In this document: piece by piece, positions 1-24,000 of the stretch
How the letters are laid out: every line of letters begins with the position of its first letter
How positions within the stretch are numbered: position 1 is the stretch's first letter
Assembly (NCBI RefSeq): GCF_002019605.1
Contig: NZ_KV917368.1
Location: 2,735,517-2,759,516, forward strand
Direction: 5' to 3'
From: Alkalihalobacterium alkalinitrilicum
Lineage (GTDB): Bacteria > Bacillota > Bacilli > Bacillales > Bacillaceae_F
Length of the DNA stretch: 24,000 bases
The notes under the pieces: generated by a model
The model's input: only the letters and a program-made list of their open reading frames with translations
What the model was told of the DNA's origin: nothing
Database searches by the model: none
Made by a program: the position numbers and the translations under genes

Positions 1-394
1 CTAAATACCCAATCGCTGCATCATATTCTTTTTCTAACTGATCGAAAGAACTCCTTAAAAACTTCCAAGTATACTGTTCTGATCGATCGCTATTTTTAGA
101 GTATCTGTTTTTTAAAGTGAACATCACCCTGTTATAAGCTAAATTTATTTGACTATTTTTTATAAAATGCTCAATAGAATGCTTGAAACTTTTTGTGAAA
201 TAAATATATCTTAATGGTAAATCTAATATAGCAACCTCTTTTGGGATAGTGTTAAAGAACAGTCCAGTTTGACTAAATAAAAACAAATCAACATTATAGT
301 TGTTATAATCAATCTGCTGTAACAAATTGACTAGACTCTTCTCCCCACCCCCCGCAGATAAGCTAGGCATCACAAATAGTAAGTTTTTCTTCAT
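1..394 (-). CDS. Glycosyltransferase family 4 (GT-B fold), N-terminal 131 codons only; the gene continues past the left edge
   Basis: Absent from the ORF track because there is no stop in the window. Minus-strand ATG at 394-392 with GAGGT 7 nt upstream; the frame stays open to position 1. Translation MKKNLLFVMPSLSAGGGEKSLVNLLQQIDYNNYNVDLFLF... parallels the N-terminus of the GT4 at 2629-3879 (MKKVLIASFDMEVGGVERSLISMLENFDYENYKVDLMLY), so the two look paralogous. Confidence 0.7.
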   Translation of the reverse strand, partial: MKKNLLFVMPSLSAGGGEKSLVNLLQQIDYNNYNVDLFLFSQTGLFFNTIPKEVAILDLPLRYIYFTKSFKHSIEHFIKNSQINLAYNRVMFTLKNRYSKNSDRSEQYTWKFLRSSFDQLEKEYDAAIGYL

Positions 395-404
395 AAAAAA
401 TACC

Positions 405-1571
405 TCATGTATTTGCCAATTCTTCTAAATATTCGACTGCTTTGTATGACATCTTTTGGATGTTTGGAATTGATTGTTTTAGATTTTCAATGATTTCTTT
501 CTCCTCTTTAACCATTACATCGAAGTTAGCAATTAGTTTCTTACTGTCTGAAATTTCTCCAATATTTAAAACTAACTTTTCTTCTTCACCAAATAGATCC
601 TTAGCAATTCCTTTCGATTTTACACTGTAGCCTAAGACCATTGTTGGAACACAGTTTGAGTAAGCTGCAATCGTTGCATGCGTTCTTGCTCCGATAAAAA
701 ACCTCATTCTAGAAATGTATCCCTTATATTGAGGTGCGGTTAAGTTTTCTGGTAAAATGATTACTCGTTCCGTATTCTTAAATTCTTTGTAGTACCTATA
801 AAGAACCTCATAATCATTATTTTGCTCTTGAATAACATGTGGTGTAAGAGCAACTGTATAGTTTGTAGTGTCTAAGATATGTTGAATGAGCTCTTTAACT
901 GCAGTATCGGATTTCTTGTTTTTATTTAAAACTAATGGGCTAAAGTTTAGACCTACTGTATTTCCCTCTTTCCACCCTTTAGGCAATTCCAACTCTTCCT
1001 TTTCCATTGTAAAAGCGGGATCGGCACACAATTTTACGTTTGTTAGACCTTTATTAAGTAACATGTGGTAGGTAAGTGTTTCACGAGCTAAAATCAAATC
1101 GAACGACCTTAAATCTTCTAATTTCTGCTCCGATATATCTTCTTCACCAATCGAACAACCCCACAGGACTAACTTCTTGCCTTTTGCTTTTACTCTTCGA
1201 TCAATTTCATACCATCCAGGTTGTTCACCATAACAATAATTGTCTCCGCCAATTGAGAGATAAACATCCATAGTATCTATATGTTTGATAATATTTTGGT
1301 GAACTTTCCCCAGAGCATATGATTCGTTTTTTAAGAGTTTTACATTAATTGAAGAAATCCACCAATCATATGAAAATTTTTTTATAATTCGGTTTGAACC
1401 ATCATAAATCCCATCTAATTTTGTAATGATTTTATCAGTCTCAGGTTTACCTGAAGCTAAATAAACCTTCGCTCCACTAATTTTATTTTTTATTAAATTA
1501 GTAGAAGAACGAACGATAGCCTCACATCCTCTATTTAAGCTACCATCATGAGCAAACATCATGATTTTCAT
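405..1571 (-). CDS. Polysaccharide pyruvyl transferase family protein (EpsO/EpsI/CsaB-like)
   Basis: About 390 aa with pyruvyl-transferase-like features (N-terminal MMFAHDGSLNRGCEAI, GGDNYCYG, RETLTY, ARTHATIAA). The track start at 1592 is a TTG. I prefer the ATG at 1571-1569, which has GGAGGTG about 7 nt upstream (MKIMMFAHDG...). Confidence 0.75.
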   Translation of the reverse strand: MKIMMFAHDGSLNRGCEAIVRSSTNLIKNKISGAKVYLASGKPETDKIITKLDGIYDGSNRIIKKFSYDWWISSINVKLLKNESYALGKVHQNIIKHIDTMDVYLSIGGDNYCYGEQPGWYEIDRRVKAKGKKLVLWGCSIGEEDISEQKLEDLRSFDLILARETLTYHMLLNKGLTNVKLCADPAFTMEKEELELPKGWKEGNTVGLNFSPLVLNKNKKSDTAVKELIQHILDTTNYTVALTPHVIQEQNNDYEVLYRYYKEFKNTERVIILPENLTAPQYKGYISRMRFFIGARTHATIAAYSNCVPTMVLGYSVKSKGIAKDLFGEEEKLVLNIGEISDSKKLIANFDVMVKEEKEIIENLKQSIPNIQKMSYKAVEYLEELANT

Positions 1572-1594
1572 ATAACCCCACCTCCAAATCAATC

Positions 1595-2626
1595 CTATCT
1601 ATTTCTTAATCGACTATAAGCCGTCACACAGTACAATCCCATTGTTGACTTCTTTTTTACCATGTTAAGTAAAAATTTTTCATACTTTCCTAAAGTATTT
1701 TGGTGTAATTCGCAGTATGTAGGTAATGCTTCTCTTACAATTTGATTACTAATCATGTTTTTTATATATTCGTACCTTGTTTTAAAACTAACTTCATTTG
1801 AAGGTGAAAAATATACATGTATGTAGGACAGAACACTTTTGATTAACCTAACCGCCTTAAATTGATGTATTTTTTCTTTGTCTAGATGACCGACTATTTG
1901 TTCAGGTAATTCAAATTGATATACTTCTAATGCTCTCTCAAAATAATCTTTCTTTGAAATATTTCTAGTTGCGCTTCCCTCTACTTCTCTATAGTGGTAC
2001 CCCGTATAATCTATATATTTTGTGGTTGTAGCTTGACTAAAAAAGATCATATTAAACATACCATCTTCTCCTAGCGAAAGCTTTTCTGGAAACTTAATAC
2101 TGTTTTCTATTATGATTTTATTTTTGTATAACTTATTGCAAGCCGTATTTAAATTATCTGATTTTATAAAATAAGGTAATATTTCTTGATTGATATAGTC
2201 GTTATTCAAATTGATATTTAAGGGAAAGGGGTATTTTGTCATTACTTTATGTCCGTCTATTTCGTTTTCAAAATTACTGATTACAACATCACAATCACTT
2301 AATTTGGCCGAATGATATAAAGTTGCATACATATCCATTTCAATGTAATCATCAGCATCAACAAAACCTATATATTCTCCTGAAGCTATTTGTAAACCAT
2401 TGTTCCTAGCTATACTGACTCCACGATTTTCTTGGTTTATTAAAATAATTCGAGGATCTTTTTCTTTATAATCTTCGATTATTTTGCAACTATCATCTTT
2501 TGATCCGTCATTAATAAAAATAAATTCACAGTCTTGAAGTGCTTGCGATAGGAGTGATTCAATACATTGAGCAAGATATTTTTCAGCATTATAGACGGGG
2601 ATAATAACACTTACTTTTATACTCAT
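1595..2626 (-). CDS. Glycosyltransferase family 2
   Basis: GT-A signature VSVIIPVYNAEKYLAQCIESLLSQ...FINDGSKDDS...GFVDADD (DxD). ATG start with GGAGTG upstream. Only 2 nt separate it from the upstream gene. Confidence 0.85.
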   Translation of the reverse strand: MSIKVSVIIPVYNAEKYLAQCIESLLSQALQDCEFIFINDGSKDDSCKIIEDYKEKDPRIILINQENRGVSIARNNGLQIASGEYIGFVDADDYIEMDMYATLYHSAKLSDCDVVISNFENEIDGHKVMTKYPFPLNINLNNDYINQEILPYFIKSDNLNTACNKLYKNKIIIENSIKFPEKLSLGEDGMFNMIFFSQATTTKYIDYTGYHYREVEGSATRNISKKDYFERALEVYQFELPEQIVGHLDKEKIHQFKAVRLIKSVLSYIHVYFSPSNEVSFKTRYEYIKNMISNQIVREALPTYCELHQNTLGKYEKFLLNMVKKKSTMGLYCVTAYSRLRNR

Positions 2627-2628
2627 GT

Positions 2629-3879
2629 TTAAATCACTCCTTGAAAACTACGATTATTATTTTTTATATTCTTCTTGGTTTCCTGAACTTGCATATGTTC
2701 ATATAACTTCTCAAGTTCAACCTTATTTCTATAGTCTTTTTGCTTATTTCGAATAATTAACTTATTCCTAAGATCTTGATTAATATATAAACTTTCAATA
2801 CCATCAACTATTCCTTCAATACTTAATTCACAAATAATTCCATCAAACCCATCTTCTACTTGACTACTAGCCGTAGAATAATTTGTAATTAAAATAGGCT
2901 TCCCTAATATCATTGCCTCAGTTACGGTAACAGCCTTCCCTTCATACCTCGAAGGTTGAACATACAAATCAGCTTGTTTTATATATGGATATGGATTAAT
3001 TTGCTTACCTAAAAGGATAAAACTATTTTCAAGCCCATTCTCAGTAATTAATTGTTTTATCATCTCTTCATCTCCACCATAACCAACTACGTACCACGCA
3101 ATATCACTATATCCTTTATCCTTCAAAACTTTTAGTGCCTTAACCGCGTTATCAATTCCTTTTGCATGAGATAGCCTTGCTACTGTTGCAAGCTTAAATC
3201 TTTTATCTTTCACCATCGGATTTTCCACATCTACATCTGCCATCGTTCTAATAAATTCTGGTGATGTAATATTCTCAACAACCAATGTCTTATTAATTAA
3301 GGAATCATATTTTTTTAGAAATGATTGCTTACAAGCTTCAGATACTGCAACAATATGATCAAAATTATCCCAAAGCTTTAAGTCCATTTTTCTATCAGTT
3401 TCTACAGTTGAATAATCCGTATGAATCCAAGCTATTTTTCTCTTTGCTTTAACTTTTTCCGCAACAAAATCATGGGGCCAAAGATAACTAATTGCGACAT
3501 CGTACGCTACATCTAATTGTGGAAGAAAAGGCAACGCATATTTCCACATTAATTGCATTTGAAAATAACCTGGTTCTGACATCCTTTTTAACTTCCCTAA
3601 TACATCAGCATTAATCTTAGCTAAAATTCTTGTAGCTCCAATCGTAACCCGCTTTTCCTTAATTATTTCACTAATTGACTGTCTAAAGGTTGCGTACTGA
3701 GGAACCTCTGGTAATAAGTTCACTTGCTTAGGAATTAAACTCATAAATTCACCGTGATGGCGGTATAGCATTAAATCAACTTTATAATTTTCATAATCAA
3801 AGTTTTCGAGCATGCTGATTAAACTTCTTTCGACACCGCCTACTTCCATGTCAAAGGAGGCAATCAAAACCTTTTTCAT
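2629..3879 (-). CDS. Glycosyltransferase family 4 (GT-B)
   Basis: GT1/GT4 C-terminal motif (PSRYEGKAVTVTEAMILGKPILITN). AGGAGG RBS 6 nt before the ATG at 3879. Confidence 0.8.
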   Translation of the reverse strand: MKKVLIASFDMEVGGVERSLISMLENFDYENYKVDLMLYRHHGEFMSLIPKQVNLLPEVPQYATFRQSISEIIKEKRVTIGATRILAKINADVLGKLKRMSEPGYFQMQLMWKYALPFLPQLDVAYDVAISYLWPHDFVAEKVKAKRKIAWIHTDYSTVETDRKMDLKLWDNFDHIVAVSEACKQSFLKKYDSLINKTLVVENITSPEFIRTMADVDVENPMVKDKRFKLATVARLSHAKGIDNAVKALKVLKDKGYSDIAWYVVGYGGDEEMIKQLITENGLENSFILLGKQINPYPYIKQADLYVQPSRYEGKAVTVTEAMILGKPILITNYSTASSQVEDGFDGIICELSIEGIVDGIESLYINQDLRNKLIIRNKQKDYRNKVELEKLYEHMQVQETKKNIKNNNRSFQGVI

Positions 3880-3888
3880 AAGAACCTC

Positions 3889-4629
3889 CTACGTTTTTGA
3901 TAATAATTTTCTTAGTCTTGCTATATTATTACCACCAATCAGTTTAGCTGCTGTTACTTTTAAGTTCCCTTTCACTCTAGCTGTAAATGGCAGCCAACTC
4001 TTATAAAAGTGATGCATGGCATAGGTGTCCTCCGTTATAAATTTGCGACAATTAATATAATCATATGGAGAAAAGTAGGTTTGCGGGTAAAAGGCGCCCA
4101 ACTCACCAATTTCTTGATATTCTCCATTTGGATTTAAACCTTTTCTTTTTAATAGATCCGTAATGATCGCAACATTTGTCAGTTGATCAAAGCTACCATC
4201 GTCTTGAATGAACTTCCTCTGTTCATAGGAATCCAGGAAAATCTTTATTAGTTTATTCCCTCTCGCAGCCCCTATTGTACTCGTAGCGATGAAGTTTTCT
4301 TGCTCAAACCCCCAAAAGGACTCACGATAAAGTAGGTCATCGAAAGGTTTAAATACTTCAACATCGGTATCTAAATAAATGCCACCAGAGTGATATAAAG
4401 CATAAACTCTGACATAATCACTGACAAAGGCATATTTCTTGGCTTCATATGCCTCCCGTGCATAAGTGTTGGAATGAAAATCAAAATTTTGTTCATTCCA
4501 TTCTTTAATTTCATAGTCAGGTAGATGTGTTTTCCACGATTGAATACATTTTTTTACGATATCTGGTTTCTCTTTTCCACCAAACCAGCAGTAGTGTATT
4601 ATCTTTGGAATTTGGGTTACTCCGGTCAT
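3889..4629 (-). CDS. GT32-type glycosyltransferase with DXD sugar-binding region
   Basis: IPKIIHYCWFGGKEKP ... YAFVSDYVRVYALYHSGGIYLDTDVEV is the classic Gly_transf_sug/DXD pattern. The track start at 4638 is a GTG overlapping the upstream TGA (GTGA). The ATG at 4629 has AAGGTG 6-7 nt upstream, so I favour it. The start remains ambiguous (4629 or 4638). Confidence 0.75.
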   Translation of the reverse strand: MTGVTQIPKIIHYCWFGGKEKPDIVKKCIQSWKTHLPDYEIKEWNEQNFDFHSNTYAREAYEAKKYAFVSDYVRVYALYHSGGIYLDTDVEVFKPFDDLLYRESFWGFEQENFIATSTIGAARGNKLIKIFLDSYEQRKFIQDDGSFDQLTNVAIITDLLKRKGLNPNGEYQEIGELGAFYPQTYFSPYDYINCRKFITEDTYAMHHFYKSWLPFTARVKGNLKVTAAKLIGGNNIARLRKLLSKT

Positions 4630-4634
4630 ATTTT

Positions 4635-5798
4635 TCACCTTTTTAATAGTGTATTTATTTTTAGTTCAGTATTGATTGCTTCTATTATTCTTTGTTGATC
4701 AGCATTAGACATACTCGAACCAGATGGTAAGCAAATCCCACTTCTAAACAACCCTTTTGCAATATCCTGCTCCTTACTATGAGCATAAAACAAACTGCCT
4801 TTGAATAAAGGCTGCATATGCAATGGCTTCCAAACAGGTCGTGCTTCAATATTTTCTTCTGCTAATCGGTCTAACATTGACTGAATTGTAAAACCTGCTT
4901 CTTTTTCGTCAATGGTTAAGGCTGTTAACCAACGATTAGAGCGAGTTCCTTCTAATTCAGGCATAAAAATAAGCCCCGGTATAGAGCCTAGTTCTGAAAC
5001 ATAGTTTTCAAAAATTGTTCTTCTTGCCGCTACTCTTTCTTCTAATACTTCTAACTGAGCTCTCCCAATTCCAGCTAGGATGTTACTCAAGCGATAATTG
5101 TATCCTTTTTTACTATGCTGATAATGTTGAGCTAAATCTCTTGCTTGCGTAGCCAGAAAGCGAGCTTTTTGTGCCATATCATGATCATTTGTTACCAGCA
5201 TCCCACCACCTGATGTGGTTATAATTTTGTTACCGTTAAATGAGAAGGTGCCAAATTCGCCAAAAGTTCCACTTGGCTTTCCTTTATACGTTGAACCTAA
5301 CGACTCAGCTGCATCCTCAATCATCGGAACGCTAAACTCATTACATAAGGCCACAATCTCATTCATTTTTGCACTTTGACCATATAAGTTGACAACGATG
5401 ATCGCTTTCGGAAGCTTTCCTTCGATTGCTGCATCTTGTAAGGCTCTTTTTAACGCATCAGGCGACATATTCCAAGTATCTGGCTCTGAGTCAATAAATA
5501 CAGGTTCTGCTCCTTGATAAAGAATAGGGTTCGCACTTGCAACAAAAGTTAAGCTAGAACAGAATACTCGATCTCCTTTTTCTACCCCTAATAAAATAAG
5601 AGCCAAATGAATAGCTGCTGTCCCCGAACTCAAGGCAACGGCTTCATTGACTCCAACATAGTTTGCTAGTTCTTTTTCAAAGGCATCGACATTTGGCCCG
5701 AGTGGGGCAATCCAATTCGTTTCAAATGCTTCCCTTATATACTTTGCCTCATTCCCACTCATGTGTGGTGGCGATAAAAAAATTCTTTTTTTACTCAT
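4635..5798 (-). CDS. epsN: DegT/DnrJ/EryC1-family PLP sugar aminotransferase (EpsN-like)
   Basis: Collinear with B. subtilis EpsN as I recall it (IFLSPPHMSG...NWIAPLGP...FSFNGNKIITTSGGGML...NYRLSNILAG...). The FSFNGNK lysine is the PLP site. The ATG overlaps the upstream stop (ATGA). Confidence 0.88.
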   Translation of the reverse strand: MSKKRIFLSPPHMSGNEAKYIREAFETNWIAPLGPNVDAFEKELANYVGVNEAVALSSGTAAIHLALILLGVEKGDRVFCSSLTFVASANPILYQGAEPVFIDSEPDTWNMSPDALKRALQDAAIEGKLPKAIIVVNLYGQSAKMNEIVALCNEFSVPMIEDAAESLGSTYKGKPSGTFGEFGTFSFNGNKIITTSGGGMLVTNDHDMAQKARFLATQARDLAQHYQHSKKGYNYRLSNILAGIGRAQLEVLEERVAARRTIFENYVSELGSIPGLIFMPELEGTRSNRWLTALTIDEKEAGFTIQSMLDRLAEENIEARPVWKPLHMQPLFKGSLFYAHSKEQDIAKGLFRSGICLPSGSSMSNADQQRIIEAINTELKINTLLKR

Positions 5799-6283
5799 GT
5801 CACACCCTCTTTCTTACTTATTATTTCTCCTACATGTAACTTTAATTTATTTAAGTAGTTTTCTGGGCACTTACTTTCCATATCAGAAAACCATCTTGCT
5901 TTAATGATATTTTTTTCAAGGTAAGGTCCTTCCTTAATCTCCAACCCTACTGTATCTTTCTCTAGACAAATATACGAGTGCCATCTACTAGGGTTAAATT
6001 TAATAATTTTATTTAAGTCATTAGAATTTAATTCTATTACATCCTCTATATCCCCATTATCATAGTAAAAGATAACAGCCATTCTGCCTTTTAAACAACA
6101 AATTGTTTCCGTATCGTTGTAGTGTTTGTGGGCGGCGATATATGTATCTGGCTGTATACAAAATAATATAGATTGGATCTTATCCTCATGAGTATGGTGC
6201 AGTAAAAAATGGCTACGCTTACTCTTTGAATTTAATGAATCATCAATTAACTTTTTAATATGATTATTATTTATTATAACCAT
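5795..6283 (-). CDS. Small cupin-fold protein (WbuC-like or sugar ketoisomerase-like); function unresolved
   Basis: About 160 aa, beta-rich, with a His pair (AAHKHYND) and a later His (RWHSY), typical of cupin metal sites in sugar-modification clusters. AAGGAG abuts the track ATG at 6292 with zero spacing. The next in-frame ATG at 6283 has 9-nt spacing and is preferred. Confidence 0.45.
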   Translation of the reverse strand: MVIINNNHIKKLIDDSLNSKSKRSHFLLHHTHEDKIQSILFCIQPDTYIAAHKHYNDTETICCLKGRMAVIFYYDNGDIEDVIELNSNDLNKIIKFNPSRWHSYICLEKDTVGLEIKEGPYLEKNIIKARWFSDMESKCPENYLNKLKLHVGEIISKKEGVT

Positions 6284-6296
6284 TGAGGTCATCTCC

Positions 6297-7109
6297 TTAA
6301 TTATGCATAAGGTGACTAATACTTTTTAGAATTTCATTGTTAACTACTGTATATCCTTCGCCTTTAATTACTGTTTTTACTCCTTCATAGGGAGGGTACC
6401 AAAACGCTCTTATTTTTCGATCAATTATTTCAGGTGTATCATCATCTTTTATATATTTCATCGCTTCAAACGCCTCTCTATTAATATAAAGCCCTTCATT
6501 TTCTTTTTGTTTAATTCTTGTAATAGGTGTATTAGTTTCTATTAAGTTCATAGCCCTTTTAAAAAGAGAGAACATATGAATTTGACTCTTTTTCTCAAGA
6601 CTTAAAGCAGTTTCTTTATCTCTATCAATAGGAAAATTTTCAATTTCGATTATTTCACCATCATCGATATTTTCATTCATAAAATGTGCGGTTACCCCAT
6701 AATTACATCTACCTTCTAATATAGCTTTATTATATCCACCTAGTCCTTTTAAATCTGGTAATGGAGCAGGATGGAAATTAATCGCTCCTATTTTGGGAAC
6801 TTCTAACAAAGACTTTTTAATCTTAGCCCAATATAAATATGAAATTACTAAATCAATTTCATTCAAATCAATTAAACTTTTTTCCGGAAACTCTATCCAC
6901 TCATACAACTCCGTAATTGATAGTGTCGGTATATTGTTCTCTTGAGCAACTTCAAACAATGATTTATTATTTTTACAGTCTAATTCTTCTGAAGGATTTC
7001 TTGCGACAACAGCCACTATTTCATGTCCGCTTGAAATAAGGTAATTGAGTGCTTTAGCAGCCCATATTTTCTTACCCATTAATATTATTCTTAGTTTCTT
7101 ATCGTTCAT
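6297..7109 (-). CDS. Formyltransferase-family enzyme (sugar N-formyltransferase candidate)
   Basis: Rossmann-like N-terminus (RIILMGKKIWAAKALNYLISSGHEIVAVV). Formyl_trans_N catalytic pattern Asn-x-His (GAINFHPAPLPDLKG) followed by Asp (NENIDDGEII). The track start at 7118 is a TTG. The ATG at 7109 with GGAAGGG upstream is preferred. Confidence 0.75.
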   Translation of the reverse strand: MNDKKLRIILMGKKIWAAKALNYLISSGHEIVAVVARNPSEELDCKNNKSLFEVAQENNIPTLSITELYEWIEFPEKSLIDLNEIDLVISYLYWAKIKKSLLEVPKIGAINFHPAPLPDLKGLGGYNKAILEGRCNYGVTAHFMNENIDDGEIIEIENFPIDRDKETALSLEKKSQIHMFSLFKRAMNLIETNTPITRIKQKENEGLYINREAFEAMKYIKDDDTPEIIDRKIRAFWYPPYEGVKTVIKGEGYTVVNNEILKSISHLMHN

Positions 7110-7124
7110 TACATCCAACCCTTC

Positions 7125-7715
7125 CTAATTGTTGCCTCTAAAATTTTCAGTTGTCTGATGACCTATTTGATTGATGCCCTCTGACTTAAATACTTTAATA
7201 ATTGTGAGTATAATTATCTTAATATCTAATAAAAAACTTTGATTTTCTACATACCAAACATCATATTTAAACTTTTCTTCCCAAGAAATTGCATTTCTTC
7301 CATTAACTTGAGCCCATCCAGTTATACCTGGTTTGATTGACTGACGCTTTAACTGTTCCTCTGAATATAATGGAACATACTGCATTAACAATGGTCTTGG
7401 TCCTATTAAACTTATATCACCTTTCAGTACATTTATTAACTGTGGTAATTCATCTAAGCTACTTTTACGAAGAAGCTTACCAAAAGAAGTAAGTCTCTGA
7501 TGGTCTGGAAGAAGTTTACCTTCATCGTCTTTCTCATTTGTCATCGTCCGAAATTTATACAAGTAAAATGGCTTACTATATAATCCTGGACGTTGTTGTT
7601 TAAAAAGTAACGGTGTTCCTAACTTTTTCTTAACGAGTACAGCTACAACCAAAATAACAGGAAATAAAATGAGTAAAAGGAACGATGAAACTACTACATC
7701 AAAGGCTCGTTTCAT
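7125..7715 (-). CDS. epsL: Small monotopic phosphoglycosyl (undecaprenyl-phosphate sugar) transferase, EpsL/PglC-like
   Basis: Bacterial sugar transferase motifs: N-terminal re-entrant helix, then KQQRPGL..KPFYLYKFRTM, DELPQLINVLKGDISLIGPRP and GITGWAQVNGRN. Close to recalled B. subtilis EpsL. GGAGGTG RBS. Confidence 0.9.
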   Translation of the reverse strand: MKRAFDVVVSSFLLLILFPVILVVAVLVKKKLGTPLLFKQQRPGLYSKPFYLYKFRTMTNEKDDEGKLLPDHQRLTSFGKLLRKSSLDELPQLINVLKGDISLIGPRPLLMQYVPLYSEEQLKRQSIKPGITGWAQVNGRNAISWEEKFKYDVWYVENQSFLLDIKIIILTIIKVFKSEGINQIGHQTTENFRGNN

Positions 7716-7756
7716 AAGTCACCTCCATTTCCAGGCTCTATTTTTTGCTTCAAGTT

Positions 7757-7909
7757 TTATTCTGTTGCATTGACTACTGTCATAATATGCTCTTTAATCT
7801 CTTCAATTAACTCTGTAACATTTATATTCTTTTCTGACTGTCCCTTTTCATAAATTGTTAGTAAAATATTTTGAAGTTGTTGTTCTGATAATTTTTCTGA
7901 TATGTTCAT
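7757..7909 (-). CDS. Hypothetical 50-aa ORF in the epsG-epsL gap
   Basis: Below the track size cut-off. ATG at 7909, TAA at 7759-7757. Peptide MNISEKLSEQQLQNILLTIYEKGQSEKNINVTELIEEIKEHIMTVVNATE. Only a weak purine-rich RBS (GAAAGAA). It fills most of the one 220-bp gap in an otherwise tightly packed stretch. Confidence 0.25.
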   Translation of the reverse strand: MNISEKLSEQQLQNILLTIYEKGQSEKNINVTELIEEIKEHIMTVVNATE

Positions 7910-7936
7910 TTCTTTCAACCCGACCTTTTAATAATT

Positions 7937-9004
7937 TTAGAGATTAATGTAATCACTTCTGTAGTACATATTTAAGGAAATAACATGTTCAAAGAAAAAG
8001 TAAATAAAATAACAGACTAAAATTCCATAATAAACAAGCTTTTGATCTTTTTTAGAGAATAGCTTTATGATCCAAGAAATTAAAATTAATTGATATAATC
8101 CAAAATAAATTGAAAACCGAGCGAAAATCCAGTTTTGTGTAGATATGACGAGAAATACTAAACTCAAAATTGACATATTAACTATGACATCACTGTTTGG
8201 AAAAATTCTTTTTAGTTTATCCCTTCCTAAAAATGCGATAAGAACAGGTACTGCTCCCACAGATACTCTAAGTACACTAGCACCACCTTCTTGGAAGTTT
8301 TTATATCCTCCATATTGGGTATCTTCGATGGCACTAAATAGTATATTCATAAACTCATTAAATCCAATAACAATGAAAATTGAACAGCCTAATAAAATAT
8401 ATGTCGTTCGTGACCAAGCTGGGCTTCTGACAATAAAATAAATTGGGATTAGTATAAGTGCTGTTTGATGAATCGTTGAAGCGAATAAGACCACTAGCAA
8501 ATACTTTTTAAAGCTACCCTCGATAATATATTTTGTCGCAGCAAATACGATCGCTGCTGCTAAATACTGCCTAATACCATTCATCGAAACTAAGAAATAG
8601 CCGATTGTTATATATACGTATAAACTGATTTCAAATAATCGTGAATAATGGTATAAAGTCATTACTATCAGTGCGTTTGTTAATAGAGCAGTTACAAAAA
8701 TCATGATTTGCGGGTCACTGGAGATTTGCTGTAATAGCATTTGAAGAATGTTAAAACCAAAATCCCCTTCAAACTCAATCGTTTCCCAACTAAAGTTAGC
8801 GATACTATATGAGTGCATATAATAATAAGTATCGCCGACATTATTACGAAGACCCGATACAAGCACTAAAGTTGATAAAGCCAAAAAAGCCAATAATTTA
8901 TTTGGCTTTACCTCAGTAGGTCCTATTTCCGTTGGTTTTGCAAAGTACCTAGATAAAAACGAAAAGAAGTAGACTATAGAAAGATTTAGGTAAAATACGG
9001 TCAT
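7937..9004 (-). CDS. epsG: EpsG-family polytopic membrane protein (putative Wzy-type polysaccharide polymerase)
   Basis: 355 aa and highly hydrophobic, with many predicted TM segments. It has the EpsG-like early loop motif (RNNVGDTYYY) and sits at the epsG position of a Bacillus eps cluster. Confidence 0.78.
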   Translation of the reverse strand: MTVFYLNLSIVYFFSFLSRYFAKPTEIGPTEVKPNKLLAFLALSTLVLVSGLRNNVGDTYYYMHSYSIANFSWETIEFEGDFGFNILQMLLQQISSDPQIMIFVTALLTNALIVMTLYHYSRLFEISLYVYITIGYFLVSMNGIRQYLAAAIVFAATKYIIEGSFKKYLLVVLFASTIHQTALILIPIYFIVRSPAWSRTTYILLGCSIFIVIGFNEFMNILFSAIEDTQYGGYKNFQEGGASVLRVSVGAVPVLIAFLGRDKLKRIFPNSDVIVNMSILSLVFLVISTQNWIFARFSIYFGLYQLILISWIIKLFSKKDQKLVYYGILVCYFIYFFFEHVISLNMYYRSDYINL

Positions 9005-9045
9005 TTAATAAAACCCTTTCCATAGTTCAAGCGTGCTTAATTTGC

Positions 9046-9948
9046 TCAACTATTTTTTAATACTGTCGCCTTACCTGTATTTTGAATATACAAGTAAAGT
9101 AAAATTCCTAGTGGTGTTGCAAGAAATGTCGTCATTTTACAAGGTGACTCTAATAGAAATTTGTAGTTTTTAACCATGAGATTACTTGAAACATAGTGTA
9201 TGGATTCTCTGACTCTATCCTTAAAAGTTGGTGCATATTTCATTGCAACCTTTCTAAAAAAAGAAAAACCGCGGGGGTTTTTCTTATATTGCTTAATTAT
9301 ATTCATACTAGAACCATCATTTAGGTATTCCACGTGACATAATACTTCATTCATTATAAGTAACGGGAATTCTTGATCAATTAAAATATACTTATAACTT
9401 AATGGACAGTATTTTTCACCTGGGAATAACGGATACGGTGGTGTTTTTCTTGTAAGTTCCGTGCGATAAACGAGCTTTTTATCACCTTTCACTTTGTGCT
9501 TTCCGTATAAGTCAGAAAGTGGTGCACTCTTCAAGCGCTCTGGTAGTTTTGTTCCTATGATTTCACCATCTTGAGTAGCATCGAGTCCTACAATGCCCGC
9601 ATAATCCTTACTGCCATATTGCCTCCAAAACGTTAAAATCTTTTCAACTGCATCATCCGCCATATAATCGTCTGAATCAATGCACACATTAAGTTCCGTT
9701 TCAATTAATTCATACGCTGTATTATGAGCACCATGCATTCCTTGGTTTTCTTGATAGTGATAATGAATGGGAATAGCTCCTTCTAACATCCAACTTTCGA
9801 CGAGTTCCCTTGTATTATCAGTTGACCCATCATCGATTATTAACCATACGAAATCTTTACAAGTTTGTCTCTTCAAACTCTCATAACACAAGTGAAGACA
9901 ATAGGCTCGATTAAATGAAGGTGTAAACACCGTTAATGTTGCATTCAT
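9046..9948 (-). CDS. Glycosyltransferase family 2
   Basis: LTVFTPSFNRAYCLHLCYESLKRQ...LIIDDGSTDNT...IDSDD (DxD). GGAGG RBS 9 nt upstream of the ATG. Confidence 0.8.
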   Translation of the reverse strand: MNATLTVFTPSFNRAYCLHLCYESLKRQTCKDFVWLIIDDGSTDNTRELVESWMLEGAIPIHYHYQENQGMHGAHNTAYELIETELNVCIDSDDYMADDAVEKILTFWRQYGSKDYAGIVGLDATQDGEIIGTKLPERLKSAPLSDLYGKHKVKGDKKLVYRTELTRKTPPYPLFPGEKYCPLSYKYILIDQEFPLLIMNEVLCHVEYLNDGSSMNIIKQYKKNPRGFSFFRKVAMKYAPTFKDRVRESIHYVSSNLMVKNYKFLLESPCKMTTFLATPLGILLYLYIQNTGKATVLKNS

Positions 9949-9966
9949 TACTAAAAACCTCCATAT

Positions 9967-11097
9967 TTATGCTTGCTTCTTTTCAATGACACGACCTGTA
10001 TAGTAACCTGTAAGCCAATCAGCCATTGTTCCAGTATCATAACCACATTTTCGTAATAACTCGGATGTATCTTTATGCTCATAAGTTAATGATAAGATTT
10101 TGTTTGCCCATTGTTGTGGAGGTTCCTCTAATGGTAGAAATTCAACTCTGCCAGTAAGATCTGCTTCATTTGTAATCGTATTAGAGACAACACAATTTAA
10201 CCCAGCTGCCTGCGCTTCAACGAGGACTACTGGTAAACCTTCAAAAAGAGACGGAAATAAAAATAGATCAAATCCTTGCATTAAATTTGCAATATCTTCT
10301 CTAACACCTAAAAAGTGAACATGGGAATACAGCTTTAAATCATTGACTTTCTTTTCAATTTGCTGTCGTAAATGTCCATCTCCAACTAAAACGAGTACTG
10401 AGTCGGGCTGTTTATCTTGGACAGCTTTAAAAATATCAATTAAATATTCATGATTTTTTTGTTTATTAAATCTACCAATATGACCGATAACGAGTTTATT
10501 TTCTGCGTTTAGCTCTTCTCTCACTTTTTTACGTATGTTCTCGTTAAACTGAAACTCTTCAACATTCACCGCATTGTTTAACACTTTAACTTGCTGAGAT
10601 TTTGTAATCTTTTTACCAAACAACCACTCACCTGCTTGTTTTGAGCAAGCAAAATAGTGATTAGCATTATCTTTCATTGCTAATCTTGCATAAACTCTAA
10701 ACGGAAGTTTTAAGTCAAGTCCTAGGTCACTTAAGTGACTATGTGCAATTCGACATGGAACACCTGCTTTTTTGGCAGCGCGAAGGACAAAACTACTATT
10801 CTCGTTAATATGAGAATGAACGACTTGATATTCAGGATGGGCTCCAAAAAATTGATCAAGTTGTTTGAAGTACAAGTTATAATTCCCAGGTCGAATCTTC
10901 GGCATTCTGAAAACTTTACCACCAAGTGCCACTATTTCATCATCATAATGCCCTTTTTCCGTTCGATGGACTATAAAATCAAACTGTATTTTAGAGCGGT
11001 CGATCTTTCGGTAATAGTTCATTAACATCGTTTCAAGTCCGCCACGATTCATGATCGTTACGACTTGGAGGATACGTATCGGTTTCAGCGTAAACAC
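9967..11097 (-). CDS. epsF: Glycosyltransferase family 4, EpsF-like
   Basis: ILQVVTIMNRGGLETMLMNYYRKIDRSKIQFDF and FPSLFEGLPVVLVEAQAAGL match recalled B. subtilis EpsF. The start is a GTG at 11097 with GGAG directly abutting it (poor spacing), so the exact start is uncertain. Confidence 0.75.
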   Translation of the reverse strand: MFTLKPIRILQVVTIMNRGGLETMLMNYYRKIDRSKIQFDFIVHRTEKGHYDDEIVALGGKVFRMPKIRPGNYNLYFKQLDQFFGAHPEYQVVHSHINENSSFVLRAAKKAGVPCRIAHSHLSDLGLDLKLPFRVYARLAMKDNANHYFACSKQAGEWLFGKKITKSQQVKVLNNAVNVEEFQFNENIRKKVREELNAENKLVIGHIGRFNKQKNHEYLIDIFKAVQDKQPDSVLVLVGDGHLRQQIEKKVNDLKLYSHVHFLGVREDIANLMQGFDLFLFPSLFEGLPVVLVEAQAAGLNCVVSNTITNEADLTGRVEFLPLEEPPQQWANKILSLTYEHKDTSELLRKCGYDTGTMADWLTGYYTGRVIEKKQA

Positions 11098-11099
11098 TC

Positions 11100-12167
11100 C
11101 TATCTGATAATCTTTCGAAGTACTTCAATGCTTGATAACATTAAGTAAAAACCTAGAGCAAACCTTTGCTTTGCACAAAAATAAAACGCCCTCCACACTA
11201 TGGGGAATTGCCCCAACTCAAACTCTTTAAAGGAACGTTTAATTCGGTGATCATGTAGTATTTGGTTAAGTCTGTTGATTTTTGTAACAGGTGATCTTTT
11301 ATTAGCTTTACTTACCTCGTTTAAGCCAAGGCCTAACGTATTCATACTTATCCGATTATTTAGTGCTTGATAGAAGTCGTCACCCAAATCTTTTTCTTTT
11401 ATCAATTTTTCTATTATTTGATATAAATTTGACCAGTTGTCGATCAGCTTTGGTTTATACCCAGTTGTCACAGATGTTGAATTGACACGCCAATAATGAT
11501 AAAAAGGTTTATTGATAAAAGAAAATGTTTTCGTATAATAAAAAGCTTCGATATTAAATAATGAATCTTCGTTTGTCCCAATCACGCTTAAATCCGTAAA
11601 CGTGATGCCGTTATCTTTAATGATGTCGGCTCTATATAACTTAGACCAAACAGTTCCCCAAGCATCTAATAATTCTGGATTAGCTACTTCTTCTTTTAAT
11701 GGACCAACTAACCTTCTCATCACCTTTTCTTGAACATCATTTGCTTTATAAGTAATCTTTTCAGGCAAATTAAATTGTTTTTCCTTGGAGTGGCTGCCAA
11801 ACTCCCGCATATACGAACACATGACGATGTCGGCTCCATCTACTATTGCGGTTTCGTACATTTCTTCATACATTTCTTGATCCACCCAATCATCTGGATC
11901 AACGAAACCAATGAACTCGCCAGTTGCATTTGCTAGTCCTGCATTACGGGCTGACGAAACGCCACCATTTTCTTTGTCTATCACTTTAATCCGCTGATCC
12001 TTCGCAGCATACTCATGAAGAATGTCTAAGCTATTATCAGTAGACCCATCATTAACAGCAATAACCTCAATATCTAATAGCGTTTGGGATATTAAACTAT
12101 CAATAGATCTACTTAAATAATCTTCTACATTATATATGGGCATGATGATACTGACTTTTGGTTTCAT
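11100..12167 (-). CDS. Glycosyltransferase family 2
   Basis: VSIIMPIYNVEDYLSRSIDSLISQ...VNDGSTDNS...GFVDPDD. GGAGGAAG RBS. The ATG lies 38 nt inside the upstream epsD-like ORF. Confidence 0.85.
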   Translation of the reverse strand: MKPKVSIIMPIYNVEDYLSRSIDSLISQTLLDIEVIAVNDGSTDNSLDILHEYAAKDQRIKVIDKENGGVSSARNAGLANATGEFIGFVDPDDWVDQEMYEEMYETAIVDGADIVMCSYMREFGSHSKEKQFNLPEKITYKANDVQEKVMRRLVGPLKEEVANPELLDAWGTVWSKLYRADIIKDNGITFTDLSVIGTNEDSLFNIEAFYYTKTFSFINKPFYHYWRVNSTSVTTGYKPKLIDNWSNLYQIIEKLIKEKDLGDDFYQALNNRISMNTLGLGLNEVSKANKRSPVTKINRLNQILHDHRIKRSFKEFELGQFPIVWRAFYFCAKQRFALGFYLMLSSIEVLRKIIR

Positions 12168-13296
12168 TTTCTTCCTCCAGCATATAGCGTGTGTAGATGG
12201 TGCTTAGTTCTTGACTGATTTGTGAGAGGGAATAGGTGTTCATTAGGTTTATACTCGCTGCTCCCATTTGGCTTCGTAAGTCGGTATTTTGATAAATTCT
12301 TAGCAAGCCTCTCGCAAACTGCCCGTAGTCATGAGGAGATACGAGATAACCGTTCACTTGATCCTGAACGAGCTCGACATGGCCACGATTTTTACTTGCG
12401 ACAATCGGTAGTCCGCAGGCCATCGCTTCCATAATGTTGACGGGAAGCCCTTCTCTAAAGCTTGATCCGACAGCAATGTCACACATGGGAAGGATTTGGT
12501 CGATATCTTTTCGAAAGCCGAGAAAAACGACCATATGTTCAATTCCTAGTTGTTTGACGAGCTGCTTACAGCTTTCTTGAAGAGCGCCTTCGCCAGCGAG
12601 TAACAGCTTCGCGTTTGGCATATAGTCTTGAACTAAAGCAAGTGAGCGGATTAGCAATTGTTGGTTTTTATTTTTGTTAAATTCAGCTGCATAAAAGATG
12701 AAAAAGTCATCTGGATGATAGCCAAATGACTTTTTGCGTTCGCTTTTTTCAGTTTCAGTGATTGGTTTAAAGCGCTCTGTATCAACCCCCACTCCGTGAA
12801 CATGGTCGACTTCAATTGCTTTAAACTTGTGATGATTGGCTAATTGATAATCTTCTGCGTTGATCGTGATCAGACAATCGGTATACTTTGCCAACTGCTT
12901 TTCAATCGGATAATAGATGAGCCAATTTAAAGTGGGCGCTCCTTTACAAAAGTGAAAGCCATGTGCTGTATAAAGGACTTTTGTTCCAGATTTTCTAGCT
13001 TTTCGTGCGGCTAGCCTAGCAAGAACGCCTCCTAGCGGTGTATGACAATGGATGATGTCATAATCGTTTTCTTTAATAATTGCTTTTATTTGTTGATACG
13101 CCTTCACATTTTTCAACTTAAAAGGAGAGCGTTGAATTGGGATCCTAAACTTTTGATCCGTATACGGTAAATCAATTTCACCTTTAGCTGCGATGTGCAC
13201 TTCCCAGCCTTGCTCCTTAAACCATTTCATAAACGGTAAGTGAAAAGCCTTGAAATGATAGTCAACGGTTGCACAAAACAAAATTTTTTTAGGCAT
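12130..13296 (-). CDS. epsD: Glycosyltransferase family 4, EpsD-like
   Basis: The N-terminus KKILFCATVDYHFKAFHLPFMKWFKEQGWEVH is nearly identical to recalled B. subtilis EpsD. It also has the GT-B C-terminal EGLP motif. Confidence 0.82.
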   Translation of the reverse strand: MPKKILFCATVDYHFKAFHLPFMKWFKEQGWEVHIAAKGEIDLPYTDQKFRIPIQRSPFKLKNVKAYQQIKAIIKENDYDIIHCHTPLGGVLARLAARKARKSGTKVLYTAHGFHFCKGAPTLNWLIYYPIEKQLAKYTDCLITINAEDYQLANHHKFKAIEVDHVHGVGVDTERFKPITETEKSERKKSFGYHPDDFFIFYAAEFNKNKNQQLLIRSLALVQDYMPNAKLLLAGEGALQESCKQLVKQLGIEHMVVFLGFRKDIDQILPMCDIAVGSSFREGLPVNIMEAMACGLPIVASKNRGHVELVQDQVNGYLVSPHDYGQFARGLLRIYQNTDLRSQMGAASINLMNTYSLSQISQELSTIYTRYMLEEENETKSQYHHAHI

Positions 13297-13322
13297 TTAT
13301 ACCACCCATTCAAATCATTAAG

Positions 13323-14201
13323 TTATTTAATGAGTTCTTTTTCCATGACTTTTGATAAATATTCGAGTAAGTCATGCTTTAAATCTTCACGTTGAAGGGC
13401 AAACTCGATCGTTGTTTGAATAAAGCCCATTTTTTCACCAACATCATAACGGGTTCCTTCAAAATCATATGCGTAAACCGCTTCATATTCATTTAAGCCA
13501 CTAATGGCATCCGTTAACTGAATTTCTCCACCAGCTCCCGGCTTTTGTTTACTTAAGATGTCAAAGATTTTTGGACTTAAAATATACCGGCCTAAGATGG
13601 CTAGGTTTGACGGTGCTTCTTCCTGCTTTGGCTTTTCAACAAGATTGCTTACATTATAAAAACGTTCCCCGATGGACGTCGCATCAACAATCCCGTATCT
13701 TGAAACATCTTCATCTGCGACATGTTGAACACCGATAATCGAAGCATTATAACGCTCATATTGTTCCATCATTTGTTGCAAGCATGGCTTTTCGGCTTGA
13801 ACGATATCATCACCTAGTAAGACAGCAAATGGCTCATTACCAATAAATTTGCGAGCGCACCAGATTGCATGGCCTAACCCTTTTGGTTCCTTTTGCCTGA
13901 TATAATGGATGTCTACGAGTTTTGAAGATTTTTGAACTTCATTTAATAGTTCAAACTTGCCTTTTTCTAATAGATTTTGTTCTAATTCAAAAGAGTGGTC
14001 AAAATGATCTTCAATCGCTCGTTTACCCTTACCTGTAACGATAATAATATCTTCAATGCCAGATTCGATCGCTTCTTCAATAATATATTGGATCGTTGGT
14101 TTATCAACGATTGGTAACATCTCTTTTGGCATCGCTTTTGTCGCTGGGAGAAATCTTGTTCCTAACCCTGCAGCTGGAATAATCGCTTTTCTTACTTTCA
14201 T
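13323..14201 (-). CDS. gtaB: UTP-glucose-1-phosphate uridylyltransferase
   Basis: Canonical GalU/GtaB N-terminus [40 protein letters not shown] and VEKP motif. AAGGAG RBS. Confidence 0.93.
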
Positions 14202-14216
14202 TTACATGCACTCCTT

Positions 14217-16043
14217 TTAACTTGGGATTGTCAATAGTGGTTTAACGGAAACTTTGTTATTTGCTAAATTCAATAAAGCTTCCCTCAGTGTGTCTTTATC
14301 TAACTTTGAATAATTTTTAATAATCTCTTCAATTTCGGTCATGTAAAGTACTGATGTTTTTCCGATATAAATCATTGGATATACTTGCTCTTCTTGAACT
14401 TCTTCTTCTTTTAAAAGTTCTTCAAATAACTTCTCGCCTGGACGCATGCCACTAAATTCAATTTCGATTTCCTCTAGTGAGTTGCCCGATAATTTGATCA
14501 AGTTTTTCGCCAAGTCTACAATTTTGACAGGTTCGCCCATATCTAACACGAAAATTTCTCCGCCTTTCGCTAATGCTCCAGCTTGGATGACTAGGCGAGA
14601 AGCTTCTGGGATCGTCATAAAATAACGAACCATATCAGGGTGTGTTACCGTGACAGGTCCGCCTTTTTCAATCTGCTTTTTAAATAATGGGATGACGCTT
14701 CCTCGACTTCCTAATACGTTACCGAAACGGACAGCAACGAACTTCGTTTGGCTTTGATTATTCATATCTTGAATAATCATTTCTGCTAATCGTTTCGTAG
14801 CACCCATAACACTCGTTGGATTGACAGCTTTATCGGTTGAGATCATCACAAAGGTATCGACATGGTGTAAACTAGCTGCCATTGCTACATTCCTCGTACC
14901 GATTAAATTATTTTTGACAGCTTCTTCAGGGTTTCTTTCCATTAACGGAACATGTTTATGAGCAGCTGCATGATACACGACATCTGGATGATATGTATTC
15001 ATCACGGTTAGCATTTTATTGGCATCTTGTAAGTCGGCAATCTCAGTAATAAAATCAATATTCGTATGGACAAACGTCTCCTTTAATTCCATCTCAATCG
15101 AGTAAATGCTATTTTCGCCATGACCTAATAACACTAACTGCTTAGGATTAAAGTTTGAGATTTGCCGACACACTTCAGAACCAATTGAGCCTCCCGCACC
15201 TGTTACTAGAACGACCCTGTCAGTGATATATCCAGAAATTTTATCAATGTCGAGTTGGACAGGCTCACGGCCGAGTAAGTCCTCAACTTGGACATCGCGG
15301 AATTGATTAACTGAAACCTTTCCGGTGACAAGATCCTCTAACATCGGCATGATTTGCGCCTTTGCCTTTGTTTTCACACAAGCTTGAAAAATATCATTTA
15401 ACTCTTTTTTACTTAATGAAGGGATGGCGATGATAATATTTTCAATGTTTAACTTATTTACTGTTTCCTCGATTCCACTCGAACCACCAACGACAGGTAT
15501 TCCTAAAATATCTAATTGTTGTTTTTTCATATCATCATCAATAAAAGCAATAGGTAGTAACTCCCCGTCATTACTTTTTAAAAGTTGTCTCGCAACCATC
15601 GTTCCCGCAGAACCAGCACCGATGATGAGCGTTCTTTTTTTATTGTCTTCTTTATTCATATACGTATCACGATACATTCGCCAAACAAAGCGAGAACTTC
15701 CAATGAGTAAGATATGAAGCATCCACGTGATCGCTAACACGCGCAAGAATGTTTCTTGCAGGAAAAATTGCTGAACTAAAAATGCAGTAAGAATTGAAAA
15801 GGTAACGACTTTAAAAATGATTAATAGTTCCCCAATGCTCGCATACTCCCAGGCTTTTTTATACAGCTTTAGTACAATCGCAAAGAAATGATGACTCACT
15901 AATATAACGATTAGACTAGTAATGATCGGTAGTGTAAAAAAATTCAAGTCTGCTTTAACGAGAAAATGGCTGACAAAGATCGCCGTTAAAACAATACATG
16001 AATCAATGAGTATAAATAAGGAAAGCCTTTGCCGATACGTCAT
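14217..16043 (-). CDS. epsC: Membrane-anchored polysaccharide biosynthesis protein, UDP-GlcNAc 4,6-dehydratase type (EpsC/CapD/PglF-like)
   Basis: Four N-terminal TM helices followed by two Rossmann regions (IIGAGSAG; VTGAGGSIGSE). Also has the CapD-like core (YHAAAHKHVPLME, MISTDKAVNPTSVMGATKR). AGGAGGGG RBS. Confidence 0.9.
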   Translation of the reverse strand: MTYRQRLSLFILIDSCIVLTAIFVSHFLVKADLNFFTLPIITSLIVILVSHHFFAIVLKLYKKAWEYASIGELLIIFKVVTFSILTAFLVQQFFLQETFLRVLAITWMLHILLIGSSRFVWRMYRDTYMNKEDNKKRTLIIGAGSAGTMVARQLLKSNDGELLPIAFIDDDMKKQQLDILGIPVVGGSSGIEETVNKLNIENIIIAIPSLSKKELNDIFQACVKTKAKAQIMPMLEDLVTGKVSVNQFRDVQVEDLLGREPVQLDIDKISGYITDRVVLVTGAGGSIGSEVCRQISNFNPKQLVLLGHGENSIYSIEMELKETFVHTNIDFITEIADLQDANKMLTVMNTYHPDVVYHAAAHKHVPLMERNPEEAVKNNLIGTRNVAMAASLHHVDTFVMISTDKAVNPTSVMGATKRLAEMIIQDMNNQSQTKFVAVRFGNVLGSRGSVIPLFKKQIEKGGPVTVTHPDMVRYFMTIPEASRLVIQAGALAKGGEIFVLDMGEPVKIVDLAKNLIKLSGNSLEEIEIEFSGMRPGEKLFEELLKEEEVQEEQVYPMIYIGKTSVLYMTEIEEIIKNYSKLDKDTLREALLNLANNKVSVKPLLTIPS

Positions 16044-16066
16044 CTTGCCCCTCCTTTCTAATCGAT

Positions 16067-16210
16067 TTAATCTAGGGATAACGTCCTTCTTTCAATTGCA
16101 TATTCGACTAGTTTTTTGATCTCATCAAGTTCCTCTTGCGATGCATCTTGCTTTATATAACGAATTGCCTTCTTTATCGACTTAGGCAATCGATCAAAGT
16201 CTTTGGTCAT
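16067..16210 (-). CDS. Hypothetical 47-aa protein immediately upstream of epsC
   Basis: Below the track cut-off. ATG at 16210 with GAGGAG 7 nt upstream; TAA at 16069-16067, only 23 nt before the epsC ATG. Peptide MTKDFDRLPKSIKKAIRYIKQDASQEELDEIKKLVEYAIERRTLSLD. No family recognised. Confidence 0.45.
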   Translation of the reverse strand: MTKDFDRLPKSIKKAIRYIKQDASQEELDEIKKLVEYAIERRTLSLD

Positions 16211-16239
16211 ATCAACACTCCTCACTTTAGTTGGGAATT

Positions 16240-16291
16240 AAAAGTACTTAAGTTTACGGTCTTTCATAAAACCACATACTTAAGTACTTTT
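16240..16291. repeat. Perfect 14-bp inverted repeat (AAAAGTACTTAAGT / ACTTAAGTACTTTT) around a 24-nt loop
   Basis: Arms at 16240-16253 and 16278-16291 are exact reverse complements. Each arm is built from overlapping palindromes (AAGTACTT, ACTTAAGT). On the minus-strand transcript it forms an AU-rich hairpin ending in UUUU, between the structured-RNA candidate and the 47-aa ORF RBS. Confidence 0.8.
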
Positions 16292-16305
16292 ATTTAATAA
16301 AAAAT

Positions 16306-16415
16306 AGGGCATCTAACCCCTCCTCACACCATACTATCGACGACTTGCGTCTAAGGTTTGTCAACCCACAGCATGACCGAGTACCTCCGTTGATAATGGT
16401 AAGGAGGTATCACCA
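16306..16415 (-). ncRNA. Candidate EAR (eps-associated RNA / epsC motif) processive-antitermination element
   Basis: It lies in the epsB-epsC intergenic gap, where EAR sits in Bacillales eps operons, and is locally GC-rich compared with its AT-rich flanks. On the minus-strand RNA there is a hairpin GAUACCUCC (16411-16403) / GGAGGUACUC (16388-16379). Its 14-nt loop segment ACCAUUAUC can pair with the downstream GAUAGUAUGGU (16338-16328), giving 9 bp with a 2-nt bulge, i.e. a pseudoknot. Small hairpins GGUUGACAAACC and GACGCAAGUCGUC are also present. I did not compare it with the Rfam model. Confidence 0.4.
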
Positions 16416-16436
16416 AATTTGATTTTTATAACGCAC

Positions 16437-16458
16437 ATTATAATTCTCAATAAAGAAC
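16437..16458 (-). promoter_or_regulatory. Sin-type operator variant abutting a TATAAT hexamer, 20 nt downstream of the epsB stop
   Basis: Plus strand ATTCTCAATAAAGAAC (16443-16458) differs at one base from the reverse complement of the box at 20585-20600. On the minus strand it is followed directly by TATAAT (16442-16437). The -35 is poor (CTTAAC). Confidence 0.3.
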
Positions 16459-16478
16459 GTTAAGGTAAAAAAATATAG

Positions 16479-17174
16479 TTATGATTTTTCGTTTATAATC
16501 GCTCCGATCAGCTCGGCTTTGGCAAATTTTAAAACTTTCTTGGCCTCAACCGCTTTTTCGATCTTACTTTTACCATGTCTTAAAACTAGAACGACCGTCT
16601 TACATTGATTGGCTAAAAGCTTTGTATCTGATACTTCTAATAAAGGTGGTGAATCTATTAATATAACATCGTAGGATTGGGAAGCCGTTTCTAGTAAGCG
16701 AGAAAATGCGTTCGACCCTAATAACTCTGCTGGATTATCGGGGAGCGGTCCACTCGTTAACACCTCTAATTTCCCTATATTCGTTTCTTTCACCGCTTCT
16801 TCAAACCAGTTTTGATTCGTTAATACCGATGATAAACCTAGTGAATTATCGAGTTTAAAAATCGAATGAATTCTTGGGCTTCTTAAATCAGCATCAATGA
16901 TGAGAACTTTTTCTTTTTGTTGTGCGATGGAAACCGCTAGATTGGCAACTGTTGTTGATTTTCCCTCTTGTAAAGATGGAGACGTCATCAAGATAGTCTT
17001 ACTCGGCTTTTCATTTGCTGAAAATTGGATATTGGTTCGAATCGTTCGAAATTCTTCTGTAATAATCGACTCTGGGTTGGAAAATGTGATTAAATTTCGT
17101 TTTTGATTTTTATTAGTTATAACACTTTTAAGTCTTTTTAAGATCAACAATCTCACCTCGGTATTCTGTTTCAC
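16479..17174 (-). CDS. epsB: BY-kinase-type P-loop ATPase (EpsB/YwqD/CapB-like), without a C-terminal tyrosine cluster
   Basis: EEFRTIRTNIQF, Walker A (SPSLQEGKST), Walker A' (VLIIDADLR) and Walker B (DVILIDSPP). The track start at 17174 is a GTG. A TTG at 17147 has better spacing from GAGGTGA. The protein ends ...LIGAIINEKS. Confidence 0.82.
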   Translation of the reverse strand: MKQNTEVRLLILKRLKSVITNKNQKRNLITFSNPESIITEEFRTIRTNIQFSANEKPSKTILMTSPSLQEGKSTTVANLAVSIAQQKEKVLIIDADLRSPRIHSIFKLDNSLGLSSVLTNQNWFEEAVKETNIGKLEVLTSGPLPDNPAELLGSNAFSRLLETASQSYDVILIDSPPLLEVSDTKLLANQCKTVVLVLRHGKSKIEKAVEAKKVLKFAKAELIGAIINEKS

Positions 17175-17829
17175 GATGCTTCTTCTTTTTCTTATTAATA
17201 TTCTTTTTATTCATTTTTGAAACAGAGCCTAATATGGGAAGTCCTATTAATTCTTCTACGTCTCGATCCGAGCTAACTGTATCATCCAGAGAATTTAGTA
17301 AAAATACAAAGCCTGTTCCAATGACAAGTCCCATAATAAACGCAATATATATTGTTCTATTACTTTTACTATTGATTGGATATGGATTTACTTTCGCTTC
17401 AGACAAATAACTGACATCGTTAAAATCAACAATTTCTCCAATCTCATTTTTAAAAACCGTTGCAGTAGTATTGGCAATCTCTGCTGCTAAATTCGGATCT
17501 GTATCTATGACTGAAATTCTGACGACTTGTGAATTATCGATACTTTCAACCGTAATTTGCCCTGCTAATGCTTCTGGTGATCTCGTTAAGTTCAGTTCCA
17601 TGACGACCTTTTCCATGATAATCGAATCTCTCATAATAACTCTAAGTGTGTTCATATAATCTGAACTTGCACCTACGATTATGCGACTAGATGATTGGTA
17701 GAGAGATGTGATACTTGAAGAATTTTGAAAGTAGCCAGCAATTGTAGCAATCATCGTAATGACAACAATTATCCAAAAACGCTTTTTTATAATGAGAAAT
17801 ATTTCTCTTAAATTAATTTCTTTTGCCAT
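17128..17829 (-). CDS. epsA: Wzz/chain-length-determinant type transmembrane modulator (EpsA/YwqC/CapA-like)
   Basis: N-terminal TM helix (FWIIVVITMIATIAGYF), periplasmic-type middle region, second TM helix (IYIAFIMGLVIGTGFVFLL) and a basic cytoplasmic tail (KKNINKKKKKH). The track TTG at 17844 is rejected in favour of the ATG at 17829, which has GGAG 6 nt upstream. Confidence 0.82.
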   Translation of the reverse strand: MAKEINLREIFLIIKKRFWIIVVITMIATIAGYFQNSSSITSLYQSSSRIIVGASSDYMNTLRVIMRDSIIMEKVVMELNLTRSPEALAGQITVESIDNSQVVRISVIDTDPNLAAEIANTTATVFKNEIGEIVDFNDVSYLSEAKVNPYPINSKSNRTIYIAFIMGLVIGTGFVFLLNSLDDTVSSDRDVEELIGLPILGSVSKMNKKNINKKKKKHRETEYRGEIVDLKKT

Positions 17830-17869
17830 ATCGTTCTCCACCAACTTATTATTTGATTACTTTAGTGTA

Positions 17870-17885
17870 GTTCTCTTTAAAGAAC
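17870..17885. promoter_or_regulatory. Sin-type operator in the eps leader (GTTCTCTTTAAAGAAC)
   Basis: 16-bp imperfect palindrome (12/16 self-complementary) containing the published B. subtilis SinR consensus GTTCTYT. It lies 41-56 nt upstream of the epsA ATG. Confidence 0.5.
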
Positions 17886-17991
17886 AGTAAGACCAAAAAA
17901 ATTTGAAATAAATCTTATTTCCTACGAATTAAGTTTAATGTCTTAGTCATATAGAACTAATTGTTCAATTTGGAAAAATATTTCTAATGTC

Positions 17992-18020
17992 ATTTTAGTT
18001 CTTTATAAAGAACATGTCAA
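17992..18020 (-). promoter_or_regulatory. Sigma-A-type eps promoter with a perfect Sin-type palindrome in the spacer
   Basis: The minus strand reads TTGACA (18020-18015), then T + GTTCTTTATAAAGAAC (17-nt spacer, box at 18013-17998), then TAAAAT (17997-17992). The -35 is canonical with a 17-bp spacer, and the -10 matches 5/6. Confidence 0.6.
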
Positions 18021-18033
18021 TAGAAAAGTTTCT

Positions 18034-18399
18034 TTATTCGCAAAATTCATTATGGCTTACTTTCTTACTTTGATTTTTCATATGATCCAACTTTTGAATC
18101 ATATCTCTTAGTTCTTCTAAACTAATATTTTTTCGTTTCATTTCTTCGGTTAGGTGGATGAGTTGGATATCTACTACGTTTTCTTTAGTACTTGTCTTAC
18201 TTTGTCCATTAAAAAAATAAGCGATATCAATTTTAAAGTAGTTTGATAGACTTTCTAAAACTTCAATAGCAGGCTTCCGATTTCCGCGTTCAATTTTTGA
18301 TAAATTACTATAATTAAATTCAATTGCATCCCCTAATTCTTTTAATGTCATCCCATGGCTTAGTCGCAAATCTTTAATTCTCTCTCCAATATGCTTCAA
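18034..18399 (-). CDS. XRE-family HTH regulator with a C-terminal Sin-like helical region (SlrR-like candidate)
   Basis: N-terminal HTH_3 pattern (IKDLRLSHGMTLKELGDAIEFNYSNLSKIERGNRKP). The C-terminus LIHLTEEMKRKNISLEELRDMIQKL loosely resembles the SinI/SinR interaction helices. TTG start at 18399 supported by GGAGTGAG 6 nt upstream. It sits next to epsA, as slrR does in B. subtilis. Confidence 0.7.
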   Translation of the reverse strand: MKHIGERIKDLRLSHGMTLKELGDAIEFNYSNLSKIERGNRKPAIEVLESLSNYFKIDIAYFFNGQSKTSTKENVVDIQLIHLTEEMKRKNISLEELRDMIQKLDHMKNQSKKVSHNEFCE

Positions 18400-18438
18400 T
18401 ACTGTCTCACTCCATTACTTCTTAAATAATCCGCTTTC

Positions 18439-18497
18439 GTTCGTTACAAAGAACACAGTTTCGCTGTTACTATACCATGGATTGTCAAATTGAACAA
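18439..18497 (-). promoter_or_regulatory. Putative extended -10 promoter of the XRE gene plus a downstream Sin-type box
   Basis: Minus strand: TTGTTC (18497-18492), 17 nt, TGG-TATAGT (-10 at 18474-18469, TGn extension). Box GTTCGTTACAAAGAAC (18439-18454, 12/16 palindromic) lies just downstream of the predicted start. A further variant GTTCTTTTTATAGAGC sits at 18516-18531. Confidence 0.35.
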
Positions 18498-18649
18498 TAT
18501 ATAACTTTAGATTTTGTTCTTTTTATAGAGCTTTTTTTGTGAAAATCACATATTTCTATATATTAATTTACATTAATTGAACAAAAATACCACTAAAACG
18601 AATGCTTTGAAAAAAATGTTAAATTATATAATTTTTTTACAACTAACTA

Positions 18650-18681
18650 TTGTAATTACTTATCTGTTCTATATAATGAAC
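18650..18681 (+). promoter_or_regulatory. Putative promoter of the first sinI-like ORF, overlapped by a Sin-type box
   Basis: TTGTAA (18650-18655), 16 nt, TATAAT (18672-18677). The box GTTCTATATAATGAAC (18666-18681, 12/16 palindromic) contains the -10. Confidence 0.4.
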
Positions 18682-18719
18682 ATATAGATGTTATTTCATA
18701 TCGATGGGGGACGATATAT

Positions 18720-18878
18720 ATGAAGTATATTCAACCAATAAATCAAGTTAGAACACTCGATGAGGAATGGATCCAACTTATAAAATGTGCAAAAGACATC
18801 GGCCTCAAACCTGATGATGTAAAAAAATTTCTAGGTCAATTCGAAAAGGACAAAAAAATAGCACAAAACAAAAACTAG
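18720..18878 (+). CDS. SinI/SlrA-like anti-repressor, 52 aa
   Basis: Not in the ORF track. Peptide MKYIQPINQVRTLDEEWIQLIKCAKDIGLKPDDVKKFLGQFEKDKKIAQNKN. It carries the Sin interaction motif LDxEWxxLIxxAKxxGLxxxxVKKFL seen in B. subtilis SinI (LDQEWVELMVEAKEANISPEEIRKYL). GGGGG lies 9 nt upstream. Confidence 0.7.
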   Translation: MKYIQPINQVRTLDEEWIQLIKCAKDIGLKPDDVKKFLGQFEKDKKIAQNKN

Positions 18879-18914
18879 ACTTAATTCGTAATATACATTA
18901 TGAATTAAGTCTAG
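18875..18914 (+). terminator. Hairpin after the first sinI-like ORF (possible weak intrinsic terminator)
   Basis: Perfect 13-bp stem CTAGACTTAATTC (18875-18887) / GAATTAAGTCTAG (18902-18914) with a 14-nt loop, followed by TTTC. The stem is AT-rich and the U-tract short. Confidence 0.4.
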
Positions 18915-19153
18915 TTTCAAAAGACCTTTACTCTTCTAATTTTTATTTTACTATATTTACACTATTACTAATTTAGTAATACATATAGGTATTTATAACT
19001 ATAAAATAATTCTCTTGATCTAGGAAAACCTTGTAGAATTTTTGCTTTTTTTCGTATATTTACACCTAAACTAATACGAAATGACAATTTCTTAACTACT
19101 AAAAACCAACAGCAAGACCTGTACCATGCGTCTTTAATCTTCCCATAAGTAAA

Positions 19154-19160
19154 TGTCGAA
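19154..19160 (+). promoter_or_regulatory. Exact Spo0A-box consensus heptamer TGTCGAA
   Basis: Exact match to the 0A-box consensus TGNCGAA, about 200 nt upstream of sinI. In B. subtilis, sinI is Spo0A-activated. A single 7-mer could occur by chance. Confidence 0.3.
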
Positions 19161-19362
19161 TGGATAGCATGACTATATTTATGACTTCAGTAACTAATAT
19201 CTTTTCCAAATTTTATATATAATTAATTTAACCTTAATATTGGACGTTTTAATTTATGTAACATGGCACTCTTAAAAATCTGAATATTCTCAATAATTAA
19301 GTGAATACCTACACCATTGTTAAAGGATAATAGGCCTGTTTTAAGATTAGGGAGGTAATATC

Positions 19363-19485
19363 ATGAATACTAAGACCCATGAGGTTTTAGACAATGAATG
19401 GACAGCTCTTATGAGGGAAGCAAAAGATCTAGGAATAACGATTGAGGAAGTAAAGGAATATCTTAAAAACAGTAGAAAGACATGA
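19363..19485 (+). CDS. sinI: SinI anti-repressor, 40 aa
   Basis: Not in the ORF track. Peptide MNTKTHEVLDNEWTALMREAKDLGITIEEVKEYLKNSRKT with the LDxEWxxLMxEAKxxGIxxEEVKxYL motif. GGAGG RBS at 19351-19355. It lies 81 nt upstream of sinR, the canonical sinI-sinR arrangement. Confidence 0.82.
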   Translation: MNTKTHEVLDNEWTALMREAKDLGITIEEVKEYLKNSRKT

Positions 19486-19492
19486 CCTCTCA

Positions 19493-19528
19493 GTTCTATT
19501 TACAGAACTAGCTTAAAACTGTTATAAT
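19493..19528 (+). promoter_or_regulatory. Internal sinR promoter (P3-like) overlapped by a Sin-type box
   Basis: TTTACA (19499-19504), 18 nt, TG-T-TATAAT (extended -10, hexamer at 19523-19528). The box GTTCTATTTACAGAAC (19493-19508, 12/16 palindromic) covers the -35. Confidence 0.45.
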
Positions 19529-19566
19529 TCCTATAAGTACACAGGTTAAGAGAGGAATCGATACAG

Positions 19567-19902
19567 ATGATCGGTGAAAAAGTCAAGAAATTACGCTTAG
19601 AAAAGGGCTTATCTTTATCTGAACTAGCAGAATCTGCTGGAGTTGCAAAGTCTTACTTAAGTTCAATTGAAAGAAACATCCAATCGAATCCTTCGATACA
19701 ATTCCTTGAAAAGATCTCAAAAGTTTTAGGTGTAAGCGTCGAGACCGTATTAAACGAAAATAATGAAAAACAATCGGTAACCGAATACGACCTAGACTCT
19801 GCTTGGATCGAGTTAGTCAAAGAAGCTATGGAGTCAGGTGTGAGTAAAGAGCAATTCCGTGAATACTTGGAATTTAATAAATGGCGTAAACACAATAGTT
19901 AA
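19567..19902 (+). CDS. sinR: SinR master biofilm repressor
   Basis: 111 aa, collinear with recalled B. subtilis SinR: MIG...KGxSLSELAExAGVAKSYLSSIERNxQxNPSIQFLEKxSxVLxVSV and C-terminal SGVSKxQFRExLxxxKWRK. Confidence 0.92.
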   Translation: MIGEKVKKLRLEKGLSLSELAESAGVAKSYLSSIERNIQSNPSIQFLEKISKVLGVSVETVLNENNEKQSVTEYDLDSAWIELVKEAMESGVSKEQFREYLEFNKWRKHNS

Positions 19903-19962
19903 ACTCCATTATCTCCCCTTTAGCAACCAAAGAAAACAATATTTAACAAGTCCGTTTTCAAT

Positions 19963-20004
19963 AAAAAAATACCCCGCCTCATTACATCGAGGTGGGTTAT
20001 TTTT
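19963..20004. terminator. Bidirectional intrinsic terminator shared by convergent sinR and the HTH-only gene
   Basis: A-tract (19963-19969), stem CCCGCCTC (19973-19980) / GAGGTGGG (19989-19996) with an 8-nt loop, then TTATTTTT. On the minus strand the stem has one A-C mismatch but is followed by U7. It overlaps the last codons of the minus-strand ORF. Confidence 0.7.
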
Positions 20005-20212
20005 CTTCTGGGGTATTCAAAACCTTAATTAAATAAACAAGTTCAACACCAAGGGACTGTGCCAATTTTTCTAACACAGAAATGCTTGGATTAGTTTGTA
20101 GTCCACGTTCAATGTAACTGAGATATGACTTTGAAATACCTGACAGCTCTGAGAGTCGATCTAAAGACATTCCTTTCTTTTTTCGTAACTCTCTAATATT
20201 CCCCCCATTCAT
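19997..20212 (-). CDS. HTH-only SinR paralog (71 aa XRE-family DNA-binding domain, no C-terminal Sin interaction region)
   Basis: KGMSLDRLSELSGISKSYLSYIERGLQTNPSISVLEKLAQSLGVEL aligns residue for residue with the SinR HTH region encoded at 19567-19902. The protein stops about 10 aa after the HTH domain. AGGAGAG RBS 6 nt before the ATG. Confidence 0.75.
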   Translation of the reverse strand: MNGGNIRELRKKKGMSLDRLSELSGISKSYLSYIERGLQTNPSISVLEKLAQSLGVELVYLIKVLNTPEEK

Positions 20213-20247
20213 TTGTATCTCTCCTTTTTATTATGATCATCGCCCTC

Positions 20248-20260
20248 AAAAAAAAAAAAA
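20248..20260. repeat. A13 (T13 on the transcribed minus strand) homopolymer
   Basis: Thirteen consecutive A bases between the stop of the 95-aa ORF (20263) and the RBS of the HTH-only gene. Confidence 0.9.
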
Positions 20261-20262
20261 CT

Positions 20263-20550
20263 CTAGTATACTTCAAATCTCATTTCGTAGTAATAATCAT
20301 CCGTTTGATTTTTTTTTATTGAAGTAAGGATCATACCGTATATTTCAATTCCGTCTAACAATTTTAATGACACTTTATAAATTACATCCTCTGAAACTGG
20401 AAACTTTAAAGAACTTATAAATATTAGTGATGTTGTTGTAAATTCAACTATTTCTACTTTTGTACATTTAGAGTCGACAACCTTTCCTTTCACGACATGA
20501 ATGATGAGCTCTGCTTGAATGGGGTTGTCAATTGTAAATTCCGTCGTCAA
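20263..20550 (-). CDS. Small beta-rich protein, degenerate PilZ-like (tentative)
   Basis: 95 aa. TTG start with a strong AAGGAGG 8 nt upstream. Alternating beta-strand pattern ...KVEIVEFTTTSLIFISSLKFPVSEDVIYKVSLKLLDGIEIYGMILTSIKK....YYYEMRFE resembles the PilZ barrel (DxSxxG-strand, hairpins, final Y.F strand). It lacks the RxxxR and DxSxxG c-di-GMP motifs. Confidence 0.55.
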   Translation of the reverse strand: MTTEFTIDNPIQAELIIHVVKGKVVDSKCTKVEIVEFTTTSLIFISSLKFPVSEDVIYKVSLKLLDGIEIYGMILTSIKKNQTDDYYYEMRFEVY

Positions 20551-20584
20551 TTACCTGTCCTCCTTAAAAGTTTTTTACACCACT

Positions 20585-20630
20585 GTTCTTTATAGAGAAT
20601 ATTATAGTTTATTTGTTCTTTATAGTAAAC
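20585..20630 (-). promoter_or_regulatory. Putative promoter of the 95-aa ORF bracketed by two Sin-type boxes
   Basis: Minus strand TTTACT (20629-20624), 17 nt, TATAAT (20606-20601). Box GTTCTTTATAGAGAAT (20585-20600) abuts the -10 and covers the predicted start. Box GTTCTTTATAGTAAAC (20615-20630) covers the -35 and spacer. The boxes share TGTTCTTTATAG as a direct repeat exactly 30 bp apart. Confidence 0.45.
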
Positions 20631-20730
20631 GATATAATAGTAACTAGTTCATTAAAATGAAATCAGGTCTTTTATACTAAGTGATTACACTTTTGTTTTT
20701 ACTAACTTATTTATATAAGGCTCGTTTTAA

Positions 20731-20772
20731 GCACAAAAAAATGATAGAACAAAGTAAAAATGTTCTATCATT
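20731..20772 (-). terminator. Intrinsic terminator of the aldehyde dehydrogenase operon
   Basis: Perfect 11-bp stem (20762-20772 / 20740-20750) with an 11-nt loop. It is followed on the minus strand by a 7-U run, about 70 nt after the ALDH stop. Confidence 0.7.
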
Positions 20773-20839
20773 CTTCCTGCCTTTATTTTTTCATTTCATT
20801 TGGTTCTGTTTATAAAATGTGTGACAACATAATCATGGA

Positions 20840-22273
20840 TCAAAGATTAAAACAAACAACTTTCGGTTCGGTCATTTCTTGAATCGAATGTCTGACACCT
20901 TCTCGGCCTAATCCAGATCCTTTGACTCCGCCGAATGGCATGCTGTCAATACGGAAGTCGCTGCTGTCGTTTACCATTACCCCGCCAACATTGAGCTGTT
21001 GGATGGCTTCAAATGCGGATTGTAAATGGTTCGTGAAAATTCCTGCTTGTAAGCCATAATTGACGTCGTTAGATCGTTCGATGGCATCTTGTAAACTCTT
21101 TACTTCAAAAAGTAGTACGACAGGTCCGAAGATTTCTTCTTTTGCAATGGTTGCATCAGCAGGTACATTTGTTAATACCGTCGGTTCATAATAAGCTCCT
21201 TCACGTTGACCACCACATTCTAGTATAGCGCCTTGTTTTATCGCTTCATTGACGAGGTTTTCCACGCGGATTGCTTCTCTTTCATTAATCAATGGACCCA
21301 TATCTGTACTTTCCATTAACTTGCCACCTGTTTGATACAAAGTCGTCCGTTTAATAAATTGAATTTTAAATTCCTTAAATATATCTCGTTCTATATAAAT
21401 TCGTTGTACACCTAAACAGTTTTGACCAGCGGCCCAAAATGCACCTGATACGGTAGACTCAACGGCTTGATTTAAGTCAGCATCGTTGAGAACGATCACG
21501 GGCGAGTTCGAACCGAGTTCCATGCTTAATTTTTTTAGCCCTGCCTTTTTGGCAATTTCTGTTCCCGTTTCTAATCCACCAGTAAACGAAATCATTCTCA
21601 CGTCAGGATGAGTAACGAGTGTATCACCCACTTCTCCTCCTCTCCCTGTAATGACCGAGAGAATGCCATTGGGAAGACCCGCTTTTGAAAACACGTTTGC
21701 TAGCTTTAATGCACTTAATGGGGTGACAGTTGCAGGTTTTACAATAATGGCATTGCCCGATGCAATGGCAGGGCCAATTTTATGAGCGACTAAGTTAAGC
21801 GGGTCGTTAAATGGGGTAATGGCTCCGATGATCCCAATCGGAAAGAGAGAATAGTAGCCTAACCGATTTTCATTTCCACTACTTTGATCAAAGGGAATCG
21901 TCTTCCCTTCTAATCGCCGGGCTTCTTCGGCACTTATTCGCAAAGTTTGAATGCAACGTTCGACTTCTTTTCGTGCTTCACGTATCGTTTTACTTCCTTC
22001 TAAAGCGATCGTTACTGCAAATTCTTCACGTTCTTCTTCTATAAAAGTCGCTGCACGTTGAATAATCTCGATTCGTTTATAAACAGGGAGTTTGGCCGAA
22101 ATGAGAGCACCTCTTTTGGCTGATTTAATTGCATCTAGCATATCGTCTTGCGTCGCAGCTGGAACTGTCGCAATAGCTTCATTATTTTCTGGGTTCGTTA
22201 CTGTGATCGTCTGGTCTCGGTCCACCCACTTTCCGGCGAGAAACATTTTTCGTTGTGCCACTCGAACTTTCAT
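20840..22273 (-). CDS. NAD(P)-dependent aldehyde dehydrogenase family protein
   Basis: 477 aa. Catalytic Glu (SMELGSNSP) and Cys (GQNCLGVQR) motifs, FTGG, EEIFGPV and PFGGVKGSGLGREG. AAAGGTGGG RBS. Confidence 0.9.
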   Translation of the reverse strand: MKVRVAQRKMFLAGKWVDRDQTITVTNPENNEAIATVPAATQDDMLDAIKSAKRGALISAKLPVYKRIEIIQRAATFIEEEREEFAVTIALEGSKTIREARKEVERCIQTLRISAEEARRLEGKTIPFDQSSGNENRLGYYSLFPIGIIGAITPFNDPLNLVAHKIGPAIASGNAIIVKPATVTPLSALKLANVFSKAGLPNGILSVITGRGGEVGDTLVTHPDVRMISFTGGLETGTEIAKKAGLKKLSMELGSNSPVIVLNDADLNQAVESTVSGAFWAAGQNCLGVQRIYIERDIFKEFKIQFIKRTTLYQTGGKLMESTDMGPLINEREAIRVENLVNEAIKQGAILECGGQREGAYYEPTVLTNVPADATIAKEEIFGPVVLLFEVKSLQDAIERSNDVNYGLQAGIFTNHLQSAFEAIQQLNVGGVMVNDSSDFRIDSMPFGGVKGSGLGREGVRHSIQEMTEPKVVCFNL

Positions 22274-22342
22274 TGGGCTTTCCCACCTTTCATGTTATTA
22301 AAGTTATCGTTTTTCGGTTTGTCCTTATCGTTAGGATGCGAG

Positions 22343-22368
22343 GAGATGGAGAACGACAACTCCATCTC
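22343..22368. other. Intercistronic 9-bp perfect hairpin between the homoserine dehydrogenase and ALDH genes
   Basis: GAGATGGAG (22343-22351) / CTCCATCTC (22360-22368) with an 8-nt loop. There is no U-tract on either strand. Confidence 0.5.
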
Positions 22369-22381
22369 TGCACCACCTTTT

Positions 22382-23419
22382 CTATAAGTGATTTCTGTAA
22401 ATATTCAACAAATCAATTAATAACGAGTAGCCTGTTTCTGTCCGCCCAGCTCCAGGACCAGAAAGCGTAATCGTTCCTGCGAGATCACACTCAAAGGATA
22501 CGGCATTGATAACACCTTGAACTTGAGCTAACGGATGTGTTTCATCCATCATTTCAGGTTGAACCGATGCCTTGACGACACCATGTTCCTTTCGTACGCG
22601 AGCAATGAGCTTCCACCGCTTTCCTTGTGCTTTCGCTTTTTTAATATCATAGGGAGTGAGTTGCGTAATTCCATCACAAGCAACATCATCCACTTTTAAA
22701 GTCGTATTCATGACCGTATTGGCGAGAATAACAATTTTATATCGAGCGTCATAGCCCTCCACATCACTCGTTGGATCAGCTTCGGCAAACCCTTTGTTTT
22801 GAGCTTCCGTTAACGCTTCTTCATAGGAAAGACCTTCCTCCATTCTGAGTAACATATAGTTGGTCGTTCCGTTTAAAATGCCTGAAATTTCATTTATGTC
22901 ATTACCAGCTAGTGCAGTCAGTGGCATTCTCAGCGCAGGGGTTCCACTCATTACTGTCCCTTCAAATCCCCACCGAACTCCGTGTTGGTTCGCTAATTGT
23001 GAGAGTTCCTTATAGGCGAGTGCAACTGGTCCTTTATTACTCATCACAACATGCTTTCCAGCCGCAAAAGCCGTTTTGCAATGATCGATGGCAGGCTGAC
23101 CTGTTTTTACATCTGTAAATGTCACTTCAACAATCGTATCTGCATTCGTCTGTTCAATCGTTTCAAAGCTATCTAGGTCACGAATGAGCCCCTCACTTTC
23201 AGGATAATCGTCTAACGTTCCTGTTTTTTTCACAATCGCTAAGGCTTTTTCGATATCAATTCCTTCTGGATCATAAATCGAACCTTTTATCATATCGGAA
23301 ATCGCAACGACTTTGCCTTCCCAACCTGTTTCCGCTTTTAAGGCATCTTTTTTTTGGAGCAAGATTTCAGCCAGCCCTTGGCCGACGGTGCCAAATCCTA
23401 ATAAAGCTAGTTTTTGCAA
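22382..23419 (-). CDS. Short-form homoserine dehydrogenase family protein (no ACT domain)
   Basis: NAD-binding N-terminus LALLGFGTVGQGLAEIL. Homoserine_dh core (GTVMSGTPAL, ILNGTTNYML, AQNKGFAEADPTSDVEGYDA). TTG start supported by GGAGGAGG 8 nt upstream. Confidence 0.8.
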   Translation of the reverse strand: MQKLALLGFGTVGQGLAEILLQKKDALKAETGWEGKVVAISDMIKGSIYDPEGIDIEKALAIVKKTGTLDDYPESEGLIRDLDSFETIEQTNADTIVEVTFTDVKTGQPAIDHCKTAFAAGKHVVMSNKGPVALAYKELSQLANQHGVRWGFEGTVMSGTPALRMPLTALAGNDINEISGILNGTTNYMLLRMEEGLSYEEALTEAQNKGFAEADPTSDVEGYDARYKIVILANTVMNTTLKVDDVACDGITQLTPYDIKKAKAQGKRWKLIARVRKEHGVVKASVQPEMMDETHPLAQVQGVINAVSFECDLAGTITLSGPGAGRTETGYSLLIDLLNIYRNHL

Positions 23420-23443
23420 AAATTTCGCCTCCTCCTGAAGTGG

Positions 23444-24000
23444 CTATCGAACTGCCTCTTTCGCGTACGTAAAGGCTTCTTTAAAATCGTTGATGATATC
23501 TTCCGCATTTTCAATTCCGCAGGAAACCCGAATTAATCCTTCTGGAATGCCCATCGCTTTTCGTTCTTCTGGCGTACATTCCACATGACTTGTCGTTCTT
23601 GCAGGACCGACCGTTGTTTCTACTGCGCCTAAGTTGGCTGCACGATTCGCGAATGTGAGGTTTGGTAAAAGTTTTTTCACAGTATCTATGCCACCTTTTA
23701 CAGCAAAGCTCAACATCCCGCCAAAACCAACCATTTGTTGTTTTGCAATGTCATGATTCGGATGTTCTTCAAGCCCTGGATAGAAAACGGACTCTACTAT
23801 TTCTTCTGATTTTAAATAGTTTGCTAGTTTTAATGCGTTTTCTTCTTGACGGCGAACGCGAAGTTCGAGCGTCTTCATTCCACGTAGGATGAGATATGCG
23901 GCCCACGGGTCCATCGTTGCTCCATTGATTTCACGATAATGATAAATTTTTTCGATATATTCTTCATTGTTACTGCAAGCCACTCCCCCTAATGCATCCG
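23444..24000 (-). CDS. Cys/Met-metabolism PLP-dependent enzyme (cystathionine gamma-synthase/lyase or methionine gamma-lyase family), C-terminal part; N-terminus beyond the right edge
   Basis: The C-terminal domain pattern ...DPWAAYLILRGMKTLELRV...FGGMLSF...LGAVETTV..PARTTSH.......GIPEGLIRVSCGIE is typical of the family. The track M at 23983 is a GTG inside a frame that stays open to position 24000 (..DALGGVACS). Confidence 0.85.
   Translation of the reverse strand, partial: DALGGVACSNNEEYIEKIYHYREINGATMDPWAAYLILRGMKTLELRVRRQEENALKLANYLKSEEIVESVFYPGLEEHPNHDIAKQQMVGFGGMLSFAVKGGIDTVKKLLPNLTFANRAANLGAVETTVGPARTTSHVECTPEERKAMGIPEGLIRVSCGIENAEDIINDFKEAFTYAKEAVR

Follow-up and report, generated by a model that had tools for sequence, protein, structure and literature searches.

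In Alkalihalobacterium alkalinitrilicum, the epsM-type gene of an exopolysaccharide operon has given way, in precisely the orthologous slot, to a module of two genes, one for a formyltransferase and one for a cupin. The sugar concerned, bacillosamine, is specific to bacteria and begins the biofilm exopolysaccharide of Bacillus subtilis as well as many pathogen glycans; the acyl group on its N4 is known to vary in nature. Bacillosamine is present in every repeat unit of the B. subtilis polymer (PMC11447030), and EpsC-EpsN-EpsM-EpsL of B. subtilis and PglF-PglE-PglD-PglC of Campylobacter constitute the UDP-diNAcBac pathway (PMC10653937, PMC11447030). The formyltransferase-cupin cassette is an unstudied version of this known type of pathway, and it recurs beyond this genome. 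Our main reading, to which we assign a probability of about 60%, is that the formyltransferase formylates UDP-4-amino-4,6-dideoxy-GlcNAc and thereby generates UDP-QuiNAc4NFo, the donor of the sugar with which every repeat unit would start; the polymer would then probably carry an N-formyl version of bacillosamine.

The window, i.e., the whole stretch of 24,000 nucleotides that we analyzed, contains on its minus strand an operon with the hallmarks of Bacillus eps operons: an epsC RNA (EAR) leader between epsB and epsC (positions 16306-16415; RF01735, 111.5 bits versus a cutoff of 42), EpsA/B, EpsC, EpsG, EpsL, EpsN and a pyruvyl transferase. The operon extends past the window edge. Clear homologs of EpsC, EpsN and EpsL are encoded, as the initial annotation had recognized: an EpsC/PglF-like, membrane-anchored UDP-GlcNAc 4,6-dehydratase of 608 amino acids (14217..16043, minus strand; Polysacc_synt_2, 1.5e-124, preceded by CoA_binding_3 at the N-terminus), an EpsN/PglE-like, PLP-dependent C4 aminotransferase (4635..5798, minus strand; DegT family, 4.6e-102), and an EpsL/PglC-like small monotopic phosphoglycosyl transferase (PGT; 7125..7715, minus strand; Bac_transf, 4e-65). 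The PGT and the aminotransferase flank the slot in which the exchanged genes reside.

Two minus-strand open reading frames (6297-7118 and 5795-6292) fill the span from 5795 to 7118. The first of these can be extended to a TTG at 7118; the true start codons are likely the ATG at 7109 for the formyltransferase (MNDKK...) and the ATG at 6283 for the cupin, as both are preceded, at a distance of 9 nt, by a Shine-Dalgarno-like sequence and agree with the corresponding database versions (P0001 and P0121, respectively). With these starts, the slot encodes a formyltransferase-family enzyme of 270 amino acids (6297..7109, minus strand), the predicted UDP-4-amino-4,6-dideoxy-GlcNAc N-formyltransferase, and a WbuC-family cupin of 162 amino acids (5795..6283, minus strand) whose metal-site motif reads His-x-His...Glu...His. 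Little space separates the genes: the PGT stop is at 7125, the cupin stop overlaps the start of the aminotransferase gene (ATGA), and translational coupling in the operon is intact. Judged by their relatives in the databases, both are real genes and not chance open reading frames, since the formyltransferase has at least 480 homologs and the cupin family comprises 1210 cluster representatives.

The closest relatives that we found, Alkalihalobacterium elongatum and A. chitinilyticum, share with the window a collinear set of 15 operon genes, whose products are 62-94% identical. Both carry between the PGT and the aminotransferase a 211-amino-acid PglD/EpsM-type acetyltransferase (220-224 bits on TIGR03570, NeuD/PglB/VioB; cutoff 160.8), and the formyltransferase is absent from their orthologous operons. 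DNA homology to these two genomes ends at the PGT stop codon and restarts in the opening codons of the gene for the aminotransferase (alignments A3 and A4), and this break and restart at gene boundaries marks a cassette swap in an orthologous slot. According to these alignments, the replaced segment (5796..7124, minus strand) measures about 1.33 kb, and its epsM-containing counterpart in the relatives about 0.68 kb. The enzymes with which the new module would cooperate are closely related to those of A. elongatum (aminotransferase, 89%; PGT, 80%; EpsC-like dehydratase, 83% identity), in whose operon the aminotransferase gene adjoins that of the EpsM-type acetyltransferase. The formyltransferase gene has the lowest GC3 value of the operon (0.208).

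The initial annotation held that no hexapeptide-repeat acetyltransferase lies between epsL and epsN, and both of our approaches bear this out. Pfam and NCBIfam scans of the minus-strand operon reading frames and of three upstream reading frames detected no hexapeptide acetyltransferase, and neither slot protein contains the hexapeptide repeats of the EpsM/PglD architecture (TIGR03570; PglD_N followed by a hexapeptide left-handed beta-helix). No EpsM remnant was found in the window by tblastn with an EpsM ortholog (all matches E > 0.7), and tblastn with four hexapeptide proteins likewise uncovered no hidden acetyltransferase there. An EpsM-like acetyltransferase just outside the window had been named as a finding that would speak against the formylation proposal; judged by synteny, a hexapeptide protein is probably encoded at that place, but its version in the relatives is an O-acetyltransferase-like protein of 186 amino acids that coexists with EpsM.

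The formyltransferase matches Formyl_trans_N (Pfam PF00551) over residues 10-178 with 62.7 bits (cutoff 26.1). Its residues N114, H116 and D152 (273-amino-acid numbering) correspond in the alignment to the N-x-H and D that are catalytic in Fmt, and they are invariant across 20 diverse homologs. Together with the two reading frames and the match of the smaller protein to TIGR04366, these data corroborate the earlier description of an Asn-His-Asp formyltransferase and a small cupin between epsL and epsN. The best fold match of its AlphaFold model (pLDDT 92) is the sugar N-formyltransferase WbkC (TMt 0.83-0.85), with the whole 250-amino-acid enzyme covered, followed by Fmt, ArnA and WlaRD; the model shows the N-domain and a small subdomain at the C-terminus, and it lacks the domain with which Fmt binds tRNA. 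Comparison with characterized sugar N-formyltransferases, which the initial annotation had recommended, hence yields a WbkC-like fold and a preserved triad at a sequence identity of only 21-26%. Members of the family share the distinctive motifs NFHPAPLP, GGYN and RAFWYPPY, and the enzyme scores below every curated NCBIfam cutoff. Its identification as Fmt was rejected (TIGR00460, 84.3 bits versus 201.5; about 45 amino acids shorter than Fmt), as was that as ArnA (NF005998, 71.3 bits versus 777; a single formyltransferase module without the C-terminal decarboxylase domain). Over part of its length (residues 79-161), it weakly matches, at E 4e-6, PDB entry 6ci2, PseJ from Anoxybacillus kamchatkensis, which formylates UDP-4-amino-4,6-dideoxy-L-AltNAc in a pseudaminic acid pathway. 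With its identity to characterized enzymes this low, the transfer of a formyl group from N10-formyl-tetrahydrofolate to a nucleotide-linked amino sugar is predicted from gene context.

The relationship to the formyltransferase domain of ArnA (NF005998, 5.5e-20; TMq 0.74-0.76) calls to mind a pathway in which the formyl group is transient. ArnA formylates UDP-Ara4N, which pulls an unfavorable transamination forward, and ArnD later deformylates the product. If the eps-encoded enzyme operated in this manner, deformylation would follow transfer to lipid or polymerization, and a free 4-amino sugar would render the polymer, with its pyruvate ketals, zwitterionic. The pyruvyl transferase encoded in the operon would fit such a polymer, as would the legionaminic-type sugar with a free and a formylated amine that is reported from Kuenenia (bioRxiv 10.64898/2026.04.20.719630), yet we consider this course of events very unlikely, given that no ArnD/NodB-type deacetylase or other amidohydrolase is present among the operon genes within the window or in the Bacillales cassettes for which gene content is listed.

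In the pathway that we favor, EpsC would convert UDP-GlcNAc into UDP-2-acetamido-2,6-dideoxy-D-xylo-hexos-4-ulose, from which the PglE/EpsN-like aminotransferase would form UDP-4-amino-4,6-dideoxy-D-GlcNAc. The formyltransferase, using its Asn-His-Asp site and N10-formyl-tetrahydrofolate, would then formylate N4 to yield UDP-2-acetamido-4-formamido-2,4,6-trideoxy-D-glucose (UDP-QuiNAc4NFo), and the PglC/EpsL-like transferase would finally start each repeat unit by placing QuiNAc4NFo phosphate onto undecaprenyl phosphate. The aminotransferase matches PglE (1o61) with an E-value of 7.7e-108, and its matches to the C3 aminotransferases QdtB and WbpE are far weaker (1e-46 to 1e-41). The PGT aligns with PglC (8g1n) end to end and without gaps (2.5e-72), and it has the traits of UDP-diNAcBac-type small monotopic PGTs (PglC/EpsL), namely an aromatic box of five residues, a G-x-L-L-P loop and an extended C-terminus (PMC10186338), which we assessed by alignment. 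Its fingerprint consists of Y/Y (QYVPLY), W/F (SWEEKF), a C-terminal F (ENFRG), the GKLLP loop and a full-length C-terminus. The PGT is therefore predicted to load a 4-acylamido bacillosamine phosphate onto undecaprenyl phosphate, and its acceptance of the formylated donor is presumed in our scheme. The reported selectivity of PglC-type transferases for their sugar donor (PMC10186338) counts against it, and we found no paper in the open-access literature that describes QuiNAc4NFo in any glycan.

The second protein encoded in the slot falls into the WbuC family of cupins (TIGR04366, 117.4 bits; cutoff 42), in which its residues H52, H54, E59 and H102 are conserved in 30 members. Homologs with 50-53% mutual identity occupy the same position in Halobacillus and Salinicoccus; they form with it a small subclade that is found only between this formyltransferase and the aminotransferase, and no WbuC relative outside it exceeds 37% identity. 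Six of the nine Bacillales formyltransferase cassettes contain no cupin, and the protein is dispensable for the pathway in most species with the formyltransferase. It is an accessory partner of the formyltransferase, and our best guess is that it binds or acts on a UDP-2-acetamido-2,6-dideoxyhexose intermediate. The earlier suggestion that the cupin might be a ketoisomerase that repositions the amino group found no support: an identity as FdtA/QdtA-type 3,4-ketoisomerase was rejected on a score on PF05523 (FdtA) below the gathering threshold (17 versus 23 bits) and on an aminotransferase that is a C4-type relative of PglE and shares 89% of its residues with its counterpart in an operon of the acetyltransferase type.

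A wider version of this idea, in which the cupin alters the UDP-4-keto intermediate before amination, either by epimerization at C3/C5 or by 3,4-ketoisomerization, would make the product a formylated stereo- or regioisomer of bacillosamine in place of QuiNAc4NFo. Fusion partners of WbuC cupins include sugar C-methyltransferase, LbH acyltransferase, NUDIX and HIT domains, and the archetypal WbuC is encoded in an L-FucNAc cluster whose pathway starts from the 4,6-dehydration of UDP-GlcNAc. The CapF cupin domain and QdtA do appear among the fold matches of the cupin model (pLDDT 94), but these matches are those of a generic metal-cupin (TM about 0.5-0.6), with QdtA in a mid-ranking position (TMq 0.46); the search of the cupin sequence against the PDB returned noise only, and the similarity to FdtA is weak. 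Since the aminotransferase and the PGT share 89% and 80% identity, respectively, with orthologs whose operons use EpsM and have no cupin, and show no sign of adaptation to another sugar, and since the aminotransferase is far nearer to PglE (about 1e-108) than to QdtB/WbpE and most cassettes manage without the cupin, we judge an altered sugar to be quite unlikely.

The formyltransferase family is present in the genomes of 311 species, a spectrum that includes Bacillales and extends as far as candidate-phyla bacteria and DPANN archaea; no locus in the genome collection that was scanned exceeded 56% identity, and in plasmids, only a partial match in Fusobacterium was found. At least seven other Bacillales species (Bacillus freudenreichii, Halobacillus sp., Bacillus songklensis, Cytobacillus purgationiresistens, Jeotgalicoccus, Corticicoccus and Salinicoccus) show the order PGT-formyltransferase-aminotransferase, and none of those clusters for which gene content is listed contains a PglD-type acetyltransferase. 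The hexapeptide genes of Halobacillus and Salinicoccus were dismissed as substitutes for EpsM, as their products reach 58-85 bits on TIGR03570, below its cutoff, and resemble O-acetyltransferases of the WbbJ/WcaF/Vat type. In a single protein (P0008), PGT and formyltransferase are fused in frame. The initial annotation had expected a formamido priming sugar to be unusual in a biofilm polysaccharide from Bacillus, a view to be qualified: the cassette, though unstudied, recurs in other genomes. Its proposals that a formyltransferase stands in the place of EpsM and that the 4-amino group is formylated and not acetylated gain considerable weight from the acetyltransferase in the slot of the relatives, from the recurrence of the arrangement in other Bacillales and of the family in legionaminic-type clusters, from the fusion and from the WbkC-like fold, observations from which we infer the enzymatic activity itself.

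Some family members, such as that of locus L083, are encoded outside of sugar clusters, and the family may therefore vary in substrate. The formyltransferase of A. alkalinitrilicum could in principle act on another amine or be inactive, with an acetyltransferase encoded elsewhere keeping the polymer in its diNAcBac form; our data cover the window, a PglD/EpsM paralog may be encoded elsewhere in the genome, and the PGT retains the full diNAcBac fingerprint. The exact replacement at the epsM slot, the gene order shared with seven other species, the existence of the fusion protein, the invariant catalytic residues, the intact translational coupling, and the O-acetyltransferase-like character of the only hexapeptide protein that synteny places nearby nevertheless make this unlikely.

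In about 13 legionaminic-acid-type loci, the family occurs together with NeuB, a hydrolyzing 2-epimerase, a DegT aminotransferase and a 4,6-dehydratase; the Thalassobacillus cluster, the one of these with gene content listed, contains no acetyltransferase. The legionaminic-acid-type pathway proceeds through the same 4-amino intermediate. Formylated legionaminic-type sugars have been reported for Kuenenia, with a formyltransferase in the leg cluster (bioRxiv 10.64898/2026.04.20.719630), and predicted for Halorubrum (PMC6137143). The formyltransferase family is probably behind the N-formyl legionaminic acids that are now being detected by mass spectrometry.

The swap of an acetyltransferase for a formyltransferase between otherwise collinear operons of close relatives can be regarded as an experiment of nature. 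The swap leads us to predict QuiNAc4NFo, an undescribed sugar, with a candidate enzyme family in more than 300 species, and it offers a direct test of how strict PglC/EpsL-type transferases are toward the N4 substituent. The attached cupin provides a rare lead to the function of WbuC, which is otherwise mainly known as a passenger of mcr-9 and blaCTX-M; plasmid-borne WbuC matches were such passenger genes and one E. coli O-antigen cluster. A far-reaching reading, for which we see an outside chance, is that the formyltransferase and its dedicated cupin make an undescribed glycan sugar, either QuiNAc4NFo in every exopolysaccharide repeat unit or an isomer thereof, with the cupin acting as a new UDP-4-keto-HexNAc epimerase, and that the family is the general N-formyl counterpart of PglD/LegH for bacillosamine and legionaminic acid. 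This would provide the first function for a WbuC cupin.

Among known systems, the operon is closest to EpsC-EpsN-EpsM-EpsL and PglF-PglE-PglD-PglC, with which it shares the dehydratase, the aminotransferase, the small PGT and the gene order around the slot; like the B. subtilis eps operon, it possesses an epsC RNA leader, EpsG and a pyruvyl transferase. It differs from both in that the left-handed beta-helix, acetyl-CoA-dependent acetyltransferase (EpsM/PglD) is replaced by a folate-type formyltransferase and a cupin. With WbkC (GDP-perosamine), the ArnA N-domain (UDP-Ara4N), WlaRD/HCAN_0200 (dTDP-Qui3N/Fuc3N), FdtF and VioF/WbtJ, the formyltransferase has in common the full-length fold and the Asn-His-Asp residues, and it resembles WbkC in size and in the small C-terminal subdomain; it nonetheless belongs to a separate family, and its predicted acceptor, UDP-2-acetamido-4-amino-2,4,6-trideoxyhexose, is used by none of these characterized enzymes. 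PseJ is also a folate-type formyltransferase from a member of the Bacillaceae that replaces an N-acetyltransferase and has a UDP-2-acetamido-2,4,6-trideoxyhexose as its substrate, which it modifies at the 4-amino group, but it is shorter (about 190-217 amino acids), belongs to another subfamily, modifies an L-altro sugar, and feeds into a nonulosonic acid and not into a PGT. The cupin shares its family and the metal-site residues with WbuC of E. coli O-antigen clusters at an identity of about 30% and stands in a separate subclade; the chromosomal archetype of WbuC belongs to the fnlA-capF-wecB cluster for L-FucNAc, a pathway that likewise begins with the 4,6-dehydration of UDP-GlcNAc. In Neisseria PglB, a PGT and an acetyltransferase domain form one protein, and the allele pglB2 introduces a glyceramido group in place of the acetamido group. 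There, too, the N4-acyl group of bacillosamine is varied by exchange of the acylating module that stands beside, or is fused to, the PGT, and the PGT-formyltransferase fusion P0008 is the formyltransferase equivalent of this arrangement; in the case described here, a folate enzyme serves as the module and is predicted to supply a formyl moiety, and the glycan made by the Gram-positive host is an exopolysaccharide and not attached to protein.

The span 5795-7118, between the genes for the PglC/EpsL-like phosphoglycosyl transferase (PGT) and the PglE/EpsN-like aminotransferase, is filled by two minus-strand open reading frames (6297-7118 and 5795-6292). Motifs resembling Shine-Dalgarno sequences are positioned for starts at ATG 7109 and ATG 6283, which are also those of the protein-database versions, giving a formyltransferase (FT) of 270 aa (6297-7109) and a cupin of 162 aa (5795-6283). 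Since the FT matches Pfam Formyl_trans_N with 62.7 bits (cutoff 26.1) and the cupin matches the NCBIfam WbuC cupin family with 117 bits (cutoff 42), the initial annotation of a formyltransferase-cupin cassette was correct as written; its claim that the slot lacks a hexapeptide acetyltransferase holds as well, as none was seen anywhere in the window. The packing of the genes suits translational coupling: the PGT gene, upstream of the FT gene, has its stop at 7125, and the stop codon of the cupin gene overlaps the start codon of the aminotransferase gene.

The nearest relatives of the aminotransferase were found in the eps operons of Alkalihalobacterium elongatum (89% identity) and A. chitinilyticum (82%), both of which show gene-for-gene collinearity with the window, with 15 proteins being 62-94% identical. 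In both operons, the slot between the PGT and the aminotransferase encodes a protein of 211 aa that we regard as an EpsM/PglD-type enzyme because its score on TIGR03570 (NeuD/PglB/VioB acetyltransferases) is 220-224 bits, above the cutoff of 160.8, and neither operon contains a counterpart of the FT or of the cupin. DNA homology stops at the PGT stop codon and restarts among the first aminotransferase codons. As these alignments show, the acetyltransferase gene has been precisely replaced by the FT and cupin genes at the orthologous slot, and this carries far more weight than the window's lack of epsM.

All large open reading frames from 17844 to the low end of the window lie on the minus strand. 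Wzz/EpsA-like and EpsB-like kinase parts come first, and between the EpsB-like and EpsC-like genes lies an epsC RNA leader (EAR; 16306-16415), whose full-length match to Rfam RF01735 (111.5 bits; gathering score 42) marks a genuine Bacillus-type eps operon with a processive antitermination leader. There follow an EpsC/PglF-like dehydratase of 608 aa, a GalU-like nucleotidyltransferase, four glycosyltransferases, EpsG, and a small frame of 53 aa (7757-7918), assigned as YwzD-like by its position in the gap between EpsG and the PGT, where relatives carry a YwzD-family (PF26162) gene of 57-58 aa. The PGT (7125-7715), FT, cupin and aminotransferase (4635-5798) genes are succeeded by three more glycosyltransferases, a pyruvyl transferase, and a partial glycosyltransferase gene (1-394) that begins at 394 and is cut by the end of the window; its product is 62% identical to that of the corresponding next gene in A. 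elongatum, and the operon thus extends beyond the window. Synteny makes it probable that genes for another glycosyltransferase, a GH88 hydrolase, a hexapeptide protein of 186 aa resembling O-acetyltransferases and a flippase follow there. In the relatives, the O-acetyltransferase-like 186-aa protein coexists with EpsM, and its presence beyond the window would consequently not refute N-formylation by the FT.

Just upstream of the operon, in a region of low GC content (27%), are genes for a SinR-type regulator with HTH_3 and SinI domains (19567-19902, plus strand) and a second small HTH protein (18034-18399, minus strand); the biofilm master regulator thus appears to be physically linked to eps. 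Along the operon, GC3 varies from 0.21-0.23 (FT, PGT, last GT2) to 0.35-0.39 (EpsC, first GT4), with the FT gene being lowest at 0.208, and the downstream glycosyltransferase genes are the least conserved ones relative to Alkalihalobacterium (62-72%). This unevenness (1595-3879 and 5795-7715) suggests that more than one operon segment may have been exchanged.

That EpsC, EpsN and EpsL have clear homologs here was confirmed by the 608-aa dehydratase, by the match of the aminotransferase to Campylobacter jejuni PglE (7.7e-108), and by the gapless alignment of the PGT with PglC (2.5e-72). The PGT keeps all five residues of the aromatic box, the G-x-L-L-P loop and a long C-terminus, which form the fingerprint of PGTs using UDP-di-N-acetylbacillosamine (Anderson et al., PMC10186338). 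In C. concisus PglC, a salt bridge between Glu117 and Lys196 fixes the C-terminal loop in place (PMC10186338); in the window PGT this pair appears as Gln/Asn (mQYvp ... eNFrg, residues about 111 and 191), as judged by eye from a gapless alignment to a Campylobacter PglC chain in which the residue correspondence is approximate. Possibly the two residues changed together, close to the sugar pocket.

A word-indexed search yielded 480 FT homologs with E < 1e-5, and a genome scan placed the family in 311 species genomes; the nearest homolog is only 58% identical. N114, H116 and D152, aligned to the Fmt catalytic residues, are invariant, and NFHPAPLP, GGYN and RAFWYPPY are family-specific motifs. 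The fold, modeled with confidence (pLDDT 92), is matched best by the Brucella GDP-perosamine N-formyltransferase WbkC (TMt 0.83-0.85) and then by Fmt, the ArnA N-domain and WlaRD, all at 21-26% identity. The FT scores below the cutoffs of all curated equivalog models, among them those for fmt, ArnA, PurN and dTDP-4-amino-4,6-dideoxyglucose formyltransferase. We found no assayed member of the family.

The order PGT-FT-aminotransferase recurs in Bacillales, namely in Bacillus freudenreichii, Halobacillus sp. BBL2006, B. songklensis and Cytobacillus purgationiresistens, and also in Jeotgalicoccus nanhaiensis, Corticicoccus populi and Salinicoccus roseus. None of the Bacillales FT clusters with listed gene content has a PglD-type acetyltransferase, and their hexapeptide genes resemble O-acetyltransferases. 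In diverse phyla and in DPANN archaea, about 13 loci carry a member of the FT family next to NeuB, a hydrolysing 2-epimerase, a DegT aminotransferase and a short 4,6-dehydratase. Clusters of this legionaminic-acid type were found in Bacillales, in candidate-phyla bacteria and in DPANN archaea (L012, L038, L044, L049); that of Thalassobacillus pellis (L082, 3413-8810; FT 52% identical), the one with listed gene content, also has a CMP-sugar synthetase and lacks an acetyltransferase. From their gene content, these clusters would encode the legionaminic acid pathway, which shares the 4-amino-4,6-dideoxy-GlcNAc intermediate with the eps pathway, with its N4-acetylation step replaced, and 7-N-formyl legionaminic acids are their predicted products. 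Formylation of legionaminic-type sugars, alongside a formyltransferase gene in the leg cluster, was reported for Kuenenia (bioRxiv 10.64898/2026.04.20.719630) and predicted for Halorubrum (PMC6137143); in chemistry and leg-cluster setting, these cases agree independently with the NeuB-linked context. In Thermoleophilaceae, genes for a long EpsC-like dehydratase and for a DegT aminotransferase lie a few kb from the FT gene, and some orphan copies are found outside sugar clusters.

Modeling confidently gives a cupin (pLDDT 94) whose H-x-H...E...H metal motif is conserved, and its fold matches are generic metal cupins, including the CapF cupin domain and QdtA (TM about 0.5-0.6). Of 1210 WbuC cluster representatives (E up to 1e-3), a single other one comes near, at 53%, the next being at 37%. 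All three copies with known context (window, Halobacillus, Salinicoccus; mutually 50-53% identical) occupy the FT-aminotransferase interval, and the other FT loci examined have no cupin. Fusions of WbuC/DUF6016 to NUDIX, sugar C-methyltransferase, HIT and hexapeptide acyltransferase domains (database proteins P0129, P0179, P0236, P0257) provide a Rosetta-stone hint at nucleotide-sugar chemistry and, together with the archetypal E. coli WbuC, which comes after fnlA-capF-wecB-GT4, point to UDP-2-acetamido-2,6-dideoxyhexoses as possible substrates. This function-unknown family also neighbours mcr-9 and blaCTX-M. A cupin-made sugar isomer, as in the initial proposal of a ketoisomerase repositioning the amino group, is disfavoured and was not borne out: the aminotransferase and the PGT have orthologs, at 89% and 80% identity, that do their work with no cupin, and most FT cassettes lack one, so that we think the cupin leaves the sugar configuration unchanged.

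In the pathway that we propose, EpsC would form UDP-4-keto-6-deoxy-GlcNAc, the aminotransferase would convert it to UDP-4-amino-4,6-dideoxy-GlcNAc, the FT would transfer a formyl group from N10-formyl-THF to N4, and the PGT would load the product onto undecaprenyl phosphate. For the EpsC, aminotransferase and PGT steps, the prediction relies on characterised enzymes that are close homologs (PMC10653937); N4-formylation we infer from the gene context, the fold of the FT and its catalytic residues. The formyl group might also be transient and be removed again later, as in the Arn pathway, but no deformylase was seen among the operon genes in the window. In B. subtilis, di-N-acetylbacillosamine is a backbone residue of every repeat unit (PMC11447030). 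A formyl change would hence affect the whole polymer, not one end.

Pathways of this type, the enzyme superfamily and variation of the N4-acyl group are already known, and PseJ formylates the L-altro analogue. New are the dedicated WbuC subclade attached to the FT, the predicted sugar 2-acetamido-4-formamido-2,4,6-trideoxy-D-glucose (QuiNAc4NFo), of which we found no report in the open-access literature, and the FT family as what appears to be a general counterpart of PglD, EpsM and LegH. An acetyltransferase encoded elsewhere in the genome might supply N4-acetylation and leave the FT to another task; this fits poorly with the exact slot replacement, with the recurring PGT-FT-aminotransferase arrangement, and with a PGT-FT fusion protein (P0008; 460 aa, from a Logan contig of 2870 bp). 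In this in-frame fusion, the C-terminus of a PglC/EpsL-like PGT (...FTGNK) runs straight into MKLNIVFMGRKYW... of an FT of the family. Neisseria PglB is a PGT fused to the bacillosamine acetyltransferase, and P0008 parallels it as the formyl counterpart of such a PGT-acetyltransferase.

Follow-up and report, generated by a model that had tools for sequence, protein, structure and literature searches.

The 24,000-nucleotide stretch of DNA that we analysed (referred to as the window), from Alkalihalobacterium alkalinitrilicum, an alkaliphilic relative of Bacillus, contains nine 16-bp palindromes packed into 4.2 kb. These palindromes are very probably operators of SinR, the master repressor of biofilm formation, with local HTH paralogues perhaps binding instead, or also, at some of the sites, and together they would in all likelihood form the core SinR regulon of this organism. 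The operator geometry, the identity with the 16-mer of the tapA promoter, the recognition helix of the local SinR and the phylogenetic footprints all agree with this interpretation, which was already central to the initial annotation of the window. The system is of a known kind, in a wiring variant: the positions of the boxes suggest that, unlike what is described in B. subtilis, sinR itself and the gene of one SinR antagonist are also under SinR repression.

Nine palindromes around sinR

The nine 16-mers listed in the initial annotation are all present, exactly as it read and placed them. The pattern GTTC-N8-GAAC occurs five times in the window, against 0.23 expected, a count that none of 100 shuffles reaches. 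The sequence GTTCTTTATAAAGAAC is matched with at most three mismatches 10 times (0.44 expected); these 10 matches are the nine sites and a probably fortuitous one at 12963–12978, within a coding region, with a PWM score of only 9.4 bits. When the AT-rich non-coding segments alone (approximately 2.7 kb) are shuffled with their dinucleotides preserved, the mean is 0.06 sites and the maximum 2 in 2000 shuffles, compared to the 9 observed. A PWM of the nine sites, suggested earlier as a check, reveals a gap in the scores within the window. With a symmetrised PWM the nine sites score 17.3–25.4 bits (12.4–24.7 in leave-one-out), the next-best match, in a glycosyltransferase ORF (107–122), scores 15.2 bits, and all the remaining ones are at or below 10.6 bits, a clear gap between the nine sites and everything else in the window.

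The half-site GTTCTYT is perfect in 10 of the 18 half-sites, and in each palindrome one or both half-sites have no more than one mismatch, in agreement with the earlier statement that all contain or approximate this half-site; several (16443, 18516 and 20615) have one weak half-site each. All nine sites are found in the related locus L001 and most of them in L002–L004, where they stand as conserved islands amid the diverged intergenic DNA of these related species. In related loci, 1.56 Mb in all, the density of GTTC-N8-GAAC is 0.018 per kb in coding DNA versus 0.27 per kb in non-coding DNA, with a peak around sinR.

The motif and the SinR protein

The inverted-repeat operator of B. subtilis SinR consists of two GTTCTYT half-sites 2 bp apart (PMC5733473; PMC3163267), those of kinB SinR-1 being at nt −57/−51 and −48/−42 (PMC5733473), and the affinity of SinR for it is about 10-fold higher than for tandem or single sites (PMC3163267). 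The motif of the window has this very geometry, GTTCTYT-N2-ARAGAAC over 16 bp, and one of its instances (17870–17885) coincides in every letter with a 16-mer, GTTCTCTTTAAAGAAC, at the tapA promoter in a contig of the B. subtilis group. This promoter has been validated as a target of SinR (Chu 2006, as described in papers that cite it). The B. subtilis operators (PtapA/yqxM, PepsA, PslrR, kinB SinR-1 and aprE) and the boxes of the window thus share inverted GTTCTYT half-sites with a 2-bp spacer. Both sets lie at promoters of matrix genes (eps here, tasA-like genes in Oceanobacillus), and their cognate repressors have the same recognition helix. In B. subtilis, half-sites are also used singly or in tandem (PMC3163267), whereas the boxes of the window are all inverted repeats.

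Three HTH proteins of the SinR type are encoded in the window. The product of sinR (19567–19902, plus strand, 111 aa), which is 100% identical to one A. alkalinitrilicum protein, has an HTH_3 domain (Pfam, E = 2.7e-17) and a C-terminal helical hook of the SinI type (Pfam SinI, E = 9.8e-15), and it aligns to PDB 1B0N/3ZKC with E = 2.9e-40. Its residues 16–49 are those of B. subtilis SinR except for K23S, L38I and T40S, and the helix AKSYLSS[IL]ERN is invariant in nearly all of 84 orthologues, the two exceptions having Ala or Met at one position. It is likely, from these comparisons, that this protein binds the boxes, as a dimer that would read the two inverted GTTCTYT half-sites. The N-terminal dimer of SinR can be superimposed on the dimer of 434 Cro (PMC3163267), and the operators of phage 434 Cro and cI likewise combine a dimeric HTH repressor with a two-fold symmetric site of about 16–20 bp. 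The difference is that the boxes belong to a chromosomal developmental regulon rather than to a phage immunity region; there are no phage genes in the window.

Position of the boxes relative to promoters

The initial annotation placed almost all of the palindromes on promoter-like elements. This is so for seven of the nine, which overlap, abut or flank promoters, but not for 17870, in the eps leader, nor for 16443, inside the eps operon. Five sites (17998, 18666, 19493, 20615 and 20585) overlap or abut conserved promoter hexamers of the sigma-A type that were detected by a scan, while 18439 and 18516 flank an extended −10, TGnTATAGT, that was found by eye and from its conservation. The number of promoter-like matches in this AT-rich region, 16 against 22.5 expected, shows no enrichment; what supports the promoters is the conservation of their hexamers across species.

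A −35 or −10 hexamer lies within three of the boxes (TTTACA in 19493, TATAAT in 18666 and TTTACT in 20615), and since box and hexamer then share bases, part of the conservation of these three could reflect the promoter itself. Together with an intergenic G+C content of 29.7%, this may be taken to mean that promoter hexamers and an AT-rich composition give rise incidentally to the palindromes, whose conservation would be that of promoters and not of repressor sites. We consider this highly improbable: the composition-matched shuffles above do not produce such sites, the GTTC/GAAC ends are conserved and lie outside every hexamer, there are boxes in places that have no promoter (the eps leader and upstream of EAR), and from genus to genus the sinR box persists even though the −35 sequence under it changes.

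The eps operon

The perfect palindrome GTTCTTTATAAAGAAC (17998–18013) fills the spacer of the predicted eps promoter, TTGACA-17-TAAAAT (17992–18020, minus strand, 11/12 promoter match). Promoter and box form a block that is invariant in four Alkalihalobacterium species, and Halalkalibacter suaedae (L008) has the same architecture. The conservation of both hexamers and box supports the earlier reading of a repression of the eps operon, which SinR would exert by occluding the promoter.

The second box, GTTCTCTTTAAAGAAC (17870–17885), is in the leader, between the predicted start site, about 100 nt away, and the epsA ATG (17829), which follows after about 40 nt; this box is a conserved block with diverged flanks. 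The third, ATTCTCAATAAAGAAC (16443–16458), is away from the eps promoter. It is inside the operon, 20 bp past the stop codon of the epsB-like gene and 27 bp upstream of the 5' end of the EAR (epsC RNA), a processive antitermination element (16306–16415, minus strand) located between the epsB-like (Tyr-kinase) and epsC-like genes. The EAR matches Rfam RF01735 over its full length, at 111.5 bits (gathering score 42). The box is conserved in L001, L002 and L004, with no conserved promoter alongside. A box is found 1–37 bp upstream of the EAR in 7 of 7 genomic EARs and upstream of 24 of 99 metagenomic EARs, compared to 1.3% of control windows. The leader box and the box upstream of the EAR may be auxiliary, as looping partners or as elongation roadblocks; SinR tetramers could bridge pairs of boxes.

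The leader and in-operon boxes are within transcribed DNA and, like all the others, are inverted repeats, as would be expected of RNA hairpins that function as terminators or attenuators. The predicted hairpins are weak, however (−0.1 to −6.7 kcal/mol), most of the sites are in promoter DNA that is not transcribed, both orientations relative to transcription occur, and it is the sequence itself that is conserved, not pairing alone, with no compensatory changes seen. Of the explanations that we considered, a role as RNA hairpins is the one to which we give the least credit, and we retain that of SinR operators.

The sinI and sinR genes

The first sinI paralogue (18720–18878), whose product matches Pfam SinI with E = 3.5e-11, is preceded by a predicted promoter, TTGTAA-16-TATAAT (18650–18681, plus strand, promoter scan), the −10 hexamer of which is contained in the box GTTCTATATAATGAAC (18666–18681). 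This 16-mer is identical in the window, in L001, L002 and L004, where its flanks have diverged, and in L003; the same box marks the sinI promoter of Halalkalibacter. The other sinI gene (19363–19485, plus strand, 40 aa; Pfam SinI, E = 3.5e-13) is directly upstream of sinR and has no box in the 480 bp that precede it.

The box GTTCTATTTACAGAAC (19493–19508) contains the −35 hexamer of a predicted sinR-proximal promoter, TTTACA-18-TGtTATAAT (19493–19528, plus strand, promoter scan). This palindrome and the extended −10 are conserved across many genera: among 84 loci, 52, which span many Bacillaceae genera, have a box with at least 7 of 8 end matches at the sinR promoter, versus 3.1% of control windows. 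The box is absent from the three B. subtilis-group loci, and the B. subtilis and B. licheniformis loci have neither box nor half-site between sinI and sinR. The autorepression predicted here is thus a real difference from the model, and the idea of the initial annotation that autoregulation of sinR and control of a sinI paralogue would depart from B. subtilis is upheld; in the literature that we searched, we found no published report of a negative autoregulation of sinR. SinR would act by occlusion at both promoters, over the −10 of the sinI paralogue and over the −35 of sinR.

The genes of the two other HTH proteins

A predicted promoter, TTTACT-17-TATAAT (20585–20630, minus strand, promoter scan), precedes an operon that encodes a PilZ-like protein (20263–20550, minus strand, 95 aa) and a 71-aa HTH protein (19997–20212, minus strand). 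One box (20615–20630) is over the −35, and another (20585–20600) lies next to the −10, over the predicted start site, two positions from which SinR would be expected to occlude the promoter. Conservation of the promoter and of the −10-abutting box extends to Halalkalibacter. A degenerate third box, GTTCATTAAAATGAAA (20647–20662, four mismatches, 10.1 bits), has strong counterparts in the aligned sequences of L001 and L005 (one mismatch to the consensus) and weaker ones in those of L003 and L004 (three mismatches).

The label PilZ-like, given in the initial annotation, holds at the level of the predicted fold, but not at that of sequence family or motifs. The AF2 model (pLDDT 81.7, from a shallow alignment, n = 6) has the six-stranded beta-barrel of PilZ, and its top Foldseek matches in the PDB are PilZ domains (BcsA, MotI, VCA0042, PP4397 and MrkH; TM 0.63–0.68, E from 3e-3 to 0.1). 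There is no Pfam PilZ match even at E ≤ 10, and neither of the c-di-GMP-binding motifs, RxxxR and D/NxSxxG, is seen in the 95-aa sequence or in the 6-sequence alignment.

The 121-aa HTH gene (18034–18399, minus strand), upstream of eps, has a putative promoter with an extended −10, TGgTATAGT (18469–18477, minus strand), read directly from the sequence; L002 and L004 differ in the TATAGT hexamer, and the scan did not call this promoter. The boxes GTTCGTTACAAAGAAC (18439–18454, a conserved block) and GTTCTTTTTATAGAGC (18516–18531) are at approximately +8 to +23 and −54 to −69 of this promoter, which SinR bound on both sides could repress. The latter box reads GTTCTTTTTATAGAAC in L001 and L002 and GTTCTCTTTATAGAAC in L004. 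The gene had been described as SlrR-like, a label that we abandon: its product scores 30.1 bits against a cut-off of 250 for the NCBIfam SlrR model, no SinI domain is detected in it even at E ≤ 10, and the gene runs in the direction of eps, unlike the divergent slrR of B. subtilis. By eye, the C-terminus has a faint resemblance to a SinI helix.

It may be asked whether some or all of the boxes are operators of the 71-aa protein, of the 121-aa protein or of their heteromers with SinR; the two or three boxes at the PilZ-like/71-aa HTH promoter would then be autorepression sites of the 71-aa protein, and those that bracket the 121-aa gene would belong to its own product. Autoregulation is common among XRE-family repressors, and YgzD, a small SinR paralogue of B. 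subtilis, binds and autorepresses its own promoter (10.1101/2025.01.06.631544). The 71-aa protein aligns to the DNA-binding domain of SinR (E = 5e-14), and its recognition helix, SKSYLSYIERG, is nearly identical, one position off the SinR/SlrR pattern. It is at the promoters of the paralogues themselves that boxes with a single degenerate half-site are concentrated. In B. subtilis the half-site preferences of SlrR and SinR–SlrR are distinct, with GTTCWTTATATRA as the consensus of the SinR–SlrR heteromer (10.1101/2025.01.06.631544), and weak half-sites could favour heteromers; the box of the sinI paralogue matches this consensus at 12 of 13 positions.

On the contrary, genera that lack a 71-aa HTH gene within 10 kb of sinR have the same box at the promoters of sinR, tasA-like genes and eps, for instance at the tasA-like/sipW operon of Oceanobacillus. 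The boxes at the promoters of the paralogues are indistinguishable from the others, the −10-abutting box of Halalkalibacter being an exact GTTC-N8-GAAC, and the recognition helix of the 121-aa protein, NYSNLSKIERG, is substantially unlike that of SinR. We therefore regard operators of the paralogues or their heteromers as unlikely, if less so than the other alternatives, and SinR as the probable ligand.

Comparison with other regulatory systems

The boxes at sinR, at the sinI paralogue, at the PilZ-like/HTH operon and upstream of the EAR have no equivalent at the sin locus of B. subtilis. The SinI–SinR–SlrR switch of that organism and the system described here have in common a repressor, a small antagonist and a double-negative loop able to lock the matrix-ON state. 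Here, the double-negative partner controlled by SinR appears to be a second SinI, encoded by the paralogue at 18720–18878, rather than SlrR, and sinR itself bears a box, which predicts negative autoregulation.

YgzD (10.1101/2025.01.06.631544) and the 71-aa protein are both short SinR paralogues of the XRE type with an operator at their own promoters. The gene of the 71-aa protein differs in that it is co-transcribed with the PilZ-like gene and convergent to sinR, and in that the boxes at its promoter are of the canonical SinR type. The box upstream of the EAR resembles the SinR–SlrR attenuation sites of the B. subtilis fla/che operon in that it is inside an operon, downstream of the promoter, where occlusion is impossible (10.1101/2025.01.06.631544). 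The fla/che sites are SinR/SlrR hybrid half-sites in ORFs, whereas the box here is an inverted repeat of the SinR type in a non-coding spacer.

Implications for the SinR switch

From the arrangement of boxes, genes and predicted start sites we infer binding, repression and the following circuit behaviour. The two SinI proteins would titrate SinR and relieve repression. SinR would repress the sinI paralogue whose product inactivates it, forming a double-negative, self-reinforcing loop, and repression of its own proximal promoter would add negative autoregulation.

A broader proposal, which we put forward tentatively, has two linked parts: that the textbook B. subtilis circuit is a derived exception, and that the box upstream of the EAR is a second checkpoint of eps expression. 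If this is true, the core switch of most other Bacillaceae would be a self-contained SinR/SinI toggle in which SinR represses its own proximal promoter and a sinI gene (the paralogue here, the only sinI in Halalkalibacter). The SinR box 1–37 bp upstream of the EAR would then be a roadblock or a loop anchor within the eps operon, which decides whether the RNA polymerase ever gains EAR-dependent processive antitermination, so that a DNA-binding repressor would be coupled to an RNA antiterminator.

A conserved family of SinR-type operators

The initial annotation described nine 16-bp palindromes and read them as SinR operators. Direct reading of the window bears out the coordinates and the letters of all nine (starts at 16443, 17870, 17998, 18439, 18516, 18666, 19493, 20585 and 20615). 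Exact GTTC-N8-GAAC occurs five times in the window, compared to 0.23 expected, and ten 16-mers have at most three mismatches to GTTCTTTATAAAGAAC, compared to 0.44 expected; the additional one, at 12963, has a poor score and falls within a coding region. Since the boxes occupy AT-rich spacers, the test was redone on the non-coding segments alone, where nine are observed versus a mean of 0.06 and a maximum of 2 in 2000 dinucleotide-preserving shuffles. With a symmetrised position weight matrix the nine sites score 17.3–25.4 bits (12.4–24.7 in leave-one-out) and are set apart from everything else; the best match outside the nine (15.2 bits, 107–122) lies within a glycosyltransferase ORF. The stretch that holds this ORF, 1–392 on the minus strand, left of position 405, is not intergenic: it codes for the N-terminus of a further glycosyltransferase (MKKNLLFVMPSLSAGGGEKS...), the rest of which is encoded beyond the left edge, and the eps cluster therefore extends past the window.

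The motif GTTCTYT is perfect in 10 of the 18 half-sites of the nine boxes. Single GTTCTYT half-sites number 18 in the window versus 10 expected, and half of these 18 are inside palindromes, so that we rejected the lone half-site as the meaningful unit in favor of the palindrome. The centre-to-centre distances of box pairs, calculated from the coordinates (128, 77 and 30 bp), have no consistent helical phase.

With SinR as query, species-representative genomes were scanned, which gave 80 loci. All nine sites are found in the closest relative, L001 (SinR identity 89%), and most of them in L002–L004; in the alignments the boxes are conserved islands, while the surrounding spacers have diverged. 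At the first sinI paralogue, four species share all 16 positions of the box. The block TTGACA-n-GTTCTTTATAAAGAAC-TAAAAT of the eps promoter does not vary within Alkalihalobacterium and is found again in Halalkalibacter suaedae, whose only sinI has a box directly downstream of its -10. In one Oceanobacillus, a tasA-like/sipW operon is preceded by three boxes. Over 1.56 Mb of related loci, the frequency of GTTC-N8-GAAC in coding DNA is far from equal to that in non-coding DNA (0.018/kb vs 0.27/kb), and the pattern peaks within 1 kb upstream and 1–1.5 kb downstream of sinR.

SinR from B. subtilis recognises GTTCTYT, with an affinity for an inverted pair approximately 10-fold higher than for sites that are single or in tandem (PMC3163267). 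The validated inverted site of kinB (-57/-51 and -48/-42), in which 2 bp separate two 7-mers for a total length of 16 bp (PMC5733473), has the same geometry as the family in the window. Among the validated targets of SinR is the tapA promoter (Chu 2006, as described in papers that cite it); in a sin–tapA locus of the B. subtilis group, L081, it carries GTTCTCTTTAAAGAAC, which is identical to the window site 17870–17885, and three such boxes are present in the tapA promoter of B. licheniformis. The SinR of the window has 100% identity with a protein of Alkalihalobacterium alkalinitrilicum, the species from which the window derives. It matches B. subtilis SinR (PDB 1B0N/3ZKC) with E = 2.9e-40, residues 16–49 being identical save three positions, and the helix AKSYLSS[IL]ERN is unchanged in nearly all of 84 orthologues, with a single substitution in two; conserved specificity is therefore expected.

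Two other identities were considered for the palindrome. RNA hairpins were rejected, since only weak folds are predicted (-0.1 to -6.7 kcal/mol) and the majority of the sites are in promoter DNA. The LexA/Cheo box is GAAC-N4-GTTC, the arrangement of which is opposite to that of GTTC-N8-GAAC and the spacing different, so that this identity was rejected as well. Judged from their sequence, the nine boxes are a real, conserved cluster of SinR-type operators: the kind of system is already known, its wiring differs.

Boxes, predicted promoters and neighbouring genes

The palindromes had been placed almost all at promoter-like elements, which holds for seven of them: five overlap or adjoin promoters detected by a scan and two flank an element recognised by eye and by its conservation, while 17870, in the eps leader, and 16443, inside the eps operon, do not. 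Box 17998–18013 fills the spacer of the predicted eps promoter, TTGACA-17-TAAAAT, and box 18666–18681 includes the TATAAT of TTGTAA-16-TATAAT, the predicted promoter of the first sinI (18720–18878, plus strand, 52 aa). The TTTACA of the predicted sinR promoter, TTTACA-18-TGtTATAAT, is included in box 19493–19508. At the predicted promoter of the PilZ-like/HTH operon, TTTACT-17-TATAAT, box 20615–20630 includes the TTTACT and box 20585–20600 adjoins the -10. Boxes 18439 and 18516 stand either side of TGgTATAGT, the predicted extended -10 of a gene encoding a 121-aa XRE HTH protein (18034–18399, minus strand). Overall, the region shows no enrichment in promoter-like matches (16 vs 22.5 expected), so that it is conservation that supports the promoter calls. 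In the simplest mechanism, SinR dimers would occlude RNA polymerase, and the auxiliary sites may serve for tetramer bridging or roadblocking.

A 14-mer, ATTGTTCAATTTGR, is present in exactly two copies: one in the eps leader (17960–17973, plus strand), the other in the -35 region of the 121-aa HTH gene (18485–18498, minus strand), where it forms ATTGT-N8-ACAAT. Both copies are kept in the Alkalihalobacterium relatives, not in Halalkalibacter. It may be the site of a second regulator.

The operon convergent with sinR (19567–19902, plus strand, 111 aa) consists of a gene for a 71-aa, HTH-only SinR paralogue (19997–20212, minus strand), which is co-transcribed with a gene for a 95-aa protein (20263–20550, minus strand); the pair is kept in Alkalihalobacterium and Halalkalibacter. 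A G+C-rich hairpin with T-runs (19973–19996), between sinR and the 71-aa HTH gene, is likely the terminator of sinR and is perhaps bidirectional. The 95-aa protein, which has only six word-index homologues, was described as PilZ-like. This stands at the level of the predicted fold only: the AF2 model (pLDDT 81.7, shallow alignment) is a six-stranded barrel whose best PDB matches are PilZ domains (TM 0.63–0.68, with weak E-values), but the protein matches no Pfam family, PilZ included, and lacks the c-di-GMP-binding motifs RxxxR and DxSxxG.

A SinR-type box upstream of the EAR RNA

A feature absent from the initial annotation is a full-length EAR/epsC processive-antitermination RNA (RF01735, 111.5 bits) at 16306–16415 on the minus strand. 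The neighbouring eps genes, all on this strand, are those of an epsA-like Wzz protein (17128–17829), an epsB-like tyrosine kinase (16479–17174) and an epsC-like protein (14217–16043), and EAR lies between the last two. Between EAR and the epsC-like gene there is also a conserved ORF (16067–16225, minus strand) for a small, highly charged protein of 52 aa, or probably 47 aa with the ATG as its start, which is 49–89% identical in L001, L002, L004, L007 and L008 and matches no family.

Box 16443 is 27 bp upstream of EAR. A box is found 1–37 bp upstream of EAR in all seven genomic copies (the window, L001, L002, L004, L007, L008 and L030). A metagenome scan with the EAR pattern gave 120 EAR loci (L084 onward), of which 99 were scored after removal of duplicates; 24 of these 99 have a box at most 80 nt upstream of EAR, while control windows have one in 1.27% of cases (Fisher p = 7e-23). 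A T-run is usually present ahead of the EAR-proximal box. There is no conserved promoter in the interval from the box to EAR: an internal sigma-A promoter is not supported, since the candidates in the window, TTGAGA-17-AAAAAT (9/12) and a TATAAT adjoining the box, are unconserved in L001, L002, L004 and the metagenomic EAR loci. The box could act as an elongation roadblock, by analogy with another system, or as a looping partner. Our literature search returned no description of an association between SinR boxes and EAR; its recurrence suggests a previously undescribed control point inside eps operons.

Which protein binds the boxes?

It may be that paralogues or heteromers of SinR bind the boxes, especially at the paralogues' own promoters. 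This is possible because the 71-aa protein aligns to the DNA-binding domain of SinR with a recognition helix, SKSYLSYIERG, near the SinR type, and because there are precedents in B. subtilis: YgzD, a small paralogue, represses transcription from its own promoter, and half-site preferences are distinct for SlrR (TYATATA) and SinR–SlrR (GTTCWTTATATRA) (bioRxiv 10.1101/2025.01.06.631544). However, the same boxes occur in genera without such a gene within 10 kb of sinR, which argues against an exclusive role of the paralogue. Box 18666–18681, which is a SinR-type palindrome as well, reads GTTCATTATATAGAAC on the minus strand and fits the B. subtilis SinR–SlrR heteromer consensus at 12/13 positions. 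The 121-aa HTH protein had been called SlrR-like; an SlrR identity is not demonstrable, since the NCBIfam, SinI-domain and gene-orientation tests all gave a negative result.

The predicted wiring of sinR and sinI

SinR is a paradigm for bistable decisions between biofilm and motility and, to our knowledge, nearly all that is known of its mechanism comes from B. subtilis, where sinR is regarded as constitutively transcribed and the positive feedback passes through SlrR. We looked upstream of sinR, from -130 to -21, for a 16-mer with no more than one mismatch among the 8 GTTC/GAAC end positions. Such a box is present in 52 of 84 loci, whereas random windows drawn from these loci have one in 3.1% of cases. 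Its distance to an extended -10 is roughly constant. Box and extended -10 are found together in Alkalihalobacterium, Halalkalibacter, Oceanobacillus, Virgibacillus, Halobacillus, Lentibacillus, Robertmurraya and Cytobacillus, and also in B. methanolicus. In the three B. subtilis-group loci, the extended -10 is present without the box, and the stretch from sinI to sinR does not have a single half-site. For no member of the Bacillaceae did the literature search return an account of SinR autoregulation or of a SinR box at sinR.

The second sinI, adjacent to sinR (19363–19485, plus strand, 40 aa), is preceded at about 19178–19232 by the blocks TATGACTTCAGTAACTAA and TTTTATATAT, invariant in five species, and this interval contains no SinR box. 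The single Spo0A-type TGTCGAA upstream of this gene, at 19154, is kept only in L001, and three such boxes per window are expected by chance. The window has no c-di-GMP-I riboswitch; one precedes sinI, at 230–350 bp upstream of sinR, in several relatives, namely L026, L030, L042, L044 and L056 (about 9650–9770), and that of L007 (16961–17054) adjoins a second sinI-like gene. The link between riboswitch and sinI is already known from B. methanolicus (PMC4342826).

The predicted autoregulation of sinR and control of a sinI paralogue, which had been expected to depart from the B. subtilis model, do so at the level of operators. By repressing sinR, SinR would close a negative feedback loop and, by repressing a SinI that inactivates SinR, a double-negative loop, a role played by SlrR in B. 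subtilis. The sinR box is common in Bacillaceae and missing in the B. subtilis group. The predicted circuit has both loops, and the arrangement of the boxes predicts a topology that differs from that of B. subtilis: SinR autorepression plus a SinR-repressed SinI. Should this be confirmed, a term for negative autoregulation would have to enter the models of the switch (noise, pulsing, hysteresis) in most species.

Follow-up and report, generated by a model that had tools for sequence, protein, structure and literature searches.

A probable SinI/SinR biofilm-switch locus joined to the head of the eps operon in Alkalihalobacterium alkalinitrilicum

The regulatory island described here, from Alkalihalobacterium alkalinitrilicum, is probably that organism's SinI/SinR (sin) locus for biofilm switching, attached to the front of the eps operon and supplemented with three extra genes. 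It lies in a stretch of 24,000 nucleotides, referred to below as the window, and its features are collected in Table 1. Two of its predicted parts are absent from the textbook circuit, namely HTH71, a DNA-binding-only copy of SinR, and orf95, a degenerate PilZ protein. The novelty of the variant lies in the joining of sinI-sinR and the extra genes to eps; a Sin-type regulator beside eps was already known. An initial annotation of this DNA had listed five ORFs (XRE121, sinI52, sinI40, sinR and HTH71), whose coordinates were recovered exactly and whose identities were all upheld by HMM searches with the Pfam HTH_3 and SinI models and by comparison with B. subtilis SinR. A Shine-Dalgarno sequence can be read ahead of each of the five genes.

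Table 1. Features of the sin island and the adjoining eps operon (positions counted from the first nucleotide of the window)
Feature	Position	Strand	Description
eps-type exopolysaccharide operon	405..17844	-	NCBIfam and Pfam matches; predicted target of the switch
eps operon: EpsC-like dehydratase	14217-16043	-	
Sin box inside eps operon	16443..16458		ATTCTCAATAAAGAAC, 2 mismatches; between kinase gene and epsC-like gene
eps operon: tyrosine autokinase	16479-17174	-	
eps operon: chain-length determinant	17128-17844	-	
Perfect sin box, epsA 5' leader	17870..17885		GTTCTCTTTAAAGAAC; about 25 bp ahead of epsA start
Predicted eps promoter	17992..18020	-	-35 TTGACA 18020-18015, -10 TAAAAT 17997-17992
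Perfect sin box, eps promoter	17998-18013		GTTCTTTATAAAGAAC; fills -35/-10 spacer
XRE121	18034..18399	-	121 aa, TTG start; Pfam HTH_3 48.1 bits
Two sin boxes, divergent XRE121/sinI52 control region	18439-18454 and 18516-18531		2 mismatches each
Predicted sinI52 promoter	18650..18681	+	TTGTAA, 16 nt, TATAAT; sin box over -10
Sin box, sinI52 -10	18666-18681		GTTCTATATAATGAAC
sinI52	18720..18878	+	52 aa; Pfam SinI (PF08671) 43.1 bits; putative second SinI-family anti-repressor
sinI40	19363..19485	+	40 aa; Pfam SinI 49.5 bits; directly upstream of sinR
Predicted sinR promoter	19493..19528	+	TTTACA, 18 nt, TG-TATAAT; sin box over -35
Sin box, sinR -35	19493-19508		GTTCTATTTACAGAAC
sinR	19567..19902	+	111 aa; HTH_3 63.0 bits and SinI 54.5 bits
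Shared bidirectional terminator, sinR/HTH71	19973..19996	both	G+C-rich hairpin, T-runs on both strands
HTH71	19997..20212	-	71 aa; HTH_3 67.8 bits
orf95	20263..20550	-	95 aa, degenerate single-domain PilZ-fold (predicted); first gene of orf95-HTH71 operon
Predicted orf95-HTH71 promoter	20585..20630	-	TTTACT, 17 nt, TATAAT, 20629-20601; two sin boxes
Sin boxes, orf95-HTH71 promoter	20615-20630 and 20585-20600		Over -35 and just downstream of -10, respectively

Comparison of the sinR product with B. subtilis SinR (1B0N_A) gave 140 bits across residues 1-109, with the segment VAKSYLSSIERN identical in the two proteins. In this alignment the hook-core residues are conserved; as for the residues with roles in SinR tetramerisation, E97, Y101, W104 and R105 (PMC3163267), three are kept and Y101 is replaced by F, a change that was counted as agreement. 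SinR is a clear orthologue of the master biofilm repressor of B. subtilis. Both short ORFs and the C-terminus of SinR exceed the Pfam SinI gathering score of 31.4, the comparison by which the initial annotation had proposed to check its SinI-like peptides. Against the NCBIfam SinI equivalog model (NF046031, cut-off 80 bits) the scores lie below the threshold (35 for SinI40, 32 for SinI52), and the two peptides are members of the SinI family that are not B. subtilis-type equivalogs by the NCBI threshold. On alignment to the residues named in PMC3163267, the hook-core positions W, L, V/I/M, A, V/I/L, F/V, F/Y and L were found in both. A Spo0A-box-like TGTCGAA at 19154, considered as a candidate upstream signal for sinI40, is a single, partly conserved site, and no enrichment of such sites was observed (3 found vs 2.94 expected).

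The arrangement had been regarded as unusual. It is not a one-off, being kept in full in three of the four other Alkalihalobacterium-clade species genomes recovered (L001, L002 and L004), and it is undescribed in the literature searched, which yielded no paper on this locus or on an HTH-only SinR paralogue; the placing of such a paralogue outside the textbook circuit stands. The core sinI-sinR-HTH71-orf95 was found in 12 species, with orthologues of sinI40 in 11 loci and of sinI52 in L001-L004. In related species the ORFs of all five genes are intact, with dN/dS below 1, and purifying selection appears to act on every island gene. The dN/dS values, which are rough as dS is near saturation, were 0.04-0.06 for SinR, 0.04-0.09 for HTH71, 0.10-0.40 for SinI40, 0.30-0.53 for SinI52 and 0.12-0.20 for XRE121.

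The proposal that the island is a self-contained switch adjoining its target is strongly backed by candidate SinR-type operators, which lie on or beside every island promoter. The sin box was defined as the 16-bp palindrome GTTCTYT-WW-ARAGAAC with at most two mismatches unless stated otherwise; its 7+2+7 layout is that of the inverted repeat bound by B. subtilis SinR with a Kd of 300 nM (PMC3163267). Ten such boxes were found, all of them in the intergenic DNA that makes up 12% of the window, whereas shuffled sequences averaged 0.03 and never contained more than 1; with up to three mismatches, 14 matches were found in the window vs 3.04 ± 1.65 expected. Two boxes are perfect, and one of these sits exactly between the -35 and -10 elements of eps, a promoter that gave 11/12 matches in the scan and whose entire block is invariant in four species.

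Conservation of box positions extends over 11 loci, belonging to Alkalihalobacterium, A. bogoriensis and Halalkalibacter. The boxes inside the eps operon and in the epsA leader, and those between XRE121 and sinI52 (1-2 mismatches), keep their positions in L001, L002 and L004, and the box on the sinI52 -10 has the same sequence in L001-L004. The sinR -35 box is identical in 7/11 related loci, and the roughly 150 bp ahead of orf95 contain one or more boxes with 0-1 mismatch in 11/11. Per 12 kb, 7-9 boxes were counted in the four Alkalihalobacterium-clade loci and at least two in all eleven, as against a median of 1 across the 80 Bacillaceae sinR loci. A sin-box-like palindrome upstream of sinR was found in 30 of those 80 loci, so this site by itself is not special to the island.

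In addition to the genes in Table 1, the eps operon encodes a nucleotidyl transferase, GT4 and GT2 glycosyltransferases, an EpsG-family protein, a sugar transferase, an aminotransferase and a pyruvyl transferase. XRE121 heads this operon, directly upstream of epsA and with sin boxes on both sides, and in four genera, Neobacillus, Cytobacillus and Anaerobacillus among them, members of its family likewise stand directly ahead of an eps operon with sin boxes on either side. By position, XRE121 is an analogue of SlrR. Its C-terminus had been described as Sin-like, a description that holds by profile-profile and fold comparison and fails by Pfam and by a local SinI HMM, neither of which detected a SinI domain (E <= 1e-3 for the latter). 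Comparison of the XRE121 family profile with the SinI-domain profile gave an hhalign probability of 93% (E 2.8e-7) and a score of 30.2, the maximum in 100 column shuffles being 17.1. Two helices are predicted in the C-terminus, and a Foldseek search of the PDB placed SinR (1B0N_A) on top. Together, the profile comparison and the predicted helices indicate a single, diverged hook, from which the tryptophan has been lost. Among solved structures, the nearest relative in sequence is AimC, the repressor of phage phi106 (49 bits).

HTH71 has no Pfam match besides HTH_3, and its best solved relative is the N-domain of SinR (55.7 bits). The ORF ends at the terminator held in common with sinR, which leaves no room for a C-terminal domain, and 12/12 orthologues are proteins of 68-91 aa without a Sin domain; HTH71 is a SinR-type HTH domain devoid of the hook domain. 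Its clade was monophyletic in 100/100 bootstraps, with a tree that mirrors the SinR tree and supports no sister group, and it is old and well separated from SinR (47-55% identity). The SinR-type recognition helix is kept (K28, S29, Y30, R36, Q39, N41, S43), including K28, which is needed in sin-box recognition, and S43, located at the N-domain dimer interface (PMC6123443). Relative to SinR, the changes S33Y and N37G lie in and beside this helix, so the target of HTH71 could differ. On its own, the SinR N-domain (residues 1-69) is monomeric, oligomerisation being located in the C-domain (PMC3163267), and hence the affinity of the hook-less HTH71 for sin boxes may be low, or its binding may require a high concentration.

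The orf95 family is rare, with 17 representatives. orf95 itself gave no match to Pfam PilZ (PF07238), which is matched by 5/17 family members (best E-value 1.4e-9). The structural model (pLDDT 83.6) retrieved mainly PilZ domains from the PDB with Foldseek (BcsA, MotI, MrkH and YcgR), at TM about 0.6-0.7 and with E-values of only about 1e-3; the TM score against B. subtilis MotI (5vx6) was 0.69-0.70. The predicted fold of orf95 is the PilZ beta-barrel. The c-di-GMP motifs RxxxR and [DN]xSxxG are absent from orf95 and its close orthologues, which makes c-di-GMP binding doubtful, and are present in the distant family members P0050-P0053. In Halalkalibacter, orf95 abuts the ribosome-binding site of HTH71, and the two genes are predicted to be co-transcribed. 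The initial annotation contained neither orf95 nor the operator array.

The best explanation, which taken whole is considered likely, is that SinR runs the entire island, the SinI peptides release SinR and HTH71 feeds back. By analogy with B. subtilis, the SinR tetramer on its boxes would keep eps, XRE121, sinI52 and orf95-HTH71 off and would damp its own synthesis. Binding of SinI40 and SinI52 to the SinR hook would then break the tetramer and release the island promoters. As a sin box covers the -10 of sinI52 itself, release of this gene would yield more anti-repressor, and the loop may act as a feed-forward latch in the role of the SlrR-SinR double-negative loop. XRE121 would be an eps-leader regulator with a different recognition helix, which may partner a SinI-type peptide or SinR. 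Least certain are the steps that involve HTH71 and orf95: HTH71 has no hook and should therefore be out of reach of SinI, it would be produced only while SinR is off and would re-occupy the sin boxes as a SinI-immune repressor, a delayed negative feedback limiting or ending matrix expression, and orf95 would be a non-transcriptional output, plausibly a MotI-type brake on motility or on a synthase. As had been suggested, the switch may be a rewired one in which competition or titration adds further layers.

Other roles can be conceived for HTH71. With drifted specificity, it could act mainly by closing the promoter of sinR, and possibly those of the sinI genes, via variant GTTCTAT-type boxes while SinR shuts orf95-HTH71, a mutual repression like that of cI and Cro which the SinI peptides would flip. 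Such a toggle is considered rather unlikely. It would account for the predicted SinR boxes on the orf95-HTH71 promoter in 12/12 genomes, for the distinct and strictly conserved box variant GTTCTATTTACAGAAC on the sinR -35 and for the clade-specific changes S33Y and N37G; the SinR N-domain belongs to the 434 cI/Cro fold class, and the extended arbitrium module has the same cast (bioRxiv 10.1101/2025.11.23.689978). However, sinR and HTH71 are convergent and lack the common divergent operator region of cI/cro or aimC/aimL, the conservation of the sinR-promoter box may merely reflect the enclosed -35 hexamer, and such boxes stand upstream of sinR in many Bacillaceae without HTH71. A bolder version, unlikely when its parts are taken jointly, holds that a SinI-immune HTH71 represses sinR and the sinI genes via the variant boxes in a chromosomal SinR/HTH71 toggle of the cI/Cro type, flipped by the two SinI peptides, and that orf95 acts directly on the flagellar motor or a polysaccharide synthase without c-di-GMP; if true, the locus would switch between biofilm and motility by a phage-style logic and would have a PilZ effector blind to the signal. 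It was also considered that the role of HTH71 is purely local, as an autoregulator or partner of orf95 whose targets have nothing to do with sin boxes, and that its place beside sinR reflects duplication ancestry and no cross-talk. Autoregulation of the own operon is common among small XRE proteins that consist of an HTH only, two controller proteins (C.AhdI and C.BclI) appear in the PDB matches of HTH71, and the age and distinctness of the clade would fit; but sin boxes are the only conserved palindromes at its promoter, so even autoregulation would proceed via sin-type sites, and the recognition-helix residues required for reading them are retained. The probability of this reading is judged to be fairly low.

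Two further alternatives concern the standing of individual genes. That sinI52 and HTH71 are decaying, functionless duplicates clustered by an accident of gene order is very improbable: sinI52 does have the highest dN/dS of the set and falls under the NCBIfam SinI equivalog cut-off, but the ORFs are intact and have strong Shine-Dalgarno sequences in every related genome, the dN/dS of HTH71 is as low as that of SinR, length and architecture have been retained across 12 species from several genera, and the operators at both promoters are conserved. XRE121 was tried as the host's SlrR orthologue, which would make the island the B. subtilis circuit with its genes brought together, and was rejected in that role; this reading is regarded as decidedly unlikely. 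XRE121 is eps-adjacent, predicted from its flanking boxes to be under SinR control, and hook-like at the C-terminus, and it aligns weakly over its full length with the NCBIfam SlrR model (NF046032). The score of 30.1 bits is, however, far under the cut-off of 250 (HTH71 reached 61.5 bits, by its N-domain only, and SinR 71.5), the HTH falls outside the SinR/SlrR clade as an outgroup to all SinR/SlrR-like domains (37-40% identity), and the recognition helix NYSNLSKIERGNRKP does not resemble that of SinR-type proteins. There is one hook vs two in SlrR (PMC3917956), neither XRE121 nor HTH71 combining a SinR-like HTH with two consecutive hooks, and the closest solved relative by sequence is AimC and not SinR.

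Among the closest known systems is the SinI-SinR-SlrR-SlrA switch of B. subtilis. The two share an orthologous SinR, SinI-family hook peptides, the same 16-bp GTTCTYT inverted repeat, a hook-bearing HTH regulator adjoining eps that is SinR-repressed (here predicted from the boxes), and two anti-repressor peptides (putative in the present locus), one of them directly upstream of sinR. The initial annotation had placed the B. subtilis players in separate loci; of these, slrR already adjoins epsA-O and is SinR-repressed, a precedent for an eps-adjacent Sin-domain regulator (PMC3917956). The present locus differs in that sinI-sinR lies beside eps and not beside tapA-sipW-tasA, the eps-adjacent regulator belongs to another XRE lineage and has one diverged hook, the gene for the second anti-repressor stands in the same locus behind a sin-boxed promoter of its own, the sinR -35 lies under a sin box, and an extra operon with sin boxes encodes an HTH of SinR type without a hook together with a degenerate PilZ protein. 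The sin locus of Clostridioides difficile likewise has two adjacent SinR-type genes, one paralogue modulating the other. There the antagonist SinR' keeps both domains and works through protein-protein binding, whereas HTH71 is without the interaction domain altogether.

The modelled fold of orf95 is that of B. subtilis MotI (DgrA/YpfA) and other PilZ proteins, and distant members of its family match Pfam PilZ and keep the c-di-GMP motifs; unlike these proteins, orf95 is a single 95-aa domain that fails Pfam PilZ, lacks both motifs, and appears to be controlled through sin boxes and to share a transcript with a regulator gene. The extended arbitrium module comprises the repressor AimC, the small anti-repressor AimX and the Cro-like AimL, and was likened by its authors to SinR/SinI (bioRxiv 10.1101/2025.11.23.689978; PDB 9sf2). 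It resembles the island in its three players, a repressor whose HTH is joined to a helical oligomerisation domain at the C-terminus, a small helical peptide by which oligomerisation is blocked and a partner made up of an HTH alone, and AimC of phi106 is the nearest solved sequence relative of XRE121. The island, in contrast, is chromosomal, without phage context and syntenic in 12 species, and its HTH-only gene is convergent with sinR and not divergent; no genes for the AimR receptor or AimP peptide were found within the window, where the neighbours are eps and metabolic genes. Like cI-Cro of phages 434 and lambda, the island pairs an oligomerising repressor with a paralogue that has the HTH alone and belongs to the same fold class, and the promoter of the HTH-only gene carries predicted operators of the repressor. 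It differs from these phage switches in its convergent genes, which have no common tripartite operator, and in that it would be flipped by peptide anti-repressors and not by cleavage.

The five open reading frames of the initial annotation were recovered in a six-frame ORF list at exactly the same coordinates (see the table below), and the two short ones, taken as SinI-like, proved to belong to the SinI family, since both score above the gathering score of the Pfam SinI model PF08671 (31.4). SinR gave 140 bits against B. subtilis SinR (PDB 1B0N_A), the segment VAKSYLSSIERN being identical. Shine-Dalgarno sequences precede all five genes. XRE121, the XRE regulator heading the eps operon, and HTH71, a SinR-type HTH protein lacking the hook (the SinI-type two-helix C-terminal domain), are 100% identical to A. 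alkalinitrilicum proteins labelled merely 'helix-turn-helix domain-containing protein', and on this identity the window was assigned to that species. The five genes of the island thus stand, but a sixth gene, orf95, and an array of SinR-type operators (sin boxes, 16-bp palindromes) had not been seen.

Features of the sin island and the adjoining eps operon
Feature	Position	Strand	Description
Sin-box-like palindrome	107-122		GTTTTTTAAAGTGAAC, 2 mismatches
Last eps gene	405-1592		pyruvyl transferase gene
Gap in eps operon	16044-16478		435 bp, between tyrosine kinase gene and epsC-like gene
Sin box	16443-16458		2 mismatches, within this gap
Sin box	17870-17885		perfect, epsA leader
Motif ATTGTTCARTTTGRMAA	17960-17976	+	just downstream of eps -10
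Sin box	17998-18013		perfect, spacer of predicted eps promoter (TTGACA to TAAAAT)
XRE121, 121 aa	18034-18399	-	Pfam HTH_3 only, 48.1 bits
Motif ATTGTTCARTTTGRMAA	18482-18498	-	XRE121/sinI52 control region
Two sin boxes			XRE121/sinI52 divergent region
One sin box			at 18666, over -10 of predicted sinI52 promoter
SinI52, 52 aa	18720-18878	+	Pfam SinI PF08671, 43.1 bits
AT-rich hairpin	18872-18917		21-nt arms, 95% complementary
TGTCGAA	19154		
Block TATGACTTCAGTAACTAA	19180-19197		18 nt
SinI40, 40 aa	19363-19485	+	Pfam SinI, 49.5 bits
One sin box			at 19493, over -35 of predicted sinR promoter
SinR, 111 aa	19567-19902	+	Pfam HTH_3, 63.0 bits, and SinI, 54.5 bits
HTH71, 71 aa	19997-20212	-	Pfam HTH_3 only, 67.8 bits
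Run of 14 A	20247-20260		T14 on gene strand
orf95, 95 aa	20263-20550	-	upstream of HTH71, same strand
Two sin boxes			at 20585 and 20615, either side of predicted promoter upstream of orf95

In B. subtilis, SinR has the consensus GTTCTYT and binds the inverted repeat GTTCTCT-AA-AGAGAAC with a Kd of 300 nM (PMC3163267). The palindrome GTTCTYTWWARAGAAC was found 14 times in the window at up to three mismatches, against 3.04 ± 1.65 expected. All ten sites with at most two mismatches lie inside the 2,841 intergenic bases (shuffles gave 0.03 on average and never more than 1), and eight of them fall in 17870-20630. The positions of the sin boxes are phylogenetic footprints: GTTCTATTTACAGAAC, between the sinI and sinR genes, recurs unchanged in seven of 11 related loci, GTTCTATATAATGAAC, upstream of sinI52, does not differ among the four Alkalihalobacterium-clade relatives, the predicted eps promoter block shows no variation in four species, and orf95 has a sin box with no or one mismatch at most about 150 bp upstream in every one of the 11 related loci. 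Four Alkalihalobacterium-clade loci carry 7-9 sin boxes per 12 kb and all 11 related loci carry at least two, the median over 80 Bacillaceae sinR loci being 1. In 30 of these 80 loci, sinR is closely preceded by a box-like palindrome; hence, the probable autoregulation of SinR is not unique to this clade. The sin box in the gap within the eps operon is conserved in three related species, pointing to an internal promoter under SinR control for the biosynthetic genes. The palindrome GTTTTTTAAAGTGAAC is intergenic and lies past the last eps gene.

HTH71 had been described as an HTH-only paralogue of SinR, and this was borne out: it matches HTH_3 alone, and its closest solved relative is the N-terminal domain of SinR (55.7 bits). 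It is truly HTH-only, since it ends at the hairpin shared with sinR, a putative terminator at 19973-19996. All 12 orthologues (68-91 aa) lack the Sin domain. The HTH71 clade was recovered in every one of 100 bootstraps and branches in parallel with the SinR tree; no supported sister group was obtained in NJ bootstraps, which therefore give no choice between a 'truncated SlrR' and a 'truncated SinR'. With the DNA-contact residues of SinR taken from PMC6123443, HTH71 was found to retain K28, S43 and most of the recognition helix. K28 is needed for sin-box recognition and S43 is located at the N-domain dimer interface (PMC6123443). An origin of HTH71 from a prophage or Cro was rejected; the best phage match reached 56 bits with 46% identity, no close relative was found, and synteny at the locus is kept in 12 chromosomes.

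The Halalkalibacter orthologues of orf95 are about 125 aa long and end at the HTH71 ribosome-binding site, and no conserved promoter was found between the two genes; hence, it was concluded that orf95 and HTH71 form an operon. The orf95 family is rare: a search of 1.8 billion proteins yielded 17 representatives at E ≤ 1e-3. orf95 itself matched no Pfam family, while five of the 17 members matched Pfam PilZ (best E-value 1.4e-9). The motifs RxxxR and [DN]xSxxG are retained in distant members and both are lost in orf95 and its close orthologues. The structural model of orf95 (pLDDT 83.6) matched almost exclusively PilZ domains, with a TM of 0.69-0.70 against B. subtilis MotI, at E-values of only about 1e-3. 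As modelled, orf95 is thus a predicted PilZ-fold protein that has lost the c-di-GMP-binding motifs. The run of 14 A follows directly after the orf95 stop codon and precedes the HTH71 ribosome-binding site; it has no hairpin before it, is absent from the orthologous loci, and could modulate read-through into HTH71 or be prone to slippage.

The Sin-like C-terminus ascribed to XRE121 is supported by profile-profile and fold comparison, but it went undetected by Pfam SinI and by a local SinI HMM (163 domains) at E ≤ 1e-3. The alignment of the XRE121 family (22 members) has the conserved block xxLIxLSEEMKxKNISLEELxEL, and its profile matched the SinI-domain alignment in register with the hook (93% probability, E 2.8e-7, score 30.2), the maximum over 100 column shuffles being 17.1. 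The AlphaFold model (pLDDT 80.9) has two helices at the C-terminus, and the top Foldseek match in the PDB is SinR 1B0N_A. More distant family members, the only ones to score against the local SinI HMM, retain the tryptophan, e.g. DWVKLSEEMKQKNITLQEIREF in P0032 (14.4 bits). On the basis of the profile-profile score, this tryptophan, the two-helix model and the fold match, it was concluded that the XRE121 hook is genuine yet diverged. By sequence, the nearest solved relative (49 bits) is 9sf2_A, the repressor AimC of phage phi106 in complex with the small anti-repressor AimX; AimX blocks the oligomerisation of AimC, which was likened by the authors to SinR/SinI (bioRxiv 10.1101/2025.11.23.689978). 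The second conserved motif, ATTGTTCARTTTGRMAA, also written as ATTGTTCAATTTG(G/A)(A/C)AA, occurs in two copies, each a phylogenetic footprint conserved in four species. No copies beyond these two, from which the motif was derived, were found and it has no statistical support; it is a possible XRE121 operator and a lead only.

The locus survey comprised 80 Bacillaceae sinR loci; the species of the window was not among them, and the best SinR reached 89%. The full order, eps <- XRE121 <- / -> sinI52 -> sinI40 -> sinR / <- HTH71 <- orf95 <- aldehyde dehydrogenase, was found in Alkalihalobacillus sp. BA299, A. chitinilyticum and A. elongatum. The core sinI-sinR-HTH71-orf95 is also present in A. 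bogoriensis and in six species of the Halalkalibacter clade, in two of which eps is divergent from orf95. In 69 of the 80 loci, sinI-sinR, or sinR with a convergent sinI-like ORF, occurs without HTH71 and orf95. Alkalihalobacterium sp. APHAB7 has three SinI-like ORFs, without XRE and eps on that side; upstream of them (L003, 475-2450), the DNA separating a sortase gene from a divergent gene for a 340-aa protein without a Pfam match holds three sin boxes (1569, 1706 and 1727), which may mark a sortase-dependent surface or matrix protein under SinR control.

Plasticity of the sin locus is also seen outside this clade. In Oceanobacillus halophilus, an independent HTH-only SinR-like ORF of 81 aa lies upstream of sinR (L020, 4343-4588). 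In two Alteribacillus species, a full-length SinR-like gene and a SinI-like gene form an additional convergent pair (L035, 6493-7014; L046, 6383-6878). Pseudalkalibacillus caeni (L030) combines eps and sinI-sinR with an additional SinR-like gene and a further two SinI-like ORFs, and its 12-kb locus has 10 sin boxes. XRE121-family genes head eps operons, flanked by sin boxes, in Neobacillus drentensis, Cytobacillus suaedae and Anaerobacillus isosaccharinicus. In the first two, the gene adjoins one for a divergent 119-aa SinR-like protein with HTH and SinI domain (L081, 4257-4616; L082, 4348-4707, with the helix VSKSYLSYIERN in the latter), which may be the true SlrR-type partner there.

An Rfam search of 17000-21500 at the E-value threshold gave only two chance-level matches and thus no known RNA in the long spacers. 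The AT-rich hairpin begins at the stop codon of sinI52; its T-rich tail lies on the minus rather than the plus strand, and its left arm is not conserved in relatives. It could be the sinI52 terminator or terminate a minus-strand transcript in the 484-bp spacer. Control of sinI40 by Spo0A was considered and rejected: TGTCGAA is not enriched (3 found against 2.94 expected), and the site upstream of sinI40 is exactly conserved only in L001, with a near-match in L003, both Alkalihalobacterium-clade loci. The block TATGACTTCAGTAACTAA, invariant in five species, precedes a TATAAT-like -10 by about 20 nt and sinI40 by about 165 nt. It fits neither the sin box nor the Spo0A box and is a candidate site for an activator of sinI40.

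Gene identities, the operator array with its conservation and the operon structure are the established part of this picture, as read from the sequence. The proposed SinR and SinI steps are based on the B. subtilis mechanism (PMC3163267, PMC3917956, PMC6123443). Tetrameric SinR on the sin boxes would repress eps, XRE121, sinI52 and orf95-HTH71, and would damp its own promoter. Binding of SinI40 and SinI52 to the SinR hook would free the SinR-repressed promoters, and the release of sinI52 would feed forward because sinI52 is itself sin-boxed. HTH71, out of reach of SinI, would be produced only while SinR is off and would return to the sin boxes as a SinI-immune repressor, giving delayed negative feedback.

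This role of HTH71 is the favoured reading and also the least certain part, with the caveat that SinR(1-69) by itself is monomeric, its dimer contacts being insufficient to maintain dimers at low concentration (PMC3163267). A purely local regulatory role for HTH71, which keeps the residue needed for sin-box recognition, is considered unlikely. A toggle of the Cro type between HTH71 and SinR is also improbable. The logic of the cast is similar to that of cI/Cro and of the arbitrium AimC/AimX/AimL module, but tests of membership in these systems failed, with no AimR, no AimP and convergent genes. That XRE121 is a true SlrR orthologue would suit its place at the head of eps and is very unlikely; its HTH is not SinR-like (a SinR match of only 25 bits), it is the outgroup to all SinR-like domains in the tree, and it scored 30 bits with the NCBIfam SlrR model, against a cut-off of 250. 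Decay of the extra genes as duplicates is hardly credible, all five genes having kept intact reading frames among relatives and dN/dS lying below 1 throughout (SinR 0.04-0.06, HTH71 0.04-0.09, SinI40 0.10-0.40, SinI52 0.30-0.53, XRE121 0.12-0.20), values that are rough because dS is near saturation.

The finding is solid and conserved and of moderate interest, the most interesting element being the role of HTH71 and orf95. HTH71 is a natural counterpart of the laboratory fragment SinR(1-69), encoded under putative SinR control beside a predicted PilZ-fold protein. No paper on this locus, on HTH-only SinR paralogues or on alkaliphile sin genes was found in the literature searched. SinI/SinR/SlrR is a main model of bistable bacterial cell-fate choice, and work on it has, to our knowledge, been confined almost entirely to B. 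subtilis and the B. cereus group; the alkaliphilic Bacillaceae have the same sin core with other wiring, in which each component, an anti-repressor and SinR itself among them, has SinR-type operators. The island predicts a compact regulon marked by a clean 16-bp palindrome. As circuit and target lie within about 3 kb, they could be transferred to B. subtilis in one piece, which could show what effect a DNA-binding domain immune to the anti-repressor has on a bistable switch.

The closest known system is the SinI/SinR/SlrR/SlrA circuit of B. subtilis. Its players had been regarded as dispersed over separate loci, which is only partly right, as slrR lies next to epsA-O and is repressed by SinR (PMC3917956). 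What is new in comparison with B. subtilis is that sinIR is now beside eps, that a second, sin-boxed SinI is present in the same locus, that the regulator leading eps comes from a different XRE lineage, and that a sin-boxed operon combines a hook-less SinR-type HTH with an apparently degenerate PilZ protein.

Follow-up and report, generated by a model that had tools for sequence, protein, structure and literature searches.

A SinR-like protein reduced to its DNA-binding domain is encoded with a predicted PilZ-like partner at the sin locus of alkaliphilic Bacillaceae

The SinI-SinR-SlrR system is the textbook bistable switch between biofilm formation and motility in Bacillus. To our knowledge, all the known control of this system runs through a C-terminal protein-protein hook. 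The sin locus of Alkalihalobacterium alkalinitrilicum raises the question of what a SinR relative without such a hook would do there, and whether it lies out of the reach of SinI. Our analysis covered a 24,000-nt stretch of this genome, referred to as the window (assembly GCF_002019605.1, contig NZ_KV917368.1, positions 2,735,517–2,759,516 of the forward strand), in which a 71-aa protein that we call sHTH (MNGGNIRELRKKKGMSLDRLSELSGISKSYLSYIERGLQTNPSISVLEKLAQSLGVELVYLIKVLNTPEEK) is encoded tail-to-tail with sinR (Table 1).

Table 1. Coordinates of the genes and signals of the sin region in the window; promoters and operators are assigned by consensus matches.
Feature	Position	Strand	Remarks
Second eps-region sin box	17870–17885		
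eps promoter	-35 TTGACA 18015–18020; -10 17992–17997	-	
Perfect sin box GTTCTTTATAAAGAAC	17998–18013	.	Within eps promoter spacer
121-aa HTH gene	18034–18399		Fills the slrR position upstream of eps
Sin boxes	18439–18454, 18516–18531		Upstream of 121-aa HTH gene
Sin box GTTCTATATAATGAAC	18666–18681	.	Covers -10 of second sinI-like gene
Second sinI-like gene	18720–18878	+	SinI domain by Pfam
sinI	19363–19485	+	40-aa anti-repressor; Pfam SinI, E = 3.5e-13
Perfect sin box GTTCTATTTACAGAAC	19493–19508	.	Overlaps -35 of sinR promoter
sinR promoter	-35 TTTACA 19499–19504; TG-TATAAT 19523–19528		
sinR	19567–19902	+	111 aa; HTH_3 and SinI-type C-terminal domain (PF08671) by Pfam; convergent with sHTH
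Bidirectional intrinsic terminator hairpin	19973–19996	.	Common to convergent sinR and sHTH (terminator scan)
sHTH gene	19997–20212	-	71 aa, ATG start (ORF listing); SinR/SlrR-family paralog with HTH only
sHTH ribosome-binding site AAAGGAG	20221–20227	-	8-nt spacer to ATG (sequence reading)
ORF95	20263–20550	-	TTG start; orphan 95-aa protein, heads the ORF95-sHTH operon
ORF95 ribosome-binding site AAGGAGG	20559–20565	-	Upstream of TTG
Sin box GTTCTTTATAGAGAAT	20585–20600	.	9/10 to GTTCT-N6-AGAAC; directly downstream of ORF95-sHTH -10
ORF95-sHTH sigma-A-like promoter	20601–20629	-	-35 TTTACT 20624–20629, 17-nt spacer, -10 TATAAT 20601–20606
Weaker sin-box-like palindrome GTTCTTTATAGTAAAC	20615–20630	.	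8/10; overlaps ORF95-sHTH -35

The initial annotation had aligned this protein with SinR's DNA-binding domain, and our comparisons bear this out. By BLASTP, sHTH is 49% identical to the SinR of the window (E = 6e-20), a likeness far beyond chance; of the two recognition-region strings quoted in the initial annotation, sHTH contains SKSYLSYIERGLQTNPSI and the 111-aa SinR contains AKSYLSSIERNIQSNPSI. Pfam places an HTH_3 domain at residues 6–61 (E = 8e-19). In the PDB, the closest sequence is that of B. subtilis SinR (E = 3e-14, with the next family at 4e-9), and the AF2 model of sHTH (pLDDT 90.4) finds its best structural match in DNA-bound SinR (3ZKC; RMSD of 1.4 Å over 62 residues, 53% identity). 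434 Cro (2CRO) and the controller proteins of restriction-modification (R-M) systems are also among the structural matches.

sHTH is the DNA-binding half of SinR only, a single five-helix domain of the XRE/HTH_3 type. That it stops just past this domain, without the C-terminal helices, had been read from the sequence at the outset and follows from both the Pfam result and the model. The Pfam search that detected SinR, SinI and a second SinI-like protein found no SinI domain (PF08671) in sHTH, and the five modelled helices (4–12, 17–24, 28–35, 44–54 and 58–66) are followed by five residues. The best family match, the NCBIfam model for SlrR, covers residues 1–62 only, with 61 bits for a cut-off of 250. 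In SinR, capture by SinI or SlrR acts on residues 74–111 (PMC3163267). Since sHTH lacks this two-helix hook, the known capture route cannot apply to it. The immunity to SinI proposed initially thus stands as far as this route is concerned, but the proposal missed a possible regulator, the product of the upstream gene ORF95.

A SinR relative of this size might also be a recently truncated, functionless copy of sinR or slrR. In the window, a single nonsense codon removes a 5-aa tail present in the closest orthologs and leaves an in-frame remnant behind it (EEK-stop-PTSM-stop-stop, against EDK-(Y/H/Q)-PTSM-stop in the orthologs). The nearest full-length relatives, which include a 110-aa protein with 62% identity, also suggest that the ancestor of sHTH had a C-terminal domain. 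However, the orthologs are all short (67–86 aa) in about 25 species from at least five genera of alkaliphilic Bacillaceae (Alkalihalobacterium, Halalkalibacter, Alkalihalobacillus, Alkalicoccobacillus and Anaerobacillus), and the longer reading frame that the initial annotation expected in relatives of a recent truncation was not seen. sHTH is under strong purifying selection, with dN/dS values of 0.02–0.06 against close orthologs and a median of 0.10, despite dS above 1. Its ribosome-binding site, promoter and terminator are intact. The stop codon directly adjoins the terminator hairpin, which has a stem of 8 bp with 6 GC pairs and is flanked by an A-run and, across the stem, a T-run. This stem overlaps the PTSM remnant, and downstream of sHTH there is no room for a C-terminal domain and no trace of one, the 5-aa tail being the sole remnant. 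A pseudogene or recent truncation was ruled out on these grounds, and a decaying fragment is scarcely credible to us.

Our phylogeny showed that sHTH is an old lineage apart from SinR. The sHTH clade is monophyletic in 76 of 100 bootstraps, the SinR of the window groups with B. subtilis SinR in 73 of 100, and sHTH was never recovered as sister to its co-resident SinR (0/100), which rules out a recent tandem duplicate of the local sinR. A representative-sequence search returned mostly multi-HTH repeat proteins; three short single-domain proteins (79, 75 and 75 aa) were among the best 150. A prophage or Cro origin was ruled out as well: phage matches are below 50% identity (E of at least 6e-9) and fall short of SinR, and sHTH is surrounded by housekeeping and eps genes. 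The same applies to a defence or R-M controller, as the PADLOC matches are to generic HTH only and R-M genes are absent.

The gene order ORF95, sHTH, sinR, sinI, where the first two genes converge on the last two, was found in about 20 loci and is kept across at least five genera. sHTH always sits within or beside the sin/eps regulatory region, and the four-gene module is syntenic almost everywhere. Two loci (L002 and L003) have no sinR within 5 kb of sHTH, and ORF95 is missing from these and from L021 and L025. In the window, the terminator is the sole element shared by the convergent sHTH and sinR.

ORF95 had no match in Pfam, NCBIfam and PDB profile searches by sequence, and its database relatives are only about 10, all of the same clade and "hypothetical" wherever named. 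According to the AF2 model, built from a 10-sequence alignment (pLDDT 82.5), the protein has six strands. Its top Foldseek matches are nearly all PilZ domains, with TM scores of 0.6–0.71 at E values of only 3e-3 to 1e-1. The Pfam PilZ family (PF07238) does not match ORF95 even at E ≤ 1, and the c-di-GMP motifs RxxxR and (D/N)xSxxG are both absent from 13 of 13 aligned orthologs. ORF95 is predicted to be a PilZ-like beta-barrel without c-di-GMP motifs. Our search of the literature, incomplete in coverage, found no precedent for an HTH-only SinR paralog or for SinR with PilZ.

The orthologs of ORF95 immediately precede sHTH, often with an overlap at its start; the two genes are co-transcribed from the predicted promoter and, in many species, translationally coupled. 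ORF95 may be sHTH's own regulator, and being immune to SinI is not the same as being unregulated. A small protein encoded first and an HTH_3 protein second is also the order of HigB/HigA, and a toxin-antitoxin-like pair, with ORF95 as toxin and sHTH as XRE-type antitoxin and autorepressor, would account for the overlapping or closely coupled genes and for a palindromic operator on the promoter. However, ORF95 has a predicted PilZ-like fold, and searches of Pfam, NCBIfam and PADLOC assigned it to no toxin family, its sole PADLOC match being a marginal one to REase_II (E = 0.0022, 14.7 bits); we rejected it as a toxin. Moreover, the pair is a vertically inherited part of the chromosome whose distribution across genera is syntenic and not patchy, sHTH occurs without ORF95 in four loci, and sHTH is specifically SinR-like. 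Such a pair is very improbable.

We then considered the promoters. A sin box is taken here as the 16-bp palindrome GTTCT-N6-AGAAC, with GTTCTYT as half-site. The window holds 8 such palindromes where 0.73 are expected by chance, all within 16.4–20.6 kb, and most of them overlap promoter hexamers. The ORF95-sHTH promoter, which has 10 of 12 consensus matches in the promoter scan, carries two palindromes separated by 30 bp centre-to-centre; the weaker was found as a match to the half-site and by reading the sequence. Of the 24 related loci that were scanned, 23 have a sin box upstream of the sHTH operon, and Evansella L054 has none. The distance from this box to ORF95, or to sHTH in loci that lack ORF95, is 40–100 bp, and most orthologous loci have at least two boxes upstream of ORF95. 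The box is kept in L002 and L003, with no sinR nearby, and in L021 and L025, with no ORF95. In 21 loci a convergent sinR is adjacent; the palindrome of the sinR promoter (GTTCTGTAAATAGAAC in locus orientation) is identical in 16 of them and differs by one or two changes in 4, and L008 has no match. The boxes at its own promoter and the conserved synteny with sinI and sinR tie sHTH to the Sin switch, in agreement with the initial annotation. As a point against sin-box binding by sHTH, the boxes at the ORF95-sHTH promoter could be bound by SinR only. Distinct operator classes for SinR and sHTH were also considered and rejected, since box sequences compared by eye gave no clear split.

The DNA-contact positions of sHTH and SinR were deduced solely from the analogy with 434 repressor and from conservation; on this basis, most predicted DNA-facing residues of sHTH are the same as in SinR. 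Residues K28, S29, Y30, S32, E35, R36, Q39, N41, P42 and S43 do not vary in either lineage and are common to the two. In contrast, fixed class differences occur in or near the recognition helix, where sHTH has S27, Y33 and G37 and SinR has A27, S33 and N37. Position 33 is presumably equivalent to the base-contacting Gln33 of 434 repressor. With three positions of the recognition region changed, this one among them, the true operators of sHTH may differ, and the pattern suggests a specificity that overlaps that of SinR without being identical to it.

These residues also bear on a different reading, in which sHTH would be a dedicated local regulator with a specificity of its own (Y33/G37). It would mainly autoregulate ORF95-sHTH or act on a few targets, without competing with SinR, and its proximity to sinIR would reflect shared ancestry and not shared operators. 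The class-specific residues of the recognition helix are indeed fixed in all species, the upstream box persists in the two loci that have no sinR within 5 kb, and HTH-only XRE proteins such as the R-M controllers, which are among the structural neighbours of sHTH, typically autoregulate. However, the boxes of the operon are indistinguishable from the eps and sinI-like boxes (same GTTCT arms, AT-rich centres), the synteny with sinIR and eps extends over at least five genera, and most of the predicted DNA-facing residues are shared with SinR. We consider a purely local regulator unlikely.

How sHTH would dimerise is the next point. SinR(1–69) forms a 434-Cro-like dimer via residues 40–44 and helix 5, and this dimer of N-domains can be superposed on that of Cro (PMC3163267). 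The alpha3-alpha4 loop (Q39, N41, P42, S43 and I44) is identical in sHTH and SinR. In helix 5, all sHTH proteins have hydrophobic residues at 59 and 65, where all SinR proteins have Glu or polar ones, and position 63 also differs systematically. These fixed differences, in particular the hydrophobic helix 5, suggest self- or partner-assisted dimerisation of sHTH. On its own, B. subtilis SinR(1–69) is monomeric, and even for the full-length SinR tetramer the Kd for an inverted repeat is no better than about 0.3 µM. An HTH by itself would therefore compete poorly without dimerising, and binding by unaided sHTH may be too weak to have an effect; dimerisation could come from the conserved hydrophobic helix 5 or from a partner.

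The identical loop, being part of the SinR(1–69) dimer interface, also fits a dominant-negative role, in which sHTH would form mixed dimers with the N-domain of SinR or fill one of paired boxes. Bridging by the SinR tetramer would be broken, repression would weaken and matrix expression would rise. The promoters do carry several boxes at a spacing for cooperative binding. Helix 5, however, is the other half of the interface, and its differences at 59, 63 and 65 favour sHTH homodimers; a weak sHTH monomer would also compete poorly against a tetramer. We regard this anti-looping role as improbable.

Taken as a whole, sHTH is probably an extra, previously uncharacterised branch of the biofilm switch, beyond SinI capture. 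The form that we prefer, and to which the sequences give about an even chance, is that of a functional Cro-like counterpart of SinR, which would bind sin boxes, escape SinI and constitute a feedback branch of the Sin circuit. SinR would repress the ORF95-sHTH operon via its sin boxes, and inactivation of SinR by SinI would let sHTH accumulate. sHTH would then bind sin-box-type palindromes as a weak 434-Cro-like dimer, held together by the alpha3-alpha4 loop that SinR also has and by a helix 5 more hydrophobic than that of SinR. Because the C-terminal hook is absent, neither SinI nor an SlrR-like protein would capture sHTH and the feedback branch would be independent of SinI. This branch would include autorepression of the ORF95-sHTH operon. 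In addition, sHTH would either re-repress the matrix promoters, as a reset, or, by repressing at the box of the sinR promoter, lock the ON state in the manner of Cro; the sequence is compatible with either sign of the net effect. Among the points against the Cro-like model is that sHTH is convergent with sinR, whereas cro is divergent from cI.

We give a limited chance to a variant in which ORF95 and sHTH together make up a two-protein regulator. Here, the PilZ-fold protein would stand in, in trans, for the C-terminal hook of SinI/SinR. ORF95 would act either as a co-repressor, by dimerising sHTH or tethering it on sin boxes, or as an anti-repressor that sequesters sHTH, and it might do so on a cue from a nucleotide or another signal. 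This would provide a second, SinI-independent input on the same operators, and SinR and sHTH would mutually repress their promoters like cI and Cro.

Compared with SinR residues 1–69, sHTH has the same five-helix XRE fold with about 50% identity, and the K28-S29-Y30-x-S32 core and the Q39-x-N41-P42-S43-I44 loop are identical. Like SinR, it belongs to the sin locus, with GTTCTYT-type palindromes at neighbouring promoters. Unlike SinR, it has neither the linker nor the C-terminal two-helix domain, and therefore no SinR-type tetramer and no known surface for SinI or SlrR; S27, Y33, G37 and the hydrophobic helix 5 are fixed in this separate, old lineage. SlrR is, like sHTH, a SinR paralog with Gly at position 37, and control of sHTH by SinR would make it likewise a feedback branch of the switch. 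SlrR captures SinR via its C-terminal SinI-like domains, whereas sHTH has no such domain.

For ORF95, the nearest known proteins are single-domain PilZ adaptors (such as MapZ, Xanthomonas PilZ and the C-domain of MotI/DgrA) and the PilZ transcription factor MrkH, since its predicted six-stranded beta-barrel resembles PilZ domains. Like the single-domain adaptors, ORF95 is a small stand-alone protein, and it is encoded with a regulator of a biofilm locus. It differs from PilZ proteins by the lack of a Pfam PilZ match and of c-di-GMP motifs, its best Foldseek E value being about 3e-3. What is new here is the link of this orphan PilZ-like family to biofilm regulation, and a conserved ORF95/sHTH/sinR/sinI module with a PilZ-like partner and an operon promoter bracketed by sin boxes.

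The R-M controllers C.AhdI, C.BclI and C.Esp1396I are HTH-only XRE proteins like sHTH and are among its top structural neighbours, and PADLOC gave sHTH matches to "control protein". R-M controller proteins have 70–80 aa, form dimers through helices 4 and 5, and use palindromic operators for autoregulation. Their identity to sHTH is 25–42%, against 53% for SinR, and restriction and methylase genes are absent near sHTH. Both 434 Cro and sHTH consist of a single HTH domain of about 70 aa, and each has close by a gene for a longer repressor with a homologous DNA-binding domain. By analogy, 434 Cro/cI and sHTH/SinR are predicted to share one logic, the same operators under different regulation. Unlike 434 Cro, sHTH is convergent with sinR and not divergent over a shared operator, and it is chromosomal and outside any prophage. 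A long-standing idea holds that Sin derived from a phage immunity module. If sHTH binds sin boxes, the switch would have a layer out of SinI's reach, and sHTH would be a natural "Cro" to SinR's "cI", with a bearing on that idea.

The open reading frame of sHTH, the short SinR paralog that the initial annotation had described as a 71-aa SinR DNA-binding domain, is present, and both motif strings quoted there, from this protein and from the SinR of the window, are correct. Pfam assigns sHTH a single HTH_3 domain (residues 6-61, E=8e-19) and nothing beyond it, the SinI-type PF08671 being absent. By BLASTP it is 49% identical to the window SinR (E=6e-20), and among solved structures the closest in sequence is that of B. 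subtilis SinR (E=3e-14; next family, 4e-9). The AlphaFold2 model (pLDDT 90.4) has five helices, the last ending at residue 66, so that the claimed lack of a C-terminal domain holds both in the Pfam search and in the model. Its top structural match is DNA-bound SinR (3ZKC; RMSD 1.4 A over 62 residues, 53% identity), followed by R-M controller proteins and, lower down the list, 434 Cro. A prophage/Cro origin of sHTH is unsupported, the phage homologs being weaker than SinR.

A word-indexed search returned 12 close relatives, 68-86 aa long, from Alkalihalobacterium, Alkalihalobacillus and Anaerobacillus, called, where they are named, only 'helix-turn-helix domain-containing' or 'hypothetical' protein. 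A scan of one genome per species yielded 80 loci, and each match was then extended to its stop codon. Longer frames in relatives had been proposed as the mark of a recent truncation; the relatives of the 'MNGGNIR...SKSYISYIERGxQKNPSI' type (L001-L026, from Alkalihalobacterium, Halalkalibacter, Alkalihalobacillus, Alkalicoccobacillus and Anaerobacillus) are all likewise short, at 67-86 aa. The other hits, of 106-139 aa, resemble full-length SinR and end in a 'DEEW...' domain, the sole exception being a separate, divergent 76-aa protein in Evansella (L054). For sHTH, dN/dS measured on 64 gap-free codons is 0.02-0.06 against the closest orthologs (dS >1), with a median of 0.10 for 63 pairs. That sHTH is a decaying fragment is refuted by this conservation, and we find the idea scarcely credible.

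In a neighbor-joining tree of HTH domains, the short sHTH clade is monophyletic (76/100) and the co-resident SinR proteins cluster with B. subtilis SinR (73/100); these groups are sisters in 0/100. The B. subtilis SinR and SlrR sequences of this tree were entered by hand, residues 2-61 of SinR matching the PDB alignment. The nearest full-length relatives of sHTH share its 'MNG/MDG' start and carry a C-terminal helical domain (e.g., 110 aa, 62% identity), which suggests that this domain was probably lost once, long ago, in the sHTH lineage. Recent change in the window copy is limited to a nonsense codon (TAA) after '...PEEK' that clips a 5-aa tail: the frame reads EEK-stop-PTSM-stop-stop (19982-19999, minus strand), where the closest orthologs end in K(Y/H/Q)PTSM. 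Outside the closest genus this tail is not conserved, and its codons now make up the terminator stem.

In the window, eps and sin are merged into a single regulatory locus, whose main features are listed in the table. The eps-like operon encodes Wzz-like, tyrosine-kinase-like and EpsC-like dehydratase proteins, glycosyltransferases, EpsG, and sugar, amino- and pyruvyl transferases; other neighbors are an aldehyde dehydrogenase and a homoserine dehydrogenase. The gene of the 121-aa HTH protein holds the place that slrR has upstream of eps in B. subtilis. This protein is 67-75% identical across related loci and falls outside both SinR and sHTH in the tree; its C-terminal part resembles SinI in helical pattern, yet gives no Pfam SinI match. 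The number of SinI-like genes in related loci ranges from one to three. We also noted a 52-aa ORF (16067-16225, minus strand) in the 435-bp gap between the tyrosine-kinase-like and epsC-like genes; it is conserved, genes of 46-55 aa being called in this gap in orthologous loci.

Main features of the window (predicted sin boxes are GTTCT-N6-AGAAC palindromes)
Feature	Position	Strand	Remarks
eps-like operon	405-17844	-	about 17 genes
Predicted sin box	16443-16458		in eps operon, tyrosine-kinase-like/epsC-like gap; kept in related loci
Predicted sin box	17998-18013		in spacer of eps promoter
121-aa HTH_3 protein gene	18034-18399	-	directly upstream of eps-like operon
Predicted sin box	18666-18681		over -10 of second sinI-like gene
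Second SinI-domain protein gene	18720-18878	+	52 aa (Pfam); divergent from 121-aa HTH gene
sinI	19363-19485	+	small SinI-domain protein (Pfam)
Predicted sin box GTTCTATTTACAGAAC	19493-19508		overlaps -35 (TTTACA) of sinR promoter
sinR	19567-19902	+	111 aa, HTH_3 and SinI-type PF08671 (Pfam); convergent with sHTH
Bidirectional terminator hairpin	19973-19996		abuts sHTH stop codon; also terminates convergent sinR
sHTH	19997-20212	-	71 aa
sHTH RBS	8 nt upstream of ATG	-	AAAGGAG, rated strong
ORF95	20263-20550	-	TTG start; RBS AAGGAGG
Predicted sin box	20585-20600		immediately downstream of -10 of promoter upstream of ORF95
ORF95-sHTH promoter (sigma-A-like match)	20601-20606; 20624-20629		-10 TATAAT; -35 TTTACT
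Weaker predicted sin box	20615-20630		overlaps -35 of promoter upstream of ORF95

Mapping by tblastn showed that the order ORF95, sHTH, then sinR and sinI in the opposite orientation, is kept in about 20 loci across genera, and that sHTH adjoins sinI-sinR, an eps-like operon or both in every locus examined. Some loci depart from this order in informative ways. An Anaerobacillus MAG has sHTH immediately upstream of eps and the 121-aa-type HTH gene, and sinIR is not nearby. At L003 (4412-5794 of a GCA_009771445.1 contig) sHTH sits between two SinI-like genes and adjoins eps, and the 5 kb around it hold no full-length SinR; there, SinR must lie elsewhere or the SinI-like proteins must have a different target. 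A 2.8-kb contig labelled as a 'Flavihumibacter sp.' MAG (a Bacteroidota bin; L022) carries an sHTH/sinR pair of nearly the same type as that of Alkalicoccobacillus and is probably mis-binned Bacillaceae.

The gene upstream of sHTH encodes ORF95, which has no sequence match in Pfam, NCBIfam or PDB. Its roughly 10 database relatives, all 'hypothetical' where named, come from the same alkaliphilic Bacillaceae where the organism is given, and the family is an orphan found here only in these bacteria. ORF95 is absent from Alkalicoccobacillus. Orthologs were seen among loci L004-L026; in genera other than that of the window the protein has an additional C-terminal helical extension of 30-50 aa and runs over the sHTH start codon. 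The homologs in Halalkalibacter and Alkalihalobacillus are longer (105-149 aa) and mostly stop 0-29 nt from the sHTH start codon or overlap it, which supports a predicted ORF95-sHTH operon and suggests translational coupling. The 50-nt gap between the two genes of the window holds a 13-nt homopolymer (20248-20260; A13 on the plus and T13 on the coding strand), which is unlikely to be a terminator because no hairpin was found there, and which could be slippage-prone.

From a shallow alignment, AlphaFold2 modeled ORF95 as a six-stranded all-beta domain (pLDDT 82.5), and the best Foldseek PDB matches of this model are nearly all PilZ domains (TM 0.6-0.71, E from 3e-3), among them BcsA, MotI/DgrA, MrkH, VCA0042, YcgR and MapZ. 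The c-di-GMP motifs RxxxR and (D/N)xSxxG occur in no ORF95 ortholog. At the level of the fold we call ORF95 PilZ-like, and probably a non-canonical adaptor; that it serves in trans as an oligomerisation or antagonist module for the bare HTH of sHTH is a doubtful proposition. The two genes could also be read as a toxin-antitoxin pair, but ORF95 has no match among toxin families and the two genes stay together in vertical synteny, and we judge this very improbable.

Allowing up to one mismatch, the sin box GTTCT-N6-AGAAC, a SinR-type operator by sequence, is found at 8 places in the window, where chance predicts 0.73 (0/100 shuffles reach 8). All eight fall within 16443-20600, and several coincide with sigma-A-like promoter matches. 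Among 24 related loci scanned, 23 have one to three sin boxes 40-100 bp upstream of ORF95 or, in loci that lack it, of sHTH, which places the sHTH operon in the predicted sin-box regulon; the sole exception is Evansella L054, with no sin box anywhere in the locus. At the sinR -35 position, GTTCTATTTACAGAAC is identical in 16 of the 21 loci with an adjacent convergent sinR and has 1-2 changes in four more. From this recurrence, sinR itself appears to be under sin-box control, via autorepression or repression by sHTH.

The SinI binding site on SinR spans residues 74-111, and SinI reorganises the SinR oligomer so that DNA binding is abolished (Colledge et al., 2011, PMC3163267). We therefore infer that the known capture mechanism cannot act on sHTH, as the initial annotation had expected. 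SinR(1-69) is a monomer in solution and a 434-Cro-like dimer in the crystal, via residues 40-44 and helix 5, and the Kd of full-length SinR is about 0.3 uM for an inverted repeat and about 3 uM for a single site (PMC3163267). By analogy, a bare SinR-type HTH would need some prior means of dimerisation for useful DNA binding. Alternatively, sHTH might pair with SinR N-domains as a dominant-negative or anti-looping factor, which we consider quite unlikely.

Ten residues are invariant in both lineages (K28, S29, Y30, S32, E35, R36, Q39, N41, P42 and S43), and thirteen positions have non-overlapping residue sets in sHTH and SinR. In and around the recognition helix these are 27 (S/A), 33 (Y/S) and 37 (G/N), position 33 being, by 1:1 alignment, what we take to be the base-contacting Gln33 of 434 repressor. 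In helix 5, every sHTH has hydrophobic residues at positions 59 and 65, where every SinR has Glu or a polar residue. This comparison fits a protein that would escape SinI capture and need to dimerise to bind DNA. It is possible, though unlikely, that sHTH is instead dedicated to local autoregulation and has a specificity of its own.

In our composite model, sHTH would form a Cro-like dimer beyond SinI capture and bind sin-box-type palindromes with preferences overlapping, and not identical to, those of SinR. SinR would repress the ORF95-sHTH operon, sHTH would probably autorepress too, and the resulting feedback branch would re-repress matrix promoters or repress the sinR promoter. We give this composite about an even chance. 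Much more certain are the HTH-only status of sHTH, its standing as a real, old and conserved gene that is no truncation, and the place of its operon in the predicted sin-box regulon.

A literature search of incomplete coverage found no description of HTH-only SinR paralogs and no SinR-PilZ link. We regard sHTH, known here from sequence and predicted structure in non-model alkaliphiles, as a solid and testable part of a textbook switch that had so far gone unnoticed. Its homology is to the SinR N-domain. Strictly speaking it stands outside the SinR/SlrR family, whose defining C-terminal SinI-type domain was searched for and is absent. In its way of working, sHTH would most closely resemble 434 Cro or an R-M controller protein.

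What the first reader, a model, noticed from the sequence alone, without database searches (positions are those of the whole stretch)
20263..20630. Degenerate PilZ-like mini-protein co-transcribed with the HTH-only paralog under a double-operator promoter
The 95-aa ORF has a strong AAGGAGG RBS and a TTG start. Its strand pattern resembles a PilZ beta-barrel, but I do not see the RxxxR / DxSxxG c-di-GMP-binding motifs. Its promoter-like element (TTTACT-17-TATAAT) is sandwiched by two Sin-type boxes exactly 30 bp apart, i.e. on the same helical face. That would make it a member of the Sin regulon that is not eps or tasA. A PilZ-like adaptor under SinR control could link the matrix switch to motility or another output. 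I cannot name a described counterpart.
Basis: partly seen in the sequence, partly recalled or inferred. Interest (0 to 1): 0.65.

Follow-up and report, generated by a model that had tools for sequence, protein, structure and literature searches.

The report
Motif-less PilZ barrel wired to SinR

Summary
ORF 20263..20550 (-) encodes 95 aa from a TTG start, with AAGGAGG 8 nt upstream. Its promoter is TTTACT-17-TATAAT. Two Sin-type boxes lie exactly 30 bp apart, one over the -35 and one directly after the -10. Each box is really a 16-bp SinR-type palindrome (GTTCTTTATAAAGAAC-like). Such palindromes occur 10 times in the window against 0.44 expected, nearly all in the sin/eps control region.

The ORF is a real gene (dN/dS 0.09-0.25). 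Every homologue is named 'hypothetical protein', and neither the ORF nor any homologue examined has a Pfam hit. An exhaustive profile search nevertheless reaches bona fide PilZ proteins (51 of 71 hits). hhalign against canonical PilZ gives 99.5% probability. A confident AF2 model (pLDDT 89.7) best matches PilZ domains such as BcsA, MotI, MrkH and YcgR.

The N-terminal RxxxR arm is absent and [D/N]hSxxG has become E-F-T-T-T-S. The C-terminal helix is also missing, so c-di-GMP binding is probably lost.

The module PilZ-like -> HTH-only SinR paralog, convergent on sinR-sinI, is conserved in 13 loci from several genera with different flanks. The promoter boxes are conserved with it. Function remains inferred: most likely a SinR-repressed protein-protein adaptor. 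I rate it a new variant of a known kind.

The parts
20263..20550 (-). Gene for a 95-aa minimal PilZ-like beta-barrel protein (TTG start; end coordinate includes the stop codon)
   Evidence: ORF. Orthologues are 56-64% identical to it across the alignment and dN/dS is 0.09-0.25. Profile homology to PilZ proteins. AF2 model pLDDT 89.7 with six strands and no helix. Foldseek top hits are PilZ domains.
20559..20565 (-). Ribosome-binding site AAGGAGG, 8 nt upstream of the TTG start
   Evidence: Read directly from the sequence. GGAGG is conserved at the same place in orthologues.
20601..20629 (-). Sigma-A-type promoter TTTACT-17-TATAAT
   Evidence: Promoter scan, 10 of 12 consensus positions. The GTTTAC -35 and the -10 are conserved in 13 loci.
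20615..20630 (.). Operator O2: GTTTACTATAAAGAAC on the gene strand, a Sin-type 16-mer that contains the -35 hexamer
   Evidence: 3 mismatches to the palindrome. Nearly invariant in 8 close loci. An intact O2 16-mer is also present in L012, L016 and L018; L013 and L014 keep the GTTTAC -35 but no intact O2 box.
20585..20600 (.). Operator O3: ATTCTCTATAAAGAAC on the gene strand, a Sin-type palindrome starting directly after the -10 and covering the predicted transcription start
   Evidence: 2 mismatches to the palindrome. Present with 0-3 mismatches in all 13 loci, 30-31 bp downstream of the start of O2 / the GTTTAC -35.
20647..20662 (.). Degenerate remnant of upstream operator O1: TTTCATTTTAATGAAC, 4 mismatches, 32 bp upstream of O2
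   Evidence: Most relatives carry an intact GTTCTTTATA(A/G)(A/C)GAAT-type box 31-33 bp upstream of O2.
20213..20262 (-). 50-nt intergenic spacer with a T13 run and the RBS of the downstream gene; no terminator
   Evidence: RNA fold -6.4 kcal/mol, z = 0.19. No terminator called here. The equivalent genes overlap by ATGA in L014 and abut in L018.
19997..20212 (-). Second gene of the operon: a 71-aa HTH-only paralog of SinR, lacking the SinI-type C-terminal domain
   Evidence: Pfam HTH_3 E 8.4e-19 with no PF08671 hit. Best solved-structure hit is the SinR N-terminal domain, E 2.8e-14, and the recognition helix is nearly identical. 50% identical to the window's SinR.
19973..19996 (.). GC-rich hairpin terminator between the convergent HTH-only and sinR genes. 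It was detected on the + strand; a bidirectional role is inferred from A/T runs on both sides.
   Evidence: Terminator scan; sequence read.
19567..19902 (+). sinR (111 aa), the likely repressor acting on O2 and O3
   Evidence: Pfam HTH_3 plus SinI domain. E 2.9e-40 over the full length to B. subtilis SinR 1b0n/3zkc; the helix-turn-helix and recognition segment (GVAKSYLSSIERN) is identical.
19363..19485 (+). sinI (40 aa), the anti-repressor expected to release the operon from SinR
   Evidence: Pfam SinI E 3.5e-13.
20740..20772 (-). Hairpin plus T-run terminator of the upstream aldehyde dehydrogenase gene, which would insulate the operon from read-through
   Evidence: Read directly from the sequence: 12-bp arms AATGATAGAACA / TGTTCTATCATT followed by a T run. 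Analogous hairpins are seen in orthologous loci. The scanner did not call it, probably because the loop is 9 nt.

Best explanation
This is a genuine two-gene operon that lies tail-to-tail with sinI-sinR.

First gene (shown): it encodes a 95-aa six-stranded beta-barrel that descends from canonical Firmicutes PilZ c-di-GMP receptors. It has lost the whole N-terminal RxxxR arm. It carries E36-F37-T38-T39-T40-S41 where [D/N]hSxxG should be; only the hydrophobic 'h' position is kept. It also lacks the C-terminal helix.

Second gene (shown): it encodes a 71-aa copy of the SinR DNA-binding domain without the SinI-type oligomerisation domain.

Promoter (shown): the -35 and the transcription start of the sigma-A promoter are each covered by a 16-bp SinR-type palindrome. 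A third palindrome lies upstream in relatives.

Inferred: the barrel no longer binds c-di-GMP and acts through protein-protein contacts, as other motif-less PilZ proteins do.

Inferred: SinR sits on O2 and O3 and keeps the operon off. When SinI inactivates SinR, the operon switches on together with the eps operon, which carries the same palindromes.

Inferred, least certain: the barrel works together with Sin-type HTH proteins, meaning its operon partner and/or SinR itself, as a feedback or output adaptor of the switch. It would not be a second-messenger sensor.
For: Gene reality: dN/dS is 0.09-0.25 across orthologues, and the RBS and start position are conserved.

PilZ descent: an exhaustive profile search gave 72 hits. 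Of the 71 hits scanned, 51 are Pfam PilZ, including tandem-PilZ, EAL-PilZ and PAS-PilZ proteins. hhalign of the sinR-linked clade against canonical relatives gives 99.55% probability, E 2.3e-23. The AF2 model has pLDDT 89.7 and pTM 0.79. Foldseek top hits are BcsA-PilZ, MotI, MrkH, YcgR, PP4397, VCA0042, Alg44, MapZ and PA0012, with the better ones at query TM-score 0.6-0.7.

Motif loss: alignments. More distant relatives still carry RxxxR and (D/N)xSxxG. P0024 is an intermediate that keeps only DxSxxG, and its gene directly follows a sinR homologue.

Linkage: PilZ-like (+ HTH-only) convergent on sinR-sinI appears in every locus examined from Alkalihalobacterium, Alkalihalophilus, Alkalihalobacillus, B. 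alkalicellulosilyticus, Bacillus sp. TS-2, Bacillus sp. JCM 19034 and metagenomes. The outer flanks differ.

Operators: 10 palindromes against 0.44 expected. The -35 and O3 are 30-31 bp apart in 13 loci. They are the invariant blocks of the promoter alignment. The boxes persist in L016, which has no HTH-only gene, pointing to SinR as the binder. The SinR recognition segment is identical to that of B. subtilis SinR, whose consensus is GTTCTYT with a preference for inverted repeats (PMC3163267).

Precedent for motif-less PilZ proteins acting through protein contacts: P. aeruginosa PilZ, Xanthomonas PilZ with FimX and PilB, and Xcc0612 (called XCC6012 in the PDB entry) (10.1101/814665).
Against: Pfam PF07238 does not hit the ORF even at E <= 10, nor its 10 closest non-orthologous relatives at E <= 1.

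The structural evidence is not independent of the sequence evidence. The model built from only the 5 closest sequences was poor (pLDDT 57.8) and gave no meaningful PilZ matches. The confident model used an alignment that contains canonical PilZ proteins.

Foldseek E-values are modest; the best is 1.8e-3.

No experiment shows SinR binding, derepression, loss of c-di-GMP binding or any protein partner.

Three Sin-type HTH proteins in the window (SinR, the 71-aa paralog and a 121-aa SlrR-like protein) could each recognise the boxes.

The upstream box O1 is degraded in this window.
Confidence: 0.7

Rival explanations
1. The boxes are mainly autoregulatory operators for the operon's own HTH-only protein, a Cro-like small repressor, rather than SinR sites. 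The operon would then be a self-contained regulator pair and not a SinR regulon member.
For: The HTH-only protein has almost the same recognition helix as SinR. Small Xre-type regulators commonly autoregulate (general knowledge). SinR(1-69) alone packs as a 434-Cro-like dimer (PMC3163267).
Against: L016/L017 lack the HTH-only gene yet keep both O2 and O3 in front of the PilZ-like gene. The same palindrome sits at the eps, sinI-like and sinR promoters, so it is a shared Sin operator. This rival is not exclusive with SinR binding; both may bind.
Confidence: 0.2
2. The barrel is a c-di-GMP-independent motility brake. Like MotI/YcgR it would dock on the flagellar stator or rotor, but it would be controlled transcriptionally by SinR instead of by c-di-GMP, a role analogous to EpsE in the B. 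subtilis eps operon.
For: MotI (5vx6) is among the best structural matches: query TM-score 0.68, rmsd 2.6. SinR-controlled shut-off of motility on entry into biofilm is an established theme in B. subtilis (EpsE clutch; general knowledge). A CheC/CheX gene lies next to the PilZ-like gene in L016.
Against: MotI and YcgR are two-domain (PilZN + PilZ) proteins that need c-di-GMP, whereas this is a single 95-aa barrel without the motifs. No flagellar gene is linked in the window or in most loci. Tight linkage and translational coupling are to a Sin-type HTH gene, not to motility genes.
Confidence: 0.15
3. The protein still senses c-di-GMP or another nucleotide through a non-canonical site, so the operon would feed second-messenger information into the Sin switch.
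For: The hydrophobic 'h' position and the barrel core are retained. The replacements D->E, S->T and G->S are conservative. [quoted passage not shown]
Against: The entire N-terminal arm carrying RxxxR is missing; only 9 residues precede the conserved Pro10 where the barrel alignment begins. Published PilZ proteins lacking these motifs do not bind c-di-GMP.
Confidence: 0.08
4. The pair is a reversed toxin-antitoxin or defence-type module: a small toxin followed by an Xre-type antitoxin, as in higBA.
For: The gene order is a small protein followed by a small Xre HTH protein. Autoregulatory-looking operators cover the promoter. The HTH protein gives generic hits to control-protein and capH-type HTH models in PADLOC.
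Against: The first protein has a PilZ barrel, not a RelE/HigB or other toxin fold. PADLOC gave only one marginal hit (REase_II, E 0.0022, 14.7 bits) and PHROGs nothing significant. The HTH protein is specifically SinR-like. The module sits at a fixed chromosomal position next to sinIR across genera, not on mobile elements.
Confidence: 0.04

Closest known systems
Canonical PilZ domain c-di-GMP receptors (Pfam PF07238; e.g. MapZ/PA4608, Alg44, BcsA C-terminal domain, small single-domain PilZ proteins of Firmicutes)
   Same: Same six-stranded beta-barrel. Clear profile-level homology. They share the S-x-L-x-F-P-V strand-turn signature and the hydrophobic 'h' residue.
   Different: No N-terminal RxxxR arm. 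E-F-T-T-T-S replaces [D/N]hSxxG. No C-terminal helix. Below the Pfam threshold. Probably no c-di-GMP binding.
Motif-less PilZ-related proteins that act by protein-protein contact (P. aeruginosa PilZ PA2960; Xanthomonas PilZ with FimX and PilB; Xcc0612, called XCC6012 in PDB 3ph1/3rqa; PilZN-type N-terminal barrels of YcgR, MotI and MrkH)
   Same: PilZ-derived fold with both binding motifs lost. 3ph1/3rqa and the two-domain proteins appear among the structural matches. PilZN1 likewise lacks the C-terminal helix and both motifs.
   Different: These are proteobacterial proteins or parts of two-domain proteins, and they serve type IV pili or flagella. This one is a stand-alone 95-aa barrel of Bacillaceae, genetically tied to sinIR and to a Sin-type HTH gene. 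It is a separate loss event, because its nearest motif-bearing relatives are Firmicutes PilZ proteins.
B. subtilis MotI (DgrA/YpfA)
   Same: A PilZ-family protein from Bacillus and among the best structural matches (5vx6, query TM-score 0.68, rmsd 2.6).
   Different: MotI has 217 aa, two domains and is c-di-GMP dependent. It is not linked to sinR. This protein has one domain and no motifs.
SinR-repressed SinR paralog slrR of B. subtilis (double-negative feedback loop)
   Same: A SinR paralog gene placed under SinR-type operators in the sin/eps neighbourhood. Both the window's SinR and the HTH-only protein hit the NCBIfam SlrR model first, below its cut-off.
   Different: SlrR keeps the SinI-type C-terminal domain through which it binds SinR. 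The 71-aa paralog here has none and is instead co-expressed with the PilZ-like barrel. A separate 121-aa SlrR-like gene already occupies the slrR position upstream of eps.
MrkH (Klebsiella) and PlzA (Borrelia): PilZ-domain proteins that control transcription
   Same: A PilZ fold used in gene regulation; both are among the structural matches.
   Different: In those proteins the PilZ protein itself binds DNA and needs c-di-GMP. Here DNA binding would be supplied by a separate HTH protein, and the ligand site is gone.

Membership tests
PilZ domain (PF07238) | Six-stranded beta-barrel fold of PilZ type | tested here: met
   AF2 pLDDT 89.7, six strands. Foldseek top hits are PilZ domains, the better ones at query TM-score 0.6-0.7. 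Caveat: the alignment used for the model contained canonical PilZ sequences, and the model from 5 sequences was uninformative.
PilZ domain (PF07238) | Significant sequence or profile similarity to bona fide PilZ proteins | tested here: met
   51 of 71 profile hits scanned are Pfam PilZ. hhalign 99.55%, E 2.3e-23.
PilZ domain (PF07238) | Score above the Pfam gathering threshold for PF07238 | tested here: not met
   No PilZ hit at E <= 10 for the ORF, nor at E <= 1 for its 10 closest non-orthologous relatives.
PilZ domain (PF07238) | N-terminal RxxxR c-di-GMP-binding motif | tested here: not met
   Only 9 residues precede the conserved Pro10 where the barrel alignment begins, and none is Arg. 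The hhalign match starts after the template's RxxFR.
PilZ domain (PF07238) | [D/N]hSxxG motif | tested here: not met
   The aligned residues are E36-F37-T38-T39-T40-S41. Only 'h' (F37) is kept. S41 is invariant in the clade where G should be.
PilZ domain (PF07238) | Binds c-di-GMP | not testable with these tools
   Needs DRaCALA, ITC or MST with purified protein.
SinR regulon (SinR-repressed promoters) | GTTCTYT motifs, preferably as inverted repeats, in the promoter | tested here: met
   Two 16-bp palindrome-like boxes at 20585 and 20615. Consensus and inverted-repeat preference from PMC3163267.
SinR regulon (SinR-repressed promoters) | Operators positioned to block RNA polymerase | tested here: met
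   O2 contains the -35 hexamer. O3 starts at the base after the -10.
SinR regulon (SinR-repressed promoters) | Operators conserved in orthologous promoters | tested here: met
   They are the invariant blocks in the 8-locus alignment. The +1 box and the GTTTAC -35, 30-31 bp apart, are present in all 13 loci including distant genera.
SinR regulon (SinR-repressed promoters) | Cognate SinR with B. subtilis-like DNA-recognition residues encoded in the genome | tested here: met
   The window's SinR matches 1b0n/3zkc at E 2.9e-40, and the recognition segment is identical.
SinR regulon (SinR-repressed promoters) | SinR binding in vitro and derepression in a sinR mutant | not testable with these tools
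   Needs EMSA or footprinting, and RNA-seq or a reporter fusion.
SinR/SlrR family (for the 71-aa partner) | SinR-type Xre HTH domain | tested here: met
   HTH_3 E 8.4e-19. Best solved-structure hit is the SinR N-terminal domain, E 2.8e-14.
SinR/SlrR family (for the 71-aa partner) | C-terminal SinI-type helical hook (PF08671) for oligomerisation and SinI binding | tested here: not met
   No PF08671 hit, and the protein ends 10 residues after the HTH domain.
MotI/YcgR family | Two-domain PilZN + PilZ architecture with intact c-di-GMP motifs | tested here: not met
   A single 95-aa barrel with the motifs absent.
Type II toxin-antitoxin (higBA-like, toxin first) | Recognisable toxin fold or family for the first gene | tested here: not met
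   PilZ barrel. PADLOC gave only one marginal hit (REase_II, E 0.0022, 14.7 bits) and PHROGs nothing significant.

The most novel reading that the evidence does not exclude
The motif-less PilZ barrel is a new kind of Sin-switch component. It would bind the Sin-type HTH domain of its operon partner and/or of SinR, either as an anti-repressor or as an oligomerisation subunit for the tail-less paralog. Because SinR represses the operon, and a Sin box also covers the -35 of the sinR promoter, the pair would close a double-negative (CI/Cro-like) toggle. That toggle would make the matrix decision bistable without SlrR-type heterodimers and without c-di-GMP.
Probability: 0.2. Interest if true: 0.8.

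Novelty: new variant of a known kind. Interest (0 to 1): 0.6.

Why it matters
The SinI/SinR/SlrR switch is the textbook circuit for the motile-to-biofilm decision in Bacillus. PilZ is the textbook c-di-GMP receptor. This work finds an unannotated protein family that is a PilZ barrel stripped of its ligand site. Every homologue found is named 'hypothetical protein', and no Pfam domain is recorded for the ORF or for any homologue examined.

The family is genetically fixed next to sinI-sinR, usually together with a tail-less SinR paralog. It sits behind a promoter whose -35 and start site carry SinR-type operators.

If the inferences hold, three things follow:
- A new, conserved target or component is added to the Sin regulon beyond eps and tasA.
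- It provides a clean Gram-positive example of a second-messenger receptor fold recruited for ligand-independent signalling.
- It gives a directly testable handle on how Sin circuits are wired outside B. subtilis, through two small proteins and one 100-bp promoter.

The family could also be added to PilZ-related domain classifications, which currently miss it.

Tried and rejected
- Direct family searches on the ORF gave nothing usable. Pfam found no PilZ hit at E <= 10 and only DUF4522 at E 0.076. NCBIfam gave only noise. A PDB sequence search found no hit with the single sequence or with the 27-sequence profile. PADLOC gave only a marginal REase_II hit (E 0.0022, 14.7 bits) and PHROGs nothing significant.
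- The word-indexed homologue search found only 4 close relatives. The exhaustive profile search was needed to bridge to PilZ.
- AF2 with 5 sequences gave pLDDT 57.8. Its Foldseek matches were meaningless, so that model was not used as evidence.
- Terminator between the two genes: none found, so the idea of two separate transcription units was rejected.
- Riboswitch or leader RNA: Rfam finds nothing near the operon, only epsC RNA at 16306..16415.
- Toxin-antitoxin and defence readings were rejected on fold, family and fixed chromosomal synteny.
- 'Not a gene' was rejected on dN/dS, conserved length and conserved RBS.
- Linkage to sinR does not extend to all relatives. P0017 sits in a phage-like context with no sinR. 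The P0019 contig is too short to tell.
- Literature searches for PilZ with SinR/SinI, SinR in A. pseudofirmus, and degenerate PilZ in Bacillus found nothing relevant.
Full report
**1. What is in the sequence**

The ORF lies on the minus strand at 20263..20550 and encodes 95 aa from a TTG start. AAGGAGG sits at 20565..20559, 8 nt upstream of the TTG. The promoter scan finds TTTACT-17-TATAAT at 20629..20601, matching 10 of 12 consensus positions.

Two GTTCTTT boxes lie at 20585 and 20615, exactly 30 bp apart. They belong to a 23-nt direct repeat. On the gene strand they read GTTTACTATAAAGAAC (O2, containing the -35) and ATTCTCTATAAAGAAC (O3, starting at the base after the -10).

Both are variants of the perfect 16-bp palindrome GTTCTTTATAAAGAAC. 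That palindrome is two inverted copies of the B. subtilis SinR consensus GTTCTYT. SinR binds inverted repeats about ten times more tightly than single or tandem sites (PMC3163267).

With up to 3 mismatches, the palindrome occurs 10 times in the 24-kb window against 0.44 expected; none of 100 shuffles reached 10. Eight of the ten hits lie between 17870 and 20630, and a ninth is at 16443 just inside the eps operon. The sites are:
- the eps-like operon promoter (17870, and a perfect copy at 17998);
- upstream of a 121-aa SlrR-like gene (18439);
- upstream of a second sinI-like ORF (18516, 18666);
- the sinR promoter (19493);
- the two boxes discussed here.

**2. The neighbourhood**

A 50-nt spacer follows the ORF. 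It has no terminator: the RNA fold gives z = 0.19 and the scanner calls none.

Next comes a 71-aa Xre-type HTH gene at 19997..20212 (-). Its product is 50% identical to the window's SinR. Its best solved-structure match is the SinR N-terminal domain, E 2.8e-14. It lacks the SinI-type C-terminal domain PF08671.

A GC-rich hairpin at 19973..19996 separates this gene from the convergent sinR gene (19567..19902, +). That sinR matches B. subtilis SinR over its full length, E 2.9e-40, and the recognition segment is identical. Upstream of sinR lies sinI (19363..19485).

Upstream of the operon, the aldehyde dehydrogenase gene ends in a hairpin plus T-run at 20740..20772. The long minus-strand operon 405..17844 contains the epsC/EAR RNA, so it is a true eps operon.

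**3. Is it a gene?**

Yes. Close homologues exist in Alkalihalobacillus sp. BA299, Alkalihalophilus pseudofirmus, three Alkalihalobacterium species and metagenomes. Their identity to the window protein is 61-67% depending on the method, and their length is conserved. Pairwise dN/dS is 0.09-0.25. The RBS and start position are conserved.

**4. What the protein is**

Direct searches fail. Pfam gives no PilZ hit at E <= 10. NCBIfam and PDB sequence searches give nothing useful.

A profile of the five closest sequences, searched exhaustively against 1.84 billion representatives, returned 72 proteins. Of the 71 hits scanned, 51 are Pfam PilZ proteins. They include tandem-PilZ, EAL-PilZ and PAS-PilZ proteins, which are genuine c-di-GMP network components.

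hhalign of the sinR-linked clade (16 sequences) against 33 canonical relatives gives 99.55% probability, E 2.3e-23, over 93 columns.

With a 61-sequence alignment, AF2 gives pLDDT 89.7 and pTM 0.79. The model has six strands and no helix. Foldseek against the PDB puts PilZ domains first: BcsA, MotI, MrkH, YcgR, PP4397, VCA0042, Alg44, MapZ, PA0012, PlzA and the non-binding Xanthomonas protein of PDB 3ph1/3rqa. The better ones reach query TM-score 0.6-0.7.

There is a caveat. The model built from five sequences was poor (pLDDT 57.8) and its Foldseek matches were noise. The fold evidence therefore depends on the same homology that the profile searches establish.

**5. The motifs**

PilZ binds c-di-GMP through RxxxR and [D/N]hSxxG (10.1101/814665). 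Here only 9 residues precede the conserved Pro10, where the barrel alignment begins, and none is Arg. The hhalign match starts after the template's RxxFR. The second motif aligns to E36-F37-T38-T39-T40-S41, and S41 is invariant in the clade where Gly should be. Only the hydrophobic 'h' position survives. The C-terminal helix of canonical PilZ is also missing.

More distant relatives keep both motifs: P0019, P0027 and P0029 are Pfam PilZ at E 1e-8 to 2e-10. P0024 is an intermediate with an intact DxSxxG and no RxxxR. The family thus looks like stepwise decay of a ligand site inside a Firmicutes PilZ lineage.

**6. Conserved linkage and operators**

Every locus with enough flank shows the same layout: PilZ-like, then HTH-only, convergent on sinR-sinI. 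This holds for the close orthologues, where the aldehyde dehydrogenase flank is shared. It also holds for distant members whose outer flanks are entirely different:
- B. alkalicellulosilyticus (L012);
- a metagenome contig next to TasA/CalY-type M73 genes (L013);
- GCA_000513135.1 (L014);
- Bacillus sp. TS-2 (L018).

In L014 the two genes overlap by ATGA, and in L018 they abut as TGAATG. This suggests translational coupling.

Bacillus sp. JCM 19034 (L016/L017) lacks the HTH-only gene. It keeps the PilZ-like gene convergent on sinR and retains both O2 and O3.

In L020 the intermediate PilZ protein P0024 directly follows a full-length sinR homologue that is 49% identical to the window's SinR. 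P0017, a more distant relative, is not linked to sinR.

The promoter architecture is retained in all 13 loci. The GTTTAC -35 (embedded in an intact O2 16-mer in most loci) and O3 are 30-31 bp apart. Most loci also have an upstream O1, 31-33 bp before O2. In this window O1 is degraded to 4 mismatches. In the 8-locus alignment, O2 and the -10/O3 segment are the invariant blocks, while the rest of the region drifts.

**7. Most likely mechanism**

Shown:
- the two genes form an operon by sequence criteria;
- the first product is a PilZ-derived barrel without the ligand motifs;
- SinR-type palindromes cover the -35 and the start site;
- the arrangement is conserved across genera.

Inferred:
- SinR occupies O2 and O3 (and O1 where it is intact, spaced about three helical turns apart, which fits a SinR tetramer);
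- the operon is therefore silent while SinR is active and is induced together with eps when SinI sequesters SinR;
- the barrel is c-di-GMP-blind and acts through protein contacts.

The persistence of the boxes in the locus without the HTH-only gene favours SinR over pure autoregulation, although both proteins may bind. The tight coupling to a Sin-type HTH gene, rather than to flagellar or polysaccharide genes, makes a partner within the Sin system the most economical guess. A MotI-like motility brake remains possible. Toxin-antitoxin and defence readings are not supported.

**8. Comparison with known systems and novelty**

The protein works most like the motif-less PilZ proteins that signal through protein contacts: P. 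aeruginosa PilZ, Xanthomonas PilZ with FimX and PilB, Xcc0612 (called XCC6012 in the PDB entry), and PilZN-type barrels. It is, however, an independent Gram-positive lineage and a stand-alone minimal barrel, and it is the only one tied to sinIR.

As a PilZ domain it meets the fold and homology criteria. It fails the Pfam threshold and both motif criteria. It should therefore be described as a PilZ-related, ligand-site-less domain rather than as a PilZ receptor.

All homologues are annotated as 'hypothetical protein', and none has a precomputed Pfam domain. Full-text searches found no paper linking PilZ-type proteins to the sin locus.

I rate it a new variant of a known kind, with interest 0.6. 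The structural and genomic picture is solid and opens a simple experimental path into Sin-switch wiring outside B. subtilis. The function remains inferred.

Noticed in passing
window 16306..16415 (-): Rfam epsC (EAR) RNA, 111.5 bits, full-length, inside the long minus-strand operon 405..17844. This identifies the operon as a true eps operon with the processive-antitermination element known from B. subtilis.
   Followed up: partly
window 17870..17885, 17998..18013, 18439..18454, 18516..18531, 18666..18681: A cluster of Sin-type 16-bp palindromes. One is a perfect GTTCTTTATAAAGAAC at 17998 upstream of the eps operon. Others lie upstream of the 121-aa HTH gene and the second sinI-like ORF. Together they outline the local Sin regulon.
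   Followed up: partly
window 19493..19508: The sinR promoter (TTTACA-18-TATAAT with TG extension) has its -35 embedded in the Sin box GTTCTATTTACAGAAC. The identical 16-mer is conserved in L001, L002, L004, L005, L006, L012 and L014. It is absent in L016 (no HTH-only gene) and in L013. This suggests auto- or cross-repression of sinR.
   Followed up: partly
window 18034..18399 (-): A 121-aa Xre/SinR-like protein sits directly upstream of the eps operon, the slrR-like position. Its C-terminal part aligns with the SinR tail but is below Pfam SinI detection. It may be a divergent SlrR analogue.
   Followed up: partly
window 18720..18878 (+): A second SinI-domain ORF (52 aa, Pfam SinI E 3.5e-11) with its own Sin boxes upstream and a 21-nt, 95% complementary hairpin terminator at 18872..18917. 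Relatives carry one to three extra SinI-like ORFs.
   Followed up: no
window 19154..19160: A Spo0A-box-like TGTCGAA in the roughly 480-bp non-coding leader upstream of sinI. It is consistent with Spo0A control of sinI as in B. subtilis, but this was not tested.
   Followed up: no
window 20248..20260: A run of 13 T (on the gene strand) in the spacer between the PilZ-like and HTH-only genes. It is absent from orthologous spacers and has no preceding stem, so it is not an intrinsic terminator. It is a possible slippage-prone tract.
   Followed up: partly
alignment A7: P0027, P0037, P0047, P0072, P0076 and others: Many of the canonical single-domain PilZ relatives end in a Cys-rich tail (C-x-x-C-x(4-6)-C). 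This may be a metal-binding or redox appendage. It was not examined.
   Followed up: no
L020 906..1693 (Logan SRR23875552): A full-length sinR homologue (49% identical to the window's SinR) is followed on the same strand by a PilZ gene that keeps DxSxxG but lacks RxxxR. This is an evolutionary intermediate and a different gene order for the sinR-PilZ linkage.
   Followed up: partly
loci L001-L018 (tblastn): Within the module the three proteins evolve at very different rates among close relatives: SinR 88-92% identical, HTH-only 80-89%, PilZ-like 62-67%.
   Followed up: no
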